Part shown: positions 1 to 64,000 of the stretch, in pieces
Layout: each line of letters begins with the position of its first letter
Numbering within the stretch: position 1 is the first letter of the stretch
DNA from: Myxococcota bacterium
GTDB taxonomy: Bacteria; Myxococcota_A; UBA796; CAJQPC01
Length of the DNA: 64,000 nucleotides
Direction of reading: 5' to 3'
NCBI GenBank assembly: GCA_036229005.1
Contig: JAZAMN010000003.1
Location: forward strand, 8,202 to 72,201
The notes under the pieces: generated by a model
The model's database searches: none
What the model was told of the DNA's origin: nothing
The model's input: only the letters and a program-made list of their open reading frames with translations
Translations under genes and position numbers: made by a program

Positions 1-545
1 AGCTCTCGCCCACCCGCGCCGCCATCGAGGACATCGGCCTGGACCTGAGCGAAGGCTCCCTCGAGCGCACCGGCGATCCGCTGCACGTAGCGGTCACGGG
101 GCAGGGGTGGTTGGTCGTGGACGGCGGCGGCGAAGAGCTGCTGACCCGAAACGGCAAGCTCCAGATGTCTGAGGACGGCACCCTGCTTGCAGCGGGGCTC
201 CCCCTGCTTGGCGAAGACGGCCCCCTGCAGGTGGATCCCTCGCTGGACCTCTCCATCGATCAGCTCGGCAATGTGTCCCAGGCCGGCGAGGTCGTCGGGC
301 GCATTCGCCTGGCTGCAGCCGAGGAGCTGGAGCCCCTGGGCGTCAGCACCTACCGCCCGGTGGGTGCGCTGCAGGATGCGACAGGCAGCATCGAGCCGGG
401 CCACCTGGAGCGCTCCAACGTGAACCCGATGGAGGCCATGGTCGACCTGATCATGGCCAGCCGGCGCATGGAGATCGCCCAGAAGGCCCTCCAGGCCAGC
501 GAAGAGATGGATCGAACCTCCGCCCGCAACGGGAGTCCCAAATGA
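1..545 (+). CDS. flgF: flagellar basal-body rod protein FlgF (C-terminal part; 5' end outside window)
   Basis: The frame is open from the window edge. The translation ...TGDPLHVAVTGQGWLVVDGGGEELLTRNGKL...SNVNPMEAMVDLIMASRRMEIAQKAL has the FlgF/FlgG-family C-terminus. The stop overlaps the flgG start (ATGA at 542-545). Confidence 0.75.
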   Translation, partial: LSPTRAAIEDIGLDLSEGSLERTGDPLHVAVTGQGWLVVDGGGEELLTRNGKLQMSEDGTLLAAGLPLLGEDGPLQVDPSLDLSIDQLGNVSQAGEVVGRIRLAAAEELEPLGVSTYRPVGALQDATGSIEPGHLERSNVNPMEAMVDLIMASRRMEIAQKALQASEEMDRTSARNGSPK

Positions 546-1309
546 AGGCCCTCTACACCGCCGCCACCGGCATGAGCGCCCAGCAGACCCAGCTGGACAA
601 CATCGCCAACAACATGGCCAACGTCGGCACCACAGGCTTCAAGCGCAGCTCGGTCGCCTTCCAGGACCTCTACTACCAGGAGGTCACCGGCGGCGGCATC
701 CAGGGCGACGCCCAGGGCACCGTGCGGGTCGGCAGCGGCACCAAGGTCGTGGGCAACTACCGGAACCACAAGGCCGGGACCATGGTCACGACCTCGTCGG
801 CCACGGACATGGCCATCGAGGGGCGCGGCTACTTCAAGGTCATGGACCAGGATGGCAACGAGTTCTACACCCGCGACGGCAGCTTCCAGCTCTCCAGCGA
901 GGGGGAGCTGATCACCAACGGTGGGCTGGTGGTCCAGGGGGTCGGTGCGGTCTCTCCGGACATGAAGTCCCTCGTCGTCAACGACGACGGCGAGGTCCTT
1001 GAGACCCTGAGCGACAACAGCGTCCAGTCCCTGGGGATCATCGAGGTGGCCGACTTCGCCAACCCCGGCGGCCTCTCCGCGGTCGGCGGCAACCTCTTCC
1101 AGGCCAGCAACACCTCGGGAGAGGCCACCCAGCTCACCCTGGGGACGGGGGAGACCACCGTGAACCAGTACATGCTCGAGGGCTCCAACGTGGACGTCGC
1201 CGTCGAGCTGATCGACATGATCCAGGCGCAGCGCGCCTTCGAGCTCACCTCCAAGGTGATCCAGGCCTCGGACGAGGCCCTGCAGACCACCGCGAACCTC
1301 AAGCGGTGA
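542..1309 (+). CDS. flgG: flagellar distal rod protein FlgG
   Basis: 255 aa. N-terminus MKALYTAATGMSAQQTQLDNIANNMANVGTTGFKR and C-terminus GSNVDVAVELIDMIQAQRAFELTSKVIQ are the conserved rod-protein termini. Translationally coupled to flgF. Confidence 0.95.
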   Translation: MKALYTAATGMSAQQTQLDNIANNMANVGTTGFKRSSVAFQDLYYQEVTGGGIQGDAQGTVRVGSGTKVVGNYRNHKAGTMVTTSSATDMAIEGRGYFKVMDQDGNEFYTRDGSFQLSSEGELITNGGLVVQGVGAVSPDMKSLVVNDDGEVLETLSDNSVQSLGIIEVADFANPGGLSAVGGNLFQASNTSGEATQLTLGTGETTVNQYMLEGSNVDVAVELIDMIQAQRAFELTSKVIQASDEALQTTANLKR

Positions 1310-1312
1310 TGC

Positions 1313-1939
1313 ATGTTCCTGGCGCTGCTGCTGGCCGCTGACTCCCCCCCGCTCTCCCACGCCCGCGTGGCGGAGAGCCTGGAGACCTACGCGCAGCTCC
1401 AGTGCAGCGCGGAGCAGGTCCATGTGGAGGTCCTGGGCCTGGCCTGGGTCGTCGACCCGCCCGCCGACGCCGAGCTCCACTGGAGCGGGGACCCCTGCAC
1501 TCCGAACCCCAGCCTGCAGCTCAATGTGTATCAGCAGGGTGCGCGGGTGGGCCGATACACCCTGCGGCCCGACATGGATGTGCTGGGCTGGGGGTGGGTG
1601 GCGACCGCGCCTGCCGATCGGGGCGAGCGCATCGTGACCCAGCGCGTGCTGCTTCCCGTCTGGGAGTGTGACCCCTACCTGCCCGAGGGCGCCCCCGTGG
1701 CGCGGCTGCGGGTGGACTCCGGCGATGTGCTCACCCAGCGAAACGCATCCTTTGAGGCGGATCTGTTGGAGGGCGCCCAGGTGACCCTGCGGGTCCAGCG
1801 GGGGCCCGTTGTGCTGGAGACCCCCGGAGAGCTCCTGGAGGATGGCCGCGTCGGCCAGCCCGTCCGCGCCCTGAACACCGAGAGCGGCAAGGCGGTGGAG
1901 GGCGTGCTCGCTCCCTCCGGCCTGGTCGTCATCCCCTGA
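1313..1939 (+). CDS. flgA: flagellar P-ring assembly chaperone FlgA
   Basis: Short hydrophobic N-terminus MFLALLLAADSPP. C-terminal SAF-like segment GDVLTQRNASFEADLLEGAQVTLRVQRGPVVLETPGELLEDGRVGQPVRALNTESGKAVEGV. Sits between flgG and flgH. Confidence 0.75.
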   Translation: MFLALLLAADSPPLSHARVAESLETYAQLQCSAEQVHVEVLGLAWVVDPPADAELHWSGDPCTPNPSLQLNVYQQGARVGRYTLRPDMDVLGWGWVATAPADRGERIVTQRVLLPVWECDPYLPEGAPVARLRVDSGDVLTQRNASFEADLLEGAQVTLRVQRGPVVLETPGELLEDGRVGQPVRALNTESGKAVEGVLAPSGLVVIP

Positions 1940-1953
1940 GACCGGAGACAGTC

Positions 1954-2760
1954 ATGAAGCTCTTGATGATGGCCCTGCTCGCACAGGATCCCGCCCCAGT
2001 CACCGAGGCCGCCCCGGATGCGCAGGAGAGCGCAGCGGAGTCGGGCTCGGACAGCGCCGAGGAGACCTCGCTGGTGGATGAGAGTGCGACAGAGGCGGAG
2101 GGGAGTCCGCAGGAGGGAGGTGAGGATCTGGGCTCCGAGCAACCAGGGTCCACCTCTCCCGATCCCATCCAGCGGCCACAGATCGCCAGCCGGGAGACCT
2201 CCCAGCGAGGTGCGTCTCTGTATTCCGAGGAGCACAACCGCTGGAACAGCCACGAGGTCGGGGATCTGGTCACGGTCGAGGTGTACGACGCTCTGCAGAC
2301 CGAGGTGACGGCGGCGACGACGACCGGCCGGAGCACGGGACAGAGCACCCGCGTTGGTGCGCTCCTGGGCTTGGTCTCTCAGGTCCTGATCGCGAACCCG
2401 ACGATGGAGATCGAGTCGGGAGAACTGGGTGTTGAGGCCAGCAATGACTCCACCTTCGCCGGCAACGGCACCACCAGCCGCGAGAACGCCCTGAGCACCA
2501 CCCTGACCTGCACCGTCGTGGAGATCCTGCCCGGCGGGAACCTCAAAATCGAGGGCTACAAGGAGGTCCTGGTGAACGGGGAGACGCAGATGGTCGTGCT
2601 GCACGGCGTGGTGCGTCCCCAGGACATCAAGGGGGACAACACCATCTCGTCGGACCGCCTCGCGGAGAGCCGCGTGCATGTGTCAGGGCAGGGTGTGGTG
2701 GACGACCGTCAGGCGCCGGGGTGGGGGACGCGCGTGATGGACCACGCCTGGCCCTTCTGA
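1954..2760 (+). CDS. flgH: flagellar L-ring protein FlgH (atypical: no lipobox Cys, acidic N-terminal linker)
   Basis: C-terminal two-thirds looks like FlgH (GDLVTVEVYDALQTEV..., NGTTSRENALSTTLTCTVVEILPGGNLKIEGYKEVLVNGETQMVVLHGVVRPQDI). GGAGA lies 5 nt upstream of the ATG. Confidence 0.85.
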   Translation: MKLLMMALLAQDPAPVTEAAPDAQESAAESGSDSAEETSLVDESATEAEGSPQEGGEDLGSEQPGSTSPDPIQRPQIASRETSQRGASLYSEEHNRWNSHEVGDLVTVEVYDALQTEVTAATTTGRSTGQSTRVGALLGLVSQVLIANPTMEIESGELGVEASNDSTFAGNGTTSRENALSTTLTCTVVEILPGGNLKIEGYKEVLVNGETQMVVLHGVVRPQDIKGDNTISSDRLAESRVHVSGQGVVDDRQAPGWGTRVMDHAWPF

Positions 2761-2807
2761 GCGTGTGGGCCTGGGCGCGGAGCCAGAGAGAGTTCGCGAT
2801 TCAGGGC

Positions 2808-2834
2808 TAAAGCGCGGGGACCTCCGTCCGATGG
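2808..2834 (+). promoter_or_regulatory. candidate sigma-28 (FliA)-type promoter upstream of flgI
   Basis: TAAA (2808-2811)-N15-TCCGATGG (2827-2834) in the flgH-flgI gap. The 15-mer CTCCGTCCGATGGCG (2822-2836) is identical to 15778-15792 upstream of flgB. Compare the FliA consensus TAAA-N15-GCCGATAA. Confidence 0.45.
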
Positions 2835-2853
2835 CGAGAGCGGAGGACCCAAC

Positions 2854-3960
2854 ATGCTGTCCCTTCTGCTCGCCCTGATCCCCGCCCTCTGCACTCCGGC
2901 CGAGGCCGCCCGCGTCAAGGAGCTCGGCTACCTGTACGGGACCGACGACGCCAAGCTCCAGGGCGTTGGGCTGGTGGTCGGCCTGAACGGGACGGGCGAC
3001 TCACCGCGGAACATCGGCATGACCGAGCAGCTCGTCCGGGAGCTGCAGTCCATGGGCATCGCCATCGGCGTGGACGACATCCAGTCCAAGAACGTGGCGC
3101 TGGTGCTGGTACAGGCGGAGATGCCGGTGGACGCCCGGCCCAACACGAACCTGGACGTCCGGGTCTCCGCGATGGGGGACGCCAAGTCGCTGTCCAACGG
3201 CAGCCTGATGGACACGCGGCTGTACGCGGCCAACCGGGAGGCCGGGGTTTTCGCGATCGCGAGCGGTCCGCTGAGCACCGGCAGCGTGAGCGCGGACTCC
3301 GGGAAGGGTGACAGCAGCGTCAAGAACCACCCCACCGTGGCCTCGGCTCCGGGGGCGGCGCAGGTGATCCAGGCGCACCCCCTGGCCCGCGACTACTTCG
3401 ACACCGAGCAGGTGGAGTTCATCCTGGATCAGCCGGACTTCACGACCATGCAGCGGCTCACCGACACCGTGAACGCGTACTTTGGGCCGGGGGTGGCCTG
3501 GCCTCGGGACAGCCGCAGCCTGGTGCTGCAGGTCCCCGAGAGCCACAAGCAGAGCTTTGTTCTCTTCATGGCGGAGTTCGAGCAGCTCGAGGTGGGCGTG
3601 GACTCCGTGGCGCGGGTGGTGATCAACGAGCGCACCGGGACCGTGGTGGTGGGCGGCGATGTGCACATCCAGCCGGTCGCCATCGCCCACGGGAACCTGC
3701 TGATCGAGATCGACGCCCAGACCGAGGTCGCTGAGGGCCCTGAGATCACGGTGGGAGAGGCACCCACGCCGGTGGTGGTGACGAACTCCACCATCTCCGT
3801 CTCCGAAGAGGGGGGCGAGCTCTCCGTGGTGTCGGGGGGCACCATCGAGGACCTCGTCGATGCCCTCAACGCGATGGGGATGAAGCCGCGTGACCTCGTC
3901 AGCATCCTTCAGGCCATCGATGCAGCGGGTGCCCTGGAGGGGGAGTTGGTGATCCAGTGA
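2854..3960 (+). CDS. flgI: flagellar P-ring protein FlgI
   Basis: 368 aa. Signal peptide MLSLLLALIPALCTPAEA followed by ARVKELGYLYG...LQGVGLVVGLNGTGDS. C-terminus IEDLVDALNAMGMKPRDLVSILQAIDAAGALEGELVIQ is typical of FlgI. Confidence 0.95.
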   Translation: MLSLLLALIPALCTPAEAARVKELGYLYGTDDAKLQGVGLVVGLNGTGDSPRNIGMTEQLVRELQSMGIAIGVDDIQSKNVALVLVQAEMPVDARPNTNLDVRVSAMGDAKSLSNGSLMDTRLYAANREAGVFAIASGPLSTGSVSADSGKGDSSVKNHPTVASAPGAAQVIQAHPLARDYFDTEQVEFILDQPDFTTMQRLTDTVNAYFGPGVAWPRDSRSLVLQVPESHKQSFVLFMAEFEQLEVGVDSVARVVINERTGTVVVGGDVHIQPVAIAHGNLLIEIDAQTEVAEGPEITVGEAPTPVVVTNSTISVSEEGGELSVVSGGTIEDLVDALNAMGMKPRDLVSILQAIDAAGALEGELVIQ

Positions 3961-4637
3961 AGCCCGCAGCGCCCATCCTCTCCTCCGCTCCCCAGCTCGA
4001 CCGGAGCAAGAGCCCCAAGCGGCTCGTGCAGGAGCAGTTCGCCCGGGTGATGGTCAAGCAGCTCCGGGAGTCGCTCCCCGAGGACGTGATGGGCGGCCCC
4101 TTCTCGGACGCCTTCGCGGGGATCTTCGATGAGGCGATGGCGACCTCGCTGGTGGAGTCGGGGGGAATGGACATCCCCTGGAATGTGCCCGGGCCTGCGG
4201 TCGCGTGGCCGGTGCCAGGCTTTGACCGCATCTCCAGCGACTACGGGATGCGCGAGGCACACCCGGTGCACGGGGATCGACGCATGCACCACGGCGTCGA
4301 CATCCCGGCCCCCATGGGGAGCGACATCCACCCCGTCCGCGAGGGCACCGTGCTGCGCGTCCGGGAGACCGAGGGGGGCTACGGCCGGCTGCTGGAGATC
4401 CAGCACGAGGACGGCATGGTCAGCCGCTACGCGCACTGCGAGGCCATCCTGGTGTCGCCCGGTGATCGGGTGGATCCGGGCCAGGTGGTTGCGCTCGTGG
4501 GCAACAGCGGCGACTCGACGGGGCCCCACCTGCACCTGGAGATCCGGGTGGACGGGGAGGCTGTGGATCCCAGGGAGCATTTGCCCTTGAAGCGCCGAGA
4601 AGGGGCCGAGGGATCGGATCACGATCACAATCCCTAA
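3957..4637 (+). CDS. flgJ: FlgJ-like rod-binding domain fused to an M23 metallopeptidase domain
   Basis: GTGA overlap with flgI. N-terminal part (LVQEQFARVMVKQLRESLP...FAGIFDEAMATSLVESGGMDI) resembles the FlgJ rod-binding domain. C-terminal part carries M23 motifs HHGVDI and GNSGDSTGPHLHLEIRVDGEAVDP. Confidence 0.8.
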   Translation: MKPAAPILSSAPQLDRSKSPKRLVQEQFARVMVKQLRESLPEDVMGGPFSDAFAGIFDEAMATSLVESGGMDIPWNVPGPAVAWPVPGFDRISSDYGMREAHPVHGDRRMHHGVDIPAPMGSDIHPVREGTVLRVRETEGGYGRLLEIQHEDGMVSRYAHCEAILVSPGDRVDPGQVVALVGNSGDSTGPHLHLEIRVDGEAVDPREHLPLKRREGAEGSDHDHNP

Positions 4638-4661
4638 AGTCCCGATCTCTGAGTCCGTAGA
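4635..4661 (+). promoter_or_regulatory. candidate sigma-28-type promoter upstream of flgM
   Basis: TAAA (4635-4638, overlapping the flgJ TAA stop)-N15-TCCGTAGA (4654-4661). The implied transcription start lies just before the GGAGG-led ATG at 4694. Confidence 0.4.
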
Positions 4662-4693
4662 GGTCGATGTACCCCCGGATTCGGAGGCTCCCC

Positions 4694-4960
4694 ATGAAGA
4701 TCGACGGCCTGGCCCACGTCCTGCGACTGCAGAGCGGCCCCACCCGCGCCCAGCCCGCGGCCCGGAGCAGCGCCCCAACTGGGGGTGTGAAGCTGTCCGG
4801 GACCGCATCCTGGATCCAGGAGATGCAGGCGCAGGCGGATGAGCCCGCCGGCGTGCGCATGGATCTGGTCAACGAGATGAAGGCGGCCATCGCGGATGGA
4901 AGCCTGGAGTCGTCCGTGGACATGGACAAGGTCCTGGACGGCTTGCTGGCGGAGCTGTGA
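4694..4960 (+). CDS. flgM: anti-sigma-28 factor FlgM
   Basis: Small protein with C-terminus VRMDLVNEMKAAIADGSLESSVDMDKVLDGLLAEL, the FlgM family pattern. GGAGG lies 6 nt upstream of ATG 4694. The longer ORF start at 4667 has no RBS. Confidence 0.75.
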   Translation: MKIDGLAHVLRLQSGPTRAQPAARSSAPTGGVKLSGTASWIQEMQAQADEPAGVRMDLVNEMKAAIADGSLESSVDMDKVLDGLLAEL

Positions 4961-5286
4961 GCGCCGCCGGGCTGCTGGACGAGCTGCTGGCTGTCACCGA
5001 GCGCCAGCTCTCGGCCGCGCGGGCCCTGGACGCCCAGGCGCTGGACCAGAGCTCCCAGGAGCGGGCGGATCTGCTCTTTGAGCTGGAGGTCGAGCTCCAG
5101 CAGGAGGAGCTCTGGGCCCTCAGCGATGACGAGAAGGCGGCGCTGCGCCCCCGAATCGAGGCCCTGGTCGCGCTCGAGGAGCGGCTGGCGGTGGTGGTGA
5201 CCATGGTGAACGACTCGCTGGGCCAGGCGCTCAGCGGCGGGGAGACGACCTACGGTCGGCCCAAGGGAGGCCCCAAGTGGGGGTGA
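4957..5286 (+). CDS. flgN: FlgN-like flagellar export chaperone
   Basis: 109-aa helical protein (LLDELLAVTERQLSAARALDAQALDQSSQERADLLFELE...). GTGA overlap with flgM. Immediately precedes flgK, the usual FlgN position. Confidence 0.55.
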   Translation: MSAAGLLDELLAVTERQLSAARALDAQALDQSSQERADLLFELEVELQQEELWALSDDEKAALRPRIEALVALEERLAVVVTMVNDSLGQALSGGETTYGRPKGGPKWG

Positions 5287-6650
5287 TCTCCACGCTGTCG
5301 ACCGCCCAGACCGGTCTGCGCGCCGCGAGCGTCCAGATCGACACGGCGGCGAACAACGTGGCGAACGCCTCGACCGACGGGTACTCGCGGCGCACCGCGG
5401 ACCTGAGCAACAGCGACCCGGTGCGGCTGGGGAGCGTGTACCGGGGCACGGGTGTCAGCGTCACGGGCGTGGAGCGGGCTGCCGATGAGTTCGTGGCCCG
5501 CCAGCTCGTGGGGACCATGGGCGACCAGTCCTTCGCCGAGGCTGAGTATGAGGTGCTCACCCTGGCGGAGGCGTGGTTCAACGACGCGGAGATCGACGGC
5601 CTGCCGACCATGCTTCAGGAGGTCTACGACTCCCTGACCCAAGCCACCGCGGACCCCGCCGATGCCAGCCTGCGCAGGGCCGTGGCCTCGGCGAGTGATG
5701 CCTTCGCGACCAGCCTGGCGCGCACCGCGAGCTCCATCGTGGATCTGCAGGAGCAGGTCCAGGACCGCATCGCTGATGCCATGAGCGAGGTGAACGACCG
5801 GGTGCAGAAGGTCGCGCAGCTCAACGAGCGCGTGATCCACTCACAGGGGGACGCGTCCGATCTGCTGGACCAGCGCGACCGCGAACTCCAGGAGCTCGCG
5901 CAGCTCGTGGGCATCGACTACTTCATCGAGCAGGACGGCAGCGCGACGGTGTTGCTGGGAGGCCACACGCTGGTCAACGGCATCGAGTCCCGGGAGCTCA
6001 GCCTGGAGCAGGACCCTGGCGAGGTGAGCCTGTGGCTGGAGGTGGACTCTGGACGCGTCGAGGTCAGCGGCGCCGCCGGCGGGCGGCTCGGGGGCATGTC
6101 CAAGGCGCTGGACCGCGTCGAGGGCTACCTGGACGATCTGGACACCTTCGTCTCCGAGATCGAGACCCAGTTCAACACCCAGCACGCCGCCGGGTTCGAC
6201 CGCAGCGGCGCCGCGGGCGGGGACTGGTTCCAGACCGCCACGGGTGGCGACCACATCTCGGAGAGCTTCTCCTTCAACGTCGACCTGCTCAACGATCCCG
6301 AGCTGTTCGCGTTCGCGGGCAGCGCAGCGGGCGCCGCGGGTGACGGGGACAACCTGCGCCTGATGGTGGAGATGGAGGCCGACACGGTCTACACCGGCGG
6401 GATCAGCGGCGGGGAGTCGGTGCTGCGGCTGCTCACCGAGGTGGGCGATGACACGGCCAGCGCGCTCCGGACCAGCGAGCAACAGGCGGTGATCCAGGAG
6501 GACCTGCAGGGGATGCGCGATGCCATCTCCGGGGTGGATCTGGACGAGGAGGCGGCCAGCCTCATCGAGTTCCAGGCCGCCTATCAGGCCGCAGCCAAGG
6601 TTCTCCGGACCAGCCAGACCCTCTTTGAAACCCTGATTCAGGTGGTCTGA
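5277..6650 (+). CDS. flgK: flagellar hook-associated protein 1 FlgK
   Basis: 457 aa. N-terminus ISTLSTAQTGLRAASVQIDTAANNVANASTDGYSRR and C-terminus VDLDEEAASLIEFQAAYQAAAKVLRTSQTLFETLIQV are conserved FlgK termini. Confidence 0.9.
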   Translation: MGVISTLSTAQTGLRAASVQIDTAANNVANASTDGYSRRTADLSNSDPVRLGSVYRGTGVSVTGVERAADEFVARQLVGTMGDQSFAEAEYEVLTLAEAWFNDAEIDGLPTMLQEVYDSLTQATADPADASLRRAVASASDAFATSLARTASSIVDLQEQVQDRIADAMSEVNDRVQKVAQLNERVIHSQGDASDLLDQRDRELQELAQLVGIDYFIEQDGSATVLLGGHTLVNGIESRELSLEQDPGEVSLWLEVDSGRVEVSGAAGGRLGGMSKALDRVEGYLDDLDTFVSEIETQFNTQHAAGFDRSGAAGGDWFQTATGGDHISESFSFNVDLLNDPELFAFAGSAAGAAGDGDNLRLMVEMEADTVYTGGISGGESVLRLLTEVGDDTASALRTSEQQAVIQEDLQGMRDAISGVDLDEEAASLIEFQAAYQAAAKVLRTSQTLFETLIQVV

Positions 6651-7531
6651 TGAACATCTATCGCACGACCCAAGGGTCCATGAGCCGGCTGCTGACCTCC
6701 GAGCTTGGGCAGCTCACCACCCAGATCCGGAAGACGGAGACGCAGGCCATCACTGGCCTGCGCTACAACCGCCCCAGCGATGGCCCAGCCGAGGTCGCCA
6801 CGGCGATCAAGCTTCAGGGCGTGATCGACGATCAGGCCGAGTTCGAGGACAACATCAGCCGCGCGCTGAGCTTTCAGTCCAGCGGCGATGACGCTCTCGC
6901 CCAGGCCTCGGAGATCTTCAAGCGGGCCAAGGAGATCGCGGTCGCGGGCGCCTCCGAGGGCTACGACGCGACCTCCCGCTCGGCGATGGCGGTAGAGGTG
7001 CAGGGGCTCTCCGAGTCGCTGCTCGCGGTCGCTAACACCCGCATCGGGGAGCGATACATCTTCGCGGGTGAGAACTACGACGGGGAGGCCTTCGACGCGA
7101 CCTTTACGTATCAAGGGGGGAACAACAGCCCGGAGACCCGGATCGCCTCGAACCTCTGGACGGAGACCGGCTGGGACGGCAGTGAGGTGTTCCAGGGCAC
7201 GGTGGACACATTCCAGGTGCTCGAGGACGTCGCCGCGGCGCTCGACGCGGACGACCCCGACACAGTCTTCGCGCTGCTCTCGGATCTGGAGGACGCCTTC
7301 AACCAGCTCTCCGCAGCCCGCCAGCAGGTGGGACATGAGCAGAAGATGACGGAGGACGCCGAGGAGACCGCGGGGAACATCCACTCCATCCTGGTCGCCG
7401 AGTACAACGCCATCGCCCAGATCGACGAGACGGAGACCTACACGCGGCTCAACGAGCTGCAGCAGAGCTACAACGCGGCCCTTCAGGTGGGCGCTGCGTC
7501 CTCGACCGGGAAGCTCTTCGAGTACCTCTGA
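6650..7531 (+). CDS. flgL: flagellar hook-associated protein 3 FlgL
   Basis: 293 aa, TGATG overlap with flgK. Flagellin-like ends (RLLTSELGQLTTQIRKTETQAITGLRYNRPSDGP; ETYTRLNELQQSYNAALQVGAASSTGKLFEYL). Confidence 0.85.
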   Translation: MNIYRTTQGSMSRLLTSELGQLTTQIRKTETQAITGLRYNRPSDGPAEVATAIKLQGVIDDQAEFEDNISRALSFQSSGDDALAQASEIFKRAKEIAVAGASEGYDATSRSAMAVEVQGLSESLLAVANTRIGERYIFAGENYDGEAFDATFTYQGGNNSPETRIASNLWTETGWDGSEVFQGTVDTFQVLEDVAAALDADDPDTVFALLSDLEDAFNQLSAARQQVGHEQKMTEDAEETAGNIHSILVAEYNAIAQIDETETYTRLNELQQSYNAALQVGAASSTGKLFEYL

Positions 7532-7551
7532 GGCCTCTGGGAGTGGCTGCG

Positions 7552-7580
7552 AGGGCGTGCCTCTGGGCGCGCCCTTTTTT
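7552..7580 (+). terminator. rho-independent terminator after flgL
   Basis: AGGGCG (7552-7557) pairs with CGCCCT (7570-7575), followed by a T6 tract (7575-7580), about 20 nt after the flgL stop. Confidence 0.6.
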
Positions 7581-7759
7581 GTGTTTGGGGGGTGGGGCTC
7601 GGAGAAAGGCGATCTCTTGTTGAGAGGGGATCGCTGTTTTTCCTAAAACACCCCCTCCCTGGGATCCGAGAGGAACCTTGAGGACGCAAGGTTTCGAGGA
7701 AAAAACCGGGCGGCTTCTACGACGACGACGACAAGACCGACTCCTAGGAGGAACCCGAA

Positions 7760-8590
7760 ATGGCACTGGTTGTCAACACCAACACCGCGTCCAACAACGC
7801 GATCAACAACCTGAACAAGAACACGCGTTCGCTGTCCAACAGCTTCCGCAAGATCAGCTCCGGTCTGCGCGTCAGCAAGGCCGCTGACGACGCCGCCGGC
7901 CTGGCCGTGGCGGAGAACCTGGAGGCCGCGAGCCGCTCCGCGGACGTTGCCATGCGCAACACCAACGACGGCATCTCCATCATCTCCACCGCTGAGGGCG
8001 CCGCCTCCGAGGTCGGCAACATCCTCAAGCGCATGCGCGAGCTGGCTGTGCAGTCCAGCTCGGACACCCTGGACGATGAGGAGCGCACCTACATCCAGGA
8101 CGAGCTCACCGAGCTGTCGGAGGAGGTGGACCGCATCAGCGCGGTGACCGAGTTCAACGGCATCGCCCTGGCTGACGGCACCAACACCCAGCTCGAGGTG
8201 CAGGTCGGCGTCATGAACTCGGCGAACGACCGCATCACCATCACCCTGGGTGACCTGACCGCGTCCACCCTGGGCGTGGACACCGGCAGCGTGGACCTGT
8301 CCACCGCCGCGTCCGCTCGCACCGCCATCGACACCATCGACACGGCGATCGACAGCGTCTCCTCCTACCGCTCCAAGTTCGGTGCGGTGGAGAACCGGAT
8401 GAACTCGGCCCTGAACAACCTGGAGACCTACTCCGAGAACCTGCAGGCCGCAGAGTCCCGCATCCGTGACGCCGACTTCGCCTACGAGACGGCCGAGATG
8501 AGCAAGAACCAGATCATGCAGCAGGCCAGCACCTCGGTGCTCGCCCAGGCCAAGACCGTCAGCCAGGGTGCACTGAACCTCATCGGCTAA
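7760..8590 (+). CDS. fliC: flagellin (short, about 276 aa, D0/D1-only type), copy 1
   Basis: MALVVNTNTASNNAINNLNKNTRSLSNSFRKISSGLRVSKAADDAAGLAV... and C-terminus RIRDADFAYETAEMSKNQIMQQASTSVLAQAKTVSQGALNLIG. GGAGG lies 8 nt upstream. Confidence 0.95.
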   Translation: MALVVNTNTASNNAINNLNKNTRSLSNSFRKISSGLRVSKAADDAAGLAVAENLEAASRSADVAMRNTNDGISIISTAEGAASEVGNILKRMRELAVQSSSDTLDDEERTYIQDELTELSEEVDRISAVTEFNGIALADGTNTQLEVQVGVMNSANDRITITLGDLTASTLGVDTGSVDLSTAASARTAIDTIDTAIDSVSSYRSKFGAVENRMNSALNNLETYSENLQAAESRIRDADFAYETAEMSKNQIMQQASTSVLAQAKTVSQGALNLIG

Positions 8591-8616
8591 GCCGACGGTT
8601 CCCGCTGACACACCAA

Positions 8617-8654
8617 GGAGCGTCCCCGCAAGGGGGCGCTCCTTTCTTGCGTTT
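8617..8654 (+). terminator. rho-independent terminator after flagellin 1
   Basis: GGAGCGTCCCC (8617-8627), loop GCAA, GGGGGCGCTCC (8632-8642), then TTTCTTGCGTTT. Confidence 0.65.
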
Positions 8655-8741
8655 GGGGGCGCATGCGGAGCGACCCCGACCGCGACCCTGTAGAACTGTA
8701 GGAGATGATGGGGGAGACGATCTTTTTTTGGCCCTGGGGGG

Positions 8742-8769
8742 TCATGCCTTTTTCCCGCGATTCCGATCG
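8742..8769 (+). promoter_or_regulatory. candidate sigma-28-type promoter upstream of flagellin 2
   Basis: TCAT-N16-TCCGATCG (the -10-like element is at 8762-8769). The CCGAT core matches the FliA -10 but the -35 is weak. A stem-loop begins about 9 nt downstream (8778). Confidence 0.35.
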
Positions 8770-8831
8770 CTGGGGGTGAGCCGGAGATGTTTTCGCGGAC
8801 ATCGGCTCGCAACCAACGAGGAGAACAGGCA

Positions 8832-9659
8832 ATGGCCTTGACCGTCAACACCAACGTCAGCGCGCTTCAGGCGGGAACCGCGCTCAACCGCAACACCCGG
8901 TCGCTGTCCAGCAGCTTCCGCAAGCTCTCCAGTGGGCTCCGCGTCAGCAAGGCTGCCGACGACGCTGCTGGTCTGGCTGTGGCCGAGAACCTGGAGGCTG
9001 CCAGCCGCTCCGCCGATGTCGCCAAGCGCAACACGAACGACGGCATCTCCTTGCTGGCCACCGCCGAGGGCGCAGCCAACGAGACGGGCTCCATCCTCAA
9101 GCGCATGCGCGAGCTGGCCGTCCAGTCCAGCTCCGAGACCCTCGATGACGACGAGCGCGCCTACATCCAGGACGAGTTCGAGGAGCTCACCGCCGAGGTG
9201 GATCGCATCGCCAACGTGACCGAGTTCAACGGCGTCGCCCTGGCGGACGGCACCAACACCCAGATCGACGTCCAGGTCGGCATCGACGGCTCCGCCGACA
9301 GCCGCATCACCATCAGCCTGGGCGACATGACCGCCTCCGCGCTGGGTGTGGACACCGGCTCGGTGGATCTCTCCACCGCCTCCAGCGCACAGACCGCCAT
9401 CGACACGATCGACACGGCCATCGACTCGGTCTCGGCCACCCGGTCCAAGTTCGGTGCCTCCGAGAACCGGCTCAACAGCGCCCTGAACAACCTGGAGACC
9501 TACTCCACCAACCTGCAGGCCGCTGAGTCCGCCATCCGCGACGCCGACTTCGCGTCGGAGACCGCTGAGATGACCAAGAACCAGATCATGCAGCAGGCGA
9601 GCGTCTCGGTGCTCGCCCAGGCCAAGGGAATGAGCTCCATGGCCGCTCAGCTCATCTGA
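8832..9659 (+). CDS. fliC: flagellin, copy 2 (tandem paralog)
   Basis: MALTVNTNVSALQAGTALNRNTRSLSSSFRKLSSGLRVSKAADDAAGLAVAENLEAASRSADVA... is highly similar to copy 1 across its length. GGAG RBS upstream of ATG 8832; the ORF-track start at 8787 is probably too early. Confidence 0.95.
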   Translation: MALTVNTNVSALQAGTALNRNTRSLSSSFRKLSSGLRVSKAADDAAGLAVAENLEAASRSADVAKRNTNDGISLLATAEGAANETGSILKRMRELAVQSSSETLDDDERAYIQDEFEELTAEVDRIANVTEFNGVALADGTNTQIDVQVGIDGSADSRITISLGDMTASALGVDTGSVDLSTASSAQTAIDTIDTAIDSVSATRSKFGASENRLNSALNNLETYSTNLQAAESAIRDADFASETAEMTKNQIMQQASVSVLAQAKGMSSMAAQLI

Positions 9660-9729
9660 GCCGAGCTGCTGAGCAGGGAAGGGCCCGGATCACCTCGCTG
9701 GTGGTTCGGGTCTTCTCCCGTCTCTGTGC

Positions 9730-9756
9730 TCAGTTCCCAGGGCGGTGATCCGATGT
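9730..9756 (+). promoter_or_regulatory. candidate sigma-28-type promoter upstream of fliD
   Basis: TCAG-N15-TCCGATGT (-10-like element at 9749-9756). It would exclude the 9755 ORF start and favours the RBS-led ATG at 9800. Confidence 0.35.
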
Positions 9757-9799
9757 GAATGAACAGGGAAGACTCTTCCCGTTCTCTGGAGTGAAGCAG

Positions 9800-11137
9800 A
9801 TGAGCAGCATCTCACTTGACGGCGTGGTCTCGGGGTTGGATACGACCTCCATGATCAACTCGTTGGTGGCTGTCTCTGCCACCCGTGGCCAACAGATGGT
9901 CTCCCAGAAGGACGACTTTCAGGACACCCTGGACGCCGTCGGGGACTTCAAGTCCGCCCTGGCCAAGGTGCAGACCTCCCTGGAGGAGCTGCAGGATCCC
10001 GACACTTTCGGTGAATACACGGTCTCCCAGAGCGCGGAGACAGGGTTCACCGCCAGCGTGGGCAACGACGCGACGCCAGGCGCCTACGACGTGCAGGTCA
10101 CACAGTTGGCCAAGGCCGAGATGGAGGTCTCGCAGGGCTTCGCGGACAAGTCCACGGCTGGGGTGCTGGCCACCGGCGTGATGGAGGTCACCTATGGGGG
10201 CAACGATCCCGTAGAGATCACCATCGACTCGGACACCACGCTCTCCTCGCTGGCAGAGGAGCTGGACGCGGTCGAGGGGATCTCGGCCTTCGTCCTGGAC
10301 ACGGGGGACGCCTCCACGCCGTACAAGCTCGTCGTCATGGGCGAGGACACCGGCGAGGACAACACGATCTCCTTCGACACCTCGGCGCTCTCGGGGGGCA
10401 CCGTCCCCGGGTTCACGGAGCAGGTCACGGCCCAGAACGCCAAGGTGACCGTCAACGACATCGAGGTCAGCCACGAGGACAACGTCATCGACGACGTGAT
10501 CCCGGGCCTGGATCTGGCGCTGACGCAGGAGACCACCGAGGCGGTCACCGTTACGGTCAACCGCGACGACGAAGCGATCATGGACAAGATCGAGGGCTTC
10601 GTCGACGCGTGGAACAGCCTGCGGGTGATGCACGGCGCGAACAGTGATTACGACGCCGACAATGACATCAAGGGTGCCCTCTTTGGAGAGGGGACCACCA
10701 AGGGGATCCTGAGCACGCTGGGCTCCATGATCTCCACGCCCTCGGGCGAGGCCACCAACGGCGAGGACATGAGCTTCGCGCTGCTGGGCATCAGCACACT
10801 GCAGACGGGCAACCTGGAGCTCGACCGCAGCGAGCTGCAGGACATGCTGGACGAGGACTACGACTACGTGGTCGAGGTCTTCTCCAGCGAGGACGGTCCC
10901 GCGGCGGCCCTGGTGGACATGATGGACGACACCTATCTGGGCAGCGATGGCTTCCTGGCCTCCAAGGAGGACTCCCTGGAGGACACCATCGAAGACCTGG
11001 AGAACAGCATCATCGACTTTGAGGACCGCCTGAGCGACTACGAGGAGCGACTGCGGAACCAGTTCACCTCGATGGAGGTCGCGCTCGGCGAGCTGCAGAG
11101 CACCCAGAGCTACCTGTCGGCGCTGATCGAAGCCTGA
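9800..11137 (+). CDS. fliD: flagellar filament cap protein FliD
   Basis: MSSISLDGVVSGLDTTSMINSLVAVS... N-terminus and C-terminus RLRNQFTSMEVALGELQSTQSYLSALI. GGAG lies 8 nt upstream of ATG 9800. Confidence 0.9.
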   Translation: MSSISLDGVVSGLDTTSMINSLVAVSATRGQQMVSQKDDFQDTLDAVGDFKSALAKVQTSLEELQDPDTFGEYTVSQSAETGFTASVGNDATPGAYDVQVTQLAKAEMEVSQGFADKSTAGVLATGVMEVTYGGNDPVEITIDSDTTLSSLAEELDAVEGISAFVLDTGDASTPYKLVVMGEDTGEDNTISFDTSALSGGTVPGFTEQVTAQNAKVTVNDIEVSHEDNVIDDVIPGLDLALTQETTEAVTVTVNRDDEAIMDKIEGFVDAWNSLRVMHGANSDYDADNDIKGALFGEGTTKGILSTLGSMISTPSGEATNGEDMSFALLGISTLQTGNLELDRSELQDMLDEDYDYVVEVFSSEDGPAAALVDMMDDTYLGSDGFLASKEDSLEDTIEDLENSIIDFEDRLSDYEERLRNQFTSMEVALGELQSTQSYLSALIEA

Positions 11138-11159
11138 CCCCTGAGACCGGAGCACGCAC

Positions 11160-11525
11160 GTGAGAGGACTGAACGCCTACCAGGCCGCCCGAGTGGAAAC
11201 CGCGAGCCCGTCGGCGGTGCTTGTGATGTTGATGCACACCGCTGTGCTCAAGCTGGAGTCGGCGCTCCAGCGGGACCCCAAGGATCTCCCCGGCTACCAG
11301 GCGGATCTGCACCACGTCCGCAGCATCTACTTCGAGCTGGTGATGGCCCTGGATGACGCTGCCGCCCCGGAGCTCTGCGCGGAGCTCCGGCGCCTCTACT
11401 CCTGGTGCATCCGGGAGCTGGTCGAGGCCTCCAAGAGCCGCAGCGACAGCCACGTCGAGGGCGTGCTGCGCGTGACCCGGACCCTGGGTGAGGCCTGGAC
11501 CGAGGCGGTCGAGGAGATCAGCTAG
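11160..11525 (+). CDS. fliS: flagellin-specific chaperone FliS
   Basis: 121 aa, GTG start. LNAYQAARVETASPSAVLVMLMHTAVLKLESA... fits the FliS four-helix pattern. Directly downstream of fliD. Confidence 0.85.
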   Translation: MRGLNAYQAARVETASPSAVLVMLMHTAVLKLESALQRDPKDLPGYQADLHHVRSIYFELVMALDDAAAPELCAELRRLYSWCIRELVEASKSRSDSHVEGVLRVTRTLGEAWTEAVEEIS

Positions 11526-11830
11526 TGTCCGCCTCTTCCCTGCGACAGGAGGTCTTGGCGCTGCGCCGCCTCCTTCAAGGGGGGGAGACCCCGGACCCTG
11601 AGCGGATCCGGGCGCTGACGCAGGCCATCCAGGCGGAGGCTCCGCAGATGTCCAAGCCGGATCTGCGCGCGCTGGCAGCGGCCTTCTCCGCGCTGATGGA
11701 GGAGGCCCAGGAGCAGCGTGAGTTCCTCCAGGAGCAGCTCAAGCAGGTGGGCACCGGGCGCAAGGTGGCCCGCGGATACGGCTGCCTGCGATCGGCGAGT
11801 CAGGGGCAGCGCGTGCGCGTGAAGGCTTAG
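11525..11830 (+). CDS. hypothetical helical protein in the FliT position
   Basis: 101 aa, TAGTG overlap with fliS. Predicted helical and Glu/Gln/Leu-rich (EEAQEQREFLQEQLKQ). No motif I can name; the call rests on position only. Confidence 0.35.
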   Translation: MSASSLRQEVLALRRLLQGGETPDPERIRALTQAIQAEAPQMSKPDLRALAAAFSALMEEAQEQREFLQEQLKQVGTGRKVARGYGCLRSASQGQRVRVKA

Positions 11831-11833
11831 GGC

Positions 11834-11860
11834 TCAAGTGTCGCGGCGGGTGTCCGATGG
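11834..11860 (+). promoter_or_regulatory. candidate sigma-28-type promoter for the accessory operon
   Basis: TCAA (11834-11837)-N15-TCCGATGG (11853-11860). The -10 octamer is the same as at flgI and flgB. Confidence 0.4.
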
Positions 11861-11866
11861 ACGGGC

Positions 11867-12397
11867 ATGCGCGACACCTCATACAGAATCCACGCAGAGC
11901 TCGATCTGGCTGTACGGCCGGGCGACGACTCCGTGGAGACCGTGATGGCTCCGCTGATGGCCCGCCAGCTCGCTGGTGAGGCGCGGGAGGCCGTGGAGCT
12001 GCTCTCCCCCCGCCGGGACAAGCGCGTCAAGGAGGCCCTCTCGCGGGTGCTCGACGCGGTCGAGGTCCTGGAGCGGGAGATGGAGTGGATCTGGCGCCGC
12101 CAGCTCAACGCCGAGCACGGGATGGTGCTGGAGCGGCGGCCGGTGGTGCTCACCCCCTTTGGGCTGGAGCTCTCGGGGAGCTGGCCGGAGGGCCCCGCCA
12201 CGCTGCAGCTCGGCGTGGTGCTGGGCCAGAGCTGGCGACTGCTGGGACTGCCGGTCCAGGTCAAGCCGCTCCCCGCGCATGGCCAACAGATGCTGGGCTT
12301 TGGCCGCCTGTCGGACCCGGATCGGGACCTGCTGGCCGCCCTGGCCCTGGACCTCCAGCGCAAGGAGCGTCGCCGTGAACGCAGTGCTGTGCCTTAG
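11867..12397 (+). CDS. hypothetical protein, possibly a degenerate PilZ-like beta-barrel
   Basis: Protein-like composition. WRRQLNAEHGMVLERRPVVLTPFGLELSG only loosely recalls PilZ RxxxR...D/NxSxxG. The start is uncertain: ATG 11945 has a GGAG RBS and fits the predicted transcription start better. Confidence 0.35.
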   Translation: MRDTSYRIHAELDLAVRPGDDSVETVMAPLMARQLAGEAREAVELLSPRRDKRVKEALSRVLDAVEVLEREMEWIWRRQLNAEHGMVLERRPVVLTPFGLELSGSWPEGPATLQLGVVLGQSWRLLGLPVQVKPLPAHGQQMLGFGRLSDPDRDLLAALALDLQRKERRRERSAVP

Positions 12398-13076
12398 CCT
12401 CCTCCTGTCGCAAGAACCCCAAGATGTGTCAGCGCCGAGCGCTGAGGTCGAGCAGGCTGGTGGCTTCTCGTCCGTGCTCGCCGAGACGGAGCAGACCCTC
12501 CAGCAGGAGGGCGTCAGCGTCGTGTTCCGCGGGGTGGGGGAGTCCTGGGACGATGAGACCCTGGAGCGCCTCTACCGCGGTGAGGTCTTCATGGGCTCCG
12601 TCGGCCTGGTCGTGCCGGTTCACCGCTACGCCGTGGTGGACATCGAAGCGGGCTTCAAGCGCCAGGGCGGGAGCGCCTGGAACACCGAGTCCGACACCCT
12701 GAGCAGCGAGGGCATCGCCTTCCAGCTCGTGCCGGTGAGCGCACTGGTCGAGGCCCGCTACCCCCTGTCCCGAGGCAGCCTCTTTGCGGGCGTCGGCCCC
12801 AGCATGGCGGTGTTCCAGGAGGAGTTCCCGGCCACGGAGAACGCCGAGGGCTTGACCAAGACCCAGGTCAGCGGGGCCAAGCTTGGCGCGGAGCTCCGCA
12901 TGGGCCTGCGCATGAGCACCGGCTTTCAGCCCCAGCGGCCGCTACCTCCCGCTCCCCAGCCGCTGATCCAGGGCATCTCCGTGGAGTTCTATGGCGGTCG
13001 GCGCATGCAGCGCGCGCCCTCGGGCTTCGATCTGGCCGCCTGGCGCCTGAGCGCGGGCGTCGCGGTGCAGTTCTGA
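12375..13076 (+). CDS. putative outer-membrane beta-barrel protein (flagellar-cluster associated)
   Basis: GTG start with AGGAG 7 nt upstream. Short signal VNAVLCLSLLLSQEP. Alternating amphipathic segments and a C-terminal FDLAAWRLSAGVAVQF ending in Phe, as in OMP beta-signals. Confidence 0.5.
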   Translation: MNAVLCLSLLLSQEPQDVSAPSAEVEQAGGFSSVLAETEQTLQQEGVSVVFRGVGESWDDETLERLYRGEVFMGSVGLVVPVHRYAVVDIEAGFKRQGGSAWNTESDTLSSEGIAFQLVPVSALVEARYPLSRGSLFAGVGPSMAVFQEEFPATENAEGLTKTQVSGAKLGAELRMGLRMSTGFQPQRPLPPAPQPLIQGISVEFYGGRRMQRAPSGFDLAAWRLSAGVAVQF

Positions 13077-15298
13077 TGGGCTGGTGGCTGCTGCTGGGCC
13101 TCGCCTACGGGCAGGAGCCGGCCGTCGGGGGCTTCGAGCTGCGAGCCGGTCCTCGGGCGCGGGTACAGACCCTTCCGATGGTGTCCGCCACCCGACAGCA
13201 GTGGGTGATCCACGAGAGCGCCTATGCGCTCAACGACCAGCTCTCCGACTCCCTCTTCATCCCGGGGGTCGAGGCCATCGACCTCTACGGCGTGGGTGGA
13301 GGGAGCTGGATGGTGACCCTGCAGCTCACGGAGCCAGGGCTGGTGGGCTCCTGGCGCGAGGAGGCCGGCGCCTGGGTGTTGGAGCTGCGGCCCGGGAACC
13401 CCGTGATCGTACAGACGCCCGACGCCCTGGATCTGCAGACCCTGCTCTCTGCGCCGCCCGAGCGCTCGATGCAGCGGGTCAGCAAGTCCTCGCTCCAGCC
13501 GCTCAGTGGTCTGGCGTCGACGCTGGCCCTGGAGCCCCAGGAGGTGGACCCGGCATTTCCGGTGTGGACCCCCAACCTCCCCGCCGAGGCCCGGGACAGC
13601 CTGCGCTACGACCCGACCCCGACGCCCTACACCATCGACCGCTACCGCGAGGCGCTGACACACCCCGACCCCTACGTGGAGGCCGCGGCCCGCTACCGCA
13701 TCGCCCAGGCCCACGAGCACCTGGGGCTCAACCGGGAGGCGGCCTACTACTACCGCAGCGTGATGGCGCTGGACGCCCCCTGGCCTCGGGACGTGCTGCC
13801 GCTGGCGCTCGCCCGGGCGGAGATCCGCAGCGGGGACATCGACGCAGCGCGCGAGGCCTGTGAGCAGGCTTGGGGGGTGTCCCGGGCGCGCTCCGAGCAG
13901 GTCGCCACGTGCCTTGGGTTGGTGTCCTTGGAGTCTGCCCAGCCAGCCCCCGCGGCCGTCGGTCGGGTGCTCGCGAACAGCTCCGGGCACCCCCTCCACC
14001 TGCTGCTCGCGGCTCAGCTCCTGCAGGCCGATGGCTACCACGCCGAGGCCCAGCCCCTGCTCGAGACCGCGCTCGCTGTGGTCGCCGAAGAGGACCCGCT
14101 GCGCCGACACATCCTGGCTTCGCTGGGCGACAGCTACCTGCACCAAGGCCGGCTGGGCGAGGCCAGCGATATGTGGCGCGCTGTGGGGCACGCGGGCGAG
14201 CTCGGGGATGTCGTCTGGCTGCGACAGCGCATGCTGGTCATGGTCGAGGCCGGCCCCGGCGAGTGGCCCATGCACCTGCCTGATCTGGACGCCTTCGTCG
14301 CGCGGGGAGGGGAGGGCTCCGCCGAGGCGCTCTACCTGGAGGCCCAGGTCGGCGAGACCCTGGGCGATGACGAAGCGGCCGCGGATGCGCTCATCCAGCT
14401 CGTGGATCACCATCGGCGGGTCGCGAGCGCCAACGCCGTGCCCACGCAGCTCTGGGGGGTGCTCGTGCGTCGCCTGGAGGCTCTGCATCGCCAGGGACGC
14501 ACCCTGGATCTCATCGCCGTGTATCGGCGCTACTACCGCAGCTCTCTGGAGGACGTGATCCTGGACCCCACCCCTCTTGGGCTGGTCGTCGAGGCCTATG
14601 ACGCCGCCGGGCTGCCCGAGCAGGCCATGCGCACCCAGCGCGATCTCTTCGCAATCCAGACCCGCCTGGGGCAGAGCGACCCCGCGTCCCTGCTGCGTCT
14701 GGCCCGGCTCTACGAGGAGGCCGACCGCCACGAAGACGCCCTGGCCACCCTGGACTTCCTGGCCGGTCAGGGCTCCCCCCGGGAGCTGGAGGGCGAGCGT
14801 CAGCTCCTGCTGGGGCGTGTGTTCATGTCCCTGGGGCAGGAAGAGGAGGGGCTGGCGGCCTGGGAGCGGGCTGAGCGCACCACCGAGCACCGCGTGGAGG
14901 CCCAACTTCTCACTGCACTGCACGTCGCCAACGAGGACTGTCTGGGCGCGACCGAGGCTCTGGAGGCCATCGTCGCTCTGCGACCGGAGCCTGGCCTGCA
15001 GCCTCTGCGCACCGGTGAGGCCCACCTGGTGCTGGCGCGCTGTCAGCTCGAGCTGGGGGAGGCCGCCAAGGCGGCCAAGAGCGCCGAGGAGGCCGCGGGC
15101 CGCAGCCCCGACCCCCACACCCAGCGCTACGCCAACTTCCTGGCCGCCCAGGCCGCCCGCAGCGAGGGCCAGGAGCCCGGCATGCTGGCCAAGGCCCTGG
15201 AGAGCGAAGAGGACCTCTGGTCGGAGGTCTACAAGGGCCTCTCCGAGGACGACGCGTTTCGAGCGGAGCTGGCGGCGCGGCGGCGAGGGGTTGAGTAG
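13076..15298 (+). CDS. periplasmic TPR-repeat protein with an N-terminal beta-rich domain
   Basis: 740 aa, TGATG overlap with the upstream gene. Signal-like MGWWLLLGLAYGQEP. The beta-rich first ~110 aa are followed by many Ala/Leu/Tyr helical-pair repeats (YVEAAARYRIAQAHEHLGLNREAAYYYRSV...). Confidence 0.75.
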   Translation: MGWWLLLGLAYGQEPAVGGFELRAGPRARVQTLPMVSATRQQWVIHESAYALNDQLSDSLFIPGVEAIDLYGVGGGSWMVTLQLTEPGLVGSWREEAGAWVLELRPGNPVIVQTPDALDLQTLLSAPPERSMQRVSKSSLQPLSGLASTLALEPQEVDPAFPVWTPNLPAEARDSLRYDPTPTPYTIDRYREALTHPDPYVEAAARYRIAQAHEHLGLNREAAYYYRSVMALDAPWPRDVLPLALARAEIRSGDIDAAREACEQAWGVSRARSEQVATCLGLVSLESAQPAPAAVGRVLANSSGHPLHLLLAAQLLQADGYHAEAQPLLETALAVVAEEDPLRRHILASLGDSYLHQGRLGEASDMWRAVGHAGELGDVVWLRQRMLVMVEAGPGEWPMHLPDLDAFVARGGEGSAEALYLEAQVGETLGDDEAAADALIQLVDHHRRVASANAVPTQLWGVLVRRLEALHRQGRTLDLIAVYRRYYRSSLEDVILDPTPLGLVVEAYDAAGLPEQAMRTQRDLFAIQTRLGQSDPASLLRLARLYEEADRHEDALATLDFLAGQGSPRELEGERQLLLGRVFMSLGQEEEGLAAWERAERTTEHRVEAQLLTALHVANEDCLGATEALEAIVALRPEPGLQPLRTGEAHLVLARCQLELGEAAKAAKSAEEAAGRSPDPHTQRYANFLAAQAARSEGQEPGMLAKALESEEDLWSEVYKGLSEDDAFRAELAARRRGVE

Positions 15299-15340
15299 CG
15301 ACTCAGGCAGTCAGGTACGAGGTATCAGGGTTGGGGGCAG

Positions 15341-15375
15341 CGACCGGCGACCGGCGACCGGCGACCGGGGACCGG
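15341..15375. repeat. heptamer tandem repeat (CGACCGG)x4 + GGACCGG
   Basis: Read directly: cgaccgg cgaccgg cgaccgg cgaccgg ggaccgg. Confidence 0.95.
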
Positions 15376-15495
15376 CGATGACGGTGGTGCAGGGGAGGAG
15401 CGCCTTGGCAGCCTGCGGGGTAGGCGGGGTGGGGTTCAGGTATCAGAGATCAGGTGTCAGAGTGGGGACGGCGACGGGAAGGGCGCTGCGCGAAG

Positions 15496-15523
15496 CCCGA
15501 TACCCGATACCCGATACCCGATA
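15496..15523. repeat. heptamer tandem repeat (CCCGATA)x4
   Basis: Read directly: cccgata cccgata cccgata cccgata. Each unit contains CCGATA, the core of the FliA -10 consensus. Confidence 0.95.
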
Positions 15524-15658
15524 CCTGAATCCTGCCTCCTCGCAGGGCCGGCCCTCCGGCGCAGCCTGCTGTGGCCCGCACGGAGTGCCAGGCCCTCCCC
15601 CCGACGTCCCCAGCGTCGGCTGCCACCCCCGCTCCGAGCCCCCCAGCCCGTCATCGGC

Positions 15659-15679
15659 GGTCCCCGGTCCCCGGTCCCC
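15659..15679. repeat. heptamer tandem repeat (GGTCCCC)x3, inverted counterpart of 15341-15375
   Basis: Read directly. The reverse complement is GGGGACC, matching the GGACCGG variant unit of the left array. Confidence 0.9.
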
Positions 15680-15763
15680 TGTCGCCGCGCCCCGGCACCC
15701 TCCCGACACCTGACCTCCGATACCTGACACCTGATACCCCCGATCAAAATCTCGACTTTCCGC

Positions 15764-15790
15764 TAAACACTCCCGGTCTCCGTCCGATGG
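15764..15790 (+). promoter_or_regulatory. candidate sigma-28-type promoter upstream of flgB
   Basis: TAAA (15764-15767)-N15-TCCGATGG (15783-15790). The 15-mer CTCCGTCCGATGGCG is shared with the flgI upstream region. GGAGA RBS precedes ATG 15815. Confidence 0.45.
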
Positions 15791-15814
15791 CGCCTACGAA
15801 GCCCAGGAGACCTC

Positions 15815-16213
15815 ATGTCCAACAACATGCTCTTCGACAGCCTCCACGGCGGCCTGTCCCGGGCCATCGAGCTGAGGCTCCAGAAGCACGAGATCACCGC
15901 ATCCAACCTCGCCAACATCGACACCCCCAACTTCCAGGGCACCACCCTGGACTTCGACGCCGCCCTCCGGGATGCCGTCGGGACCGCAGGTCAGCGGGGT
16001 GGGGGGATGGCGGCGGTGGAGGGGGATGCCAGCGCCAGCGGCGAGCTCATCCAGCAGGACCCTCTGTCCTGGGCCGGTGACAACTCCAGCGTGTATCTGG
16101 AGCGCGAGAACGCCGCGATGCTCTCCAACTCCCTGCAGCTCAACGCCCTGACCGACGGAATGAGCCGTCGCCTGGCCATGCTGCGCTTTGCCGCCACCAA
16201 CGGCGGCGGTTGA
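15815..16213 (+). CDS. flgB: flagellar proximal rod protein FlgB
   Basis: 132 aa. LSRAIELRLQKHEITASNLANIDTPNFQ is the FlgB N-terminal signature. Confidence 0.9.
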   Translation: MSNNMLFDSLHGGLSRAIELRLQKHEITASNLANIDTPNFQGTTLDFDAALRDAVGTAGQRGGGMAAVEGDASASGELIQQDPLSWAGDNSSVYLERENAAMLSNSLQLNALTDGMSRRLAMLRFAATNGGG

Positions 16214-16224
16214 AGGAGGAGCCC

Positions 16225-16644
16225 GTGAGTCTCTTTGATACACTCGGTGTCGCATCTACCGGCCTGTCGGCCCAGCGCGTGCGCCTGCAGGCGGTCTCCA
16301 GCAACATCGCCAACGCAGAGTCCGTGGACGCCCAGGGCAATCCGTATCAGCGCAAGGTGGTGCGCCTGCGCTCCCAGGCCAGCGACCCCTTCGGGGACGC
16401 CCTGAGCCAGGCCATCCAGTCCGTCGAGATCGACGGCATCGAGGAGCGGGAGGGCTTTGTCGAGCGCCTTGACCCCGACCACGAGTTCGCGGACGAGCGC
16501 GGCATGGTCCGCATGCCGGACATCGACCCGATGACCGAGATGGTGGACATGATGTCCGCCTCCCGGAGCTACGAGGCCAACGCCACCGTGGTCGACGCCA
16601 CGCGGGAGCTCGCCAACCGCGGGATCTCCCTGGGACGTAGCTGA
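16225..16644 (+). CDS. flgC: flagellar proximal rod protein FlgC
   Basis: SLFDTLGVASTGLSAQRVRLQAVSSNIANAESVDAQGNPYQRKVV and C-terminus MTEMVDMMSASRSYEANATVVDATRELANRGISLG. GAAGGAGG precedes GTG 16225; the ORF-track start at 16210 overlaps the flgB stop. Confidence 0.9.
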   Translation: MSLFDTLGVASTGLSAQRVRLQAVSSNIANAESVDAQGNPYQRKVVRLRSQASDPFGDALSQAIQSVEIDGIEEREGFVERLDPDHEFADERGMVRMPDIDPMTEMVDMMSASRSYEANATVVDATRELANRGISLGRS

Positions 16645-16952
16645 TGTCCATCTCCGCCATCTCCGCGGGCTTCCCCCAGATCTCCCAGGTCCCTGGGGCC
16701 CAGGCGCCGGCAAAGAACACCGCCGTCCAGGGCGCCAGCGACTTCGAGAACTCGCTGCAGTCCATGTTGGAGCAGGTGGACGGGGCCCAGCACCAGGGCG
16801 ACGTGGCCCTCCAGGATCTGGCCGCCGGCGACGCGGGGATCCACGAGACCATGATCGCCTTGACTCAAGCCGACATCACCTTGCAGGCTGCGTCGACGGC
16901 GCGAAACAAGGTGGTGTCCGCCTACGAGACCATCATGAATATGGCCATCTGA
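16644..16952 (+). CDS. fliE: flagellar hook-basal body protein FliE
   Basis: 102 aa, TGATG overlap with flgC. C-terminus IHETMIALTQADITLQAASTARNKVVSAYETIMNMAI is the FliE pattern. Confidence 0.85.
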   Translation: MSISAISAGFPQISQVPGAQAPAKNTAVQGASDFENSLQSMLEQVDGAQHQGDVALQDLAAGDAGIHETMIALTQADITLQAASTARNKVVSAYETIMNMAI

Positions 16953-17100
16953 GGCCTCGACGGTGGACTCTCGCGCTGAAGGGGTGCGGGAGGCCAGCCA
17001 TCCCAGGAGGTGGGGGACAGGGTCTTTACCGCCAAGGACCTTCGCAACCCCCCAGGCTTGGTGCACTCTACCTGCAGATCAATTGCAACTCAGAGGCCCG

Positions 17101-18225
17101 ATGACCCTCCTGCTCCTCTCCTTTATCGCCTGTACCGAAGAGACCCCCGACCAGACCGCGGGGCTCGCTGTCTTGGGCACCGCCGATGCGGACGCGCCCG
17201 AGAGCGTTCAGATGCGGGTCATCCTTACCGCCGATGACGGCCTGGACGTCCCCCGGGACCTGGAGTTCAACCCCGAGGTCGCCGGCGAGCTGTGGGTGGT
17301 GAACTTCGCCGATGACAGCGTGACCGTCGCGAACGACGCGGGCACCGACAGCCAGGTCTCCGAGCACCTGATCGACCCCTACGCCCTGCACTTCATGGAG
17401 AAGGTCAGCTCCATCTCCTTCGGCGCGCCGGGGACCTTCGGCACCTGCCAGGAGAGCCGGAACACCTACAACGACCGCTACGAGCCCAACGACTTCATGG
17501 GCCCGGCTCTGTGGTCCAGCGACCGCGCGGTGTTCGCCGAGTCCAACCCCGAGGCGGTGGACTACCTCAGCGAGCTCTACAACAGCCCCGTCGACCTGGG
17601 CAGCCACCTGGACATGCAGCACGAGACCCCGCTGTGCACCGGCATCGCCTGGGAGACGGACAACGTCTACTGGACCGTGGACGGCCTGAACGGCTCCATC
17701 GACCGCGTGGACTTCGGCGAGGACCACGGGCCCGGCTACGACGACCACTCCGACGGCATCACCGCGGAGTACGTGGCCGGTGAGATCGGCTACGTCGAGG
17801 ACGTCTCCTCCCACATGGTCCTGGACAGCGAGTCTGGCTGGCTCTACCTGACCGACCCCGCCAACCAGCGCATCCTGCGCCTGGACATCACCACCGGCAC
17901 CCGCGGGGCCGACCTGCCCATCATGGAGCCCGGAACCGACCACTACCAGGTCGACGACGCGGTCCTGGAGGTCTTCGTGGACAGCGACCGCGGCCTGGGG
18001 CAGCCCTCGGGTCTGGCGCTCGTGGACGGCGTGCTCTTTGTCACCGACCACGCCACGGGCTGGATCTTCGCCTACGAGACGGAGACCGGCGACTTCCTGG
18101 ACGGGCTGGACACCGGGCGTGGCAGCGGCGCGATCCAGGGCCTGCGCGCCCCCACCATCGACGAGCTGTGGGTCGTGGACTCCGCCGCCAACGAGGTCTT
18201 CCTCATCACCCCCAAGGAGGGCTGA
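17101..18225 (+). CDS. hypothetical lipoprotein, possibly beta-propeller-like
   Basis: MTLLLLSFIAC lipobox with Cys at residue 11. Asp/Gly-rich protein with repeated W-x-V/L-x-D segments (ELWVVNFADDSV, WLYLTDPANQRIL, VLFVTDHATGWIF, ELWVVDSAANEVF). Confidence 0.55.
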   Translation: MTLLLLSFIACTEETPDQTAGLAVLGTADADAPESVQMRVILTADDGLDVPRDLEFNPEVAGELWVVNFADDSVTVANDAGTDSQVSEHLIDPYALHFMEKVSSISFGAPGTFGTCQESRNTYNDRYEPNDFMGPALWSSDRAVFAESNPEAVDYLSELYNSPVDLGSHLDMQHETPLCTGIAWETDNVYWTVDGLNGSIDRVDFGEDHGPGYDDHSDGITAEYVAGEIGYVEDVSSHMVLDSESGWLYLTDPANQRILRLDITTGTRGADLPIMEPGTDHYQVDDAVLEVFVDSDRGLGQPSGLALVDGVLFVTDHATGWIFAYETETGDFLDGLDTGRGSGAIQGLRAPTIDELWVVDSAANEVFLITPKEG

Positions 18226-18632
18226 TGCTCCTGCTCATGGCCCTGCTGGGCTGCGAAGACGACATGGAGATGGCGTCCTCCCCTTGCGACGAGGAGGCCC
18301 GCGCGGGCGCTCTGGAGGTCGGCGATAGCTTCTCGGGCGACGCGGTGACCCTCACGCTGCTCAGCGCCGATCCCGCCGTGGTGTCGGTGGGGGAGAATCG
18401 CTGGGAGCTGGAGCTGGACCCCGCTCAGAGTGAGGACTGCACCGTCCAGGTCACCCCGTGGATGCCGGACCATGGTCACGGATCCTCCGTCGGCGAGGTC
18501 ACCTTCAGCCCGACCTCGCTGGAGGTCGAGGATCTGGAGCTGTCCATGGGCGGCTACTGGGAGATCGAGGTGAGCCTGCAGTGCGCGGACACCGAGGATC
18601 TGGTCCTCATCCCCCTCTGCGTCGACGCCTGA
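18225..18632 (+). CDS. hypothetical small lipoprotein (His-rich PWMPDHGHG motif)
   Basis: TGATG overlap with the upstream gene; AGGAGG 5 nt upstream. MLLLMALLGC lipobox. Beta-rich 135-aa protein with a possible metal-binding motif. Confidence 0.5.
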   Translation: MLLLMALLGCEDDMEMASSPCDEEARAGALEVGDSFSGDAVTLTLLSADPAVVSVGENRWELELDPAQSEDCTVQVTPWMPDHGHGSSVGEVTFSPTSLEVEDLELSMGGYWEIEVSLQCADTEDLVLIPLCVDA

Positions 18633-18647
18633 GCGCCGCCGGGGCCG

Positions 18648-19922
18648 CTACTCCGACAGCGCCCCCACGCAGGCATCGCCGCTCTCCCAGGTGAGGGCGG
18701 TGCTGGCCAGCTCGAAGGTGGGGACCTCGGCGCGCAGGCTGGGGTCCAGGCGCCCGGCCTCGATGTGGTGGTCCAGCAGGTCCAGCCCCAGGGGGCGCAG
18801 CAGCACGCGCATCTGCACGCGGTCCGGGTCCACGCCGGGCATCTCCAGGGTCCAGGTGCGGCTGTGGGGGCCCAGGGGGAGGGGAGCGACGGGCAGCGCG
18901 CGCTCTTCCAGGAAGGCAGCGTCGGAGATCCCGTGGGCCGGCTCGCCGTCCGCGGTGGTGGCGAGGTCGTGGAGCTCGATGCGCTGGGCCTCCGGGAGCG
19001 CGCTCAGGGCGACGCCGTCGGGCACCACGCCGCTCTCGAACACGACGCTGTCTCCGGAGTACGCGACCAGCTCGACCCACACGCGGCGGTCGTGGCTGGC
19101 GCCGCTGGGGAAGTCGTGGCCGGCCAGCAGGTTCTCCAGGCTCACCCGCGCCTGGCTGCCCCCCGCGGCGGGGCTCACGCAGAGCTCGGCGGCCAGGGTC
19201 TTGTCGAGCTGGGCCTGGATGGCCTCCCGCTGCACGTCGCGGCCGGGCCAGTCGATCAAGGCCACGTCGATCGCCGGCATGCTGTGGTCGTGGACGCGGC
19301 GCTCGGGGGCCCCGTCGACCTCCGCCACGAGGCCGCTGCGCGAGGGCAGGTGGCAGTGGACGCAGCCCTGGCGGGAGCGACCCTCGGCGAAGATGCTGCC
19401 CTGCCACTCCAGGTAGCTGCGCTCCAGGTGCAGGCCGTCGGGGAGCATGACGTCGTGGCAGCTCCCGCACATGGCGCTGCTCTCGTCGGCGTTCCGGTCC
19501 AGCAGGGCGCTGTAGCGGCTGCGGTGCACGCTGGAGTCCAGGGGGTCCTCCAGGGCGCCGCGCATCCAGCCGTCAAAGGACCAGGTGAGCGCGGCGTTGT
19601 TGTCTCCGGTGACGGCCTCGATCTGGTGGCAGAACGCGCAGCCCACGCCGCGGTGCTCGGCGGGGACCTCGTCCAGGTTCAGGCCGTCCTGGGTCTCTCC
19701 CAGGGCCAGGGCCACCGGCGCGTGACACTGCACGCAGAAATCCTCGGGGACCTCGCCAGAGGCGACCGCGCGGGCGTTCAGGGCCCGGAACACGGGGTCG
19801 TCGGCGGCGTGGGCGTGCATGCTTCCTTCCCACTCGCTGTGGTGGGCGGGGTGGCACTCGGCGCAGGTCTGCGGGTCCAGCAGCGCGGTGTCTGGCTGGG
19901 TGTCGCAGGCCAGCAGGAGCAT
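18648..19922 (-). CDS. multihaem c-type cytochrome lipoprotein (five CxxCH motifs)
   Basis: MLLLAC lipobox. Haem-binding motifs CAECH, CVQCH, CAFCH, CGSCH and CVHCH. The rest of the 986-aa ORF-track entry (18648..21608) is a read-through artefact. Confidence 0.75.
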   Translation of the reverse strand: MLLLACDTQPDTALLDPQTCAECHPAHHSEWEGSMHAHAADDPVFRALNARAVASGEVPEDFCVQCHAPVALALGETQDGLNLDEVPAEHRGVGCAFCHQIEAVTGDNNAALTWSFDGWMRGALEDPLDSSVHRSRYSALLDRNADESSAMCGSCHDVMLPDGLHLERSYLEWQGSIFAEGRSRQGCVHCHLPSRSGLVAEVDGAPERRVHDHSMPAIDVALIDWPGRDVQREAIQAQLDKTLAAELCVSPAAGGSQARVSLENLLAGHDFPSGASHDRRVWVELVAYSGDSVVFESGVVPDGVALSALPEAQRIELHDLATTADGEPAHGISDAAFLEERALPVAPLPLGPHSRTWTLEMPGVDPDRVQMRVLLRPLGLDLLDHHIEAGRLDPSLRAEVPTFELASTALTWESGDACVGALSE

Positions 19923-21151
19923 CAGCACGGGGCGCCCCTCCGGCGCATCAGCAGCAGCAGGAAGGGGAGGGGACCGAGCCACCAGAGCTCGCTTGGCCCA
20001 CCGCCACAGCCCCCGCAGCCCTCGGGCCCCTCTGCACCCGTGTCCACCGGCGAGGCACTGTCGCCCGTGTCCGGAGCCAGGGGCTGGGGCAGGTTGACCA
20101 GCTCCCAGAGCGGCTCGCAGATCACGGCCTGGTCGCTGTCGGCGGGGCAGCTCAGGGGGGCCTGAATCTCGTAGGGCTCCAGCAGGACGCCCAGCTCGGC
20201 GCCGGGGGTGTAGCTGTGGAGCAGCGCGCCGTTGATCAGCGCGGAGCCGGCCAGGGTGAGCTGCGCGTCGTCGGTGGGGGCGGCCAGGGCCAGGCTGGCG
20301 GGGGCGTCCTCCAGCTCGGTGAAGGCCTCGCCGTCCAGGCGGTAGAGCGCGCCGAAGGCCTCCTGGGCCCAGACCTGGCCCTGCGCGTCCACGTAGACGT
20401 CCGCGAGGGTGCCGCCGACCGTCAGCAGGGGCGTGGCGTTGCCCTCCAGATCGCTGCGCAGGAGCACGTGCCCTCCGGGGGCGGAGACCGCGACCCAGAC
20501 CTGTTCGCCGTCCACGGCCAGGACCTTCGCGACCAGAGGGTCCTCTTCCGCCCACTCGGACAGGTCCAGGGTGACCTCGTTCCAGCTCAGGCCTTGATCC
20601 TGGCTGGTGTGCAGGCGGGCATCCTCGGGGGTGAGGAGATCGATGCTGACGCAGGCCAGGGTCTGCTCGTCCCCGACGACCCGGAGGGCGGTGCGGCCCA
20701 CGCCCAGCTCGGCGACTTGCGAGAAGCTCAAGGCCCCGTCGCTGCTGCGGAAGAGCGCGGCGGATTCGTCCTGGGACTCCGGGGCGGTCACGGCCAGGGC
20801 GATCGTGTCGTCGACCCACAGGCTGTCGCTGACGATCTGCCCATCCAGGCCGCTGACGGCGGTCCAGGTGCAGAGATCGGCGCTGCGGTAGAGGGTGTGC
20901 TGAGCGCTGCGGGCCTGGGCGCTGGCGGGGACGGCCCCCAGGACCACGCCGCTGGGGCTGCTGGAATAGCGGGGGGTCAACAGGGCATCTGAGGTCGTGA
21001 TGGCCTCGTGGCAGACCCAGCGCCAGCCGGCCTCTGCGCGGTGGACCAGGCCGAAGCTGGCCTCGACGGTGTCGGGGTTGTCGACGTCGATGGCGTTGAT
21101 CTCGCCGCCGGCGTGGGGCCAGGCCAGGGAGCTGAGCAGTGCAGGGAGCAT
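19922..21151 (-). CDS. secreted BNR/Asp-box beta-propeller-like protein with a MYXO-CTERM-type sorting tail
   Basis: Signal MLPALLSSLAWPHAGG. Asp-box-like SSDGALSFSQV and SQDQGLSWNEV. C-terminus GCGGCGGGPSELWWLGPLPFLLLLMRRRGAPC has a Cys motif, a TM segment and an Arg cluster. TGATG overlap with the cytochrome gene. Confidence 0.7.
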   Translation of the reverse strand: MLPALLSSLAWPHAGGEINAIDVDNPDTVEASFGLVHRAEAGWRWVCHEAITTSDALLTPRYSSSPSGVVLGAVPASAQARSAQHTLYRSADLCTWTAVSGLDGQIVSDSLWVDDTIALAVTAPESQDESAALFRSSDGALSFSQVAELGVGRTALRVVGDEQTLACVSIDLLTPEDARLHTSQDQGLSWNEVTLDLSEWAEEDPLVAKVLAVDGEQVWVAVSAPGGHVLLRSDLEGNATPLLTVGGTLADVYVDAQGQVWAQEAFGALYRLDGEAFTELEDAPASLALAAPTDDAQLTLAGSALINGALLHSYTPGAELGVLLEPYEIQAPLSCPADSDQAVICEPLWELVNLPQPLAPDTGDSASPVDTGAEGPEGCGGCGGGPSELWWLGPLPFLLLLMRRRGAPC

Positions 21152-21252
21152 GAGACCGTATAGCCGCAGCGTGGAGGGTGGGTGCCATTGTGGCGTCAGG
21201 GATGGCGCGCAGCAGCCCAAGCCCATAGGGGCGCCGCTTGCCAGGACCCCCC

Positions 21253-23064
21253 ATGCCCGAAAGCACCGACAACGCCCCCGAGACCGAAGAGCGCCTCGCC
21301 TTTGAGGCCCTGGGGCTCGCCCCCTCGCTCCAGGAGGCCGTCGCGCACCTGGGGTTCACCCACTGCACTCCCATCCAGGCCGCCGGCATCCCGCCGCTGC
21401 TGGAGGGCCGCAGCACCATCGGTCGGGCCCGCACCGGCTCCGGCAAGACCGCCGCTTTCGGCCTGCCGCTGCTCAACCTGGCGCTGCTGGATGAGGGGGA
21501 CCGCCGTGGCCGCCCGCCCGTGGGCCTGGTGCTCGCCCCCACGCGCGAGCTGGCGCTGCAGGTGCACACCGCTCTGGAGTCCTTCGCCCGGGGCTCCGAC
21601 CTGCGCATCCTGGCCGTCTACGGCGGCTCGGCGTACAGCCCGCAGCTCCGCGCGCTCAAGCGGGGGGTGGAGATCGTGGTCGGCACGCCCGGCCGCCTGC
21701 TGGACCTGATGGAGAAGGGGGCCCTGGACCTGTCCGAGCTGCAGATGCTGGTGCTGGACGAGGCCGACGAGATGCTGCGCATGGGCTTCATCGAGGACGT
21801 GGAGCAGGTGTTCGAGGCCGCGCCCGATGGCGTCCAGGCCGCCCTTTTCTCCGCGACCATGCCCGGCCCCATCGCGCGCATCGCCAAGGCCCACATGCAG
21901 GAGCCCCTGGTGGTGCAGGTGGAGTCCGGTGACGTGGAGGCCGGCCACATCCGCCAGCTCTGGATGAAGGTGCCCCAGAAGCACAAGCTGGAGGCCCTGC
22001 TGCGCTTCTTCCGCAGCGAGGAGATGCAGAGCGTGCTGGTGTTCGCCCGCACGCGCCTGGGCTGCGCCGAGGTCGCCCAGGCCCTGGCCCAGCGCGGCTT
22101 CTCCGCCGAGGAGCTGCACGGTGACCTGAGCCAGGCCGCCCGTGAGCGGGTGCTCGAGCGCCTGCGGAACCAGCACGTGCGGGTGGTGGTCGCCACCGAC
22201 GTGGCCGCGCGCGGCATCGACGTGGCGCACATCTCCCACGTCATCAACCTGGACCTGCCCATGGAGCGGGCCAGCTACGTGCACCGCATCGGGCGCACGG
22301 GCCGCGCGGGCCGCGAGGGCACCGCCATGAGCCTGGTCACCCCGCGGGAGATCCGGCGCCTGCGGGACATCGAGCGCCACCTGGGCGTCGAGATCGAGCA
22401 GGTGGAGGTCCCCTCCGACGCGCAGATCCAGCAGCGCCAGCACGCCATCCTGCAGGCCCTGCTCAGCGAGCGCATCGCCCAGCCCAACCCCGACGCCTTC
22501 GCCATGCTGGAGACCCTGGAGGAGCAGGGGATGCACGCCAAGGCCGTCGCGGCCGCTGCGCTGGACTGGCTGGCGGAGAAGCAAGGCCTGGAGCTGGCGG
22601 GCACCGGCGAGGACCTGCCCCCTGCCTGGGCCCGGGAGAAGCGGCGCAGCAAGCCCACCCGCGAGGCCCGCGTGGCCGGCGGGAAGGGCCCCAGCGGCGA
22701 CTCCGTGGAGCTCTTCCTGCCCGTGGGGCGTGACCGGGGCATCCAGCCCGGCGACCTGGTGGGCGCCCTGGCCAACGAGTGCGGCGTGCCCGGTGACCAG
22801 ATCGGCCGAATCACCGTGGTCCAGCGCAAGAGCTTCGTCTCGCTGCCCCGGGAGATCGCGGAGGAGGTCCTCGCACAGAACCACCGCATCGTGCTCCGCG
22901 GCCGCCCGGTCCCGGTGCACATGGCGCGGCCCCGCGGCGAGGGTGCCCCCTTCCGGCCCAAGGGCAAGGAGGGCGGCTACCAAGGCAAGCCCGGCAAGGG
23001 CTTCCGCAAGGGTGGCCCTGGCAAGGGCAAGGGTGGCTTCAAGGCACCTCGCAAGCGGGGGTAG
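21253..23064 (+). CDS. deaD: DEAD-box ATP-dependent RNA helicase (DeaD/CsdA-like) with DbpA-type C-terminal domain and basic Gly/Lys tail
   Basis: Q-motif/Walker A GFTHCTPIQ...ARTGSGKT, then VLDEADEML, SAT, ARGIDV and HRIGRTGRAG. The tail is KGKEGGYQGKPGKGFRKGGPGKGKGGFKAPRKRG. Confidence 0.9.
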   Translation: MPESTDNAPETEERLAFEALGLAPSLQEAVAHLGFTHCTPIQAAGIPPLLEGRSTIGRARTGSGKTAAFGLPLLNLALLDEGDRRGRPPVGLVLAPTRELALQVHTALESFARGSDLRILAVYGGSAYSPQLRALKRGVEIVVGTPGRLLDLMEKGALDLSELQMLVLDEADEMLRMGFIEDVEQVFEAAPDGVQAALFSATMPGPIARIAKAHMQEPLVVQVESGDVEAGHIRQLWMKVPQKHKLEALLRFFRSEEMQSVLVFARTRLGCAEVAQALAQRGFSAEELHGDLSQAARERVLERLRNQHVRVVVATDVAARGIDVAHISHVINLDLPMERASYVHRIGRTGRAGREGTAMSLVTPREIRRLRDIERHLGVEIEQVEVPSDAQIQQRQHAILQALLSERIAQPNPDAFAMLETLEEQGMHAKAVAAAALDWLAEKQGLELAGTGEDLPPAWAREKRRSKPTREARVAGGKGPSGDSVELFLPVGRDRGIQPGDLVGALANECGVPGDQIGRITVVQRKSFVSLPREIAEEVLAQNHRIVLRGRPVPVHMARPRGEGAPFRPKGKEGGYQGKPGKGFRKGGPGKGKGGFKAPRKRG

Positions 23065-23073
23065 ACTGCGGCG

Positions 23074-23934
23074 GTGACCCGCGCCCCCGTCGTCCCCAGT
23101 GAGCTGCTGAGCGTCCTGAGCAGCCAGCCCCGCCTCCGGCTCTTCGTCGGGGCGGAGGACCCCACCCAGGTCGTCGCGAACGTGGCGGCCTTCGAGGACC
23201 GCATCGTGGTCTTCCTGCGCCCCGACACGCCCATCGTCGAGCGGCTGCTGGACGACACGCGCAGCCGGCTGGAGCTGGATGGACCCGACGGCCTGCGGGT
23301 GCGCCTCAAGGGGCGTTGCGCCGCTGGCGTCCCGGTGATGGTGGACAAGCGCAGGCGGGAGCTGCTGGCCTGGCTGGAAGAGGGGCAGGACCCCCGTCGC
23401 CTGCTGGCAGCGCCCTTCTTTGTCCACGAGATCGACTACCAGCGCCCCGCCCAGGGACCTCGCTTTCAGGGACGGACCCCGCTGCATGATGAGAGCAGCC
23501 TTTTGCGACGCTTGGTGGAGTCGCTGATCGCGAGCATCTGGCCCCTCTCCGTCTTGGGCCTGCTGCTGCACGCGGGCTTTGTGGCCTTCAAGGGGCCGGA
23601 GATGCCCCTGCGTCCGCTCGCCCTGGTCCTGGGGCTCCTGGCCCTGGTGGGCGGCCAGGTGGGGATCATGGGGCCCTACCGAAGCGCCGCGTTCAAGGCC
23701 TACCGGCGCGGTCTGTTGGGGCCGGAGCAGGCGCCGCTGTTGGTGGAGGGACGCCTCGCGCCGCGGCTGTTGGAGCAGCTCGGCTGGGTGGGCCTGGCGG
23801 TCGCCGGGCTGGCGGTCCTTGCGTCATTGGCCTGGGGCTGGGACCTCGCCGTTGTAACCTTGAGCGCGACCACCGCCTGGGCGCTGGTGCCCCTGGTCTT
23901 CCTTCGCCTCCGCGGCGAAGCCCCCAAGCGCTGA
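23074..23934 (+). CDS. hypothetical membrane protein (soluble N-terminal domain + about 4 TM segments)
   Basis: GTG start. Protein-like composition. The C-terminal half has hydrophobic stretches (IWPLSVLGLLLHAGFVAF, LALVLGLLALVGGQVGIMG, LGWVGLAVAGLAVLASLAWGW, ATTAWALVPLVFL). Confidence 0.5.
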   Translation: MTRAPVVPSELLSVLSSQPRLRLFVGAEDPTQVVANVAAFEDRIVVFLRPDTPIVERLLDDTRSRLELDGPDGLRVRLKGRCAAGVPVMVDKRRRELLAWLEEGQDPRRLLAAPFFVHEIDYQRPAQGPRFQGRTPLHDESSLLRRLVESLIASIWPLSVLGLLLHAGFVAFKGPEMPLRPLALVLGLLALVGGQVGIMGPYRSAAFKAYRRGLLGPEQAPLLVEGRLAPRLLEQLGWVGLAVAGLAVLASLAWGWDLAVVTLSATTAWALVPLVFLRLRGEAPKR

Positions 23935-23946
23935 AAGGAGCCTGTC

Positions 23947-25011
23947 TTGGAGATCTCCCTCAAGGGAACCTCCCCCGCCGCCCTCGTCGCCGGGATCCTG
24001 CTGCTGTCGCGCGCCCGGAGCTTCGGCATCCCGGGGGTGCGGGTGCAGATCGTCGGAGACCCCGACACCATCACGCCCGTGCTGGGGCCCGCCATCCTGC
24101 ACTCCAACGTGCTGGCGTCCTGCGGCGTCGGCCGGGAGGACGGTCACGGACCCCTGGTCATCGTCCCCGGGGCGGCGAACCTGCCTCTGCTGGCCTCGCT
24201 CTCGCGGGAGGGGCTGGGGCCTTGGTTCCAGCTCGACACCCAGGGCGGTGGCTGCCACCCGGCGACCCAGGCCTTCGTGCGGCTGGCCCGGGATCGACGC
24301 CCCGCTGCCCGAACGCGCTCCCGACAGCTCCGCCGCGCCCTGGCGACCCTGGGGATCCCCCCGGAGCCCGCGCTGCTCGACCTGCTCTTCGACGCGCCCG
24401 CGCCGGCCCTCACCCGCCTGGCCCTCGCTCTGCGCGCCGGTCGCAGCATGGAGGGGGACAGCTCCCAGTCGTGGCAGCGGTGGGGAGCCCACTGTCAGGG
24501 GACCCCACCCGATCCCATCGACCTCCCCGGCGGGATGGTGCTGGAGCGCTTCGCAGCCGGGGACCTGGAGCCCTGGCTGGCGCGTCTGTCGCTGGGGGCG
24601 CGCGACCAGGTGGAAGACTGGCTGGTCGGCATGTCCGAGCTCGCCGAAGCCGACGGTGGGCGCGACCATGAGCTGGTCGGGGCGCTGGCCCAGGTGGTCT
24701 CCCAGGCCCTCCTGCTCCCCCAAGGCGCCATGCTGCCGCCGCCCTCTGGCGCCGAAGACCTCATCGCCACGGGGCTCGTCCGGGCGCTGGGGGCGACCCG
24801 CGGTGAGCCAGACGCCAACCAGGCTCTGCTCCAGGTCTTCCGCTTCCTGGGCGGGCGCTTCGTGGAGCACGCCGCATACCCGGTGGACCTTGGCGCCAAC
24901 CCCGAGCCCCAGGACCGCCTGAGCCGCTGGAAGTGGTTCGTGGACTCCGTGCAGCAGGCGGCGACCCTGGCGGACAGCTTGTGGGCGGGGCTGATGGATC
25001 CCGCGAGCTGA
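23947..25011 (+). CDS. hypothetical protein (weak resemblance to a degenerate flavoprotein N-terminus)
   Basis: 354 aa. The N-terminal KGTSPAALVAGILLLSRA occupies the place of a GxGxxG dinucleotide-binding loop, but the glycines are not conserved. Stop overlaps the next gene (TGATG). Confidence 0.4.
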   Translation: MEISLKGTSPAALVAGILLLSRARSFGIPGVRVQIVGDPDTITPVLGPAILHSNVLASCGVGREDGHGPLVIVPGAANLPLLASLSREGLGPWFQLDTQGGGCHPATQAFVRLARDRRPAARTRSRQLRRALATLGIPPEPALLDLLFDAPAPALTRLALALRAGRSMEGDSSQSWQRWGAHCQGTPPDPIDLPGGMVLERFAAGDLEPWLARLSLGARDQVEDWLVGMSELAEADGGRDHELVGALAQVVSQALLLPQGAMLPPPSGAEDLIATGLVRALGATRGEPDANQALLQVFRFLGGRFVEHAAYPVDLGANPEPQDRLSRWKWFVDSVQQAATLADSLWAGLMDPAS

Positions 25012-25688
25012 TGCGCACCTCCGTCCTGCTCCCCGTGTTGGATGAGCGGCGACTGCTCCCGCAGCGGCTGGCTGAGCTGGCCACCGCGCGCCCGCATCAG
25101 GTCATCGTGATCGACGGGGGCTCCTCTGATGGGACCCAGGAGATCGCGGCTGATGGGGCCTGCGAGCTCGTGCGCTCACCGCCTGGCCGGGGGACCCAGA
25201 TCAACGCCGGAGCACGCGTGGCCACCGGCGAGGTGCTGCTGATCCTGCACGCAGACGTGCGCCTGCCCGTGGGGTGGGAGCAGCACATCTGCGCTGCCCT
25301 CGAGGATCCCAGCGTGGTCGCGGGCGCCTTCAAGACCTGGCACGTCCCCGAGAGCCGGACCCTCCTGAGCCCCCTCTTCCACCTGGCCGATCTGCGCTCG
25401 CGGGTGACCGCGCGGCCCTACGGTGATCAGGCCTTCTTCGTCCGGCGGCGTGTGTTCGAAGAGGTGGGAGGTTGCCCGGATCAACCCCTGTTCGAGGATC
25501 TGGAGCTCTCCCGGCGGGTGGCGCGGCGGGGGAAGATCCGACTGGTGGACGCCCGGGTGGAGGTCAGCGCCCGGCGCTTCCAGGCCGCCCCCCTCAAGTA
25601 CCTGCTGCTCATGAACAGCCTGCCCGGGCTCTACCGCGCCCGCGTCCCCCTCCGACTGCTGCAGCGGGTCTACGGGCAGATCCGCTGA
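25011..25688 (+). CDS. family-2 glycosyltransferase (TIGR04283-like)
   Basis: SVLLPVLDE...VIVIDGGSSDGTQEIA...GRGTQINAGARVATGEVLLILHADVRLP...YGDQAFFVRRRVFEEVGG...FEDLELSRR...VSARRF is the GT-A/GT2 pattern. Confidence 0.75.
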   Translation: MRTSVLLPVLDERRLLPQRLAELATARPHQVIVIDGGSSDGTQEIAADGACELVRSPPGRGTQINAGARVATGEVLLILHADVRLPVGWEQHICAALEDPSVVAGAFKTWHVPESRTLLSPLFHLADLRSRVTARPYGDQAFFVRRRVFEEVGGCPDQPLFEDLELSRRVARRGKIRLVDARVEVSARRFQAAPLKYLLLMNSLPGLYRARVPLRLLQRVYGQIR

Positions 25689-25706
25689 GCGAGCCGCCCC
25701 AGGGCC

Positions 25707-25734
25707 TCAACAAGCGCCGCGCGCTGACCGATGG
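25707..25734 (+). promoter_or_regulatory. candidate sigma-28-type promoter for the porin-like gene and MCP
   Basis: TCAA (25707-25710)-N16-ACCGATGG (25727-25734). Same CCGATGG core as the flagellar promoters, and it precedes a chemoreceptor operon. Confidence 0.3.
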
Positions 25735-25757
25735 GTCCACCAAGGTGCGGAGGTCAT

Positions 25758-26499
25758 GTGTTGAGCCTGCTCAGCCTGTGCGCGGCGAGCGGACGGGCCC
25801 AAGAACCCATGTCGGCCAGCGGCGGAGTGGGTCTCTATTCGCACTACAGCTTCCGCGGAGTGAACTACTTCGGCTCCAGCCTGCCGGACAACCCCGCCAT
25901 GCTCCTGGCCCCTTGGGCCGAGGTCGGTCGCGGCGGCTGGACGCTCGGATGGTGGTCGGGCCAGCAGGTCGGAGGCGCAGACCGCGTCGCCCTGGCTGAG
26001 GGGGGCGTCGGGGCGGAGCAGGACCTCTACCTGGGCTGGTCCGCAGATCTGGGGCACAGCGCATCGCTGTCGGCCACCGGCACCGCCTATTGGTACCCCC
26101 GGAGCACCAAGGCGGCCTCGGGCGCCGACGCCGCGCTCTGGCTGGAGCCCTCGGTGGCCTTGAGCTGGGGCCAGGCGCTGAGGTGGTCTGCCGGCGCGGC
26201 CTGGTATCAGGGGGTGCAGCCCAACCTGCGGCCCTGGTCCTATGGGTACCTCTCCAGCAGCGTGGGGCACAGCGTCCCTGTGGGGGAGGGCGGCGCCCTC
26301 GAGCTCGGCCAGCGGCCTCAAGGCCCCCCGCGAGTCCATGCTGTGGACCTCCAACACCTTCGACGCCACGCTCAGCGCGGGTGTCGCCTTCGACCTCGGC
26401 CCTGTGAGTGTGCAGCCGGCCGCCAACCTCACCTTCACCAACGGAGAGGCATGCAGCGAGCGCTTTGGCTGGCTCGGCATCGACCTCTCCGCGTCCTGA
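25758..26499 (+). pseudogene. porin-like beta-barrel gene with an apparent +1 frameshift near 26300-26335
   Basis: Frame A (from GTG 25758) reads VLSLLSLCAASGRAQEP...YSHYSFRGVNYFG...GTAYWYP. It turns Arg-rich after about 26330. Frame B reads ...MLWTSNTFDATLSAGVAFDLGPVSVQPAANLTFTNGEACSERFGWLGIDLSAS and stops at 26499, 9 nt before the MCP gene. A C6 run lies at about 26324-26329. Confidence 0.45.
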
Positions 26500-26508
26500 G
26501 AGCGCACC

Positions 26509-28623
26509 ATGTTCAAGAACCTGAGCCTCGGCATCCGGGCGGCAATGCTCGTGGTCATCGCCGTGGTGGTCCCTGCATCCATCACGCTGTGGACCGGGAT
26601 CAACGCCGCCTCCAAGGCGCTCGACGCCAAGGCCGCCGACCAACTCACCGCCATCCGGACCATCAAGCTCACGCAGGTGGAGCGCTGGTTCCAGGGCTGC
26701 CTGGATGACCTGGAGACCGTCTCGGAGCTGCCCGAGGTGCGCGATGCCTTCGTCGCCTACAGCGAGGCCTACCCCGCGGGCGTCGCCAGCCCCGAGTACG
26801 AGCAGGTCCAGGGTGAGTTCGATGCGCTGCTCGCGGGCTTCTCCCGGCGGCATGCCTTCTACGACCTCTTCCTGATCACGCCCCAGGGGGACATCGTCTA
26901 CACCGCGGAGCACGAGGCCGACTTCGCCACCAACCTCTCCAGCGGTCCCTACGCGGACTCGGATCTGGCCGCCGCCTGGCGGGGGGCCCTGGCCGGGGAG
27001 GAGGTCCTCACGGACTTCGAGCCCTACGCCCCCAGCAACGACGATCCCGCCGCCTTCATCGCCCGGCCTCTGCTCCAGGGAGGGGAGGTCATCGGCGTGG
27101 TCGCGCTGCAGCTCCCCGTGGACCGCCTCAACGCCATCCTCCAGGAGCGCGCTGGCTTGGGCGAGTCTGGAGAGACCTACCTGGTGGGCGCCGACCAGCT
27201 GATGCGCACCGACTCCCGCTTCACCAAGGAGAGCACCCTGCTCCAGCTCGCCGTCGACACCGAGGGCGTGCGGGAGGGCCTGCAGGGCAGCGCGGGCGTG
27301 AAGGTCATCGACGACTACCGCGGGGTCCCCGTCTGGAGCGCCTATGCGCCGTTGGATGTGGCCGGGCTGGACTGGGTGCTGCTCGCAGAGATCGACGAGG
27401 CCGAGGTCGACGCCCCGGTGGTCTCCCTCCGCCGCACCGGCCTGCTCACCCTTGTCCTGCTCTCCTTGGGCTTCGGTGGCGCCGGCTTCTTCGCCTCCCG
27501 GTCCATGTTCAGCCCCCTGACGGGGATGGCCAAGGCGACCCAGGCGATGGCTGCCGGCGACTTCTCGCACACCGTGGAAACTGATCGCACCGACGAGATC
27601 GGAGTCAGTCTGGTGGCCTTCGAGGAGATGCGGGAGCACCTCCAGCAGCTCCTGGGTGAGGTCCGCCAGGTCGTCACCGCGGCCGGTCGAGGAGACCTCA
27701 GCGGGCGGATCAACCAGAGCGCCTACGAGGGGGAGTACGCCACCCTGGCCGGCCTGGTGAACCAGATGGTGCAGAGCTTCGCGGACCCCATCTCCCAGGT
27801 CGTGGCCAGCGCCAAGAAGGTGGGGCACTCGGCCGAGGAGATCCAGAGCCAGAGCGAGAGCATCGCGCAGGGGGCCAGCGAGCAGGCCGGCTCCCTGGAG
27901 GAGACCGCGGCCTCGATGGAGGAGATCAGCGGGATGACCCAGCGCACTGCCGCCAACACCCAGGTCGCCCGGCAGCTCACCGAGGGCACCCTGGAGTCGG
28001 TGCGCGAAGGCGAGGCCGTCGTCGGCGAGATGGTCAGCTCCATGGACGAGATCCGCAGCTCCGCCAAGAACACCGCGGAGATCATCAAGTCCATCAACCA
28101 GATCGCCTTCCAGACCAACCTGCTCGCCCTCAACGCTGCCGTCGAGGCGGCCCGAGCGGGTGAGGCTGGCCGCGGCTTCGCGGTGGTCGCCGAGGAGGTG
28201 CGCAACCTCGCGCTGCGCTCCAACGAGGCCGCCCAGCGCACCGAGAGCCTCATCCACGAGTCGGTCGCTCTGGCCGAGCGCGGTCAGGGCCTCTCCGAGC
28301 GGGTGCGCACCCAGCTCGCCGCCATCGTGGACAAGGTCGACAAGGTCACCGGCGTGGTCGCCGAGATCTCCGCGGCCAGCGAGGAGCAGGCGCGCGGGGT
28401 GGCCCAGGTCACCCAGTCCATGTCCGCCATGGACCAGGTCGTCCAGAACGCCGCCGGAGCCGCTGCCGCATCCTCTGCGTCCGCCGAGCAGCTCAACACC
28501 GAGGCCGCCGAGATGCAGCGGGCCATCGCCCACTTCCAGGTGGGCGGGGCGAACCCGGCGAGCCCCCAGCCGGTCAGCAGCGGCTTTGACGACGACAGCG
28601 TCTGGAGTGAGTTCGCGGCCTGA
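26509..28623 (+). CDS. methyl-accepting chemotaxis protein (dCache-type sensor, HAMP, MA domain)
   Basis: Two TM segments flank a Cache-like periplasmic domain ([15 protein letters not shown]..., [15 protein letters not shown]). HAMP segment [20 protein letters not shown]. Signalling hairpin [33 protein letters not shown]. The C-terminus is VWSEFAA. Confidence 0.95.
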
Positions 28624-28643
28624 GCGCAGGCGGACAGGGAGCG

Positions 28644-29531
28644 CTACCCGCCCGTGGCCCAGGCCCCACCGGCCTCGGGCTCAAAGGCCTGCCCGTCAAA
28701 GGCGAAGCGCTCCACCCCCGTCAGCGCCCCGTCCTGCACCTCGTAGACGCAAAAATGCGCGGTGCGGCCCTTGTCCGGCAGGAAGGCGTAGCCGCCGGCC
28801 CCCGGGTTGAGGATGTCGATGTCCGGGCCCTCCGGGTTGGGCAGCGCCGTGCGGAAGCCGTGGTGTTCGTGGCCATGGAGGATGGCCCCGACCCGGTGCG
28901 CGTGGCGCAGGAGCACGGCCTCCAGGGCGGCGGCGTTCTTGATGTTCCGGGTGTCGGGCCCGTAGGGTTCGCCCCGGCGGCCGCGCAGGGGGTAGTGCAC
29001 CATCAGGAACACAAAGCGCCCGTCCAGTTGGGGGGAGGCGAGGAGCTGATCCAGGCGCTCGAGCTGCTCTGGGTCCACCTCTCCAGTCGAGAGGATGGGC
29101 CTGTGCCTGCAGACGTCCACCCCGATGAACGCGAGGTCACCGTGAAGATGAAGCCGCGGCCAGGGGCCGCTCCCGGTCCACTCCCCAAAGTGGCGCTCGA
29201 TCCAGCGCTCTGCCTGGACCTGGGCCACGTAGGTGTCGTGGTTTCCGGGGATCAGCACCGAGGGCTGCGCCTCGAACATGGGGCCCAGCAGCTCCCGGGC
29301 CGCCAGGAACTCCGCCTCGGAGGCCAGGGCGGTCAGGTCACCGGTGCAGGCCAGCAGGTCAGGCTTCTGGGCCAGCACCGCGTCCACCAGGGCGCTCTGG
29401 GCGGCCGCCGTGAAGTGGCTGCGGCGTCCGGCCAGGTAGAGGTTCGCGGCCCCCAGGGCCCGCTTGCCAAAGAGCTCGCTGAGCTTGGGGGCGCGCTGGA
29501 CGTGGATGTCGGTGACGTGGGCGATTCGCAT
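28644..29531 (-). CDS. calcineurin-like metallophosphoesterase
   Basis: Motifs MRIAHVTDIHV, CTGDLT, IPGNHD, MVHYP and ILHGHEHHG. Confidence 0.85.
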   Translation of the reverse strand: MRIAHVTDIHVQRAPKLSELFGKRALGAANLYLAGRRSHFTAAAQSALVDAVLAQKPDLLACTGDLTALASEAEFLAARELLGPMFEAQPSVLIPGNHDTYVAQVQAERWIERHFGEWTGSGPWPRLHLHGDLAFIGVDVCRHRPILSTGEVDPEQLERLDQLLASPQLDGRFVFLMVHYPLRGRRGEPYGPDTRNIKNAAALEAVLLRHAHRVGAILHGHEHHGFRTALPNPEGPDIDILNPGAGGYAFLPDKGRTAHFCVYEVQDGALTGVERFAFDGQAFEPEAGGAWATGG

Positions 29532-29595
29532 GCCCTGGACCTATCCTCTGGGAGGGGGGGCTGGGAGCGGATAGGTGCCCGGGACAGGAGACCGA

Positions 29596-30234
29596 ATGTC
29601 TGACCCCCGCACCCTGCTGGACAAGGCCGCGCAACAGCGGCAGCCCCTCAAGCTCCGCTCCAAGGCGGGGGAGTGGGTGAGCGCCCGCGTGGTGCGCGTG
29701 GAGAAGGGCGGCGTGGTGGTCGCGCTCGAGAAGCCCCGCTTCACCAGCGGCGAGGACCTGCGGGCCTGGATCTCGGTGGACGGCACCCCCTACACCTTCT
29801 CGGCCTCGGTGCTGCGCGATGGCGTGCCCATCCCCGACCGCAGCCGGGCGGGCCTGCTGCTGGGCTACCTGGAGGGCTTCGAGGAGGGGCGGCCGGAGCC
29901 CCGGTCCAAGGGCAGCGCCAAGACCAACTCGGCGCAGATCGAGGTGCTCCCCGCCGCCGGCCGCGGCCTGCGCCTGCTCGGTGGCGATGTGCGCCTGGTC
30001 GAACTCAGCGTCAAGCAGCTCGCCTTCGCGGTCCCTCAGCGCATCGCCCTCAAGTTCGTCGAGGGCAGCAGCGTGCGCGTGCGCATGCGCACCGAACAGG
30101 GCGTGGTCTGCGTGGCCGAGGGGGAGATCCGCCGCCTGGTGCGGGACGAGGGCCACTACCTCTACGGCCTGCACTTCACCCAGGTCCAGGACCCGGCGCT
30201 GCACCTGCAGGTGGTCAGCGCTCTGGTTCGCTGA
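29596..30234 (+). CDS. YcgR/PilZ-like protein with degenerate c-di-GMP motifs
   Basis: GGAG 6 nt upstream of ATG 29596. The C-terminal beta-barrel pattern VELSVKQLAFAV...VRVRMRTEQGVVCVAEGEIRRLVRDEGHYLYGLHFTQV resembles PilZ. No clear RxxxR, and D/NxSxxG is replaced by ELSVKQ. Confidence 0.45.
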   Translation: MSDPRTLLDKAAQQRQPLKLRSKAGEWVSARVVRVEKGGVVVALEKPRFTSGEDLRAWISVDGTPYTFSASVLRDGVPIPDRSRAGLLLGYLEGFEEGRPEPRSKGSAKTNSAQIEVLPAAGRGLRLLGGDVRLVELSVKQLAFAVPQRIALKFVEGSSVRVRMRTEQGVVCVAEGEIRRLVRDEGHYLYGLHFTQVQDPALHLQVVSALVR

Positions 30235-30290
30235 AGCCGGGGGGTTCGCTGAAGCAGGCGGGTCCGCTGAAGCAGGCGGTCCGCTGAGCG
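30227..30290. repeat. about 18-bp tandem repeat x3.5 spanning the stop codon of the PilZ-like gene
   Basis: ttcgctgaagccgggggg / ttcgctgaagcaggcggg / tccgctgaagcaggcgg / tccgctgagcgg, read directly. Each copy carries GCTGA. Confidence 0.9.
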
Positions 30291-30300
30291 GGCCGCTCAG
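30284..30300. terminator. short GC hairpin between convergent genes
   Basis: CTGAGCG-GGC-CGCTCAG, a perfect 7-bp stem. It overlaps the stop of the minus-strand small ORF. There is no T-tract, so terminator function is uncertain. Confidence 0.35.
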
Positions 30301-30419
30301 TCCTTGGGGGGAGGGGACTTCATCGCCCGCCAGACCATGCCTCCGATGAACAGGGGCATGACGACGAGGAACGCGACCGTCCCCCAGATGAGCACGGAAT
30401 CAATCAACGGGTCAGACAT
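30297..30419 (-). CDS. unannotated 40-aa small membrane protein
   Basis: Hand translation gives MSDPLIDSVLIWGTVAFLVVMPLFIGGMVWRAMKSPPPKD. It has one TM helix. GGAGG lies 5 nt upstream of the ATG (GGAGGTTGTCATG). Too short for the ORF track. Confidence 0.45.
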   Translation of the reverse strand: MSDPLIDSVLIWGTVAFLVVMPLFIGGMVWRAMKSPPPKD

Positions 30420-30587
30420 GACAACCTCCACAAGGGGGCCCTGCGTGGCGCGGCCCCTCGCGGCATATGTCTGCAAGCCCAGTGCCAGTGAGGCCTCCTC
30501 AAGGGTCTGATCTCGCTCAGCAATCCCGGGGGCTGTGTGTGTGGGAAGCCCCGCTGGGGCTGTGCGGGATGCCCCAGAGCACAGAAG

Positions 30588-30633
30588 GCGCCCCCGAAGG
30601 GACGCCCTCTCTCAGCGCGAAGCCCCGAAGGGC
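30588..30633 (-). terminator. two GC-rich tetraloop hairpins downstream of cysNC
   Basis: On the minus strand, GCCC-TTCG-GGGC (30622-30633) and GGCGTCCC-TTCG-GGGGCGCC (30588-30607) lie directly after the cysNC stop. No clear U-tract. Confidence 0.4.
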
Positions 30634-30643
30634 CACCGCGGAC

Positions 30644-32497
30644 TCAGTGGGTGGGCCGCTCGAACTGCCCGGCCTTGTCCAGGAAGTCGATGACCTGGTC
30701 CACCGCGTCGCTCAGGCGCACATCGTCCAGGGCGATGGTGAGCTCGGGCTCGCGGGGCGGCTCGAAGTCGTCCACCTTGGCGTCGGGGCGACGCTCGCGG
30801 CAGATCTCCGGGTCGGTGTTCACGTAGATCTGCATCACGCGGTCGGCGCCCACCTTCTCCCGCAGGTGCCGGCGGTCGTCCCGGTGGTAGGCCGGGTACG
30901 CGCAGATGGTGATCAGGCCGGCGTCCGTGGCGGCCTTGCAGGCGGCCAGGATGGCGTTGAAGTCGTTGCCGCTGGGGTCCACCACGGTCGCGGTGCGGCC
31001 GTCGTCGAAGAGGCGACGCTCCAGCGCGTAGGCCAGGTGCCAGCGACCGGAGCCGGGCAGGCCAGTGAGCCAGATGGTGGCGCCCTTCTGGCCCAGGCGG
31101 TCGTGGCGCTCCCGGGGGGAGACCTGGGTGTTGGCGCGCATCGCGGAGCCCGCGCGGGCCTCCTTGAGCAGGGCCTCCAGGTCCTGACGCTCGGCGCCCA
31201 GATCCGCGATCATGCCGGCGGCGACGGTGTTGTTCGTGCCGGAGTCGATCAGGATGAACGAGCCGGTGTTCCGGTTGTTCGTGTACGGGTCGGTGTAGAG
31301 CGCCCGGGTGCAGGACAGGGTCACGCGGCCGATGTCGTTCAGATCCATGCCGGTGGCGGCGTGGTCGTCCTCCATCGTCTCCATGTCCTTGACCCAGTGC
31401 ACGTCGGCCACCTGCGCGCGCACCGTCTGGGTGGTGTGCTTGAGCAGGTAGGACTTCTGGGGGTCCAGGGAGGTCTCGGACATCCAGACCAGGTGGGCCT
31501 CGACCTTGCGTTCCACGCGGGGCAGGTTGTCGGCCTTGACCAGCATGTCGCCGCGGGAGATGTCGATCTCATCGTCCAGGCGGATGGTCACGGACTGGGG
31601 CACGCGGGCGCCCTCGGAGGGCTCTCCGTGGATGTCCACGGCCTTCACGGTGCTGGTCTTGCCGGAGGGCAGGGCCATGACCGCGTCGCCGGGCTTGATG
31701 GAGCCGGAGGCGATCTGGCCCGAGAAGCCGCGGTAGTCCAGGTTGGGGCGCAGCACGTTCTGCACCGGGAAGCGGAAGTCCTCGGTGTTCAGGTCCGCGT
31801 CCACCGGCACCGTCTCCAGGTAGGACAGCACGCTGTGGCCGTCGTACCAGGGGGTCTTCTCGCTGGGGCCCACCACGTTGTCGCCCTTGAGGGCGGACAC
31901 CGGGAAGAAGTAGACATCCTTGAAGTTCAGCTCGCCGGCCACCTGCTTGAAGTCGGCCTTGATGCGCTCAAAGACCTGTTGGTCGTAGGAGACCAGGTCC
32001 ATCTTGTTCACGCACACTGCCAGGTGGGGGATGCCCAGCAGGCTGGCGATGAAGGCGTGGCGCTTGGACTGCTGCAGCACGCCCAGGCGGGCGTCGATCA
32101 GGATGATGCCGACATCCGCCGTGCTCGCGCCGGTCACCATGTTCCGGGTGTACTGCACGTGCCCGGGGGTGTCCGCGATGATGAACTTGCGGGCGTCGGT
32201 GGCGAAGTAGCGGTAGGCCACGTCGATGGTGATGCCCTGCTCGCGCTCGGCGCGCAGGCCGTCGGTGAGCAGGGAGAAGTCGATCTCCTCGCCCTCGATG
32301 TTCGAGGCCTTCTTCACGGCCTCGAGCTGGTCCTCGTAGACCATCCCGGTGTCGTGCAGCAGGCGGCCGATAAGGGTGCTCTTCCCGTCGTCCACGGAGC
32401 CCACAGCGACAAAGCGAAGCTGCTCCTTGTACTCGTAGCGGGAGAGGTAGGCGTGGATGTCGGAGCGGATCAGCTCCGCGTCGGTGGTCTTGGCCAT
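30644..32497 (-). CDS. cysNC: sulfate adenylyltransferase subunit 1 fused to an APS-kinase-like domain (CysN/CysC)
   Basis: GTPase motifs GSVDDGKST, DTPGH and NKMD. The C-terminal domain reads GATIWLTGLPGSGRWHLAYALERRL, where canonical APS kinases have GLSGSGKS. TAATG overlap with cysD. Confidence 0.9.
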   Translation of the reverse strand: MAKTTDAELIRSDIHAYLSRYEYKEQLRFVAVGSVDDGKSTLIGRLLHDTGMVYEDQLEAVKKASNIEGEEIDFSLLTDGLRAEREQGITIDVAYRYFATDARKFIIADTPGHVQYTRNMVTGASTADVGIILIDARLGVLQQSKRHAFIASLLGIPHLAVCVNKMDLVSYDQQVFERIKADFKQVAGELNFKDVYFFPVSALKGDNVVGPSEKTPWYDGHSVLSYLETVPVDADLNTEDFRFPVQNVLRPNLDYRGFSGQIASGSIKPGDAVMALPSGKTSTVKAVDIHGEPSEGARVPQSVTIRLDDEIDISRGDMLVKADNLPRVERKVEAHLVWMSETSLDPQKSYLLKHTTQTVRAQVADVHWVKDMETMEDDHAATGMDLNDIGRVTLSCTRALYTDPYTNNRNTGSFILIDSGTNNTVAAGMIADLGAERQDLEALLKEARAGSAMRANTQVSPRERHDRLGQKGATIWLTGLPGSGRWHLAYALERRLFDDGRTATVVDPSGNDFNAILAACKAATDAGLITICAYPAYHRDDRRHLREKVGADRVMQIYVNTDPEICRERRPDAKVDDFEPPREPELTIALDDVRLSDAVDQVIDFLDKAGQFERPTH

Positions 32498-33408
32498 TAG
32501 AAGTAGCCCTCCCGCTTCTTGCGCTCCATGGAGCCGTCCTCGTCGAAGTCGATCAGGCGGCCCTGCCGCTCAGACCAGGTGGTGGTCAGCATCTCCTGGA
32601 TGACCTCAGGCACCGTCGCCGCAGTGGACTCCACCGCGCCGGACAGCGGGTAGCAGCCCAGGGTGCGGAAGCGGACGTCCTTCATGACGGGCTCTTCCCC
32701 GTCCTTGAGGCGCATGCGCTCGTCGTTGACCATGATCCAGGTGCCGTCGCGCAGCACCATCGGGCGCTTCTCGGACAGGTACAGGGGCACGATGTCGATG
32801 CCCTCGCGCTCGATGTAGAGCCAGATGTCCAGCTCGGTCCAGTTGGAGAGCGGGAACACGCGCACGCTCTCACCCTTGCGGATGCGGGTGTTGTAGTTGG
32901 ACCAGAGCTCCGGGCGCTGGTTCTTGGGGTCCCACTGGTGGAAGCGGTCGCGGAAGGAGAAGATGCGCTCCTTGGCGCGGCTGCGCTCCTCGTCCCGGCG
33001 GGCGCCACCGAATGCGCAGTCGAACCCGTACTTGTTGAGCGCCTGCTTGAGGCCCTCGGTCTTCATGATCCCCGTGTAGTGGTTCGACCCGTAGTCGAAG
33101 GGGTTCATGTTCTGCTTCACGCCGTCCTGGTTGATGTGGACGATGAGGTCGATGCCGTTCTTCCGCGCGTACTCATCGCGGAAGGTGATCATCTCCTTGA
33201 ACTTCCAGGTGGTGTCCACGTGCAGGAAGGGGAAGGGGGGCTTCCCGGGCGCGAAGGCCTTGAGGGCCAGGTGCGCCATCACGCCCGAGTCCTTGCCGAT
33301 GCTGTAGAGCATCACCGGGTTCTCGAACTCCGCGGCGGCCTCGCGGATGATGTGGATGCTCTCTGTCTCGAGCTGCTGCAGGTGGGTCAGTCTGTCTTGG
33401 AGTGACAT
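32497..33408 (-). CDS. cysD: sulfate adenylyltransferase subunit 2 CysD
   Basis: [47 protein letters not shown]... is the PAPS-reductase-fold CysD pattern. 303 aa from ATG 33408; the ORF-track start at 33510 adds an unlikely Pro/Arg-rich extension. Confidence 0.95.
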
Positions 33409-33559
33409 GGTGGTCCGGGGTCGCAGGGGATGCCTGGTGGCACAGGCGGGGGGGACTACTAGCGTCCACCGGGGCCTGTTGCCACCTGTGGGTTGACAGG
33501 GGGGGCTCACGAATATGGCGTCCAGGCGGGCGCTCTGCGCCCTGCACGGTCACTGCACG

Positions 33560-34771
33560 CTACTTCCTCCGCTCGATCTGAGCGATGAGGTCCTCCAGGC
33601 TCCCGCCCGCACCCCCATCCAGATCGACCACCCCATCACTCTGTGCACCCCGCGGCGCCGACGAGGACAGGCTGCCCATGTCCGGCGCGCGTTGCGTCGG
33701 GGCCAGGGGCGGCGGCTCCTCGAAGGCCGGCGGCGGGGGCTGGATCCTGGGCCGCACGAAGCTGCCGCGGCCCCCCAGCCAGCGCCGGTAGCGCTCCCAG
33801 CTCCACTGCCCGTCCTGGGCGCCGATCTCCATGAGCTGCTCGATCTTGTGGAGCTGGCCTTCACGGATGATGGCGCGGATGGCCGTCGTGGTGCGCAGGA
33901 TCTGGCACTCGGGCACCCGGAAGTCCAGGTTCGGGCGCCGCACCAGGCGCTGCGCCACCACGCCGACCAGGCTGCTGGCGAGCTGCACGCGAACGCCCGC
34001 CTGGGACTCCGGAGGGAAGCTGGAGATCAGCCGCTGCAGGGCCTCGCTGACGCTGCCGGCGTGCATGCTGGCCAGCACCAGGTGGCCGGTCTCCGCCGCG
34101 TCCAGGGTGAGCTGCATCGTGCGCGCGCGGCGCATCTCGCCGACCAGGATGACGTCCGGATCCTCGCGCATCGCGTCCAGCAGGCCCTGCTCGAAGCTGG
34201 GTGTGTGCCGCCCCACCTCGCGCTGGCGGACGAACGCGTGCTGGGTGCGGAATCGGTACTCGACCGGCTCCTCCAGCGTGAGAACGTGTCGGGCGGGGGG
34301 CCTGTCCAGCTCCTGGATCAGGGCCGCCAGGGTGCTGGACTTGCCCGAGCCCGTGGTGCCCACCACCAGCACCAGCCCATGGCGCACCGCTACGAGCCCC
34401 TCCAGATCGGGGTGCAGGTTCAGGCGCCCCAGGGAGGGCTGCCCTCCGCTGAGCAGCCTCACGGCCAGGCCAACCCCCCGCAGAGACTGCAGCAGGTTGA
34501 TGCGGCAGGCCACCCCCGCGATGCGCTGGGACAGGTCGTAGCTGCGGCGCTCCAGGAAGCGGGGCCACTCGCTGTCGGGGATCAGCCGGCGGGCCAGCTC
34601 GCGGGTCTGCTGGGCCGTGATGGGGCTCCCGCTGCGCTGCAGGCGCCCGTCCACGCGCACCGCGGCGGGCAGGCCGGGCTCCAGGTGCAGGTCGCTCGCG
34701 CCGGCAGCGTGGGCGCTCTGGATCAGGGCTTCAATCATCACGGGGCTCCGGTCTGGGCAGTGTTTCGCCAC
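33560..34771 (-). CDS. pilT: PilT-family type IV pilus retraction ATPase paralog with a Pro-rich C-terminal extension
   Basis: Walker A GTTGSGKSST, Walker B DPDVILVGEMR, His box GHLVLASMH, and AIRAIIREG (compare AIRNLIRE). About 60 extra C-terminal residues (PRIQPPPPAFEEPPPLAPTQ...). Confidence 0.85.
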   Translation of the reverse strand: MAKHCPDRSPVMIEALIQSAHAAGASDLHLEPGLPAAVRVDGRLQRSGSPITAQQTRELARRLIPDSEWPRFLERRSYDLSQRIAGVACRINLLQSLRGVGLAVRLLSGGQPSLGRLNLHPDLEGLVAVRHGLVLVVGTTGSGKSSTLAALIQELDRPPARHVLTLEEPVEYRFRTQHAFVRQREVGRHTPSFEQGLLDAMREDPDVILVGEMRRARTMQLTLDAAETGHLVLASMHAGSVSEALQRLISSFPPESQAGVRVQLASSLVGVVAQRLVRRPNLDFRVPECQILRTTTAIRAIIREGQLHKIEQLMEIGAQDGQWSWERYRRWLGGRGSFVRPRIQPPPPAFEEPPPLAPTQRAPDMGSLSSSAPRGAQSDGVVDLDGGAGGSLEDLIAQIERRK

Positions 34772-34934
34772 TCCGGCTCCATTGTTTCACCCAGAGGCCC
34801 GCCGCTTCAGGAGCTGGACAGAGACAGCCTGTCCTCGCTGGGGCTGCGCCGGCGTGTACGCAGGCGCCTGAATCGTGTTGCGACTGAGTTGCTCAAGGCC
34901 TGGGAGGTGTTTATCACGACCGAATCGCAACAAG

Positions 34935-37292
34935 ATGCTCTCCCTCCTCCCACTGCTGCTCGCTCAAGAACCGCTGACGGTGGCCCCCTCGCTGCTGCAG
35001 CCGGTGACCCCCGCTTATCCCAGCGACGCGGGCGAGGCCTCCGGGACGGTGCTCGTGCAGGTGGACGTTGACGCGCAGGGCCAGGTGGTCGGTGTGCGGG
35101 TGGTGTCCGGGCCCGAGGTCTTTCGCCCCGCCGCAGAGGCGGCCGCCTGGCAGCTCCACTTCTCACCGGGGTCCCAGGAGGGGGAGCCGGTCGCGGTGGC
35201 GGATCTGCCGGTGACCTTCCACTTCGCGCCGCCCCATGACCCCCACGAGCACGACGCCATGCTGGTCGTCGAGGCCGAGCGCTTCGAGCACCTGCACCCC
35301 CAGCCGGTGGCCGAGCTCGATGAACAGGACCTGGCCCAGACCCGCGGACAGGACCTGGGGGCCACCCTGGAGCAGCTCCCCGGGGTGACGCGGGCAGCGG
35401 GCACCGGAGACACCTCCAAGCCCATGATCCGGGGGCAGACAGAGCGGCGCCTGTTGCTGCTGGTGGACGGCGTCCCGCACGCCTCGCAGAAGTGGGGCCA
35501 GGACCACGCGCCTGAGATCGACCCCTTCGCCGCCGGCACGGTCGAGGTGCTCATGGGCGCGGCCGGGGTGCGCTACGGGCCCGAGGCGATCGGCGGGGTG
35601 GTGATGCTCAAGCCGCCCGAGCTGCTTGGGGGACCGGGGGTCTACGGCCACGCGGACCTGGCGCTCACCGACAACGGCCGACAGGGCTACGCGGCGGCAC
35701 GGCTGGACGGCGGGATCGGCTCGAACTGGGCGTGGCGGGTGGAAGGCAACCTGCGCAGCAGCGGGGATCTGTCGGCGCCGGACTACCTGCTGGGCAACAC
35801 GGCCTCGCGGGTGTGGAACGCGGGCGGGCAGCTCGCGTGGACGGGCGCCAGCACCACCCTGCGCCTGAGCCTGAGCCACTACGACCAGATCTCCGGCGTG
35901 TTCTATGGGGTGCAGGTGAGCGACCTGGGGGCGCTGGGGGAGGGGACCGTGCCCACCGGCGCCAAGGGCTGGAGCTTCGACCGCCAGTGGGAGCGCCCCT
36001 ATCAGCGTGTCCAGCACGAGCGGGTGCTGCTGCACTGGGACCAGGAGCTGCCCGTGGGCGAGCTGCGCACGGTGGGGGCCATGCAGCTCAACCACCGGCA
36101 GGAGTTCGACACTGTCCGGCAGGACACCGGCAGCGCCCAGTTCGACTTCCTGCTCCAGACCTGGAGCCTGGAGAGCGCCTGGGTGCAGCCCAGCCTGAGC
36201 CTGGGGGACTGGGAGCTGGAGGGCGAGCAGGGCGTGAGTGGAAACCTGGCGCTGAACGCCTACTCCGGCCTCCCGTTGGTCCCCAACTACGCCTCCCGCA
36301 ACCTGGGCGCCTACAGCCTCCAGCGCCTGGGCAACGCCCGCATGCACATCGAGGCGGGGCTGCGCGGCGACTGGATGGCCCGCCGCAGCTACCTGACCGA
36401 CCAGGCCTACGCCCGCCACGAGAACGCGGGCACCCTGGAGGACGGGGTCTGCACCCTCTCCGATGACATCGCCACCTGCGACCACCGCTGGGCCGGCCTG
36501 AGCGCCAGCGCCGGGGTCAACTGGCACGCCGTCCTCGACACGCTGGAGCTGCGCGTGGACCTGTCCCGCGCCACCCGCTTCCCCAGCGCCGACGAGCAGT
36601 TCATGAACGGCGTGGCCCCCACCATGCCCGTCTACGCACTCGGGGATCCCAGCCTCCCTCTGGAGAAGGCGTGGACCCTGAACCCCTCACTGGGATCGGA
36701 TCTGGGATGGCTCCGCCTGGAGATCTCCCCCTACCTCCAGCACATCCAGGACTACGTCTACTTCGCGCCGGTGGTCTCCGACGGCGAGGTCACCGTGGAC
36801 GTGACCGTGCGCGGCGCCTTCCCCCGCTACAGCTACCGCTCCGTGGACGCCCGCTTCGTGGGCATCGACGGCAGCCTGGCCATCCTGCCCACGCCCACCC
36901 TGGAGCTGGAGCTCGCCGGGGCCGCGGTGCGGGCGCACGACACCGCGCTGGACCAGACCCTGGTCGGGCTGCCCGGCGACTCGGCGCACCTCGCTGTCGC
37001 CTGGATGCCCCCCTTGGGTGGTCTGAGGGACTTCCGGGTCCAGGTGGTGGGCCGCGCGGTGGCGCAGGCCAAGGTCGATCCCGGCCTCGACCTCGCGGCC
37101 ACTCCCCAGGGCTACCAGGTGCTGGACGCGAACCTGGGGCTCACCCTGCCCAGCTACCGCAAGGACTGGCGCCTCTCGCTGAGCGGCCAGAACCTGCTGA
37201 ACACCCCTACCCGAGACGCGACGGGATTGCTTCGGTACTACGCCGACAACCCGGGGCGTCGCATCACCCTGCGCGCGAGCGTGGACTTCTGA
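34935..37292 (+). CDS. TonB-dependent receptor with an N-terminal TonB-C-terminal-like domain
   Basis: Signal MLSLLPLLLAQEP. The TonB_C-like segment is VTPAYPSDAGEASGTVLVQVDVDAQGQVVGVRVVSGPEVFRPAAEAAAWQLHFSPGSQEGEPVAV. A plug follows (LPGVTRAAGTGDTSKPMIRGQTERRLLLLVDGV), then a beta-barrel ending RRITLRASVDF. Confidence 0.8.
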   Translation: MLSLLPLLLAQEPLTVAPSLLQPVTPAYPSDAGEASGTVLVQVDVDAQGQVVGVRVVSGPEVFRPAAEAAAWQLHFSPGSQEGEPVAVADLPVTFHFAPPHDPHEHDAMLVVEAERFEHLHPQPVAELDEQDLAQTRGQDLGATLEQLPGVTRAAGTGDTSKPMIRGQTERRLLLLVDGVPHASQKWGQDHAPEIDPFAAGTVEVLMGAAGVRYGPEAIGGVVMLKPPELLGGPGVYGHADLALTDNGRQGYAAARLDGGIGSNWAWRVEGNLRSSGDLSAPDYLLGNTASRVWNAGGQLAWTGASTTLRLSLSHYDQISGVFYGVQVSDLGALGEGTVPTGAKGWSFDRQWERPYQRVQHERVLLHWDQELPVGELRTVGAMQLNHRQEFDTVRQDTGSAQFDFLLQTWSLESAWVQPSLSLGDWELEGEQGVSGNLALNAYSGLPLVPNYASRNLGAYSLQRLGNARMHIEAGLRGDWMARRSYLTDQAYARHENAGTLEDGVCTLSDDIATCDHRWAGLSASAGVNWHAVLDTLELRVDLSRATRFPSADEQFMNGVAPTMPVYALGDPSLPLEKAWTLNPSLGSDLGWLRLEISPYLQHIQDYVYFAPVVSDGEVTVDVTVRGAFPRYSYRSVDARFVGIDGSLAILPTPTLELELAGAAVRAHDTALDQTLVGLPGDSAHLAVAWMPPLGGLRDFRVQVVGRAVAQAKVDPGLDLAATPQGYQVLDANLGLTLPSYRKDWRLSLSGQNLLNTPTRDATGLLRYYADNPGRRITLRASVDF

Positions 37293-37302
37293 GGAGACCC
37301 CC

Positions 37303-37896
37303 ATGTCCCTGTTGCTGCTGGCCCTTGGCTGCGTGAACCCCTCGAACCCGGACGAGGAGAACGAAGAGGAGCTGATCACCACGGTGATCCTGGAGGCCAC
37401 CGACGCCTCGGGTGGCGTGATCTCCGCCACCTGGGAGGACCTGGAGTCCGACGGGAACCCCACGGTCGACGACCTCATCCTGATGGACGGCGTGGACTAC
37501 ACCCTGAGCGTGCGCTTCCTGAACAACCTGGAGGACCCCGCCGAGGAGATCACCACCGAGGTGCAGGAGGAGGGGGACCACCACCAGCTCTTCTTCACGG
37601 GCAACGCGGTGGAGGGCGCCGCCACCGGCGAGAACCCCGACGCGGTCATCACCCAGGAGTACGCCGACGCCGACGAGAACGGCCTGCCCATCGGCCTGGA
37701 GAACAACATCTCCGCGGTCATGGAGGGCAGCGAGACCCTGATGGTGACCCTGCAGCACCTGCCTGACCAGGACGGCGTGGCCGTGAAGGTCGCCGGCCTG
37801 GAGGACGACGTCGCCGCCGGCTCGCTCTCCGACCTGCCCGGCAGCTCCGACGTGCAGGTGGAGTTCACGGTGGAGGTCGCCAGCGCCCCGCAGTAG
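37303..37896 (+). CDS. hypothetical acidic lipoprotein downstream of the TonB-dependent receptor
   Basis: GAGGAG RBS. MSLLLLALGC lipobox. Asp/Glu-rich 197-aa protein with no motif I can name. Confidence 0.55.
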   Translation: MSLLLLALGCVNPSNPDEENEEELITTVILEATDASGGVISATWEDLESDGNPTVDDLILMDGVDYTLSVRFLNNLEDPAEEITTEVQEEGDHHQLFFTGNAVEGAATGENPDAVITQEYADADENGLPIGLENNISAVMEGSETLMVTLQHLPDQDGVAVKVAGLEDDVAAGSLSDLPGSSDVQVEFTVEVASAPQ

Positions 37897-37905
37897 TTTG
37901 GGGGC

Positions 37906-39192
37906 ATGCTTTCGCTCCTGAGCACCGTGGTCCTGGCCGCGCCCCAAGATGGGCTCCCCGCGGCTGGGTTCTGTGACACGCCCTTGGCGCTGGAGGTCCT
38001 GCGTGGTCGCGCGCAGGCCTCCCACCCGGGCATGCTCCTCCCGCCGGGGGGCGCCGGGGACGTGTCACCCCCGCCAATGGCGGACCGGGCCTTCAACGGC
38101 AGCCCCTACGCGCTGCACCAGGAGACCGAGCACTTCACGATCAACTGGTTCGACGAGGCGCTCCCGCAGCCGGCCGTGAACCTGGCCGCGGAGGCCCTGG
38201 AGCAGGCCTGGACCGCGTTCATCGACGAGCAGGGCTGGCCGGAGCCCGTCAGCAGCGACCGCTACTACCTGTGGGTGCTGCTGGACCCCAGCCTGGGGGA
38301 AACCACCGGCTACACCGTCGAGTTCTTCGATGACCAGTACGCCGACGGCTACCCGGTGATCTACCTGAACCCGGACTGGATCTCGCACCCCGACTTCTAC
38401 CGGGCGCTCGCGGCCCACGAGTTCATGCACGCCATCCAGTTCGCCATGCGCGACTGGAGCGAGCAGGACTCCGAGCAGAGCTGGTACTGGGAGGCCAGCG
38501 CGAACCACGCCAGCGAGCTCGCGGGGCCCGACTGGGACGGCCACCAATACACCTCGGCCTGGTACGCCGAGCAGGCGCAGCTCCGCTTTGACTCCGAGGT
38601 GGGCGCGCACCACTACGGGATGTTCGTGCTCAACGCGTACCTGGAGGACCAGCTCGGCCCGGGGACGATGAAGGGGATCTGGGAGCAGGCCGCCGCCGAC
38701 CCCAACACCCAGAGCTGGGACCTGCTGATCACCCAGGCCACAGATCTCCCCGCAGACGAGGTCATCGCCAGCTTCTCCGCCGCGTACGCCAATGGCCTGC
38801 TGCCCGAGTCTGCGCTCTACACCCCCATGACCGGTGAGGGCGACTACGCCGCCGGCCTGGGCGGCACCCTGGACACCCTGGGCTCACACGCCTGGACGGC
38901 GCCGGAGGCCGGCTGGATCCAGGTCGAAGGTCCGGCCCTTCTGGGCGCCGTGGACGGCCAGACCGGCACCACCATCTGGGCGGAGGCGGGCAGCGCGTTC
39001 ACGGTCACGGGCCTGGAGGACGGCGCCGTCTACACCCTGTCCGAGGGCACAGCGCCGGACACCGGAGAGCCTGGAGACCCCGAAAAGGGGTGCGGCGGCT
39101 GCGCCGCGGGTGGTGGCCCCGGTTGGCTGCTCGGCGCGCTCGGGTTGATGTTTGTGCGGCGCCGCAAGATCAGGGTTGACCGCCGGGCTTGA
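37906..39192 (+). CDS. putative secreted zinc metalloprotease (HExxH) with a MYXO-CTERM-type tail
   Basis: Signal MLSLLSTVVLAAP. AAHEFMHAIQFA contains HExxH. The C-terminus GCGGCAAGGGPGWLLGALGLMFVRRRK has a Cys motif, a TM segment and a basic cluster. Confidence 0.6.
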   Translation: MLSLLSTVVLAAPQDGLPAAGFCDTPLALEVLRGRAQASHPGMLLPPGGAGDVSPPPMADRAFNGSPYALHQETEHFTINWFDEALPQPAVNLAAEALEQAWTAFIDEQGWPEPVSSDRYYLWVLLDPSLGETTGYTVEFFDDQYADGYPVIYLNPDWISHPDFYRALAAHEFMHAIQFAMRDWSEQDSEQSWYWEASANHASELAGPDWDGHQYTSAWYAEQAQLRFDSEVGAHHYGMFVLNAYLEDQLGPGTMKGIWEQAAADPNTQSWDLLITQATDLPADEVIASFSAAYANGLLPESALYTPMTGEGDYAAGLGGTLDTLGSHAWTAPEAGWIQVEGPALLGAVDGQTGTTIWAEAGSAFTVTGLEDGAVYTLSEGTAPDTGEPGDPEKGCGGCAAGGGPGWLLGALGLMFVRRRKIRVDRRA

Positions 39193-39880
39193 GCTCCACG
39201 CCCTCGCTGCGGACGGCCTCCAGGAAGCCCTCCAGGGTGTTCACGCCCCGGGGCTCGAAGTGCTCGTCGAGCACCTGGATACGGGCCATGCGGTCCACGC
39301 GGAAGTTGCGGTAGGCCTGACGCAGGGTGCACCAGGCGCCCAGGGTCCAGCGGTTGGTCCACAGCCAGAGGCCGATGGGGTGGATGCGCCGGGTGGTGGG
39401 CTTCCCATCGCGGTCCAGGTAGTCGAACTCCAGCACGCGGTGCTGCCCGATGGCCTCGCGGATCTGGACGATCGCGTCGGAGGTGTCGTCCTCCAGGCGG
39501 GCCGGGAAGGCGTGCAGAGGGGTGCGCTCCAGCCAGTCCCGCTGCCCCGGGGGGAGGGCAGCGGCGAGCTTGTCCAGGGCGCTGCGGGCGCCGGCGCGCA
39601 GGTTGGCGTCCCCCCAGCGGGAGGCCATGCGCGCGCCGAACACCAGGGCCTGCACCTCGTCCAGGTCGAACATGATGGGGGGCAGCTCGCCGCCGCGCTC
39701 CAGGCGGTAGCCCACCCCGGCCTCTCCCCGGATGGGCACCCCGCTGTCGATGAGATCCCGGACGTCTCGGTAGATGGTGCGCTCGCTGACCTCCAGGTGC
39801 TCGGCAAGCTCCTTGGCCGTCGCGGCGCGGCGGCGGCGCAGGGTGGCGAGCAGGCGGTAGAGGCGGTCAGCGCGGCGCAT
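39170..39880 (-). CDS. YafY-family transcriptional regulator (HTH + WYL domain)
   Basis: MRRADRLYRLLATLRRRRAATAKELAEHLEVSERTIYRDVRDLIDSGVPIRGEAGVGYRL, plus a WYL-like segment TTRRIHPIGLWLWTNRWTLGAWCTLRQAYRNFRVDRM. Confidence 0.85.
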   Translation of the reverse strand: MRRADRLYRLLATLRRRRAATAKELAEHLEVSERTIYRDVRDLIDSGVPIRGEAGVGYRLERGGELPPIMFDLDEVQALVFGARMASRWGDANLRAGARSALDKLAAALPPGQRDWLERTPLHAFPARLEDDTSDAIVQIREAIGQHRVLEFDYLDRDGKPTTRRIHPIGLWLWTNRWTLGAWCTLRQAYRNFRVDRMARIQVLDEHFEPRGVNTLEGFLEAVRSEGVELKPGGQP

Positions 39881-39886
39881 GGGGGC

Positions 39887-40312
39887 TCAGCCTTGGTCTG
39901 CAGGCGTCTCGGGGATGACGTGGAAGAAGTCCAGCATGACACCTGCGGGGTCCTGGATCTGCAGGGAGCGCCAGGCCCAGGGCTTGTCGCTGGCGGGGGC
40001 CATCAGCGGGATCCCCTTGGCCTCCAGGCGCTGCTGCAGCACGTCCACATCTCCGACGGGGATGGAGAGCATGAACCCCTCGGTGGGCTTGCCCTGGGGC
40101 GAGGGCATGGTGGTGAAGCAGAGCTGCGGGCCTGCGTGCTTGCGCGGGGTCAGGTGGACCTGCAGGTAGAGCTCGCGGTCGAACATGGCCTCCAGGCCCA
40201 GGGTGTTCAGGTAGAACTCGCGCAGGGGAGCCAGGTCCTTGACGAACACCAGGGGGTAGCCGTCGGGCAGGTTGGTGGGGAGGTCGGCGCGGGCGGGGAT
40301 GTCGGTGATCAC
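39887..40312 (-). CDS. VOC/glyoxalase-family protein
   Basis: VFVKDLAPLREFYLNTLGLEAMFD...FMLSIPVGDVDVLQQRLEAKGIPLMAPASDKPWAWRSLQIQDPAGVMLDFFH. GTG 40312 with AAGGA upstream is preferred over the longer ORF. Confidence 0.7.
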   Translation of the reverse strand: MITDIPARADLPTNLPDGYPLVFVKDLAPLREFYLNTLGLEAMFDRELYLQVHLTPRKHAGPQLCFTTMPSPQGKPTEGFMLSIPVGDVDVLQQRLEAKGIPLMAPASDKPWAWRSLQIQDPAGVMLDFFHVIPETPADQG

Positions 40313-40465
40313 TTGGGTCGTCCTTGGTGTTTTGTGAAGCGTCGTAGGCGTTCGCTTCCGACACCAGGAATGTAGGACCCCCTCCTGACAGAACATGGCA
40401 GGAGCCTGGCAGGAGGGCCCGGGCTGCTGACAGCATGGTGTCAGGAGGGATCCGGGCGCTCGGGC

Positions 40466-42130
40466 TCAGAGGGTCTTGAGGAACTCGATCAGGGCCAGCC
40501 TGTCCTCGTCGGTGAACACGAGCTCCCCATCGGGGCCGTAGAGCATCGAGGTGTGGCCTTGGTTGGACAGACCAGCCTGGGACACGTCAAAGCCCGCGTC
40601 CTCCACCTCCAGCCAATGCTCGGGGATCGCATCTCCGGTGGGGTAGCCCACGCAGTCCGCGTCAAAGTCGGTCTCAGGGTCCTGCGCCGGGCCCTGGACA
40701 AAGAAGCTGGGGCGCTGCTCGACGGGGGACAGCAGGGCGCACAGGGTGGGGGCCGCGTTGTTGTGCAGGTAGGGGTAGCGGGCCCAGATGCCGTCCAGGG
40801 GTGGGGGGACGTAGCCTTCGCCGCCCTGCACGATGGTCTCCATGGCCTGGGAGATGGCCAGGTCGTTGAGGTCTTCGAGCGCGGTCATGCCCTGGGCGCG
40901 GCCGGGGTCGGTGCCCACGTCAAAGCGCGGGGTGGCGCCGTGGTAGAGCAGCCCGGTGGTCTGGATCTGCTCGGCGGGGGTGCCGCTGCTGTCGAGATCC
41001 CAGCCCTTCTCGTAGCTGCCGTGGCAGGCGCTGCAGTGCTGCTCGAAGAGGGCCTGGCCGGTCTTGGCCTGCTCCAGGTCGATGCTGTCGGCGCCGAACC
41101 AGTCCTCCCAGCGGGGGGAGGGCGTGGCGAACACGGCGACGGTGAGCTCGTCCACCACGCGCTCGTTGTCCACGAGCCAGGTCTCCAGGCGCTCCAGGTC
41201 TGTGCCGCGGCCCAGCTCGTTCCACAGGAAGTTGGTGAGGATGGGGTTGCCCTGCACGATGCTGCCGTCGGCCAACCACGTGGTCTTGTAGCGCAGGGTC
41301 CACCACGGAGTGGGCTTGGAGTCGGCGACGAGGTCGTCGAGGATGGAGTCGCGCGGGTTGTACTGGGCGCTGGTGTCGAAGCTGGCGTAGGGGTCCTGGC
41401 CGCGCTTCTGGAGGGAGAGGTGGACCTGGGCCAGCGAGGTGTCCAGGCCCAACACCACGGGATCCTTGGTGCCCACGGAGCCGATGGCGGTGACCATCTC
41501 CTGGTAGAGCTGGACCTCGTCGTCGGTGGCGCCGGAGAGGTCCTGGAACACGTCGGCGGGGACGGTGGGCAGGACCTCGGAGGCCAGGGTGAAGAAGGCG
41601 TTGGGGCGGGCGGTCTTGTTGCCGATGCCGACCACGGTCTGGCCGAAGAGCTCGGTGGCGTGGCAGGCCGCGCAGGAGAACACCAGGGCCTCGCCCAGCT
41701 CGGTGTCCACGACGGCGGCGCCCATGGGGTCCCCAGGCTGCAGGCCGTTGGGCAGGGGCACGCCATCTTCCGGGATGGGGGGCAGGCCGAGCTGCTCGTA
41801 GAGCTCGTCCATGGTGCCGAAGCCGGCGACCTGGCGGGTCAGGCCCTGGATGGTGGCGTTGTCGGGGTTGTCCAGCAGCTCCACCAGGGGGCGGTAGGGC
41901 ATGCGCAGGGAGCTGACCGAGACCGGCCAGACCATCACGTGCTCCAGGCCGGCCCAGCGGGCGGTCTCCAGGTCCTCCGGGGAGAGCGCGTAGATGTTGG
42001 CCCGGTCCGTCCCGGGCTCCACCCAGGCGTCCTGGGACCAGTCGGCGGCGAGGTTGTCGCACACGCCGTCTTGGTTCATGTCGAGACCCAGGCAGGGGTC
42101 CTGGGCGCAGGCGGTCAGGAGCAGCAGCAT
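40466..42130 (-). CDS. di-haem cytochrome c peroxidase-like lipoprotein
   Basis: MLLLLTAC lipobox. Two CxxCH motifs (CAACH, CSACH). The C-terminal PPLDGIWARYPYLHNNAAPTLCALL resembles the CCP/MauG distal motif. Confidence 0.6.
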   Translation of the reverse strand: MLLLLTACAQDPCLGLDMNQDGVCDNLAADWSQDAWVEPGTDRANIYALSPEDLETARWAGLEHVMVWPVSVSSLRMPYRPLVELLDNPDNATIQGLTRQVAGFGTMDELYEQLGLPPIPEDGVPLPNGLQPGDPMGAAVVDTELGEALVFSCAACHATELFGQTVVGIGNKTARPNAFFTLASEVLPTVPADVFQDLSGATDDEVQLYQEMVTAIGSVGTKDPVVLGLDTSLAQVHLSLQKRGQDPYASFDTSAQYNPRDSILDDLVADSKPTPWWTLRYKTTWLADGSIVQGNPILTNFLWNELGRGTDLERLETWLVDNERVVDELTVAVFATPSPRWEDWFGADSIDLEQAKTGQALFEQHCSACHGSYEKGWDLDSSGTPAEQIQTTGLLYHGATPRFDVGTDPGRAQGMTALEDLNDLAISQAMETIVQGGEGYVPPPLDGIWARYPYLHNNAAPTLCALLSPVEQRPSFFVQGPAQDPETDFDADCVGYPTGDAIPEHWLEVEDAGFDVSQAGLSNQGHTSMLYGPDGELVFTDEDRLALIEFLKTL

Positions 42131-42180
42131 GTCGGGAGTCTAACCCCGCTCTGGCCGCGCTCAGCCCCTGGGGCGGTCTG

Positions 42181-42738
42181 TCAGTGCAGCCACTCCACGC
42201 CGGCCAGGCGGTCGATGCGCTCCAGGCAGGCTTGCAGCGGGAGGGACAGGTCGTCGGCGTCCAGCACAGCCTGCAGGTCCGCGATCTCCAGGGCCCGGGC
42301 CATGCCGTAGACGGCCAGGTGGGGGTCGCTGAGCTCGGGGAGCTTGAGGCGCTCTCGCTGGGCGCCGTAGAGCGCCAGGATCGCCTCGTGGGTGTCGGGC
42401 TCGCAGCTCGCGGGGGCGGCGGTGCACAGGCCCTGCAGGCTGAGCATCTGCGGGCTCACGCCCACCAGCTTGACGCGCTGCAGTCCCACCAAGGTCACGG
42501 CCAGGGCGCTGGCGTCGGGCTGGACATCGTCGACCTCGGCCGTGCAGCCGTAGACAAAGAACTCTTCGGCCTGCCGCGGGCGCGCGTTGGTGGCCTGCCG
42601 CTGTTGGACCACCACCAGACCGTCTCCCGACTGGCCGAGCGCCTGGACACTGCCGGGTCTCCCGACCCGGATCTCCATCCGAGCGCCCGGCAGCAGGCAG
42701 GCCTCGCGTAGCGGGAGCAGCGGCAAGCGCTCGGTCAT
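42181..42738 (-). CDS. Lon N-terminal (LON substrate-binding) domain protein
   Basis: MTERLPLLPLREACLLPGARMEIRVGRPGSVQAL... fits the LPLFPL...PG pattern of the Lon N-domain. A standalone protein of about 185 aa. Confidence 0.7.
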   Translation of the reverse strand: MTERLPLLPLREACLLPGARMEIRVGRPGSVQALGQSGDGLVVVQQRQATNARPRQAEEFFVYGCTAEVDDVQPDASALAVTLVGLQRVKLVGVSPQMLSLQGLCTAAPASCEPDTHEAILALYGAQRERLKLPELSDPHLAVYGMARALEIADLQAVLDADDLSLPLQACLERIDRLAGVEWLH

Positions 42739-42860
42739 CGGTGCACAGTAGAGATGGGACAAGGTGTTCTCAATGCGGCCTGGGGGCGGGTGGACAGGGT
42801 GCCGCTCCCTTGGATGCCTGGATCATAGGGTCGATCCGGCGCGCATGCGATTTCATGCCC

Positions 42861-43295
42861 TTACGGGGAGGCGGTCCTTGGGGCCTCGAAGCCCGCGAGC
42901 AAGGCCTCTGCCTCCTCCATGAGATCCCAGTAGCGATGCAGCCAGTCCTCGATCCGGTCGACCGATTCCACGGGTACGGAGAGCCACTCGGCCAGGCGGT
43001 GCACCCGTTCCCGCTCCGCCTCGCTGAAGTCCCCGTCAATACAGGCCAGGACGATGCAGTCGCGCAGGATCACGCGGCGCGTGGTCTCCGAGAGCCCGGG
43101 GTCCACCGGAGGAAGCGTCTGCAGGGGTCGCTCCAGCAGCTCGGTGGCGTCTACGTCCAAGAGCGCCCCGCGGAGCAGGATGTAGTCCCGCTCTTCGGCG
43201 GTCATGCCGTCCACAAGGGCTTGGGCCACAAGCAGGCGCAGGTAGGTGTGGGGGTCGAAGTCCTGGATCAGGCTCAGGCCGGGGTGTCTTGCCAT
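42861..43295 (-). CDS. TerB/DjlA-N-like helical protein
   Basis: VAQALVDGMTAEERDYIL... and IVLACIDGDFSEAERERVHRLAEWLSV resemble the paired D-G-x-x-x-x-x-E repeats of TerB-like domains. Weak call. Confidence 0.4.
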   Translation of the reverse strand: MARHPGLSLIQDFDPHTYLRLLVAQALVDGMTAEERDYILLRGALLDVDATELLERPLQTLPPVDPGLSETTRRVILRDCIVLACIDGDFSEAERERVHRLAEWLSVPVESVDRIEDWLHRYWDLMEEAEALLAGFEAPRTASP

Positions 43296-43313
43296 GGGCA
43301 GGGTCTACCACGC

Positions 43314-43610
43314 TCAGCTCAGGCGCTCCCGGGCCTGGACCACCGCGTCGCGCGTGAAGATCCGCGAGAGCCGCTGCTTCTCTTGGCCATCCACGAAGAG
43401 CAGCAGGGTGGGGGTCGCGAACACCAGGAGCTGACCGCCCACCTCCGGGCTGTCGTTGAGGTCCACCTCCACGAAGCGCCAGCCGTCCTGGGAGAAGGTC
43501 TGCTCGATGAAGGGGAGCAGGGCGTTCGCGGGGCCGCAGGCGGGGCGGGTCAGCCACACGGCGAGGCGAGGGGAGTCCTGGCGGAGATCGTCGAAGTCGG
43601 AGAGTTCCAT
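43314..43610 (-). CDS. thioredoxin-fold protein with a single-Cys active site
   Basis: 98 aa. RLAVWLTRPACGPANALLPFIEQ...FVEVDLNDSPEVGGQLLVFATPTLLLFVDGQ fits the thioredoxin fold. The WCGPC position reads ACGPA. Confidence 0.6.
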   Translation of the reverse strand: MELSDFDDLRQDSPRLAVWLTRPACGPANALLPFIEQTFSQDGWRFVEVDLNDSPEVGGQLLVFATPTLLLFVDGQEKQRLSRIFTRDAVVQARERLS

Positions 43611-43714
43611 GCGCCCTGACTAATCATGCCGGGGGGCCGGGGAAGGGGCCGCGACGCGGGGGCTGATCCACCTCTGCGTGTGCCCGCGGAGCGCTTGCGA
43701 AGTACAGTGCGGCC

Positions 43715-44809
43715 ATGTCCGGAATCCTTGTCCGTCAGTCCCTGCGCAACCTGGTCGACGAAGGCCACATCCAGGCCCTCATCCCCGTCCAGGACAAGCA
43801 GATCCAGCCCAGCTCGCTGGACCTCCGGCTGGGGGCGCGGATCTGGCAGCTTCAGTGCTCGTTCCTCCCGGGGCCCCAGGGGATCGAGCGGAAGCTGGGT
43901 CGTCTGGCCACCGCGGCCCACCGTCTCCACCGCGACGCTCCGCTCGTGCTTCATCAAGGCGGGGTCTACCTGGCCGAAGTCGAGGAAGTGCTGGAGCTGC
44001 CCGACGGCGTCTGGGGGCGGGGCAATCCCAAGTCGTCCACCGGGCGCCTGGACGTGTTCGTCCGCCTGCTGACGGAGCAGGGCTACGCCTTCGACACGGT
44101 CCCCGCTGGGTACCGCGGCAAGCTCTTCCTGGAGATCACGCCGCAGTCCTTTCACGTGGCCGTGCGCCGCGGGGACCTGCTGGGGCAGCTCCGCCTGGCC
44201 ACCGGTGACCCCCGCGTCGGTGTGGATGAGCTCAACCGCTACCAGGAGCAGTCGCCGCTGTGCATCTGGTCGGACGGCTCTCCGGCTCCCGTGGTGGACC
44301 GCCCCCCGGGGGTCCTGCTCTCGGTGGACCTGGAGGCTGCTCACGGCGGCCCTGCGGGCTACCTGGCGCGGCGCCACCAGCCCCCCGTGGACCTGGCCCG
44401 CCGAAACCTGCGGGTCTCTCGCTGGTGGACCCCGCTGCCCCCCGCCTCGGACGAGGGGCACGTGCTCGAGCCCGAGCAGTTCTACATCTTCGCCACCCGC
44501 GAGCGCCTGTGCATCCCCCCGGAGCTCTGCGCTGAGCTGGTCCCCTTCGACGCCACCAAGGGCGAGCTGCGCACCCACTACGCCGGCTTCATCGACTCCG
44601 GCTTCGGCTGGTCCCCCGAGGGCGGCCCCGGCGCCCGGCTCGTCCTGGAGATCCGCACCCACGACGTGCCCTTCCTGCTGGAGCACGGCCAGCCCTTGTT
44701 CCGCCTGGAGTTCATGCGCAACGAGGCCGTCCCGGACCGCCTCTACGGGGCCGAGGGCTCGAACTACCAGAACCAGGGCCTCAAGCTCGCCAAGCAGTTC
44801 GGGGGCTGA
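43715..44809 (+). CDS. dcd: long-form 2'-deoxycytidine 5'-triphosphate deaminase (DCD family)
   Basis: 364 aa. GILVRQSLRNLVDEGHIQALIPVQDKQIQPSSLDLRLG and a second dUTPase-like half (EQFYIFATRERLCIPPELCAELVPFD...GFIDSGFGW...LVLEIR). Confidence 0.75.
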   Translation: MSGILVRQSLRNLVDEGHIQALIPVQDKQIQPSSLDLRLGARIWQLQCSFLPGPQGIERKLGRLATAAHRLHRDAPLVLHQGGVYLAEVEEVLELPDGVWGRGNPKSSTGRLDVFVRLLTEQGYAFDTVPAGYRGKLFLEITPQSFHVAVRRGDLLGQLRLATGDPRVGVDELNRYQEQSPLCIWSDGSPAPVVDRPPGVLLSVDLEAAHGGPAGYLARRHQPPVDLARRNLRVSRWWTPLPPASDEGHVLEPEQFYIFATRERLCIPPELCAELVPFDATKGELRTHYAGFIDSGFGWSPEGGPGARLVLEIRTHDVPFLLEHGQPLFRLEFMRNEAVPDRLYGAEGSNYQNQGLKLAKQFGG

Positions 44810-44812
44810 GGG

Positions 44813-45910
44813 CTACTCCTTCCTCCCCAGCGACCCCCGCAGCAGCCGGTTCTCGACCACCTTCTTCTGCCGGTCCTTGTAGAGCCGGTGCGCGTTCGGT
44901 CCCGACTCGTTGGCCTCGGCGGTCTCCTGGTCGACGAGCTGGAACTCCACCATCACGTAGACGATGCGGCCCAACAGGTAGGTCGCCTGATCGCCCATGC
45001 GCGCGATCACGTCGTCCACGCGCACCGGGTAGTCCACGATGAAGTTGATGACCCGGTAGCCCTTGGACGAGAAGGGGTTCAGCGGCGGGGCCTCTGTGGG
45101 CTCCTTGTAGGAGAGCCGCTGCATCTGCTCGGCCATCTCCGCCAGCTTGGGCACGCTGGCGAGGGCGCCGCGCAGGTCCATCAGGTTGTTGTGGCTCTCG
45201 TCCGGGATGACGTAGTTCATCGGGAAGAGGTTGCGGTGCAGGTAGGCCAGCAGGGGCAGCAGCTCCTCTGGGCGCTCGACCACGATCCGGAAGCGGATCT
45301 TGTCGTAGAGGGTCGCGGCGATGGACTCGCGCTTGGAGAGCAGCTTCGAGATGACGCTCGTGCGGGTCTTGCGGGAGCTGTAGAAGCCCACCAGGGGGTA
45401 GCCCTCCCGGCGCATCTCATCGGCCTTCTCGATGATGCTGCGCTCGACGCGATCGATCAGCTCGACCTCGGAGATGGGCAGCCGGTGCTTGAGGTCCGCG
45501 GCCTCCATGTGGTTGATGGTGTGCATGAGCTTGAGGATCATGCAGGCCATCGACTGGTGCCGGCGGAAGCGGCCGGACACGGTGCTGGCGGCGATGAAGA
45601 TCTGCCGCACATCGTCCGGATCGCGCAGGTCATCCGGGAAGCGCAGGTCGTGGTGCTCCTCCAGGTAGTTGATCGACTGGTTGAACACAAAGCGCAGGCG
45701 CTCGCGGTCGGCCGGGTCGTCCGGGTCGATCAGGCTGACGCGCAGGAACTCGTCGACCTTGTCCAGGGTGTCCAGGTCCAGCTTGTGCCAGTCGATCACG
45801 CTGGTGCCGTCCAGGATCAGGCGGATGGCCTCCAGGTCGTGGCGCTCCAGATCCTCCACCTGGAAGGCGGCTGCGAAGCTGGTGTCGATGTGGAGGATGT
45901 CTCGGCCCAT
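44813..45910 (-). CDS. divergent RelA/SpoT-synthetase-fold (small-alarmone-synthetase-like) protein
   Basis: SRKTRTSVISKLLSK (compare GRxKxxxSxxxK), LYDKIRFRIVV (DxxGxRI), SKGYRVINFIV (GYRSLH) and VMVEFQLVDQET...HRLYK (EIQIRT...HxxYK). Start taken at ATG 45910. Confidence 0.55.
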   Translation of the reverse strand: MGRDILHIDTSFAAAFQVEDLERHDLEAIRLILDGTSVIDWHKLDLDTLDKVDEFLRVSLIDPDDPADRERLRFVFNQSINYLEEHHDLRFPDDLRDPDDVRQIFIAASTVSGRFRRHQSMACMILKLMHTINHMEAADLKHRLPISEVELIDRVERSIIEKADEMRREGYPLVGFYSSRKTRTSVISKLLSKRESIAATLYDKIRFRIVVERPEELLPLLAYLHRNLFPMNYVIPDESHNNLMDLRGALASVPKLAEMAEQMQRLSYKEPTEAPPLNPFSSKGYRVINFIVDYPVRVDDVIARMGDQATYLLGRIVYVMVEFQLVDQETAEANESGPNAHRLYKDRQKKVVENRLLRGSLGRKE

Positions 45911-46025
45911 GGCCGGGGGAATAACCCGCGACCCGGCCCGTAGGCTGTCTGCGCCCCCTGGACCCGGCGATGGACCCTGCGACAGTCCATCCAAGGTGTT
46001 ACCCCTGGCGGCCGGAGCGAGACCC

Positions 46026-46832
46026 ATGAGCGAGCTGGTCGAGAAGAGCCCCGCCGAGTCGGCGGACTACACGCCCATCAACACCGCCACCATGGCGGGC
46101 AAGGCCCAGATCCTCGGCGCCGCCCTTGGGGCCACCCTCAAGGGGATCCCCGCGCTGTTGCCGCTGGTGCTGCTGGTCGGTGGCCTGGGCCACCTGGTCA
46201 TGAGCTGGGGCGGGGCGCTGATGGTCGACATCCTCAAGCCCACCGGGCAGGGGGAGCTCTGGACCAGCGAGCTCACCAAGCAGGGCGTCGCGATCCTGTG
46301 GTTCATCCTGGCAAAGCCCCTGATCGACGCCTCCGCCATCTACGTGTGGCGCAAGGTGCGGCGCGGCCAGGACTTCTCCACCGGGCAGGTCCTGAACTGG
46401 GCCATCGGGCGCTACAAGCGCATGCTCAAGCCCCACGCCGCCAAGTTCCTGACGGTCTCCTTGGGCCTGATCATCGTCGTCCCGGGCGTGCTCTTTGGCC
46501 TGCAGTACGCGTTCGTCCACGCGATCGCCGCGACCGAGGAAGACCCCAAGAGCGTGCTCTCCAAGAGCCAGCGCTTCACCCAGGGCCGCCGCGGGCGCAT
46601 CGCCGCCGTCTGGGTGCCCTATGCCCTGCTGTGGTACCCGGCCTACTCCGTCATCGCGACCTACCAGGTGGAAGCCTGGGGCTGGTACGCCGTCGCCGGC
46701 TTCGGCGCCCTGGACATGCTCTTCCTGACCATCATGACCATGGTGCTCTACGGCATGTACGAGGAGCGCGTCCATGACGCCCGCATCGCCAAGGCCCGCC
46801 GCGACGCCAAGAAGTCTGACGCCGAGGCCTGA
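46026..46832 (+). CDS. hypothetical polytopic membrane protein
   Basis: MSELVEKSPAESADY... followed by about 6 hydrophobic segments and a basic tail ARIAKARRDAKKSDAEA. The ORF-track start at 45669 overlaps the divergent gene and looks spurious. Confidence 0.55.
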   Translation: MSELVEKSPAESADYTPINTATMAGKAQILGAALGATLKGIPALLPLVLLVGGLGHLVMSWGGALMVDILKPTGQGELWTSELTKQGVAILWFILAKPLIDASAIYVWRKVRRGQDFSTGQVLNWAIGRYKRMLKPHAAKFLTVSLGLIIVVPGVLFGLQYAFVHAIAATEEDPKSVLSKSQRFTQGRRGRIAAVWVPYALLWYPAYSVIATYQVEAWGWYAVAGFGALDMLFLTIMTMVLYGMYEERVHDARIAKARRDAKKSDAEA

Positions 46833-46867
46833 GCCTCACGCGCCGAGCGCGCACAAAGGAGCTGCCC

Positions 46868-49800
46868 GTGCCTGAGACCTGGACCGGGCTGCCCCAGGGC
46901 GCCACCGCGTTCGCCATCGCCCAGCTCCTGCGCAACGAGCCGCAGCAGGCCTGGGTGGTCGCCCCCGACGTGGCCGAGGCCGAGCGCCTGGCCGCCGAGC
47001 TGGCGTGGCATGGCTGCAAGGTGGCCTACTACCCGCCCAACGACACGCGCCCCTATGAGGGGCTGAACCCGCACCCCGAGCTACCTCGGGAGCGGATCCT
47101 GGCCTTGCACAAGCTGGCGCGCGCCCAGGTGCAGGTGGTGGTGAGCCCAGCCCGCGCGCTTGCCCTCAAGACCCTCTCTCCCCAGACCCTTGCCGGAGGC
47201 GGGGAGCTGCGGGTCGGTCAGCAGATCGAGCCCGCCGATCTGGCCGCCCGCCTGGAGGCCCTGGGCTACCTTCCGGTCAAGCGGGTCGAGGACCCCGGGA
47301 ACCTCCACCACCGCGGCGGAGAGACCCTGGACTGCTGGCCTCCCGGGCTCTCGGAGCCCGTGCGCATCGAGTGGTTCGATGACGAGATCGAGCGCATCAA
47401 CACGCTGGACCTCGACACTCTGCACTCCAAGGAGCCCCTGGACACCTTGGAGCTGCTGCCCGCACGCGAGGAGGTGCTGGGAGAGGACGCCCTGTCCCGC
47501 GCTCGGCGCCTGCTCCGCGAGCGCTGCGAGGCCCTGGGCTACGGCGAGGCCCTGCGCCGGGAGGTCCTGGAGGACGCCCGCTCCGGCCTGCGCTTCTCGG
47601 GCATGGACGCCTGGCTGCCCGCCTTCCAGGAGCTCGTGCCCCCCCAGAGCCACGCGGAGCTGCGCTGGATCGTCCTGGACCACCAGGCCTGCGTGGACAG
47701 CGTCGAGCAGCAGTGGGCCAACCTGGAGAGCGCCTACGCCGGCATGAAGCGCGCCGAGCGCCCCCTGGTGACCCCGCAGGAGCGCTACCAGGGCCCCCAG
47801 GACATCGAGGACCTGTTCCAGGACGCCCTCCGCATCGAGGCCCTGGCCTTTGACGGCGCCAGGCAGCGCGGCTTCTCCGCGAACCAGGATCTGCGGGTCA
47901 GCGGGGGCGAGCTCGCGCCTATCGTGGGGCGCCTGAGCCAGTGGCTGGATGAAGGCTGGCGGGTGGCTCTGGTGGCCGACTCCAGCTCGCGCGCGGAGCG
48001 GATGCGGCAGCTCTTCACGCCCCACGGCCTGAGCCCCGAGCCCTCCCGGCAGCACGACCCCGAGCAGTGGGCGCCCGGCAAGCTGCTGCTCTTGCGCGGC
48101 GACCTGCCCCGCGGCTTCCGGAGCGAGACCCAGCAGCTCGCCCTGATCACGGCGGATGAGGTCTTCGGCGCCAAGCACCGGGTGCGTCATGGGGCCGCCC
48201 GTCGCCGGCGAATGGGGCGGGACAACGCCCAGATCGAGTCCTTCGGCCAGCTCTCCCACGGCGACCTGGTCGTCCACGAGCGCCACGGCATCGGCCGCTA
48301 CCTGGGCCTGGACACCCTGGACCTGGGCAGCGGGCCCCAGGACATGGTGCAGCTCGAATACCGCGGCGGCGCGACCATGTACCTGCCGGTGTTCCGGCTC
48401 AACCAGCTCTACAGCTACCGCCACACCGGCGAGGGCGAGGTCAAGCTCGACAAGCTGGGCGGCGAGACCTGGATCAAGCGCAAGGCCAAGGTCAAGGCCG
48501 AGGTCATCAAGCTGGCCCACGAGCTGCTGGAGCTGCAGGCCCGGCGCGAGGTCCACGGAGGCCACGCCTACTCGGGCTTCTCCAGCCGCTTCCGGGCCTT
48601 CGAGGAGGCCTTCCCCTACACCGAGACACCCGACCAGCAGGCCGCCATCGACGAGGTGCTGGAGGACCTGTCCATGGAGCGCCCCATGGACCGCCTGGTC
48701 GTCGGGGACGCCGGCTTCGGCAAGACAGAGGTCGCCATGCGCGCGGCCTTCCGGGTCATCGAGGAGGGGCGTCAGGTGGCGCTGCTCTGCCCGACCACCG
48801 TGCTGGCTTTCCAGCACAGCCGCACCCTCCAGGAGCGCATGGGCCCCTTCGGCGTCAAGGTCGGCCTGCTCTCCCGCTTCGGCGACGCGGCCCAGGCCCG
48901 CGCCCTCAAGGCCGGGCTCAAGAGCGGCGAGATCGACGTCGTGGTCGGGACCACCTCCATCCTGGGTCGCGGGGTGCGCTTCCAGGACCTGGGGCTGGTC
49001 ATCGTGGACGAGGAGCACCGCTTCGGCGTCCGCCAGAAGGAGAAGCTCAAGAAGCTGCGCGCCGAGGTGGACTACCTGGCCCTCTCGGCCACCCCCATCC
49101 CGCGCACCCTGCACATGGCCATGAGCGGGATCCGCGGCTTCTCCATCATCTCCACGCCGCCCCGCGACCGCCTCCCGGTGCGCACCCTGCTGGGCCGCTT
49201 CGGGCCGGGCCGCATCCGCGAGGAGATCCTGCGGGAGCTGCGCCGCGGTGGGCAGGTGTTCTTTGTCCACAACCGCATCCAGTCCATCCAGTCGGTGGCC
49301 CGGACCATCCGAGAGGCCGTGCCCGAGGCCAAGCTCGCCATCGCCCACGGGCAGCTCCCTGACGCCGAGCTGGAGACCGTGCTGGTGGACTTCGTGGAGC
49401 GCCGCGCGGACGTGCTGCTCTGCACCGCGATCATCGAGTCGGGCATCGACATGCCCAACGTGAACACCATCGTGGTCAACCAGGCCGACCGCTTCGGGCT
49501 GGCCGCGCTCTACCAGCTCCGCGGGCGCGTCGGCCGCTCCCACCGCCGCGGCTACTGCACCCTGCTGGTGGACGAAGGCAAGCGCCTGACCCGCGAGGCC
49601 CAGGAGCGCCTGCGCATCATCCAGGAGAACACCCGCCTGGGCAGCGGCTTCTCGGTGGCCAGCGCGGATCTCGAGCTGCGCGGGGCCGGGAACCTCCTCG
49701 GGGACCGCCAGCACGGCCAGATCGCCGCGGTGGGCTTCGAGACCTACATGCAGCTCCTGGAGGAGGCGATGGATGAGGCCGCCGGCGTGGCAGAACGCGC

Positions 49801-50251
49801 CCGGATCGAGCCCGACATCAACATCCCGAGGCCTGCGTTCATCCCCGAGGACTACCTGCCCGGGGTCGCCGAGCGCCTGCGGCTGTACAAGCGCCTCAGC
49901 TCGGGGCGCGACGTCGCCGAGGTGCGCGACGCCATGGACTGGACCGAGCAGGAGTACGGCGAGCTCCCCCAGCCCCTGCTCAACCTGGGGCGCCTGCTGG
50001 AGATCCAGGCCCGCTGCCGCCAGCTCGGCATCCTCAAGGTGGCCTGGCTCCAGGTGCGGGCCGTGCTCGTGCTGCACGAGTCCCACACGCTGGACACGGA
50101 TCGCCTGTCCTCGCTGATGCAGACGATGCCCAAGCGGGTGCGGCGGAAGGGCCCAGAGACCCTGGAGGTGAGCTTCACACCCCAGGAGGCCAACCAGCCC
50201 TACCTCTTCCTGCATTGGGCGCTGGATCTGCTGGAGGGCAGGGGCGCCTGA
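46868..50251 (+). CDS. mfd: transcription-repair coupling factor Mfd
   Basis: 1127 aa. CarD-like segment GDLVVHERHGIGRYLG; helicase motifs GDAGFGKTEVAMRAAF, DEEHRFGV, LSATPIPRTL and QLRGRVGRS; TRCF C-terminal domain. Confidence 0.95.
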   Translation: MPETWTGLPQGATAFAIAQLLRNEPQQAWVVAPDVAEAERLAAELAWHGCKVAYYPPNDTRPYEGLNPHPELPRERILALHKLARAQVQVVVSPARALALKTLSPQTLAGGGELRVGQQIEPADLAARLEALGYLPVKRVEDPGNLHHRGGETLDCWPPGLSEPVRIEWFDDEIERINTLDLDTLHSKEPLDTLELLPAREEVLGEDALSRARRLLRERCEALGYGEALRREVLEDARSGLRFSGMDAWLPAFQELVPPQSHAELRWIVLDHQACVDSVEQQWANLESAYAGMKRAERPLVTPQERYQGPQDIEDLFQDALRIEALAFDGARQRGFSANQDLRVSGGELAPIVGRLSQWLDEGWRVALVADSSSRAERMRQLFTPHGLSPEPSRQHDPEQWAPGKLLLLRGDLPRGFRSETQQLALITADEVFGAKHRVRHGAARRRRMGRDNAQIESFGQLSHGDLVVHERHGIGRYLGLDTLDLGSGPQDMVQLEYRGGATMYLPVFRLNQLYSYRHTGEGEVKLDKLGGETWIKRKAKVKAEVIKLAHELLELQARREVHGGHAYSGFSSRFRAFEEAFPYTETPDQQAAIDEVLEDLSMERPMDRLVVGDAGFGKTEVAMRAAFRVIEEGRQVALLCPTTVLAFQHSRTLQERMGPFGVKVGLLSRFGDAAQARALKAGLKSGEIDVVVGTTSILGRGVRFQDLGLVIVDEEHRFGVRQKEKLKKLRAEVDYLALSATPIPRTLHMAMSGIRGFSIISTPPRDRLPVRTLLGRFGPGRIREEILRELRRGGQVFFVHNRIQSIQSVARTIREAVPEAKLAIAHGQLPDAELETVLVDFVERRADVLLCTAIIESGIDMPNVNTIVVNQADRFGLAALYQLRGRVGRSHRRGYCTLLVDEGKRLTREAQERLRIIQENTRLGSGFSVASADLELRGAGNLLGDRQHGQIAAVGFETYMQLLEEAMDEAAGVAERARIEPDINIPRPAFIPEDYLPGVAERLRLYKRLSSGRDVAEVRDAMDWTEQEYGELPQPLLNLGRLLEIQARCRQLGILKVAWLQVRAVLVLHESHTLDTDRLSSLMQTMPKRVRRKGPETLEVSFTPQEANQPYLFLHWALDLLEGRGA

Positions 50252-50281
50252 GGGCGCTAAGCTCCAGGGAGGAGGGAGAGA

Positions 50282-51409
50282 ATGCTGCTGCTTTTGCTGG
50301 CTTGTGGGCCCACCACTCCGGACTCCGCGGCCCCGGACACAGGCTCGGGACTGCCTCCCATCGACGAGGTCACCTCGGCGCGTCTCCAGGCAGCCTTGGA
50401 GCAGGTCCACGCGGAGCTCGGGGTCCCGGGCATCACCGCTGCCTACCACCAGGAGGGCCACCAGGTCTGGACCGGGTCGGTCGGCATCGTCGACTGGGAC
50501 ACGCAGGCCGCGATCGCACCGCAGCAGCCGCTCAAGGCCGGCAGCATCACCAAGACCGTGACCGCGGCGGCCACTCTGCAGCTCGTCGAGGCCGGGGATC
50601 TGGGCCTGGACGACGGGGTGGGGGAGTACGTGCCCTCCTTGGCGCAGCACGAGGGCTTGCAGGTCCGACACCTGCTCAACCACAGCTCGGGGCTGGAGGA
50701 GTACCCCGCGCTGATCGAGGCCTCCGAGCTCTCCGAGCCTTGGACCGAGGAGGCGCTCCTGGCCCTGATCGCCGAGCAGGAGCTGCGCTTCCCGCCCGGC
50801 TCGCAGCACGTCTACACCAACGCCAACTACCTGGTGCTGGGGCTCGTTCTGGAGGCCGTCACCGGCGAGGACTGGCAGACCACGACGGGCGCGCTGCTCC
50901 AGGAGCACGCGGGCGCGCAGGCCAGAATCCCGGACCCGGCGGGGGGCTGGGGCGAGATCGGCGCGGGCTACATGCTGGGTGTTCCCGGGGAGCCCATCGC
51001 GGTCGACGGGGAGATCGACTTCAAGGACTACCTGCACAACTCCGTGCTGGGGGCCGCTGGGAACATGAGCTCGGATGCGGAGGGGCTGGCGCTCTGGAGC
51101 TCCGCGCTCTGGGGCAGCGACGCGGTGCTCTCGGAGGACACCCTGGCGCTGCAGGTCAGCGAGTCCATGGAGCTCGGCGGCGATACGGCCTACGGCCTGG
51201 GCGTGGTGGTCTCCCAGGACGCCTACGGCCCGCTGCGCTGGCACAACGGCGCGGTCAATGGCTACGTGGCCTGGGCCGGGCACCGCCCCGAGCGGGGTGA
51301 GAGCGTGGCGGTGCTGGGCAACTGCTGGAAGCAGACCATGGCGGGCTGGGACTACACCTGGAGCACCCAGGTCGCCGACGCGCTCTGGGAGGCGGCCTAC
51401 GCGGACTGA
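50282..51409 (+). CDS. serine hydrolase (class C beta-lactamase/DD-peptidase family) lipoprotein
   Basis: Strong RBS GGAGGAGGGAGAGA. MLLLLLAC lipobox with Cys at residue 8. SxxK motif GSITKTV and YxN motif YTNANY. Confidence 0.8.
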   Translation: MLLLLLACGPTTPDSAAPDTGSGLPPIDEVTSARLQAALEQVHAELGVPGITAAYHQEGHQVWTGSVGIVDWDTQAAIAPQQPLKAGSITKTVTAAATLQLVEAGDLGLDDGVGEYVPSLAQHEGLQVRHLLNHSSGLEEYPALIEASELSEPWTEEALLALIAEQELRFPPGSQHVYTNANYLVLGLVLEAVTGEDWQTTTGALLQEHAGAQARIPDPAGGWGEIGAGYMLGVPGEPIAVDGEIDFKDYLHNSVLGAAGNMSSDAEGLALWSSALWGSDAVLSEDTLALQVSESMELGGDTAYGLGVVVSQDAYGPLRWHNGAVNGYVAWAGHRPERGESVAVLGNCWKQTMAGWDYTWSTQVADALWEAAYAD

Positions 51410-52074
51410 GTCGCGCTTGCTGGGAGCGCTTGGGAGCGGGCGCCTCGCCGCCGCCAAGCCAGGAGGCCCAGGACGCCGAGCAGGCCAAAGAGGCCCCCCG
51501 CGCTCGGGGTGGAGCTGCACCCGCAGCCCTTGGACTCGGCCTCGGCGGTCTCTGCGGCGGGCAGGGCCTCCAACTCAGGCTGGGGGGGCGCGGGCGGCTC
51601 GCGCAGGATCTGCAGGTTGTCCTTGTCCACCTGCTGCAGCCGGCCGTCGGTGTAGGTGGGCTGGGGGCTGTACCAGCCCATCTGGGCGAACACGACCTCG
51701 TGCTGGGCGCTCGCGCTCTTGCGGCCGCGGTGGGCCTTGATGCCGTCCATCAGCAGGCGGCGGTCGGCGGCCTGGTAGGCGCGGGACTCGGCGCCCCCGA
51801 TGGCGCTGTCCAGGCGCTGGAGGCGCCAGACGGTGAGGCCCCGGGTCAGGGTGTTGTTCTCGGGGTCGATCTCGATGGCCTGCAGCAGCGGGTCCAGGGC
51901 GGCGTCGGACGCGGCGACGCAGTCGTAGGCCTCCTTGATGCCTTGTCGGGCCTTGAGGGTGTCCAGGTGGTGCTCCACCGGGCCGCAGGCGCTCAGATCC
52001 GTGGCGGGCAGGTCCGTGGGGGGGAGGTCGGCCGGGGTCTGGGCGAGGGCGAGGGCGCCAAGGAGCAGGGTCAT
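51397..52074 (-). CDS. hypothetical secreted protein with a MYXO-CTERM-type tail
   Basis: ATGA overlap with the glpK stop. Signal [14 protein letters not shown]. The C-terminus reads [35 protein letters not shown]... Confidence 0.55.
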
Positions 52075-53546
52075 GCCTTCTCCACCGCCACGCGCCAGCT
52101 CTCGAGCAGAGCGTCGCGCTTCTGGGCGGTCATGGTGGGGGTGAAGTCGCGGTCCTTGCGCCAGCTCCGGGCCAGGTCCTGCTGGTCCTTCCAGAGGCCC
52201 ACGGCGAGGCCGGCCAGGAAGGCGCTGCCCAGCGCGGTGGTCTCGAGCTGCTGGGGGCGCACGCAGCGGGTGCGGAGCAGGTCGGCCTGGAGCTGCATGA
52301 GCAGGTCGTTCCGGGCGGCGCCGCCGTCCATTCGGAGCTCGGCGAGGGGGGCGCCCAGGTCCTGGCTCATCGCGCGGAGGATGTCGGCGATCTGCAGGGC
52401 CACGCCCTCCAGCGCGGCGCGGGCCAGGTGGGCTTTGGTGGTGCCGCCGGTGATGCCGGTGATGGCGCCGCGGGCCTCGGGTCGCCAGTGGGGGGCGCCC
52501 AGGCCGGAGAGCGCCGGGACGAACACCACGCCACCGGAGTTGGGGACGGAGCGGGCCAGCGCCTCGATCTCGGAGGCGGTGGAGATGATGCCCAGGCCGT
52601 CGCGCAGCCACTGGACCGCGGCGCCCGCGATGAAGGCGCTGCCCTCGATGGCGTACTGGGGCTTCCCGCCCACCCGCCAGGCGACGGTGGTGAGCATGCC
52701 AGCGCTGCTCTGGGTGGGGGTGTCGCCGGTGTTCATCAGCACGAACGCGCCGGTTCCATAGGTGCACTTGGCCATGCCGGGGGAGAAGCAGGCCTGGCCG
52801 AACAGCGCGCCCTGCTGGTCACCGATCAGGCCGGCGACCGGGATCCCATCGGGCAGGAAGGGCACGCCCTTGGTGCTCCCGTAGATCTCCGAGGAGTCCC
52901 GGATCTCCGGCAGGCAGGCCTGGGGGATGCCCAGGATGGCGAGCAGCTCGGGGTCCCACTGCAGGGTGTCCAGGCGCATCAGCAGGGTGCGGCTGGCGTT
53001 GCTGGGATCGGTGACGTGCACCCCCGTCAGGCGGTGGGTGAGCCAGGAGTCGATGGTGCCGAACGCGGCCTTGCCGGAGGCGGCGGCGCTGCGCAGTCCG
53101 GGGACCTGGTCGAGCAGCCAGGCGGCCTTTGTGCCCGAGAAGTAGGGATCCAGGACCAGGCCGGTGCGCTCGCGGAACAGGGGTTCGTGGCCGGCTTCCT
53201 TGAGCTGCTTGCAGCGGTCCGCGGTGCGGCGGTCCTGCCAGACCAGGGCCCGGTGGTAGGCGGTGCCGGTGGCCCGGTCCCAGAACAGCGAGGTCTCCCG
53301 CTGGTTGGTGATGCCGATGGCGGCGATGCGCTCCGGGGAGATCTCCGCCTTGGCCAGGGCGCCCTGCACGGCGGCCCCCACGGACTCCCAGATCTCCTCG
53401 ACGTCGTGCTCGACGTAGCCGGGCTGGGGGTAGTGGTTGGGGAACTCGACGTTGTGGGTGGCCAGCACCCGCATGTCCTGGGACAGCAGCAGCGCGGTGC
53501 TGCCGGTGGTCCCCTGATCGATGGCCAGGACCAGATCTCGCGCCAT
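52071..53546 (-). CDS. glpK: glycerol kinase
   Basis: [20 protein letters not shown]..., [13 protein letters not shown] and [13 protein letters not shown] are FGGY-kinase/GlpK signatures. 491 aa from ATG 53546. Confidence 0.95.
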
Positions 53547-53654
53547 GGCGCCTCCTTGGATGCGGGATGTTCCCGCCCACAGCAAGGGTGTGTCAAACCC
53601 GTGGGCGCTGCGCTACGTGGTGCATACAGTTGTCGACCACTTCAAGGGGTGCCC

Positions 53655-54968
<1,314 letters not shown>

Positions 54969-54995
54969 CCCACCCCTCGCTCCCCTGAACCCGCG

Positions 54996-57683
54996 TCAGT
55001 GGGCCTCCAGCCACTCAGCAATGGTGGAGCCCATCCAGCCCCCGCTGCCATCGGCCGCTGCCTCCATTCCGGGGCGCAGGCCGGGCCAGTCGGGGGGATC
55101 CCGCAGGATGGGGTCCCAGTGCTCGCGGCTGTTGTGCTGCAGGATGCCGGAGAGCAGCTTGACGGTGCTGGGGGCCTCGGGGAGGCTCATCAGGGCCTGC
55201 ACGCAGTACCGGTGCAGGTAGCCGGGGCGTCCGCGGACCTTGGGCTCCATGCACAGCAGCGCGACGGCGGCCTCCAGGGCTTCGCGGGCCTCGGGGACCT
55301 CGACGAGCAGCATGGCGCAGGCCTCGCGGCCGTGGATCTTGGGGTCGGCCACGGCGTCGATGCGCTCCTGCTGGGACATGGCCTCGGCCTCCAGGCGGTC
55401 GACCCAGCGGGGGGGCTGAACGCCGGCGGCCTCCGCGAGCGCGGCGTCCAGCGTGGGGCAGCGTCCGAAGGCGGCTTCGAGGGCGTCGGGGGAGGGCTGG
55501 AGCGCAAAGAGCTTCATCGCGCGCAGGGCCATGCGGCGGGCGTCCAGATCGGAGCTGTCGTCGTAGCCATAGTGCCTCAGGCAGGCGTCCAGCTCCGGGG
55601 TGGGCTCGCGGCCCTCCAGCAGGGCCAGGCCCAGCTTTGACTGGGGGTAGCGGCTGGCGTAGGGGACGACCCGGCCCAGCTCGGCGCGGTGTGGGGAGCG
55701 CGCGAGGGCCATAAGAGCCATGCCGTTCTCGTTGCCGTCGTTGCGTCCCGCGCTGATCTTGAGGGCCTCACAGACCTCCAGATCCAGGGCCTCCGGGGCA
55801 TAGCTGGCGAGCGCCAGGGCGGCCTCACAGCGCACCTCTCCCAGGCGCAGGCCGCTGACCTTTGCGTAGCGGAGGAGCTGGGTGCGGTCGTCGACCCGGA
55901 GCGCGCCCAGGGCCCGCATCGCCGCGCTCAAGAAAGCCTTGTAGTTCAGGGTGGTGTCGAAGCCGTCGTCTGCGGGGAGCTGGGCGACCAGGGCATTCAG
56001 GGCCGGCCCCGCGGCCTCCACCGAGAGCGCGCCGGCGAGCGTGGGCAGCACCTGGACCTGCCAGGTGTTCAGGGACTCCCTGGGGTCCAGCGGCTCGATG
56101 CCCGCGACGATGGCCGCGTGTCCGGCCGGGTGGAGCTCCACCGCGCTCAGGGCCAGGATGTCTCGCGCCTTGCGTCCGTCCAGGCCACGCTGTCCCTCGG
56201 GCATGGACGAGCCGTGCAGCGCGATCCCGAGCAGCAGGAGCTGTGTGGCGGTGTTCAACGAGAGCGCCGAGCGCCGGACCATGTCCTCCTCCTCCCGGGA
56301 GTACTGCTCACACTCCCCCTCAATGAGCAGGGAGAGGGACTGCCGCAGCGTTCGGTGTTCGGGGGCACACCACAGCGCCTGCAGGGCCACCTGGTTCAAC
56401 TTGGGGTCCTCAAAGCAAGCGAGGACACGCTGGAGCCTCCCGGTCTCATCCAGCTCGGGCAGCTCGGCGACCAGCTTCTTCCGCTCCAGGCGCTCTCGAA
56501 GCGCCCTGGCCTTGGCCTCGGCCTCTCGCTGCTCGGCCCGCGCGGGGTCCAGATCCAGGGCCCGGAAGCGCGCCAGGGAGGCCGGCCAGTCGTGGTGCTT
56601 GCCCAGGCTCTGGCGGCCCGCCTGCAGCTCGCGGATCAGCTTGATGGCGTCCTGGACGATGCGGCCCGGGTGCTCGGCGGCGGCCTCCATGAAGGGCTCC
56701 AGGTGGGGCTCGTCAAAGAGGTAGGCGCGCCAGATGCTGTAGAGCGCGGTCGGTGTCGCCTTGGTGATCATGTCCAGGCGACCCTGCAGAGCGTCGTCGG
56801 GGACCACCTCGTTGAGGTTCTCGTAGAACACGTCCCCGGCCTCTTCGATGCTCCAGTTGGAGGGGTGGCTGAGCAGGGTGAAGATCCAGCGCGCCCGGTA
56901 GCCAAAGTAGAGCGCCGCGGACTGCCCCGGCTCGGCCTTGAAGGGCTCGAAGTCCTCGTCGTAGTCGTCGATCGAGAAGTGCCAGCTCGGGGCCACCTTG
57001 CCGTGCAGGGCCTCGAACGCGGCGGCCTGGACCTCCTCGGAGAGCTGCTCTTCGCCGGCGGCCTTGCACAGGGCGTTCAGGAACACGCTGTGCTGCAGGT
57101 CCGGGCTGAACACGCCGGCAAAGAAGCCGCGGTTGTGGTCCCAGCGCAGGACCTGGGGCTGGGGGTCCCCCGGGTAGGTGTCCAGGTGGAAGCTGTCGCC
57201 GTCGCCCAGGTCACCCAGGGGCAGGGTGCCCGCGAACACCCCGGCCAGGCCGTTGCCCAGGTAGTTGAGCTGGTCGGCCAGCAGGAGCTGCTCAAAGAGG
57301 TTGATGCCTTCGGGCGGCAGGCGCACCTGGCGGGAGACCAGGCGGAGCTCATCGAAGGTGGAGTAGGGGTTGACCTGGCCCTGGACCGCGCGCTCGAAGT
57401 CGACAAAGCGCTGCGGCGCGGGGATGCCCAGCGTCGGCTCGATGTCGCGGCTGTCACCGGTCCACAGGCCGTGGCTGGCTGCCATGGCCTCGCGCTGCCA
57501 CTGGGGGCCTTCGTGGTGGGCGAAGTCCTCGGCCGAGGCGGTGGGGTAGGGGCCTTGGGGCGGGAGCTGTCCCTCCTCCTCCGGGAGCCCGTTCTGGGCA
57601 CAGACGAAGCGCCGCAGCCGGGAGAGAGGACCGTCCAGGAAGCCCTCGGGGCCGTCCTGGAAGAGGGGGTCGAGCTCAGACAT
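54996..57683 (-). CDS. large (895 aa) hypothetical cytoplasmic protein with a helical-repeat C-terminal half
   Basis: Protein-like composition throughout and no signal peptide. I see no catalytic motif. The opposite-strand ORFs are Arg/Gly-rich shadows. Confidence 0.6.
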   Translation of the reverse strand: MSELDPLFQDGPEGFLDGPLSRLRRFVCAQNGLPEEEGQLPPQGPYPTASAEDFAHHEGPQWQREAMAASHGLWTGDSRDIEPTLGIPAPQRFVDFERAVQGQVNPYSTFDELRLVSRQVRLPPEGINLFEQLLLADQLNYLGNGLAGVFAGTLPLGDLGDGDSFHLDTYPGDPQPQVLRWDHNRGFFAGVFSPDLQHSVFLNALCKAAGEEQLSEEVQAAAFEALHGKVAPSWHFSIDDYDEDFEPFKAEPGQSAALYFGYRARWIFTLLSHPSNWSIEEAGDVFYENLNEVVPDDALQGRLDMITKATPTALYSIWRAYLFDEPHLEPFMEAAAEHPGRIVQDAIKLIRELQAGRQSLGKHHDWPASLARFRALDLDPARAEQREAEAKARALRERLERKKLVAELPELDETGRLQRVLACFEDPKLNQVALQALWCAPEHRTLRQSLSLLIEGECEQYSREEEDMVRRSALSLNTATQLLLLGIALHGSSMPEGQRGLDGRKARDILALSAVELHPAGHAAIVAGIEPLDPRESLNTWQVQVLPTLAGALSVEAAGPALNALVAQLPADDGFDTTLNYKAFLSAAMRALGALRVDDRTQLLRYAKVSGLRLGEVRCEAALALASYAPEALDLEVCEALKISAGRNDGNENGMALMALARSPHRAELGRVVPYASRYPQSKLGLALLEGREPTPELDACLRHYGYDDSSDLDARRMALRAMKLFALQPSPDALEAAFGRCPTLDAALAEAAGVQPPRWVDRLEAEAMSQQERIDAVADPKIHGREACAMLLVEVPEAREALEAAVALLCMEPKVRGRPGYLHRYCVQALMSLPEAPSTVKLLSGILQHNSREHWDPILRDPPDWPGLRPGMEAAADGSGGWMGSTIAEWLEAH

Positions 57684-57770
57684 TGGGTGCCTCCGGGGTC
57701 ATGCCCAGAGACTACCGGGGCGTCGGCGCTCGCCTCCAGACAGACGCGCTGAGACGCGCTGAGATGCCGC

Positions 57771-59183
57771 TCAGGGGGTGGGCTGCTCGGCCTCGGGGAC
57801 CTGCTCCCCCTTGATCCCCAGGCGGCTGGCCTCCTCCCGGAGCTCCTCCTTGATCTTGCGGCGGTGGGCGTTCAGGTCCCGCACGGTGGCGATCTCCCCG
57901 CGCTTGTCGTAGTCGGCCCGCACCACCGCCATGCGCTCGTTCACCGCCGCCCGCGCGGCCTCGTTGTAGTCGCGCTGCTGCTCCGCCCACTCCATGAAGC
58001 TCAGTCGCTGCTCGCGCTTGGCCGCCAGGAAGGAGTCCAGCTTCTCGCCGGGGGTCATGGGCGCGATGGCCTCGACGCTCTCCTTCCAGCCGGTCATCTC
58101 GCCCACCGGGACCTCGGAGTCCACGATGGTGCCCTTGGCGGAGGCGACCTCCAGGACGCCCTGCCCCCAGCGCTGGTCGATGCGGAAGTCCAGGTTGCCC
58201 GAGAGCTTGAGGCGCATCTCGTAGACCTGGTCACCGTCGCGGCGGCGCAGCATGTAGCGGCCGGGGGGCAGGGCCAGCACGATCTGCTCGTCGGGGGACT
58301 TGTGGAGCTCGGCCACGAGCTGCTTCCCGGGGTCGGTGAGCACCAGGATGTGGCCGCCAAAGCCCGGCTTGAGGGTCACCCGCGCGTCGTCGTGGGTCAG
58401 GCGGGTCAGCGGCAGCTCGCCCTGGCCCTTGAGGTGCGTCTCGTAGACCGGGTGCTGGGTGCCCGCCAGGGTCCCGTCGGTGCTGGTGACCGTGCGCTCG
58501 TAGGCGTAGCTGTAGGCCTCGTTCAGGGAGACCACGCCATCGCCGTTGTCGGCCGCGCCGCGCAGCCCGGTGACCAGGTGGTGGGTGAAGAAGCTGCCCG
58601 CCAGCCGGTCGGACTCCTGGGCCCGCTCGCTCGCGGAGGAGGCGGTGATCCACACCTCGCCGGTCGACGACAGCGAGGTCCCCAGGAAGGGGTCCACGAC
58701 CTGCGCGCCCTTGGAGCTGGTGATGGCGCCCGACTGGCAGGCGTCCAGCACGCCCAGGCGCACCTCGGCGTCGATGCGCGTGATGTCCTCGCGCAGGGTC
58801 TCGAAGCGGTAACGGCTCTCCCCAAGCCGCAGCCCAGCCGCGTCGGCGTGCCCCGAATAGTAGAAGAAGAACAGCTCCTCCTCCTCCTGCCCCGAGGCCG
58901 TCGCGAAGGCCTCCAGCCATTGGGACAGCTCGCCCACGGTGGGGGAGTCCAGGACCACCACGTCCTCCGGGTTGAAGCCGCCCAGGTCGATCAGGGTCTC
59001 GGCGACCCGGTGGGCGTCCTTCTCGGCGTACTGCAGGGTCTCCAGGTCCAGTCCACCGTCGTTGTGGCCCACAACCAGGGCGCGCCGCACGACCTCGGCC
59101 TGGGCGTCGGACGCGGCGAAGGCCGACACCGCCAGGGCGCCGACCAGGGTGGAGCGGGAGAGGGCTCGGAGCGCGCGGGACAT
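57771..59183 (-). CDS. secreted caspase-fold (peptidase C14) protein
   Basis: Signal MSRALRALSRSTLVGALAVSAFAASDAQA. Catalytic dyad context FFFYYSGHADAAG and GVLDACQSGA. Beta-rich and helical C-terminal regions. Confidence 0.8.
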   Translation of the reverse strand: MSRALRALSRSTLVGALAVSAFAASDAQAEVVRRALVVGHNDGGLDLETLQYAEKDAHRVAETLIDLGGFNPEDVVVLDSPTVGELSQWLEAFATASGQEEEELFFFYYSGHADAAGLRLGESRYRFETLREDITRIDAEVRLGVLDACQSGAITSSKGAQVVDPFLGTSLSSTGEVWITASSASERAQESDRLAGSFFTHHLVTGLRGAADNGDGVVSLNEAYSYAYERTVTSTDGTLAGTQHPVYETHLKGQGELPLTRLTHDDARVTLKPGFGGHILVLTDPGKQLVAELHKSPDEQIVLALPPGRYMLRRRDGDQVYEMRLKLSGNLDFRIDQRWGQGVLEVASAKGTIVDSEVPVGEMTGWKESVEAIAPMTPGEKLDSFLAAKREQRLSFMEWAEQQRDYNEAARAAVNERMAVVRADYDKRGEIATVRDLNAHRRKIKEELREEASRLGIKGEQVPEAEQPTP

Positions 59184-59186
59184 CAG

Positions 59187-59909
59187 CTACTCCTTCTCAA
59201 AGTGCAGGGTGCGCAGGACCCCACCGTCCGGGACATCGTGCTTCAAGATTGCCTGACGGATCTGGGCCTCGCTGGGCTGCTCGCGGGTGAACAGGGCGTA
59301 GAAACGCTGCTCCCCCGGCGTTCCATCCATCTGCAGGGCAAAGGGGGCCTGCAGGATCTGCAGCTCGGAGTCGGCCTTGATGGTGCCGTAGAGCTCCACG
59401 ACCCCGTGCCCGTCCACTCCGCCAAAGCTCACGTAGGGCCGCTCCATCGTCGAGAACTTGAGCTGCAGCACGTCCCCGGCGTGGAGCACGTCGTCCGTGT
59501 CCAACAGCACCGGGCCCTCGCGGGTGTCCAGCCAGGCCTCCAGCAGGATGTGCTCGCCCTTGGAGCGGGTCTGCGCGTAGGGGTTGTCCGAGGCAGGCTC
59601 CTTCGGGGAGAGGAGCAGCGGGAAGGCCACCAGCACTGCTGCAGCCACCGCCATCAACACCCAGCGCCAGGCACTGTTGTCATTGGCTGGCATCGGCGAG
59701 GTGCGGCTGCCCGGCTCCCGCTCGGCGGCGCGGCGGATCGCCTCTGGGACGGGCTCAAGCACGAAGGCGTTGCGGTTGGCCTCCTGGGCGCCCAGGCGGC
59801 CCGCGCAGCGCTCACAGTCCTGGATGTGGGCCCGGGCCTGGGCCTCCGCGGCGGGGTCCAGCTCGCCGTAGCGGAGCTGGTTCAGCATCAGGGTGGAGAG
59901 GTGGGACAT
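59187..59909 (-). CDS. anti-sigma factor (zf-HC2, one TM, periplasmic DUF4384-like domain)
   Basis: H-x3-C-x2-C in AHIQDCERCAGRL. TM segment AWRWVLMAVAAAVLVAFPLLL. The periplasmic part reads LHAGDVLQLKFSTMERPYVSFGGVDGHGVVELYG...GEQRFYALFT. Ends 3 nt before the caspase-fold gene. Confidence 0.75.
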   Translation of the reverse strand: MSHLSTLMLNQLRYGELDPAAEAQARAHIQDCERCAGRLGAQEANRNAFVLEPVPEAIRRAAEREPGSRTSPMPANDNSAWRWVLMAVAAAVLVAFPLLLSPKEPASDNPYAQTRSKGEHILLEAWLDTREGPVLLDTDDVLHAGDVLQLKFSTMERPYVSFGGVDGHGVVELYGTIKADSELQILQAPFALQMDGTPGEQRFYALFTREQPSEAQIRQAILKHDVPDGGVLRTLHFEKE

Positions 59910-59919
59910 GGTCTGGTCC

Positions 59920-60525
59920 TCAGAGGGCGTTGAGCTCTTGGAGCCACGGGGGAGGGTTCGTCTCGAGCTGGGCCTTGAACTTGGCCACGCGCTTGCGGAT
60001 GGCGGCGGCGCTCAGGCCCAGCAGATCGCCGATCTCGGCGTAGGTCATGCCGTCGACGTAGTGGTACAGCACGCAGTCCTGGGTGCCCTCGTCCGCCTCG
60101 TCCAGCAGACGGGCCACGAGATCGCGCAGGTCCGCGCCGGTGAGAAAGGTGTCTTCGACCGGGACCACGGCCTCCTCTTCCTGGAGGTCCTCGCGGCGCC
60201 GGCCGCGGGAGCGCAGGCGGTTCAGGCAGGTCGTCGTGGTGACCTTGAACAGCCAGGTGCTGGGCCGGGACTCACCCCGGAAGCTGTCGCGGTAGCGGTG
60301 GGCCTTCAAGAAGACCTCCTGGCAGACATCCTGGGCGTCGGCCTCGTTGCGCAGCAGGCTGCGGCAGCGGCCCAGGACCATGTCGCCATAGGCGCGGTAG
60401 AGAGCCTCGACATCGAGTTCCACGGAGGTGCCCGCCTTGCTTTGAGCGTTGCTCTGGCGCTGGGCCCTAACCCGGGGAGAGGCCACGGCGGCCTCCCCCT
60501 GGGCGGAGGGATGTCCTGGGGACAT
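59920..60525 (-). CDS. ECF (sigma-70 family group 4) sigma factor
   Basis: Region 2 is DAQDVCQEVFLKAHRYRDSF...STWLFKVTTTTCLNRLR; region 4 is YHYVDGMTYAEIGDLLGLSAAAIRKRVAKFK. The start is uncertain: ATG 60525, the ORF start at 60555, or GTG 60423. Confidence 0.85.
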   Translation of the reverse strand: MSPGHPSAQGEAAVASPRVRAQRQSNAQSKAGTSVELDVEALYRAYGDMVLGRCRSLLRNEADAQDVCQEVFLKAHRYRDSFRGESRPSTWLFKVTTTTCLNRLRSRGRRREDLQEEEAVVPVEDTFLTGADLRDLVARLLDEADEGTQDCVLYHYVDGMTYAEIGDLLGLSAAAIRKRVAKFKAQLETNPPPWLQELNAL

Positions 60526-60545
60526 CGGGATGGCGGCGCTGCGGC

Positions 60546-61034
60546 TCACTCGCACTCGCCGGAGTCGTCGCTGCCCCAGTCCGTGCCGCTGTGGCCGGAC
60601 CCGACGGGGTAGATGGTGAAGGCACCCGGCAGCAGCTCGGCGTCACCGTCGGCGAACTCCAGGATGGCGTCGACCTCACCGAGCTCGGCGTCCTCGTCCA
60701 CCGACAGGATCGTGGTGATCTGGCCGTCCTCGACGACCTGGGCCATCACCTCGACGTCGCCGTAGAACACCATCGTGGCCTCGCTCAGGTCGAGCTCGCC
60801 GCTCTCCAGGCTGAGGATCCCGGCAAAGGTCTCGCCCTGCTCTGCGTGGCCGGGAACGAACTTGAGGACCGCAGGCTCAGCCTCCTCGCCGTCCTCGTCC
60901 ACCGCGGTGTCGTCGTCCCACTCGTCCAGCTCGCAGCCCCACTCGTCGTCCGAGCAATCGCCGTCGTAGTAGATGCAGCCAGAGGTGATGGACAGGAATC
61001 CCAGCAGGGGGAGGGCGCTCAGGTACTTGCTCAT
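60546..61034 (-). CDS. hypothetical acidic lipoprotein, first gene of the ECF operon
   Basis: MSKYLSALPLLGFLSITSGC lipobox. Cys- and Asp/Glu-rich N-terminal part (CIYYDGDCSDDEWGCELDEWDDD), then a beta-rich domain. Confidence 0.55.
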   Translation of the reverse strand: MSKYLSALPLLGFLSITSGCIYYDGDCSDDEWGCELDEWDDDTAVDEDGEEAEPAVLKFVPGHAEQGETFAGILSLESGELDLSEATMVFYGDVEVMAQVVEDGQITTILSVDEDAELGEVDAILEFADGDAELLPGAFTIYPVGSGHSGTDWGSDDSGECE

Positions 61035-61161
61035 GGGGGTGTCTCCTCGAATGTCGACCGCGACGGTTGTTGTCGGTCGGCTCTATGGACACCGCCTCTG
61101 GCTCTGGGCGTTACCGCTGGATCGGAATAAGGGATCAGCGCTTGTAACAAAGAAGAAACGA

Positions 61162-61977
61162 ATGCCTGAAAAAGCTTATAAGAACCTGGATTTTCTCAAC
61201 TCGCCCGCCGCTCGACTCATCCGGATCCAGTGTGAGTACAGCGAGCCGCAGGCCCGCTTCCGCCGCATGGGCGTCGAAGACACCATCGTGATGTACGGCT
61301 CGGCACGCACGCTGCCGGGCAACGTGGCTCAGCTTCGCCTGCAACACGCCAAGGAGGCCCTGGCCAAGGCCAAGGGCAAGGAGGAGAAGGCCAAGCTCGA
61401 GGCCGAGCTCAAGGTGGCCGAGGGCAAGCTCGCCAACTCCCGCTACTACGACGAGACCCGCGAGCTGGCCCGCCGCCTGACCCGCTGGGGCATGACCCGC
61501 CCCGGTGGCCGCGAGTACCTGATCTGCACGGGCGGTGGCCCCGGCATCATGGAGGCCGGAAACCGCGGCGCCGCCGATGTCGAGGGGGGCCGCAGCGTCG
61601 GCCTGGGCATCAGCCTGCCCTTCGAGGAGCGCCTGAACCAGTACGTCTCCAAGGACCTGGGCTTCGTGTTCCACTACTTCTTCATGCGGAAGTACTGGTT
61701 CATGTACCTGGCCAAGGCCATGGTGGTGCTGCCCGGCGGCTTCGGCACGCTGGACGAGCTCTTCGAGCTGCTGACCCTGCGCCAGACCGGAAAGGTCCGC
61801 AAGCAGCTCCCGATCGTGCTCTTCGGCAAGGCCTACTGGGAGAAGGTGCTCAACCTGCAGGCCATGGTGGACTACGGCACCATCGCGCCGGATGACCTGG
61901 ACATGTTCTTCACCACGGACTCCGTGGACGAAGCCTACGAGTTCCTGACCGTCCAGCTCCGCAAGGTCTGGGGTTAG
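61162..61977 (+). CDS. LOG/TIGR00730-family nucleotide 5'-monophosphate nucleosidase-like protein
   Basis: TGGGPGIMEAGNRGA and VVLPGGFGTLDELFE (PGGxGTxxE) motifs. 271 aa from ATG 61162, which is preceded by an AT-rich leader. Confidence 0.8.
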   Translation: MPEKAYKNLDFLNSPAARLIRIQCEYSEPQARFRRMGVEDTIVMYGSARTLPGNVAQLRLQHAKEALAKAKGKEEKAKLEAELKVAEGKLANSRYYDETRELARRLTRWGMTRPGGREYLICTGGGPGIMEAGNRGAADVEGGRSVGLGISLPFEERLNQYVSKDLGFVFHYFFMRKYWFMYLAKAMVVLPGGFGTLDELFELLTLRQTGKVRKQLPIVLFGKAYWEKVLNLQAMVDYGTIAPDDLDMFFTTDSVDEAYEFLTVQLRKVWG

Positions 61978-61986
61978 TCCAGCTCG

Positions 61987-63042
61987 ATGCAGACCACCCA
62001 CCGCTTGCTCCTTGGCGATGCCCGCGAGCTGGCGGGGGTGGATCCGGGGTCGGTGCAGCTCGTCCTGACCTCGCCGCCCTACCCGATGGTGCAGATGTGG
62101 GATCCGGCCTTCGGGGCCATGGATCCCCGCATCCAGCAGCACCTCGCCGATGCCGACGGGCTCGCTGCCTTTGAGGCCATGCACGCCCAGCTCGATGCGG
62201 TGTGGGCGCGCTGTGTGGACGCCCTGATCCCCGGCGGCTTCTGCTGCATCAACATCGGGGACGCCACCCGGTCGCTGGGGGGGCAGTTCCGCCTCTTCCA
62301 CAACCACGCCCGCATCGTGCAGAGCATGGTGGCGCTGGGCATGAGCGTGCTGCCGGACATCCTCTGGCGAAAGCCCACGAACGCCCCCAGCAAGTTCATG
62401 GGCTCGGGGATGCTGCCGGCGGGGGCCTACGTCACCTATGAGCACGAATACGTGCTGATCTTCCGCAAGGGCGGCAAGCGCGCGTTCAGCAGCCAGGAGC
62501 AGCGGGCCAGGCGCAGCCGCAGCGCCTACTTCTGGGAGGAGCGCAACCTGTGGTTCTCGGACCTCTGGGAGCTCCATGGCGCGCGTCAGAAGCGGACCAG
62601 CGGGGGCCGGGACCGCAGCGCGGCCTTCCCCTTGGAGCTGCCCTACCGGCTCATCCAGATGTACTCCGTGCAGGGGGACTGCGTGTTGGACCCCTTCGTG
62701 GGGACCGGGACCACCCTCCAGGCCGCGCTGGCGAGCGGACGCAGCAGCGTTGGGGTGGAGATCGACCCCGAGCTGGCCCAGGGCGTGCTCCCCGGGCTGG
62801 AGGCTTCGCAGGGGCTGGGGGAGGCTCTGGGTGCTCGGCGCTTGAGGGCCCACCAGGACTTCGTGCGGGGCCGCCTGGAGGCTGGAAAGGACTTCAAGCA
62901 CGCAAGCGAGGTCTACGCTTTCCCTGTGGTGACCCGGCAGGAGCGCACGCTGGAGCTGCTGGCCTGCGTCGGGGTCGAGCGGGCAGGGGACAGTCTCCGG
63001 GCGGAGCACGCCCGCTGCACCCTGGAGCCCAGCGTGGGATAG
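61987..63042 (+). CDS. beta-class N4/N6 DNA methyltransferase (SPPY motif), apparently orphan
   Basis: Motif IV LVLTSPPYP lies near the N-terminus and motif I VLDPFVGTGTTLQAA near residue 235, the beta-class order. About 100 aa of C-terminal extension. No nuclease gene adjacent. Confidence 0.85.
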   Translation: MQTTHRLLLGDARELAGVDPGSVQLVLTSPPYPMVQMWDPAFGAMDPRIQQHLADADGLAAFEAMHAQLDAVWARCVDALIPGGFCCINIGDATRSLGGQFRLFHNHARIVQSMVALGMSVLPDILWRKPTNAPSKFMGSGMLPAGAYVTYEHEYVLIFRKGGKRAFSSQEQRARRSRSAYFWEERNLWFSDLWELHGARQKRTSGGRDRSAAFPLELPYRLIQMYSVQGDCVLDPFVGTGTTLQAALASGRSSVGVEIDPELAQGVLPGLEASQGLGEALGARRLRAHQDFVRGRLEAGKDFKHASEVYAFPVVTRQERTLELLACVGVERAGDSLRAEHARCTLEPSVG

Positions 63043-63064
63043 TGGGGCCCCCCTGGAGGTCCCC

Positions 63065-63523
63065 ATGTCCCGCTTTGGAATCCGCAAGCGCCTCAAGTCC
63101 GCCCTGGGGATGGGCAAGGGTCCGCAGATCGTGCGCCACCGGGTGACCTTTGTGCTCCCCGACGGCAGCGAGCAGGTGATCGAGGCAGAAGAGCACTACT
63201 CGCTGCTCATGGCGGCCGACGCTGCGGGGATCACCATCTCCACCGGGCGCCGCGCGGGCGGCACCTGTCCGGACGGCCTCTGCGGCCTCTGCCGGGTCGA
63301 GGTGCTGGACAGCGCGGGCCTCTCCGCCAAGAAGGACGCCGAGCAGAAGGCGATCGACGATCACGTCGCCGGCACCCCCCACGAGGGCCGGGAGCGAAAG
63401 CCGGGGCCCCCCGCGACCCCCAACAGCCGGCTGGGCTGCCACGCCAAGATCCGCGGGCCCGGAGCCCGGATCCAGGTCCAGGCGCTCTTCGATCCGGACA
63501 GCATCATGGGAACGGACGAATAG
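63065..63523 (+). CDS. 2Fe-2S ferredoxin-like protein
   Basis: VTFVLPDGSEQVIEAEEHYSLLMAADAAGI... with Cys pattern C-x4-C-x2-C...C (GGTCPDGLCGLCRVEV ... LGCHAKI). Confidence 0.6.
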   Translation: MSRFGIRKRLKSALGMGKGPQIVRHRVTFVLPDGSEQVIEAEEHYSLLMAADAAGITISTGRRAGGTCPDGLCGLCRVEVLDSAGLSAKKDAEQKAIDDHVAGTPHEGRERKPGPPATPNSRLGCHAKIRGPGARIQVQALFDPDSIMGTDE

Positions 63524-63578
63524 CGCTGGATCGCGTGCGGGGCTTGCCGGGCGAGACCCGTCCGGCTTAGTCCACCCA

Positions 63579-64000
63579 ATGCAAACGATTCCAACCAAAC
63601 CTTACTGCGATCTCCACATCCACGTCGGCTCCAGCGTCGCCCCGCACGTGATGTGGTCCATGGCCCACCAGCAGGGCTTCAAGCTCCCCACCCGTGACTA
63701 CTGGGAGTTTGTCGACCTGATCACCGCCAACCCGTCCAAGGTCAAGAGCCTGGACGACTACCTCAAGATCCTCCACGTCTGGACGGAGCGCATCCAGTCC
63801 AGCCCCTTCGCCGTCGAGCGCTCGGTCTACGAGATCATCGGCAAGGAGTACCGCGGCTCCCGCGTGGAGAAGATCGAGCTGCGCTTCAACCCCATGAAGC
63901 GCAACCTGGAGGGCCAGCGCGATCTGGACCACATCATCCACGCCGCCCTGCGCGGCATGGACCGCGCCACCCTGGAGTACGGCGTCGAGGCCGGCCTGAT
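63579..64000 (+). CDS. adenosine/nucleoside deaminase-family metallohydrolase (N-terminal part; runs off the window)
   Basis: Hand translation from ATG 63579 gives MQTIPTKPYCDLHIHVGSSVAPHVMWSMAHQQGFKLP...IELRFNPMKRN. The HxH metal motif and an open frame to the window end support it. Absent from the ORF track because no stop is present. Confidence 0.55.
   Translation, partial: MQTIPTKPYCDLHIHVGSSVAPHVMWSMAHQQGFKLPTRDYWEFVDLITANPSKVKSLDDYLKILHVWTERIQSSPFAVERSVYEIIGKEYRGSRVEKIELRFNPMKRNLEGQRDLDHIIHAALRGMDRATLEYGVEAGL

Follow-up and report, generated by a model that had tools for sequence, protein, structure and literature searches.

The STRR heptamers of cyanobacteria are known repeats related to those treated in this article. 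Heptamers as a whole are the most abundant class of long SSRs, with slippage as the proposed cause (Mrazek 2007, as summarized in PMC4679880). The genes linked to the GGGNATC repeats of Xanthomonas and Nostoc belong to diverse functional classes, which led to the judgment that phase variation is unlikely; the repeats form G-quadruplexes (G4s) in vitro, and transcripts start or stop there more often than at controls (PMC4692102). In the same study, Rehm et al. 2015 saw no association of these repeats with IS elements or transposons (PMC4692102). Geobacter metallireducens contains GGGACCG in four copies at 49 sites, and its MTYCTGA sites with five copies are drawn as strand-switching pairs (Aklujkar et al. 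2009, PMC2700814). In Beggiatoaceae, Cyanobacteria, and Bacteroidetes, TAACTGA is found as a direct repeat, along with arrays that mix several heptamers (MacGregor 2015, PMC4679880).

The spacer upstream of flgB described herein is a new, very large case of this known, widespread, slippage-prone heptanucleotide repeat class. A previous sequence-only reading had stated that nothing in the gene annotation explains the block; it matches the convergent heptamer repeats of G-rich type that have been described before (PMC4692102).

Architecture of the spacer between the TPR gene and flgB

In the window, meaning the whole 64-kb stretch of DNA that was analyzed, the spacer between the TPR gene and flgB measures 516 nt and contains a repeat block at 15303–15745 (~433–450 nt). 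The block begins 4 nt beyond the stop codon TAG of the TPR gene (15296–15298), and its arrays stop 70 nt short of the flgB ATG at 15815. The neighboring genes are flagellar, with fliD–fliS–TPR upstream and flgBC–fliE downstream. The block is intergenic: its left G-rich arrays lie on the coding strand just after the TPR TAG, and its right-hand arrays, upstream of flgB, are G-rich on the noncoding strand. A coding reading of the ORFs in the block was discarded. Their GC content is flat at all three codon positions (0.70–0.74, compared with 0.79/0.48/0.89 in the TPR gene), and a Pfam search with two minus-strand ORFs of 95 and 96 aa and one plus-strand ORF gave no match; hence, the block is noncoding. 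Its parts are as follows.

15303–15339, plus strand: outer left terminus, G-rich, with the degenerate TCAGGTR-type units TCAGGCA, TCAGGTA, CGAGGTA, and TCAGGGT, then a G-run
15340–15378, plus strand: (GCGACCG)5.6 array (TRF score 71, 93% matches), the final unit being GGGACCG
15379–15435, plus strand: connector, G-rich and weakly 7-periodic, with several GGGG tracts; 15375–15402 pairs with 15630–15657
15436–15462, plus strand: inner G-rich arm TCAGGTA-TCAGAGA-TCAGGTG-TCAGAG, found by TRF as (TCAGGTATCAGAGA)1.9 with period 14 and 92% matches
15496–15528, minus strand: inner C-rich arm, with (CCCGATA)4.3 at 15496–15525 (TRF, 100% matches), then CCTGA; the minus strand reads (GGGTATC)n
15529–15629, no strand: C-rich, mostly nonrepetitive segment with local hairpins, including CCGACG-N7-CGTCGG at 15601–15619
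15630–15695, minus strand: inner part of the outer C-rich arm, formed by the complement of 15375–15402 and then (CGGTCCC)5.4 at 15658–15695 (TRF)
15696–15745, minus strand: outer C-rich terminus CCGACAC-CTGACCT-CCGATAC-CTGACAC-CTGATAC-CCCCGAT, which in reverse complement reads as TCAGGTR/TCGGGTR units

Almost all features noted in the sequence-only reading are present where it placed them. The unifying property of the whole spacer, overlooked in that reading, is its periodicity of 7 nt. Identity in 15303–15745 is 0.50 at lag 7, compared with a background of 0.27; by lag, it amounts to 0.50 at 7 and 14, 0.44 at 21, and 0.40 at 28, and stays at ~0.3 for the others. In 80-nt windows across the rest of the 64 kb, identity nowhere reaches 0.5 at lag 7 or 14, and the sole other 7-periodic stretch is a borderline one of ~40 nt inside the TPR gene. 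The window contains 0.8 7-periodic segments per 10 kb, compared with 4.6 to 6.8 in loci surveyed in other genomes, which were selected for having arrays.

TRF detects five arrays of period 7 or 14 in the block, in keeping with the head-to-tail heptamers (at least two units, at least 14 bp) that define the class in PMC4692102. They bear out the three heptamer microsatellites noted earlier, namely (GCGACCG)5.6, (CCCGATA)4.3, and (CGGTCCC)5.4, the latter unit being the reverse complement of GGGACCG; the outer C-rich terminus contains (GACACCT)4.9 at 15705–15738. The GC skew changes from +0.35 to −0.4 with the switch at ~15485, so that the left half is G-rich and the right half is C-rich. Along the block, the units vary freely in sequence, as seen in TCAGAGA, CGAGGTA, and CCCGATA. 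About seven copies of TCAGGTRTC had been claimed. Exact copies number six, all of them in the block (the expectation for 64 kb is 0.56, and none of 100 shuffles has as many as six), of which three lie in 15696–15745, with the remaining minus-strand copy at 15520–15528; the sequence at 15311 that had been counted as a copy is degenerate (TCAGGTACG). A regular-expression search for the strict G4 motif (G3+N1–7)4 finds only one in the block, at 15496–15519 on the minus strand, whereas the commonest related units, GGTGTCA and GGTATCA, have GG runs only.

The two halves are complementary to each other in a nested manner. Between the outer arms 15328–15402 and 15630–15704, complementarity amounts to 72% across 75 nt and to 79% across 57 nt, and the termini 15311–15326 and 15719–15734 are 81% complementary, in agreement with the imperfect inverted repeat described before; the example given for it, GGACCGGCGATGACGG at 15369–15384 against the reverse complement of 15648–15663, indeed matches at 15 of 16 positions. 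Herein, the (GCGACCG) array at 15340–15378 is complementary to 15658–15695 (83%), and the inner arm 15436–15462 pairs with 15506–15532 (78%, 47-nt loop) or, alternatively, with 15692–15739. The proposed central reduplication of the left arm is likewise found, with 15311–15329 and 15436–15454 being 79% identical and 15279–15295 and 15423–15439 82%, and the small hairpin CCGACG-N7-CGTCGG is present at 15601–15619.

The block is predicted to fold as a large nested imperfect hairpin on either strand. The RNA of the plus strand folds with −273 kcal/mol (z −7.9), that of the minus strand with z −7.0, and the DNA with z −6.4; no shuffle folds as well as the block, and two alleles give z −6.3 to −7.9 for DNA and RNA. 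The fold is equally good on the two strands, an indication of symmetry in the DNA. The cruciform or structured nature suggested before stands as folding potential, with z −6 to −8, and no further. A terminator scan of 15000–16000 gave no sites. The hairpin is followed by CCCCCGATCAAAATC, which contains no U-tract; thus, the block is not a canonical intrinsic terminator.

Relatives and strain alleles

Three relatives, whose TPR protein is 60 to 65% identical, have a TPR–flgB spacer of 79 nt that contains only the conserved promoter, without the repeats. Conspecific contigs with flanks 98.6 to 99.2% identical contain three different alleles; these come from metagenome assemblies in which the repeat detail may be wrong, and allele 3 is incomplete. 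The spacer is 516 nt long in allele 1 (this window) and 411 nt in allele 2, and (CCCGATA) has four units in allele 1 versus seven in allele 3 (+21 nt). The (TCAGGTR) count is two to three versus five between alleles, with the left terminus of allele 2 reading (TCAGGTG)3-TCAGGTA-TCAGGTG. Allele 2 has neither the (GCGACCG) array at 15340–15378 nor the connector at 15379–15435, and allele 3 has only about two to three units of this array. The segment 15554–15629 is common to all three alleles at ~97%, 15529–15553 deviates in allele 2, and the allele SNPs in the small hairpin CCGACG-N7-CGTCGG are located in its loop. The head of contig L002, which carries the right arm of allele 2 up to 15760, matches window 15650–15760 at 100%. 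The block is, in short, lineage-specific and hypervariable.

Four contigs from two other samples terminate inside the block. Metagenome assemblies thus break at this locus, which can also serve to distinguish strains. The contig ends of allele 3 carry unrelated sequence that had no blast match to any sequence collected for the analysis, so that an IS insertion there would be hypothetical. No second copy of the nonrepeat parts of the block was found by blastn in the 64-kb window and the conspecific contigs, and against unrelated survey loci only the heptamer arrays themselves matched. JGI metagenomes, searched for exact occurrences of the right flank ATCAAAATCTCGACTTTCCGCTAAACA as a source of further alleles, contained none.

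The flgB promoter and the possible role of the block

A sigma-28-like flgB promoter, CTAAAC-N14-GTCCGATGG, is predicted at 15763–15790 on the plus strand, 18 nt beyond the last heptamer (ending at ~15745) and 25 nt ahead of the flgB ATG. The motif CTAAA-N13–17-TCCGA occurs three times in the window, compared with 0.04 expected, and each time upstream of a flagellar gene; a sigma-70 promoter scan of 15000–16000 found none. The sigma-28-like promoter is also present in the 79-nt spacers of the relatives and intact in every allele, and promoter and leader are alike in all alleles except for two to three SNPs. Because the block ends ahead of both this sigma-28-type promoter and the ribosome-binding region and leaves them untouched, a dedicated regulatory role of the block for flgB is very unlikely. 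This does away with the tempting but unsupported account of a dedicated regulator or RNA ahead of flgB and places the flgB promoter downstream of the repeats. The CCGATA heptamers were also considered as repeated sigma-28 −10 boxes; this resemblance is a coincidence, as the block has no correctly spaced TAAA, and elsewhere such arrays are also seen in unrelated contexts.

Probably, several convergent heptanucleotide SSRs of G-rich type make up the spacer as an unusually large, lineage-specific composite that is driven by slippage, passive in its effect, and without a dedicated role for flgB. The block emerged after the lineage split from the relatives with the 79-nt spacer, and its 7-nt units continue to be gained and lost, presumably through replication slippage. 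The complementary arms may also undergo template switching or recombination, which would explain both the nested inverted structure and the large differences between alleles. The effect of the block is most likely passive. In read-through transcripts from fliD–fliS–TPR, the block would form a long imperfect hairpin, possibly in competition with a G4 on the opposite strand, and this putative hairpin would mark the transcript boundary between the upstream operon and the promoter-driven flgBC–fliE operon, possibly as a polymerase barrier, an exonuclease barrier, or an RNase III substrate. Points against this overall reading are that the relatives manage without the block, that no U-tract follows the hairpin, that 64 kb contain a single such locus, and that just one array has the GGGNATC unit and one strict G4 motif is present.

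The variability of the block could alternatively be read as a phase or rheostat switch, in which the heptamer number alters the output of the flgB operon. The precedent is the (ATCTTTC)n SSR of hmw1A/hmw2A from Haemophilus influenzae, where the pairing of a heptamer SSR with a complementary arm gives a long RNA hairpin and the repeat number differs among strains (Rapun-Araiz et al. 2025, PMC12721329). The heptamer number in the flgB block also varies among near-identical strains, and its predicted long hairpin adjoins the operon of a surface organelle. However, the hmw1A/hmw2A SSR is located in the transcribed 5′-UTR, downstream of the promoters, and tunes expression via cleavage of the hairpin by RNase III (PMC12721329), whereas every array of the flgB block lies upstream of the sigma-28-like −35 (the −35-like CTAAA starts at 15763) and none between promoter and start codon. 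Furthermore, promoter and leader are unchanged among alleles but for the few SNPs, FlgB is an internal rod protein and no antigenic surface protein, and the repeat-linked genes of Xanthomonas and Nostoc belong to various functional classes, for which phase variation was judged unlikely (PMC4692102). An hmw1A-style effect of the block on flgB expression is unlikely, and a phase or rheostat switch distinctly so. Of the slippage-prone phase-variation tract suggested before, the slippage stands, given whole-heptamer differences and larger rearrangements between alleles; the phase variation does not, with the repeats being upstream of an intact promoter. Very improbable is also a main role of G4 or i-motif structures, by which G-tracts on the 5′ arm of each strand would form G4 DNA or RNA and modulate local transcription or replication. 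(GGGTATC)4–7 on the minus strand is a canonical G4 motif, and the G4 formation in vitro and the enriched transcript starts and stops of GGGNATC repeats (PMC4692102) agree with such a role, but a single strict motif in 450 bp, together with commonest related units that have GG runs only, argues against it, and the complementary arm favors a duplex or hairpin.

The inverted termini 15311–15326 and 15719–15734, the absence of the block from the relatives, and the occurrence of the same heptamers in many phyla and some viral contigs would suit a MITE-like nonautonomous element with terminal inverted repeats of TCAGGTR heptamers that inserted between the TPR gene and flgB. REP/REPIN sequences, ERIC-type palindromes, and MITEs are indeed intergenic, hairpin-forming, and lineage-specific as well, with possible roles at mRNA 3′ ends. 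They are, however, of fixed sequence, present in many copies, and mobilized by RAYT or other transposases, whereas the block consists of tandem heptamers in variable copy number: its termini are tandem arrays that vary between strains instead of fixed terminal repeats, its nonrepeat parts have no further copy in the window or the conspecific contigs, and the only flanking direct repeat is the 4-nt CGAC, which is at chance level and no convincing target-site duplication. In other genomes, many different heptamers show the same architecture, and the repeats of Xanthomonas and Nostoc are unlinked to IS elements and transposons (Rehm et al., PMC4692102). The decayed MITE proposed earlier is highly improbable. 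An array of binding sites for a protein that recognizes TCAGGTR/TGACACC, e.g., a regulator or an FtsK/TraB-type translocase, can invoke the six exact TCAGGTRTC sites confined to the block and TraA, which binds four TGACACC repeats in the clt locus of the Streptomyces plasmid pWTY27 (PMC3583192). Yet no tra or rep genes are found in the gene neighborhood, which is flagellar, the units drift freely, and the three relatives lack the block in their 79-nt spacer; the regulator-binding array of the earlier reading is, hence, extremely improbable. For a conserved structured noncoding RNA, be it a riboswitch-like leader or an sRNA, speaks the very stable predicted fold; a scan of the whole window against Rfam at gathering thresholds gave no match, both strands fold equally well, and the block is missing in the three relatives and rearranged between strains, which leaves this last suggestion with next to no probability.

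Comparison with heptamer repeats in other genomes

At least 120 genome stretches from at least 10 phyla contain (TCRGGTR)3 arrays, with ~1 expected by chance, and the TCRGGTR units span Myxococcota, Bacteroidota, Acidobacteriota, Planctomycetota, Streptomyces, and some phages. The complementary, C-rich partner of a (TCRGGTR)n array is located downstream versus upstream of it in 36 versus 3 and 57 versus 1 cases. Pairs of oppositely skewed arrays follow the order G-then-C versus C-then-G at 24:0 and 43:2, i.e., in 67 of 69 pairs; in viral contigs, the ratio is 3 versus 0. In the surveyed loci, the G-rich-sense arrays adjoin the end of the upstream gene, as in the flgB block, although gene calling followed a crude longest-ORF rule, so that these context figures are approximate and serve only as support for PMC4692102. 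Bidirectional intrinsic terminators were rejected as a property of the class: at least four T in the 8 nt after the stem are found in 9 of 90 convergent pairs, which is no enrichment. A literature search for literal heptamer strings such as GGTGTCAGGTGTCA returned no paper.

Since the polarity is the same when the other strand is read, slippage is not sufficient as its explanation. The polarity would be expected if 3′-end extension at breaks or stalled forks laid down the G-rich strand or, alternatively, if the pairs were selected as transcript-end signals independent of a U-tract or as RNase III processing signals. Convergent G-rich heptamer pairs might then be one ancient cross-phylum element type of fixed polarity, with the G-rich array coming first on either strand from the upstream stop codon. 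We consider this unlikely; if true, the block upstream of flgB would be the largest known example of an unrecognized general mechanism.

Compared with the arrays of PMC4679880, the unit sequences here differ, with the Beggiatoaceae TAACTGA being one base off TACCTGA, the sense-strand unit of the right arm. Both have in common that mixed heptamers lengthen intergenic DNA, that the spacers of relatives are shorter and free of repeats, that indels occur in steps of 7 nt, and that contigs end within arrays. In 'Maribeggiatoa', TAACTGA sets are located on the ribosome-binding region, for which a translational role was proposed (PMC4679880), whereas the block stops upstream of the promoter, with 70 nt left to the start codon.

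The GGGACCG unit of Geobacter metallireducens is identical to window 15368–15374 and recurs as its reverse complement at 15658–15680, which makes three exact tandem units on the minus strand opposite (GCGACCG)4-GGGACCG on the plus strand. Read in reverse complement, MTYCTGA becomes TCAGRAK, which is close to TCAGAGA and TCAGGTA of the window. In contrast to the Geobacter elements, which are short (four or five units), dispersed in the genome, and proposed to be regulatory (PMC2700814), both unit types are herein fused in one large locus.

With the SSRs of Xanthomonas and Nostoc (PMC4692102), the block shares tandem heptamers in an intergenic position between codirectional genes, convergent pairs that are first G-rich on the plus strand and then on the minus strand, and differences in length and sequence among close relatives. 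Window 15496–15525, (GGGTATC)n on the minus strand, fits GGGNATC exactly. The other arrays consist of GGTRTCA or GCGACCG/GGGACCG and, unlike the GGGNATC class, which also includes heterogeneous GGGANTN, have no G3 tract in most units. The block is nested and ~433–450 nt long, compared with typically four units in Xanthomonas and Nostoc, it is the one locus in 64 kb, compared with ~185 per Xanthomonas genome (PMC4692102), and its host is a Myxococcota-like MAG. A heptamer family in at least 10 phyla, with a near-absolute order of G first and C second and adjoining stop codons, extends the pattern known from Xanthomonas and Nostoc and provides a concrete, testable handle on the function and origin of bacterial heptamer repeats.

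Position and anatomy of the repeat block

The block lies in a + strand flagellar cluster comprising flgI, flgM, flgK/L, two flagellins, fliD, fliS, three unknown genes, the gene of a 740-aa TPR protein, and flgB–flgC–fliE. The TPR–flgB spacer spans 516 nt and is, as the sequence-only reading had noted, the longest noncoding stretch of the cluster, the other spacers measuring 140 to 240 nt. Herein, the arm that is G-rich on the + strand (G arm) begins 4 nt past the TPR stop codon, and the C-rich arm (C arm) stops 18 nt short of the −35 element. The genome has a GC content of ~70%, and the neighboring DeaD helicase (about 21253–23064) finds its best named homologs in Polyangiaceae, Sandaracinaceae, and Myxococcota MAGs (52–55% identity). 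A full flagellar gene set occupies positions 1–17000 of this uncultured, Myxococcota-like bacterium; to our knowledge, classical myxobacteria would not be expected to bear flagella.

A 7-nt period, overlooked by the sequence-only reading, runs through all of 15303–15745 and unifies the block. Identity at lags 7, 14, 21, and 28 is 0.50, 0.50, 0.44, and 0.40, compared with about 0.3 at other lags, and the block is the sole place in the window with an identity of at least 0.5 at lag 7 or 14 (80-nt windows). GC skew is +0.35 in the G-rich left half and −0.4 in the C-rich right half, changing near 15485. The arms are nested.

Features of the TPR–flgB spacer
15296–15298, + strand: TAG stop codon of the TPR gene
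15303–15402: outer G arm, TCAGGTR-type units, then (GCGACCG)5.6
15436–15462: inner G arm, TCAGGTA/TCAGAGA units
15496–15528: inner C arm, (CCCGATA)4.3
Between inner and outer C arm: C-rich segment of ~100 nt with small hairpins
15630–15745: outer C arm, (CGGTCCC)5.4, then YACCTGA/CCGATAC units
15815, + strand: start of flgB

The inverted repeats and heptamer arrays described earlier are present in the sequence as listed. All copies of the TCAGGTRTC 9-mer indeed fall inside the region (0.56 expected in 64 kb), with six exact copies rather than the seven counted before. A giant imperfect hairpin is predicted from either strand (z −7.9 for + strand RNA at −273 kcal/mol, −7.0 for − strand RNA, and −6.4 for DNA); the block folds far better than shuffled sequences, none of which matched it, in keeping with the structured region suspected at the outset. 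Because the GC content of ORFs within the block is flat over the three codon positions (0.70–0.74; TPR gene, 0.79/0.48/0.89) and these ORFs give no Pfam match, the block is noncoding.

Within its 3′ end, the TPR gene contains a short C-rich stretch (15091–15132), shared with the conspecific contigs, that barely meets the 7-periodicity threshold, probably by chance. The strongest other tandem repeats of the window, 30225–30287 (18-nt unit, 3.6 copies, score 91) and 61367–61432 (33-nt unit, two copies, score 76), are probably coding, since both periods are multiples of three.

The flgB promoter and relatives lacking the block

Among 5.8 billion proteins, only five further homologs of the TPR protein occur, and three of these (60–65% identity) come from relatives sharing the gene order of the window. 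The block upstream of flgB, whose conservation had been raised as a sign of a regulatory role, is not conserved in these genomes: the TPR–flgB spacer is exactly 79 nt in three of three, and no 7-periodic segment occurs anywhere in their 32 kb of sequence. The 79-nt spacers hold TCTAAACATGTCTGTAG(T/C/A)GGGTCCGATGGCGGGGACATAGACCCGGAGAAAGA(C/T)ATG, and the window counterpart is GCTAAACACTCCCGGTCTCCGTCCGATGGCG at 15762–15792. Parsed as CTAAA-N15-TCCGATGG, the latter is similar to the consensus of FliA (sigma-28), TAAA-N15-GCCGATAA. The motif CTAAA-N13–17-TCCGA occurs three times in the window, as opposed to 0.04 expected, always on the + strand.

Sigma-28-like motifs
2807–2831, + strand: upstream of flgI
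7643–7669, + strand: upstream of a flagellin gene
15763–15787, + strand: upstream of flgB

Since the spacers of the relatives carry the matching motif, the flgB promoter lies downstream of the block and predates it, and, judged from these genomes, the ~445-bp block was gained in the lineage of the window. Although flgB is usually an early flagellar gene, it appears to be FliA-dependent here, with the motif kept in the relatives. That the relatives do without the block speaks against any essential role. Synteny breaks right after the flgBC–fliE operon (window 16963–21200 versus 4406–8970 of L007, the contig of one relative): in the relatives, fliE is directly followed by fliF–fliG–fliH–fliI, whereas in the window two unknown genes and two opposite-strand genes follow, one of them encoding a multiheme cytochrome (Cytochrome_C554/MtrC-like matches).

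Variation between strains and readings of the block

Contigs of the metagenomes ZHAN22-1 SAMN19492043 and SAMN19492042 encode FlgB and TPR proteins with the same sequences as in the window, as does the Logan assembly of run SRR18682979. Although scaffold_4 of ZHAN22-1 SAMN19492043 (ENA, allele 2) encodes both identical proteins and its flanks are 99.2% (over 12 kb) and 98.6% (over 10 kb) identical, its spacer measures 411 nt, 105 nt less than in the window. It carries (TCAGGTG)3-TCAGGTA-TCAGGTG in place of TCAGGCA-G-TCAGGTA-CGAGGTA, has neither a (GCGACCG)n array nor a counterpart of 15377–15490, and contains mixed CCGATAC/CTGACCT/CTGATAC units instead of (CCCGATA)4; from 15554 on, it is ~98% identical to the window. 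Its folding is still strong (z −6.3). Allele 3, from SAMN19492042, is divided between two contig ends. The right part contains (CCCGATA)7 as opposed to four units in the window, exactly +21 nt; the left part has a different start and ~2–3 GCGACCG-type units versus 5.6. Both ends (L004 12272–12310 and L129 1–53) pass into sequence of lower GC content that is unrelated to the other alleles and matches none of the other sequences compared; it may represent an assembly artifact or an insertion, possibly an IS, carried by this strain. Four contigs from two other samples break off within the block, as assemblies typically do at repeats that vary or are self-complementary. Being taken from assemblies, the alleles may contain errors in detail, with three assemblies agreeing on the right half. 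At least three strains of the species co-occur in the sampled habitat.

Among the proposals of the sequence-only reading, the slippage-prone tract is supported: near-identical strains differ in 7-nt steps, which is what slippage would be expected to produce. A role of the heptamer number as a phase switch for flgB is unlikely, given that the promoter is intact and the repeats are located upstream of it. A decayed MITE-like element is likewise unlikely, since the nonrepeat parts have no second copy in the 64-kb window and the conspecific contigs, target-site duplications are not convincing, and the ends are variable. A regulator-binding array has one experimental precedent, the clt locus of the Streptomyces plasmid pWTY27, where the transfer protein TraA binds four TGACACC repeats (PMC3583192); the gene context of the window gives it no support. 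A conserved structured RNA is excluded, as the block is not conserved in the relatives and both strands fold equally; an Rfam scan gave no match.

The block would change by replication slippage, in combination with recombination between its arms or template switching from one to the other. Because no terminator precedes it, the block is probably transcribed as a 3′ extension of the upstream operon. The RNA could fold into a long hairpin and act as a transcript boundary, either by blocking polymerase or exonuclease or by serving as an RNase III substrate; Haemophilus influenzae hmw1A shows that RNase III can target the hairpin of a heptamer SSR (PMC12721329). The missing U-tract after the stem argues against a canonical terminator, both here and in most surveyed class members.

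Heptamer arrays in other genomes and described repeat classes

In a scan of 185,579 species genomes, (TCRGGTR)3TC matched at least 120 stretches, with about one expected by chance. The matches listed include Acidobacteriota, Gemmatimonadota, Planctomycetota, Verrucomicrobiota, Bacteroidota, Chloroflexota, Desulfobacterota, Cyanobacteria, Actinomycetota, Chlamydiota, and others, and many of the 8-kb loci examined around them contain further 7-periodic stretches with other units. Among the listed arrays with full flanks, a complementary partner within 300 nt lies downstream of the G-rich array in 36 of 101 cases and upstream in three. For (GGTGTCA)3 arrays of an independent metagenome sample, the partner is downstream in 57/92 and upstream in 1/92. 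Neighboring 7-periodic segments of opposite skew run G-then-C 24 times in the genomes and 43 times in the metagenome sample, as opposed to 0 and 2 for C-then-G. Hence, the G-then-C architecture of the window is the rule among the surveyed arrays. According to a crude ORF caller, convergent pairs mostly lie between co-directional genes, with the G arm adjoining the end of the upstream gene and the C arm ~57 nt before the next. The window composite (433 nt) exceeds all 523 surveyed composite loci (median 80 nt, maximum 416 nt). Streptomyces matches (L026, L067, L077, and L084) may, by analogy, be clt-like loci; L067 holds a 170-nt GTCGGGT/GTCCGGC array. Viral contigs show three convergent and no divergent cases.

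Convergent (GGTGTCA)2...(TGACACC)2 pairs on IMG/VR viral contigs
L130, 4100–4158
L131, 6937–6995
L132, 11566–11620

G-rich GGGNATC-type heptamer repeats were described in Xanthomonas and Nostoc by Rehm et al. 2015 (PMC4692102). They number about 185 per genome, about 90% of them intergenic and mostly between co-directional genes; each Xanthomonas genome has about 70 inverted pairs in convergent orientation. The repeats vary extensively in length among close relatives, show no link to mobile elements, and are mostly transcribed, with transcript ends somewhat enriched at them (PMC4692102). Window 15496–15525, on the minus strand, is a literal repeat of this type, (GGGTATC)n, and the only strict G4 motif of the region; TCAGGTA is one base from TCGGGTA, a rotation of GGGTATC. 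In Geobacter metallireducens, GGGACCG, the second unit of the window, occurs four times in tandem at 49 sites, and MTYCTGA (five copies), a near relative of the first unit, at sites depicted as pairs that switch strand (Aklujkar et al. 2009, PMC2700814). The TAACTGA arrays of MacGregor 2015, one base from TACCTGA of the window, and the accompanying mixed heptamer blocks extend spacers, are absent in close relatives, change by 7-nt steps, and break contigs (PMC4679880); as cited there, Mrazek 2007 found heptamers to be the most abundant long SSR class and proposed polymerase slippage as the cause. Compared with the repeats of PMC4692102, PMC2700814, and PMC4679880, the block is a very large composite and extreme example of this described class, not previously reported from the lineage of the window, as opposed to a new system.

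Follow-up and report, generated by a model that had tools for sequence, protein, structure and literature searches.

On the minus strand of the window, by which we mean the whole 64-kb stretch of DNA analysed, positions 57771-61115 form a cassette in which a promoter-like motif precedes four closely spaced genes. Their products are an acidic lipoprotein, an ECF sigma factor, a single-pass anti-sigma factor and a Sec-exported caspase-fold protein with an intact active site. The cassette is found conserved across hundreds of bacterial species, and its gene arrangement is far beyond chance: the anti-sigma gene is present at 74 of the 75 related caspase loci counted, each of which had at least 1.5 kb of upstream DNA. 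We tentatively read the cassette as an envelope signalling module in which the orthocaspase is dedicated to the anti-sigma factor as its site-1 protease, a reading to which we give slightly less than an even chance. If true, it would provide a defined target for bacterial caspase relatives and an ECF stress-type switch coupled to a secreted caspase-like protease.

Gene content and layout

All four open reading frames called by the first-pass annotation were found where it placed them, and its topology and intact His/Cys dyad were right as well. The tight packing that it described (at most about 20 nt) fits the measured junctions: the lipoprotein and sigma genes overlap by 10 nt (or are separated by a 20-nt gap), 10 nt lie between the sigma and anti-sigma genes, and 3 nt between the anti-sigma and caspase genes. 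The features, all on the minus strand, are as follows.

61088-61115, minus: candidate ECF-dependent promoter, GGTAAC-N16-GGTGTC, 54 nt 5' of the lipoprotein start codon
60546-61034, minus: acidic lipoprotein, 162 aa, with signal peptide, lipobox Cys20, acidic linker and C-terminal beta-rich domain
59920-60555, minus: ECF (group IV) sigma factor, 211 aa from GTG, or 201 aa from ATG at 60525
59187-59909, minus: single-pass class I (zinc-finger type) anti-sigma factor, 240 aa (zf-HC2 and AF2 model)
59721-59909, minus: its cytoplasmic anti-sigma domain, aa 1-63, with H28-x3-C32-x2-C35 at 59805-59828
59610-59675, minus: its transmembrane helix, aa 79-100 (AF2 helix 79-99 and hydrophobicity scan)
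59556-59570, minus: its juxtamembrane motif T114-R115-S116-K117-G118, candidate site-1 cleavage site, after Lys117
59190-59555, minus: its periplasmic beta-sandwich ectodomain, aa 119-240, probable divergent DUF4384 (pLDDT 93-98)
57771-59183, minus: Sec-exported peptidase-C14 protein, orthocaspase/metacaspase-like, 470 aa (Peptidase_C14)
59097-59183, minus: its signal peptide, aa 1-29, ending AQA (read from sequence)
58428-59090, minus: its caspase-fold catalytic domain, aa 32-252, with His112 at 58848-58850 and Cys149 at 58737-58739
58707-58721, minus: its loop motif T155-S156-S157-K158-G159, candidate autoprocessing site
58179-58412, minus: its Ig-like beta-sandwich, aa 258-335 (pLDDT about 90), 3' of the caspase domain as in MALT1
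58131-58136, minus: its K350-G351, second conserved basic-Gly site, where the Ig-like domain meets a disordered linker
57813-58049, minus: its C-terminal helical hairpin, aa 379-457, specific to a short (about 470 aa) clade

The ECF call agrees with matches to Sigma70_r2 (E 7e-18) and Sigma70_r4_2 (E 1.2e-8) in Pfam and with a match above cut-off to TIGR02937 in NCBIfam (88.8 bits, cut-off 42.9). The lipoprotein, which has the lipobox TSGC and matches nothing in Pfam, NCBIfam or PADLOC, had been described as acidic and Cys-rich; its mature part contains 42 Asp/Glu against 1 Lys/Arg and three Cys after the lipobox Cys, so the first term is accurate and the second holds only moderately. Its 34 homologs that adjoin the cassette share the lipobox motif GC[IV][IVY]Y[DE] and have median contents of 22% Asp/Glu and 2.6% Lys+Arg.

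The H-x3-C-x2-C motif claimed for the anti-sigma factor is present, and the match to zf-HC2 (E 5e-4, 20.5 bits) is just short of the gathering score of 22.2; the zinc ligands are retained in the close clade and gone in distant relatives. The AF2 model (mean pLDDT 85.9) consists of helices at residues 6-63, a transmembrane helix at 79-99 and a beta-sandwich at 123-239. For the window protein alone, the proposed resemblance of this ectodomain to DUF4384 falls below the Pfam cut-off (PF14326, E 0.13, 12.8 bits, gathering score 27), with a match that spans profile positions 3-80 of 81, but it stands at the level of the family: PF14326 matches 21 of 54 relatives (best E 7.8e-5), and the ectodomain profile matches, at 4.9e-39, the anti-sigma factor P0177, which scores 60.4 bits against PF14326 (hhalign probability 96.6%). 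These sequence comparisons support the ectodomain as a divergent homolog of DUF4384 at family level; its fold has only generic Ig-like matches in the PDB.

The caspase-fold protein matches Peptidase_C14 well above the gathering score of 21.4 (E 4.6e-14, 53.1 bits), has the motifs YYSGHA (His112) and DACQSG (Cys149), and shares a hydrophobic N-terminal leader with all of its aligned relatives. Its YSGHA aligns on the YSGHG of AtMC4 and AtMC9, which places His112 on the metacaspase catalytic His, and its Asp56 aligns on the Asp of the metacaspase 'ND'. The catalytic residues are invariant across the family (His 85/85, Cys 86/86 sequences), as are Asp56 (84/84) and Asp147, two residues ahead of the catalytic Cys (86/86). 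Among solved structures, AtMC9, AtMC4 and the yeast metacaspase are the best sequence matches of the family profile; Foldseek returned MALT1 caspase-Ig3 as the top structural match (about 390 alignment columns), with caspases and metacaspases also at the top, at E of about 1e-7 to 1e-8. No sequence relation was found between the Ig-like domain and DUF4384. Most relatives are 575-800 aa long and have a DUF5683/TM2-like segment and a beta-rich tail in place of the hairpin; the short clade is without this membrane-associated C-terminal region, and geometry may thus differ between clades.

Conservation of the genes and of the promoter motif

At 68 of the 75 caspase loci the distance from the end of the anti-sigma gene to the first caspase strand is 12-49 codons, the length of one signal peptide; six further loci fall within 69-112 codons or are explained by an ORF-call artefact. 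A sigma homolog is also upstream, directly 5' of the anti-sigma gene, at 67 of these loci. Seen from the anti-sigma side, a C14 gene comes next in all eight single-domain homologs with downstream DNA, and the start and stop codons of the two genes often overlap. The MAGs that contribute these loci carry labels from at least five phyla (Myxococcota, Acidobacteriota, Spirochaetota, Gemmatimonadota and Fibrobacterota), and the genes that flank the loci are unrelated. The expectation that four genes would co-occur was borne out for the sigma, anti-sigma and caspase genes across phyla, and is valid for the full set only in the closer subclade, because the lipoprotein was detected only there (34 loci, E <= 1e-3). 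A search of the window for CRISPR-like arrays found none, and the cassette has no defence island attached.

GGTAAC-N16-GGTGTC occurs as a single exact match within the window. The form GGTA[AG]C-N16-GGTGTC, its spacer fixed at 16 nt, is carried by 34 of 93 scanned sequences, in most of them on the cassette strand and just 5' of the cassette. Six loci have a second copy 3' of the caspase gene, which in two of them (L031, L042) lies directly ahead of a lipoprotein gene relocated 3' of the caspase gene with its own promoter copy kept. The same motif is found, with no local sigma gene, at an orphan caspase paralog (L068) and at L052, where a lipoprotein form of the ectodomain, without the anti-sigma domain and the KG motif described below, pairs with a caspase paralog. 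Of the two controls, one case each, L052 is one and P0177 the other: this anti-sigma factor has four true DUF4384 repeats, no adjacent caspase and no KG motif.

Basic-glycine motifs and predicted specificity

The juxtamembrane motif of the anti-sigma factor is near-invariant, with the consensus [DE]x[TVI]-R-x-[KR]-G and Lys to Arg as the sole substitution: K117 and G118 do not vary in the 54-member alignment, and no other periplasmic residue outside the domain core is invariant; the loci together include 69 distinct KG versions, with RG in 7 loci. The motif stands at a fixed distance from the ectodomain and at 8-134 residues from the transmembrane helix; model pLDDT is below 50 for residues 107-114 and averages 52 over the block 111-120. 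In the protease, a motif with the family consensus T-R-x-K-G-[AG] lies in a disordered loop (residues 155-168, pLDDT below 50), nine residues past the catalytic Cys; 72 of 72 distinct sequences have KG, 68 have T at -3 and 63 have R at -2, the window's own T-S-S-K-G being without the Arg. The second basic-Gly site, in a region disordered in the model (residues 345-394), is KG in 49 of 88 sequences and RG in 35 of 88, and its choice of Lys or Arg does not co-vary significantly with that at the anti-sigma site. In these genomes, where Lys is rare, KG has a frequency of 0.0017 per position, and TR.KG is expected less than 0.04 times per 240 aa against a background that includes the family itself.

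Asp56 and Asp147 occupy positions that we take to form the acidic S1 pocket of Arg/Lys-specific members, as in the TbMCA2 and MALT1 structures; the protease is metacaspase-like, and these two invariant residues predict cleavage after Lys or Arg. That the anti-sigma motif at the ectodomain boundary mirrors the motif in the protease's post-Cys loop is indirect support for a protease-substrate link, as is the Arg/Lys type of the predicted pocket. The loop motif could, alternatively, have a structural or catalytic role instead of marking a processing site.

Proposed circuit, alternatives and related systems

We infer binding, cleavage, the position of the cut, the order of events and the signal as follows: the cytoplasmic zinc-finger domain would hold the ECF sigma factor at the inner membrane; the periplasmic orthocaspase from the same cassette would dock on, or recognise, the periplasmic DUF4384 domain; activation of this protease may involve self-cleavage in the T-R-x-K|G loop and at the basic-Gly site past the Ig domain; the active protease would cut the anti-sigma factor after Lys117, in the T-R-S-K|G segment between membrane and DUF4384 domain, removing the ectodomain and leaving a stub of about 17 residues; an RseP-type site-2 protease and cytoplasmic proteases would degrade the stub and free the sigma factor; and the latter would transcribe the cassette from GGTAAC-N16-GGTGTC, yielding acidic lipoprotein, more protease and more anti-sigma factor. 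Since the sigma factor would transcribe its own cassette, protease and anti-sigma factor included, such a circuit would have positive feedback.

The same promoter arrangement also suits an alternative in which the caspase is an effector: the sigma factor would induce a secreted protease and lipoprotein that act on other periplasmic or foreign proteins, while the DUF4384 domain senses another envelope signal or ligand and the anti-sigma factor is switched off by a housekeeping site-1 protease or by a change of conformation. The caspase gene comes last in an operon with a conserved ECF-type promoter at its head, the L068 orphan and the L052 pair carry this promoter without a local sigma gene, and lipoprotein genes relocated with their own promoter are typical of regulon targets; the 3' position of the caspase gene in a sigma-dependent operon, together with L068, suggests that the protease is at least also a regulon output. 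As the full explanation we nevertheless consider this unlikely, if a realistic contender: ECF regulon outputs usually vary by lineage, whereas the caspase is as constant as the anti-sigma factor and often translationally coupled to it, and neither the basic-Gly motif common to the ectodomain edge and the protease loop nor its absence from P0177, the sole sampled DUF4384 anti-sigma factor without a caspase neighbour, is accounted for. The ectodomain might instead be a tethered inhibitor or pseudo-substrate, its DUF4384 domain and T-R-x-K-G leader filling the caspase active site at the inner membrane, so that the signal is the protease being pulled away or activated and the anti-sigma factor reports by release or conformation, with no need of cutting. 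The pairing of DUF4384 with a caspase occurs in cis in orthocaspase fusions (PMC7475262). It also outlasts loss of the anti-sigma domain at L052; the motif distance is fixed to the domain and not to the membrane, and translational coupling suggests matched amounts. However, the L052 lipoprotein form is without the KG motif, which is therefore dispensable for the pairing itself, and proteolysis is the usual route to inactivation of single-pass class I anti-sigma factors, conformational signalling through one transmembrane helix being uncommon; we regard the inhibitor reading as unlikely too. Mere co-inheritance of neighbours, with the shared motif a coincidence of two unrelated conserved sites, is very hard to credit in view of the cassette's retention in five or more labelled phyla amid unrelated flanks, the overlapping stop and start codons, and the conservation in both partners of a rare residue, Lys.

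The proposed site-1 protease function has counterparts in known systems. The proposed circuit resembles Escherichia coli sigmaE/RseA/DegS/RseP (and the analogous Bacillus subtilis sigmaW/RsiW/PrsW): a single-pass anti-sigma factor restrains an ECF sigma factor, its periplasmic part stands in the way of intramembrane cleavage, and the putative role of the periplasmic site-1 protease is to take that part off near the membrane. Unlike DegS and PrsW, the candidate is a C14 cysteine protease rather than a serine protease or metalloprotease, and its gene shares the operon of the anti-sigma gene, which it follows immediately; the ectodomain is of the DUF4384 type rather than RseA-like, and its cleavage is predicted. 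Site-1 proteases such as DegS and PrsW are not known to have their genes in the operon that they switch on, a point against the site-1 reading.

The first-pass view that this is not an established ECF activation mechanism needs qualifying, as two precedents unite a caspase-fold protease with a sigma inhibitor: DdvA, where cleavage is only proposed, and Craspase, where it is shown but cytoplasmic. In DdvS/DdvA of Myxococcus xanthus, likewise in Myxococcota, the transmembrane anti-sigma factor is again of the zinc-finger type and is joined to a periplasmic protease of caspase fold with a His-Cys dyad; this protease, a fused TPR-CHAT domain about 900 residues long that is without three active-site helices, is proposed to self-cleave, in trans within a dimer, as site-1 protease ahead of RseP, a cleavage that its authors could not demonstrate (PMC11506125). 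In contrast, the C14 protein described here is secreted, is not fused to the anti-sigma factor and brings an Ig-like domain of its own, and the anti-sigma ectodomain is a small DUF4384 domain. In type III-E Craspase, the TPR-CHAT protease Csx29 cleaves Csx30 (PMC10028731), an inhibitor of the ECF factor CASP-sigma/RpoE; in one group of Csx30 proteins the C-terminal domain is a member of DUF4384 (bioRxiv 10.1101/2022.08.17.504292), the family in which we place the ectodomain. Craspase is cytoplasmic, RNA-guided and CRISPR-associated, with a soluble Csx30, whereas cleavage here is predicted at the periplasmic side of the membrane, by a protease of metacaspase type. DUF4384 is also fused to orthocaspases (PMC7475262, PMC6426788), in some of them C-terminally (PMC7475262). 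With orthocaspases and metacaspases (C14B; for example Microcystis MaOC1 and the plant proteins AtMC4 and AtMC9) the protein shares fold, His (YSGH) and Cys (D-x-C-x-S-G) motifs and acidic residues at the predicted S1-pocket positions; the characterised members are cytoplasmic and without an assigned regulatory substrate, whereas the present family is Sec-exported, includes an Ig domain like that of MALT1 and is tied firmly to a sigma/anti-sigma operon.

Genes and proteins of the cassette

The first-pass annotation described four co-directional genes, for an acidic lipoprotein, an ECF sigma factor, a single-pass anti-sigma factor and a secreted peptidase C14 protein. This description is correct, because gene features, domain matches, models and the caspase fold agree: the open reading frames, the domain matches, the topology and the His/Cys dyad are all present. 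The lipoprotein and sigma genes overlap by 10 nt (or are separated by 20 nt, depending on the sigma start chosen), 10 nt separate the sigma and anti-sigma genes, and 3 nt separate the anti-sigma and caspase genes. The G+C content of the region (~70%) is the same as that of the remaining window. The features, in window coordinates, are:

61088-61115, minus strand, predicted promoter motif, the only exact match within 64 kb
60546-61034, minus strand, lipoprotein, 162 aa
59920-60555, minus strand, ECF sigma factor, 211 aa from a GTG start (201 aa from an ATG at 60525)
59187-59909, minus strand, anti-sigma factor, 240 aa
57771-59183, minus strand, caspase-fold protease, 470 aa

The sigma factor matches Sigma70_r2 (64.6 bits, gathering score 24, E 7e-18), Sigma70_r4_2 (34.8 bits, gathering score 25.7, E 1.2e-8) and TIGR02937 (88.8 bits, cut-off 42.9), with no match to a sigma-3 domain in Pfam or NCBIfam; this is the domain composition of an ECF (group IV) sigma factor. 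The main text of the ECF classification paper (PMC7826278) makes no mention of a caspase-linked ECF group. The N-terminal helical domain of the anti-sigma factor carries the zinc motif H28-IQD-C32-ER-C35 (H-x3-C-x2-C) of class I zinc-binding anti-sigma (ZAS) factors. Its match to zf-HC2 (PF13490; 20.5 bits, E 5e-4) falls just below the gathering score of 22.2; 21 of 54 anti-sigma relatives match this family (best E 2.4e-6), and the zinc ligands are lost in distant relatives. An AlphaFold2 model of the anti-sigma factor (mean pLDDT 85.9) consists of an N-terminal helical bundle (residues 6-63, pLDDT 94-98), one transmembrane helix (79-99), a low-confidence linker, and a periplasmic ectodomain of ~120 residues folded as a beta-sandwich with one helix (123-239, pLDDT 93-98).

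The assignment of this ectodomain to DUF4384 in the first-pass annotation stands for the family and falls short for the single sequence. Alone, the ectodomain scores 12.8 bits (E 0.13) against PF14326, under the gathering threshold of 27 bits, in a match that spans profile positions 3-80 of 81 at residues 143-210; 21 of the 54 aligned relatives match PF14326 at E values up to 1 (best 7.8e-5). Searched against 1.84 billion proteins, a profile of the ectodomain (A4) retrieves 6,668 representative ones at E <= 0.001; of the 150 best, nearly all share the anti-sigma layout, in 230-300 aa. The same profile matches the anti-sigma homolog P0177 at 4.9e-39 (hhalign probability 96.6%, E 5.6e-10), and P0177 itself scores 60.4 bits on PF14326. 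Profile comparison through P0177 thereby links the ectodomain to DUF4384 at the family level.

The protease has a signal peptide ending in AQA and a caspase-fold domain that scores well above the Peptidase_C14 threshold (PF00656; 53.1 bits, gathering score 21.4, E 4.6e-14, residues 33-250, profile positions 2-227 of 233) and places it in that family. Its match to NCBIfam NF047832 (caspase, EACC1-associated type; 77.4 bits) lies under the curated cut-off of 140 and gives no membership of that group. After the caspase fold, the model shows residues 258-335 as an Ig-like domain (pLDDT ~90), 345-394 as disordered and 379-457 as a helical hairpin. The best Foldseek matches in the PDB are the caspase-Ig3 unit of MALT1, caspases and metacaspases (E 3e-8 to 5e-7), and the family profile finds plant and yeast metacaspases as its best solved relatives. 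The Ig-like domain was considered as a further DUF4384 domain and rejected (hhalign probability 0.1%). Most caspase relatives (loci L001-L088) are longer, at 575-800 aa, and lack the helical tail found in the window (columns ~600-1000 of A2, the alignment of caspase relatives); their tails carry a 'PGAGQxYNGQW' segment (Pfam DUF5683/DUF6677) followed by a beta-rich end with motifs such as GLGVHFGR. Some of these long relatives are named 'TM2 domain-containing' by NCBI, two members have weak OprF matches, and some contain MORN_2 repeats; the region might serve as an anchor in either the inner or outer membrane.

The motifs YYSGH112A and DAC149QSG occupy the positions of the catalytic dyad. YSGHA aligns on the catalytic YSGHG of AtMC4 and AtMC9, the aligned His being the catalytic His86 of AtMC4, and D-A-C149-x-S-G fits the metacaspase pattern D-x-C-H-S-G; the His is kept in 85 of 85 sequences of the family and the Cys in 86 of 86. 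Asp56 aligns on the Asp of the metacaspase 'C-x-N-D' motif, Asp147 lies two residues before Cys149, and neither varies in the 84-86 sequences compared, nor do His112 and Cys149. Asp147 (Cys-2) and Asp56 ('ND') presumably form the wall of the S1 pocket, as in the structures of TbMCA2 and MALT1 from the Arg/Lys-specific branch; Asp-specific caspases have Gln and Arg at those S1 positions. The predicted Arg/Lys specificity would fit a scissile bond after a conserved Lys or Arg.

The lipoprotein carries a lipobox (...SITSG-C20) after its signal peptide, and its mature part is extremely acidic (42 Asp/Glu versus 1 Lys/Arg); searches of Pfam, NCBIfam and PADLOC gave no match, and DUF4384 was rejected as an identity for its C-terminal domain (hhalign probability 1.3%). 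Homologs adjoin the cassette in 34 loci, only in the closer Myxococcota-like subclade (for example L004 6831-7364 and L009 4068-4646). The family shares the lipobox motif GC[IV][IVY]Y[DE] and has medians of 22% Asp/Glu and 2.6% Lys/Arg, several members having no Lys or Arg at all. Such a composition would resist an Arg/Lys-specific protease, or would suit the binding of cations.

Conservation of the unit and its predicted promoter

There is strong evidence that the sigma factor, anti-sigma factor and caspase form a functional unit. All eight single-domain anti-sigma homologs with enough downstream DNA show the order ECF sigma, anti-sigma, Peptidase_C14, and this order holds down to ~25% identity with unrelated flanks. 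From the caspase side, a pattern scan of species-representative genomes found at least 570 loci that encode relatives (570 of the 600 stretches listed). The best 80 of these were retained; after their open reading frames had been called, an anti-sigma HMM and the sigma sequence served as queries against them, and the 75 with at least 1.5 kb of upstream DNA were counted. In 68 of these 75 an anti-sigma homolog ends 12-49 codons before the first caspase strand, the length of one signal peptide; in six it lies within 69-112 codons or the distance reflects an artefact of ORF calling; and a single locus, L068, has none. A sigma gene is also present upstream in 67 of the 75. The loci come from metagenome-assembled genomes (MAGs) labelled Myxococcota, Acidobacteriota, Spirochaetota, Gemmatimonadota, Fibrobacterota/Chitinispirillia and others, some of these labels (such as 'Klebsiella') being obviously wrong.

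An 895-aa ORF (54996-57683, minus strand) begins 87 nt 3' of the caspase gene. In syntenic relatives a convergent M24 aminopeptidase gene directly follows the caspase gene, and the ORF therefore lies outside the module; it lacks matches in Pfam, NCBIfam and PADLOC as well as homologs throughout the 98 related loci, and appears to be an insertion specific to this lineage.

When sequences upstream of the lipoprotein genes were searched for dyads, GGTA[AG]C(G)-N16-GGTGTC emerged, its spacer length never varying. The motif GGTA[AG]C-N16-GGTGTC occurs in 34 of the 93 sequences scanned (a 5-kb segment of the window and 92 loci), in most carriers immediately before the first gene and in the same orientation as the cassette. 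From its conservation it is read as the promoter recognised by the cassette's own sigma factor; the cassette would then have the arrangement typical of ECF systems, with a cognate anti-sigma gene directly downstream of the sigma gene and an autoregulated promoter, promoter activity being predicted from the motif. The minimal regulon would then comprise the cassette itself and the lipoprotein. At locus L068 (5899-8124) the motif directly precedes an orphan caspase paralog whose upstream 6 kb contain neither a sigma nor an anti-sigma gene. Second copies of the motif (GGTAGC-N16-GGTGTC) lie 3' of the caspase gene in loci L027 (9642), L031 (9657), L042 (7976), L043 (4964), L047 (7763) and L050 (7706), and those of L031 and L042 stand directly before a relocated lipoprotein gene.

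Basic-Gly motifs and models of regulation

K117 and G118 are the sole invariant residues outside the domain core in the alignment of 54 anti-sigma sequences. Over all loci the consensus is [DE]-x-[TVI]-R-x-K-G, with 69 distinct KG versions and R-G in seven loci. The motif lies 8-134 residues past the transmembrane helix yet always ~6 residues before the first ectodomain strand, in or beside the low-confidence linker of the model. A similar motif follows the catalytic Cys of the caspase family (C-x-S-G-x-x-T-R-x-K-G-[AG]), where, among 72 distinct sequences, all have K-G, 68 the T and 63 the R. Within the catalytic domain, model confidence is low in this loop (155-168) alone, and the loop occupies the position where processing separates the large and small subunits of caspases and metacaspases. 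These genomes use little Lys, and a stretch of 240 residues is expected to contain TR.KG fewer than 0.04 times against a background that includes the family itself. A second basic-Gly pair of the caspase, K350-G351, marks the point where the Ig-like domain passes into the disordered linker (49 KG and 35 RG among 88 sequences); co-variation of Lys and Arg between the anti-sigma site and this pair is not significant (5/7 versus 27/67).

Two loci separate the elements. In L093 (4158-6982) an ECF sigma gene is followed by that of P0177, a 758-aa anti-sigma-like protein with a duplicated N-terminal segment, one transmembrane helix and four tandem true DUF4384 domains; this single case has no neighbouring caspase gene and no KG motif after the transmembrane helix. 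L052 (5484-7851), from the same MAG as L043, is a reduced second copy without a sigma gene, in which the motif is followed by a lipoprotein form of DUF4384 (151 aa, lipobox LTVGC, with neither an anti-sigma domain nor a KG motif) and then by a caspase paralog. These loci, one case each, fit the view that the DUF4384 domain pairs with the protease and that the KG motif goes with detaching that domain from an anti-sigma factor. The motifs, together with the predicted Arg/Lys specificity, are circumstantial evidence pointing to a protease-substrate relation between the caspase and the anti-sigma factor. The first-pass proposal that the caspase binds or cleaves the anti-sigma ectodomain is partly supported.

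The best-supported reading, a plausible one that we hold tentatively, is that the sigma factor is controlled by regulated proteolysis with the orthocaspase as dedicated site-1 protease. The protease would dock on the DUF4384 domain and cut the anti-sigma factor after Lys117 (candidate site T-R-S-K117|G); the remaining stub of ~17 residues would be cleared by an RseP-type protease and cytoplasmic proteases, and the sigma factor thus released would induce the cassette, giving positive feedback. The trigger might be calcium, envelope damage or the lipoprotein; metacaspases are commonly calcium-dependent. The conjunction of a co-encoded periplasmic site-1 protease, recognition of DUF4384 and cleavage at the protease's own processing motif (T-R-x-K|G) is possible and, taken as a whole, somewhat doubtful.

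A purely downstream role, in which the protease is simply an output of the regulon, is consistent with its position in the operon and with the orphan paralogs that carry the same promoter, and seems unlikely. Slightly less likely still is that the ectodomain, acting as a tethered inhibitor or pseudo-substrate, signals which state the protease is in. Both of these accounts are compatible with parts of the site-1 protease model, and the protease may be at once trigger and amplified output. That the adjacency of the genes carries no meaning at all, given the order seen in unrelated flanks, is highly improbable.

Related systems, significance and neighbouring genes

The logic of the site-1 protease model is that of sigmaE/RseA/DegS, from which the cassette differs in that its protease is a cysteine protease and is encoded in the operon. 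In M. xanthus DdvA a periplasmic TPR-CHAT protease is fused to a zinc-finger anti-sigma factor, and self-cleavage ahead of RseP has been proposed (PMC11506125). The cassette is not of this type: its ectodomain is a beta-sandwich, its protease is a separate C14 protein, and Pfam finds no TPR or CHAT match. In the type III-E Craspase, Csx29 cleaves Csx30, an inhibitor of an ECF sigma factor (PMC10028731). That system is CRISPR-linked and its TPR-CHAT protease cytoplasmic, whereas the cassette protease has a signal peptide and the anti-sigma factor a transmembrane helix, which sets the cassette apart from Craspase; no CRISPR-like repeat array is present within the window. A phage-defence system was considered and rejected, PADLOC giving only a weak match to a generic caspase model (25.9 bits). 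DUF4384 is an established accessory domain of cyanobacterial orthocaspases. From these, as from DdvA and Craspase, the cassette is distinguished by its protease, which is a separate protein of metacaspase type, exported by Sec and bearing a MALT1-like Ig domain, and by a small DUF4384 anti-sigma ectodomain, without a CRISPR-like array or defence context. No description of a sigma/anti-sigma/caspase cassette was found in the literature searched, whose coverage leaves out most subscription journals.

Bacterial caspase homologs are many, but for most of them, to our knowledge, neither a natural substrate nor a role has been assigned. A cassette that joins an ECF sigma factor and its anti-sigma factor to an orthocaspase offers a testable answer for some of them, as it provides one protease, a candidate substrate, a candidate scissile bond and a transcriptional read-out from its own promoter. 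The family is large and spread across phyla, with at least 570 caspase relatives in species-representative genomes and ~6,700 representative clusters of the ectodomain. If the orthocaspase is indeed a site-1 protease, the cassette would represent a widespread new route of ECF activation that adds a cysteine-protease branch. We know of no bacterial orthocaspase with a previously defined physiological substrate, and the anti-sigma factor would be the first. DUF4384 would then be a general docking or substrate module for caspase-fold proteases, a role that would explain both its fusions to orthocaspases and its occurrence in Craspase Csx30. Periplasmic signalling would also share its logic with Craspase and DdvA: a sigma inhibitor would be the target of a caspase-fold protease, and DUF4384 would be the module held in common. 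Should the protease instead be an effector, the cassette would still mark out a conserved regulon for envelope stress, with a caspase-like protease that is secreted as its main product.

Several neighbouring genes were recorded. At L091, from a MAG labelled Anaeromyxobacter, a gene for a Peptidase_M50 protein of the site-2 protease family (4315-5241) lies 3 kb from the cassette (~2.3 kb upstream of its sigma gene), probably incidentally, as it is found at one locus only. The anti-sigma homolog P0159 (L089, 7522-10795) bears the NCBI name 'ActD-like protein', and its cassette is preceded by a gene encoding HisKA, receiver and guanylate-cyclase domains; a possible link would be to the actABCD operon of M. 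xanthus, which times the production of C-signal. In the window, a LOG-family gene (Lysine_decarbox/SLOG; 60973-61977, plus strand) and a gene for an N6/N4 DNA methyltransferase (61987-63042, plus strand) are divergent from the cassette. L004 and L007 keep the LOG-family gene in synteny with the cassette. In the window this gene contains a 33-nt tandem repeat (61367-61432; two copies, 75% match) that encodes a Lys/Ala/Glu-rich segment.
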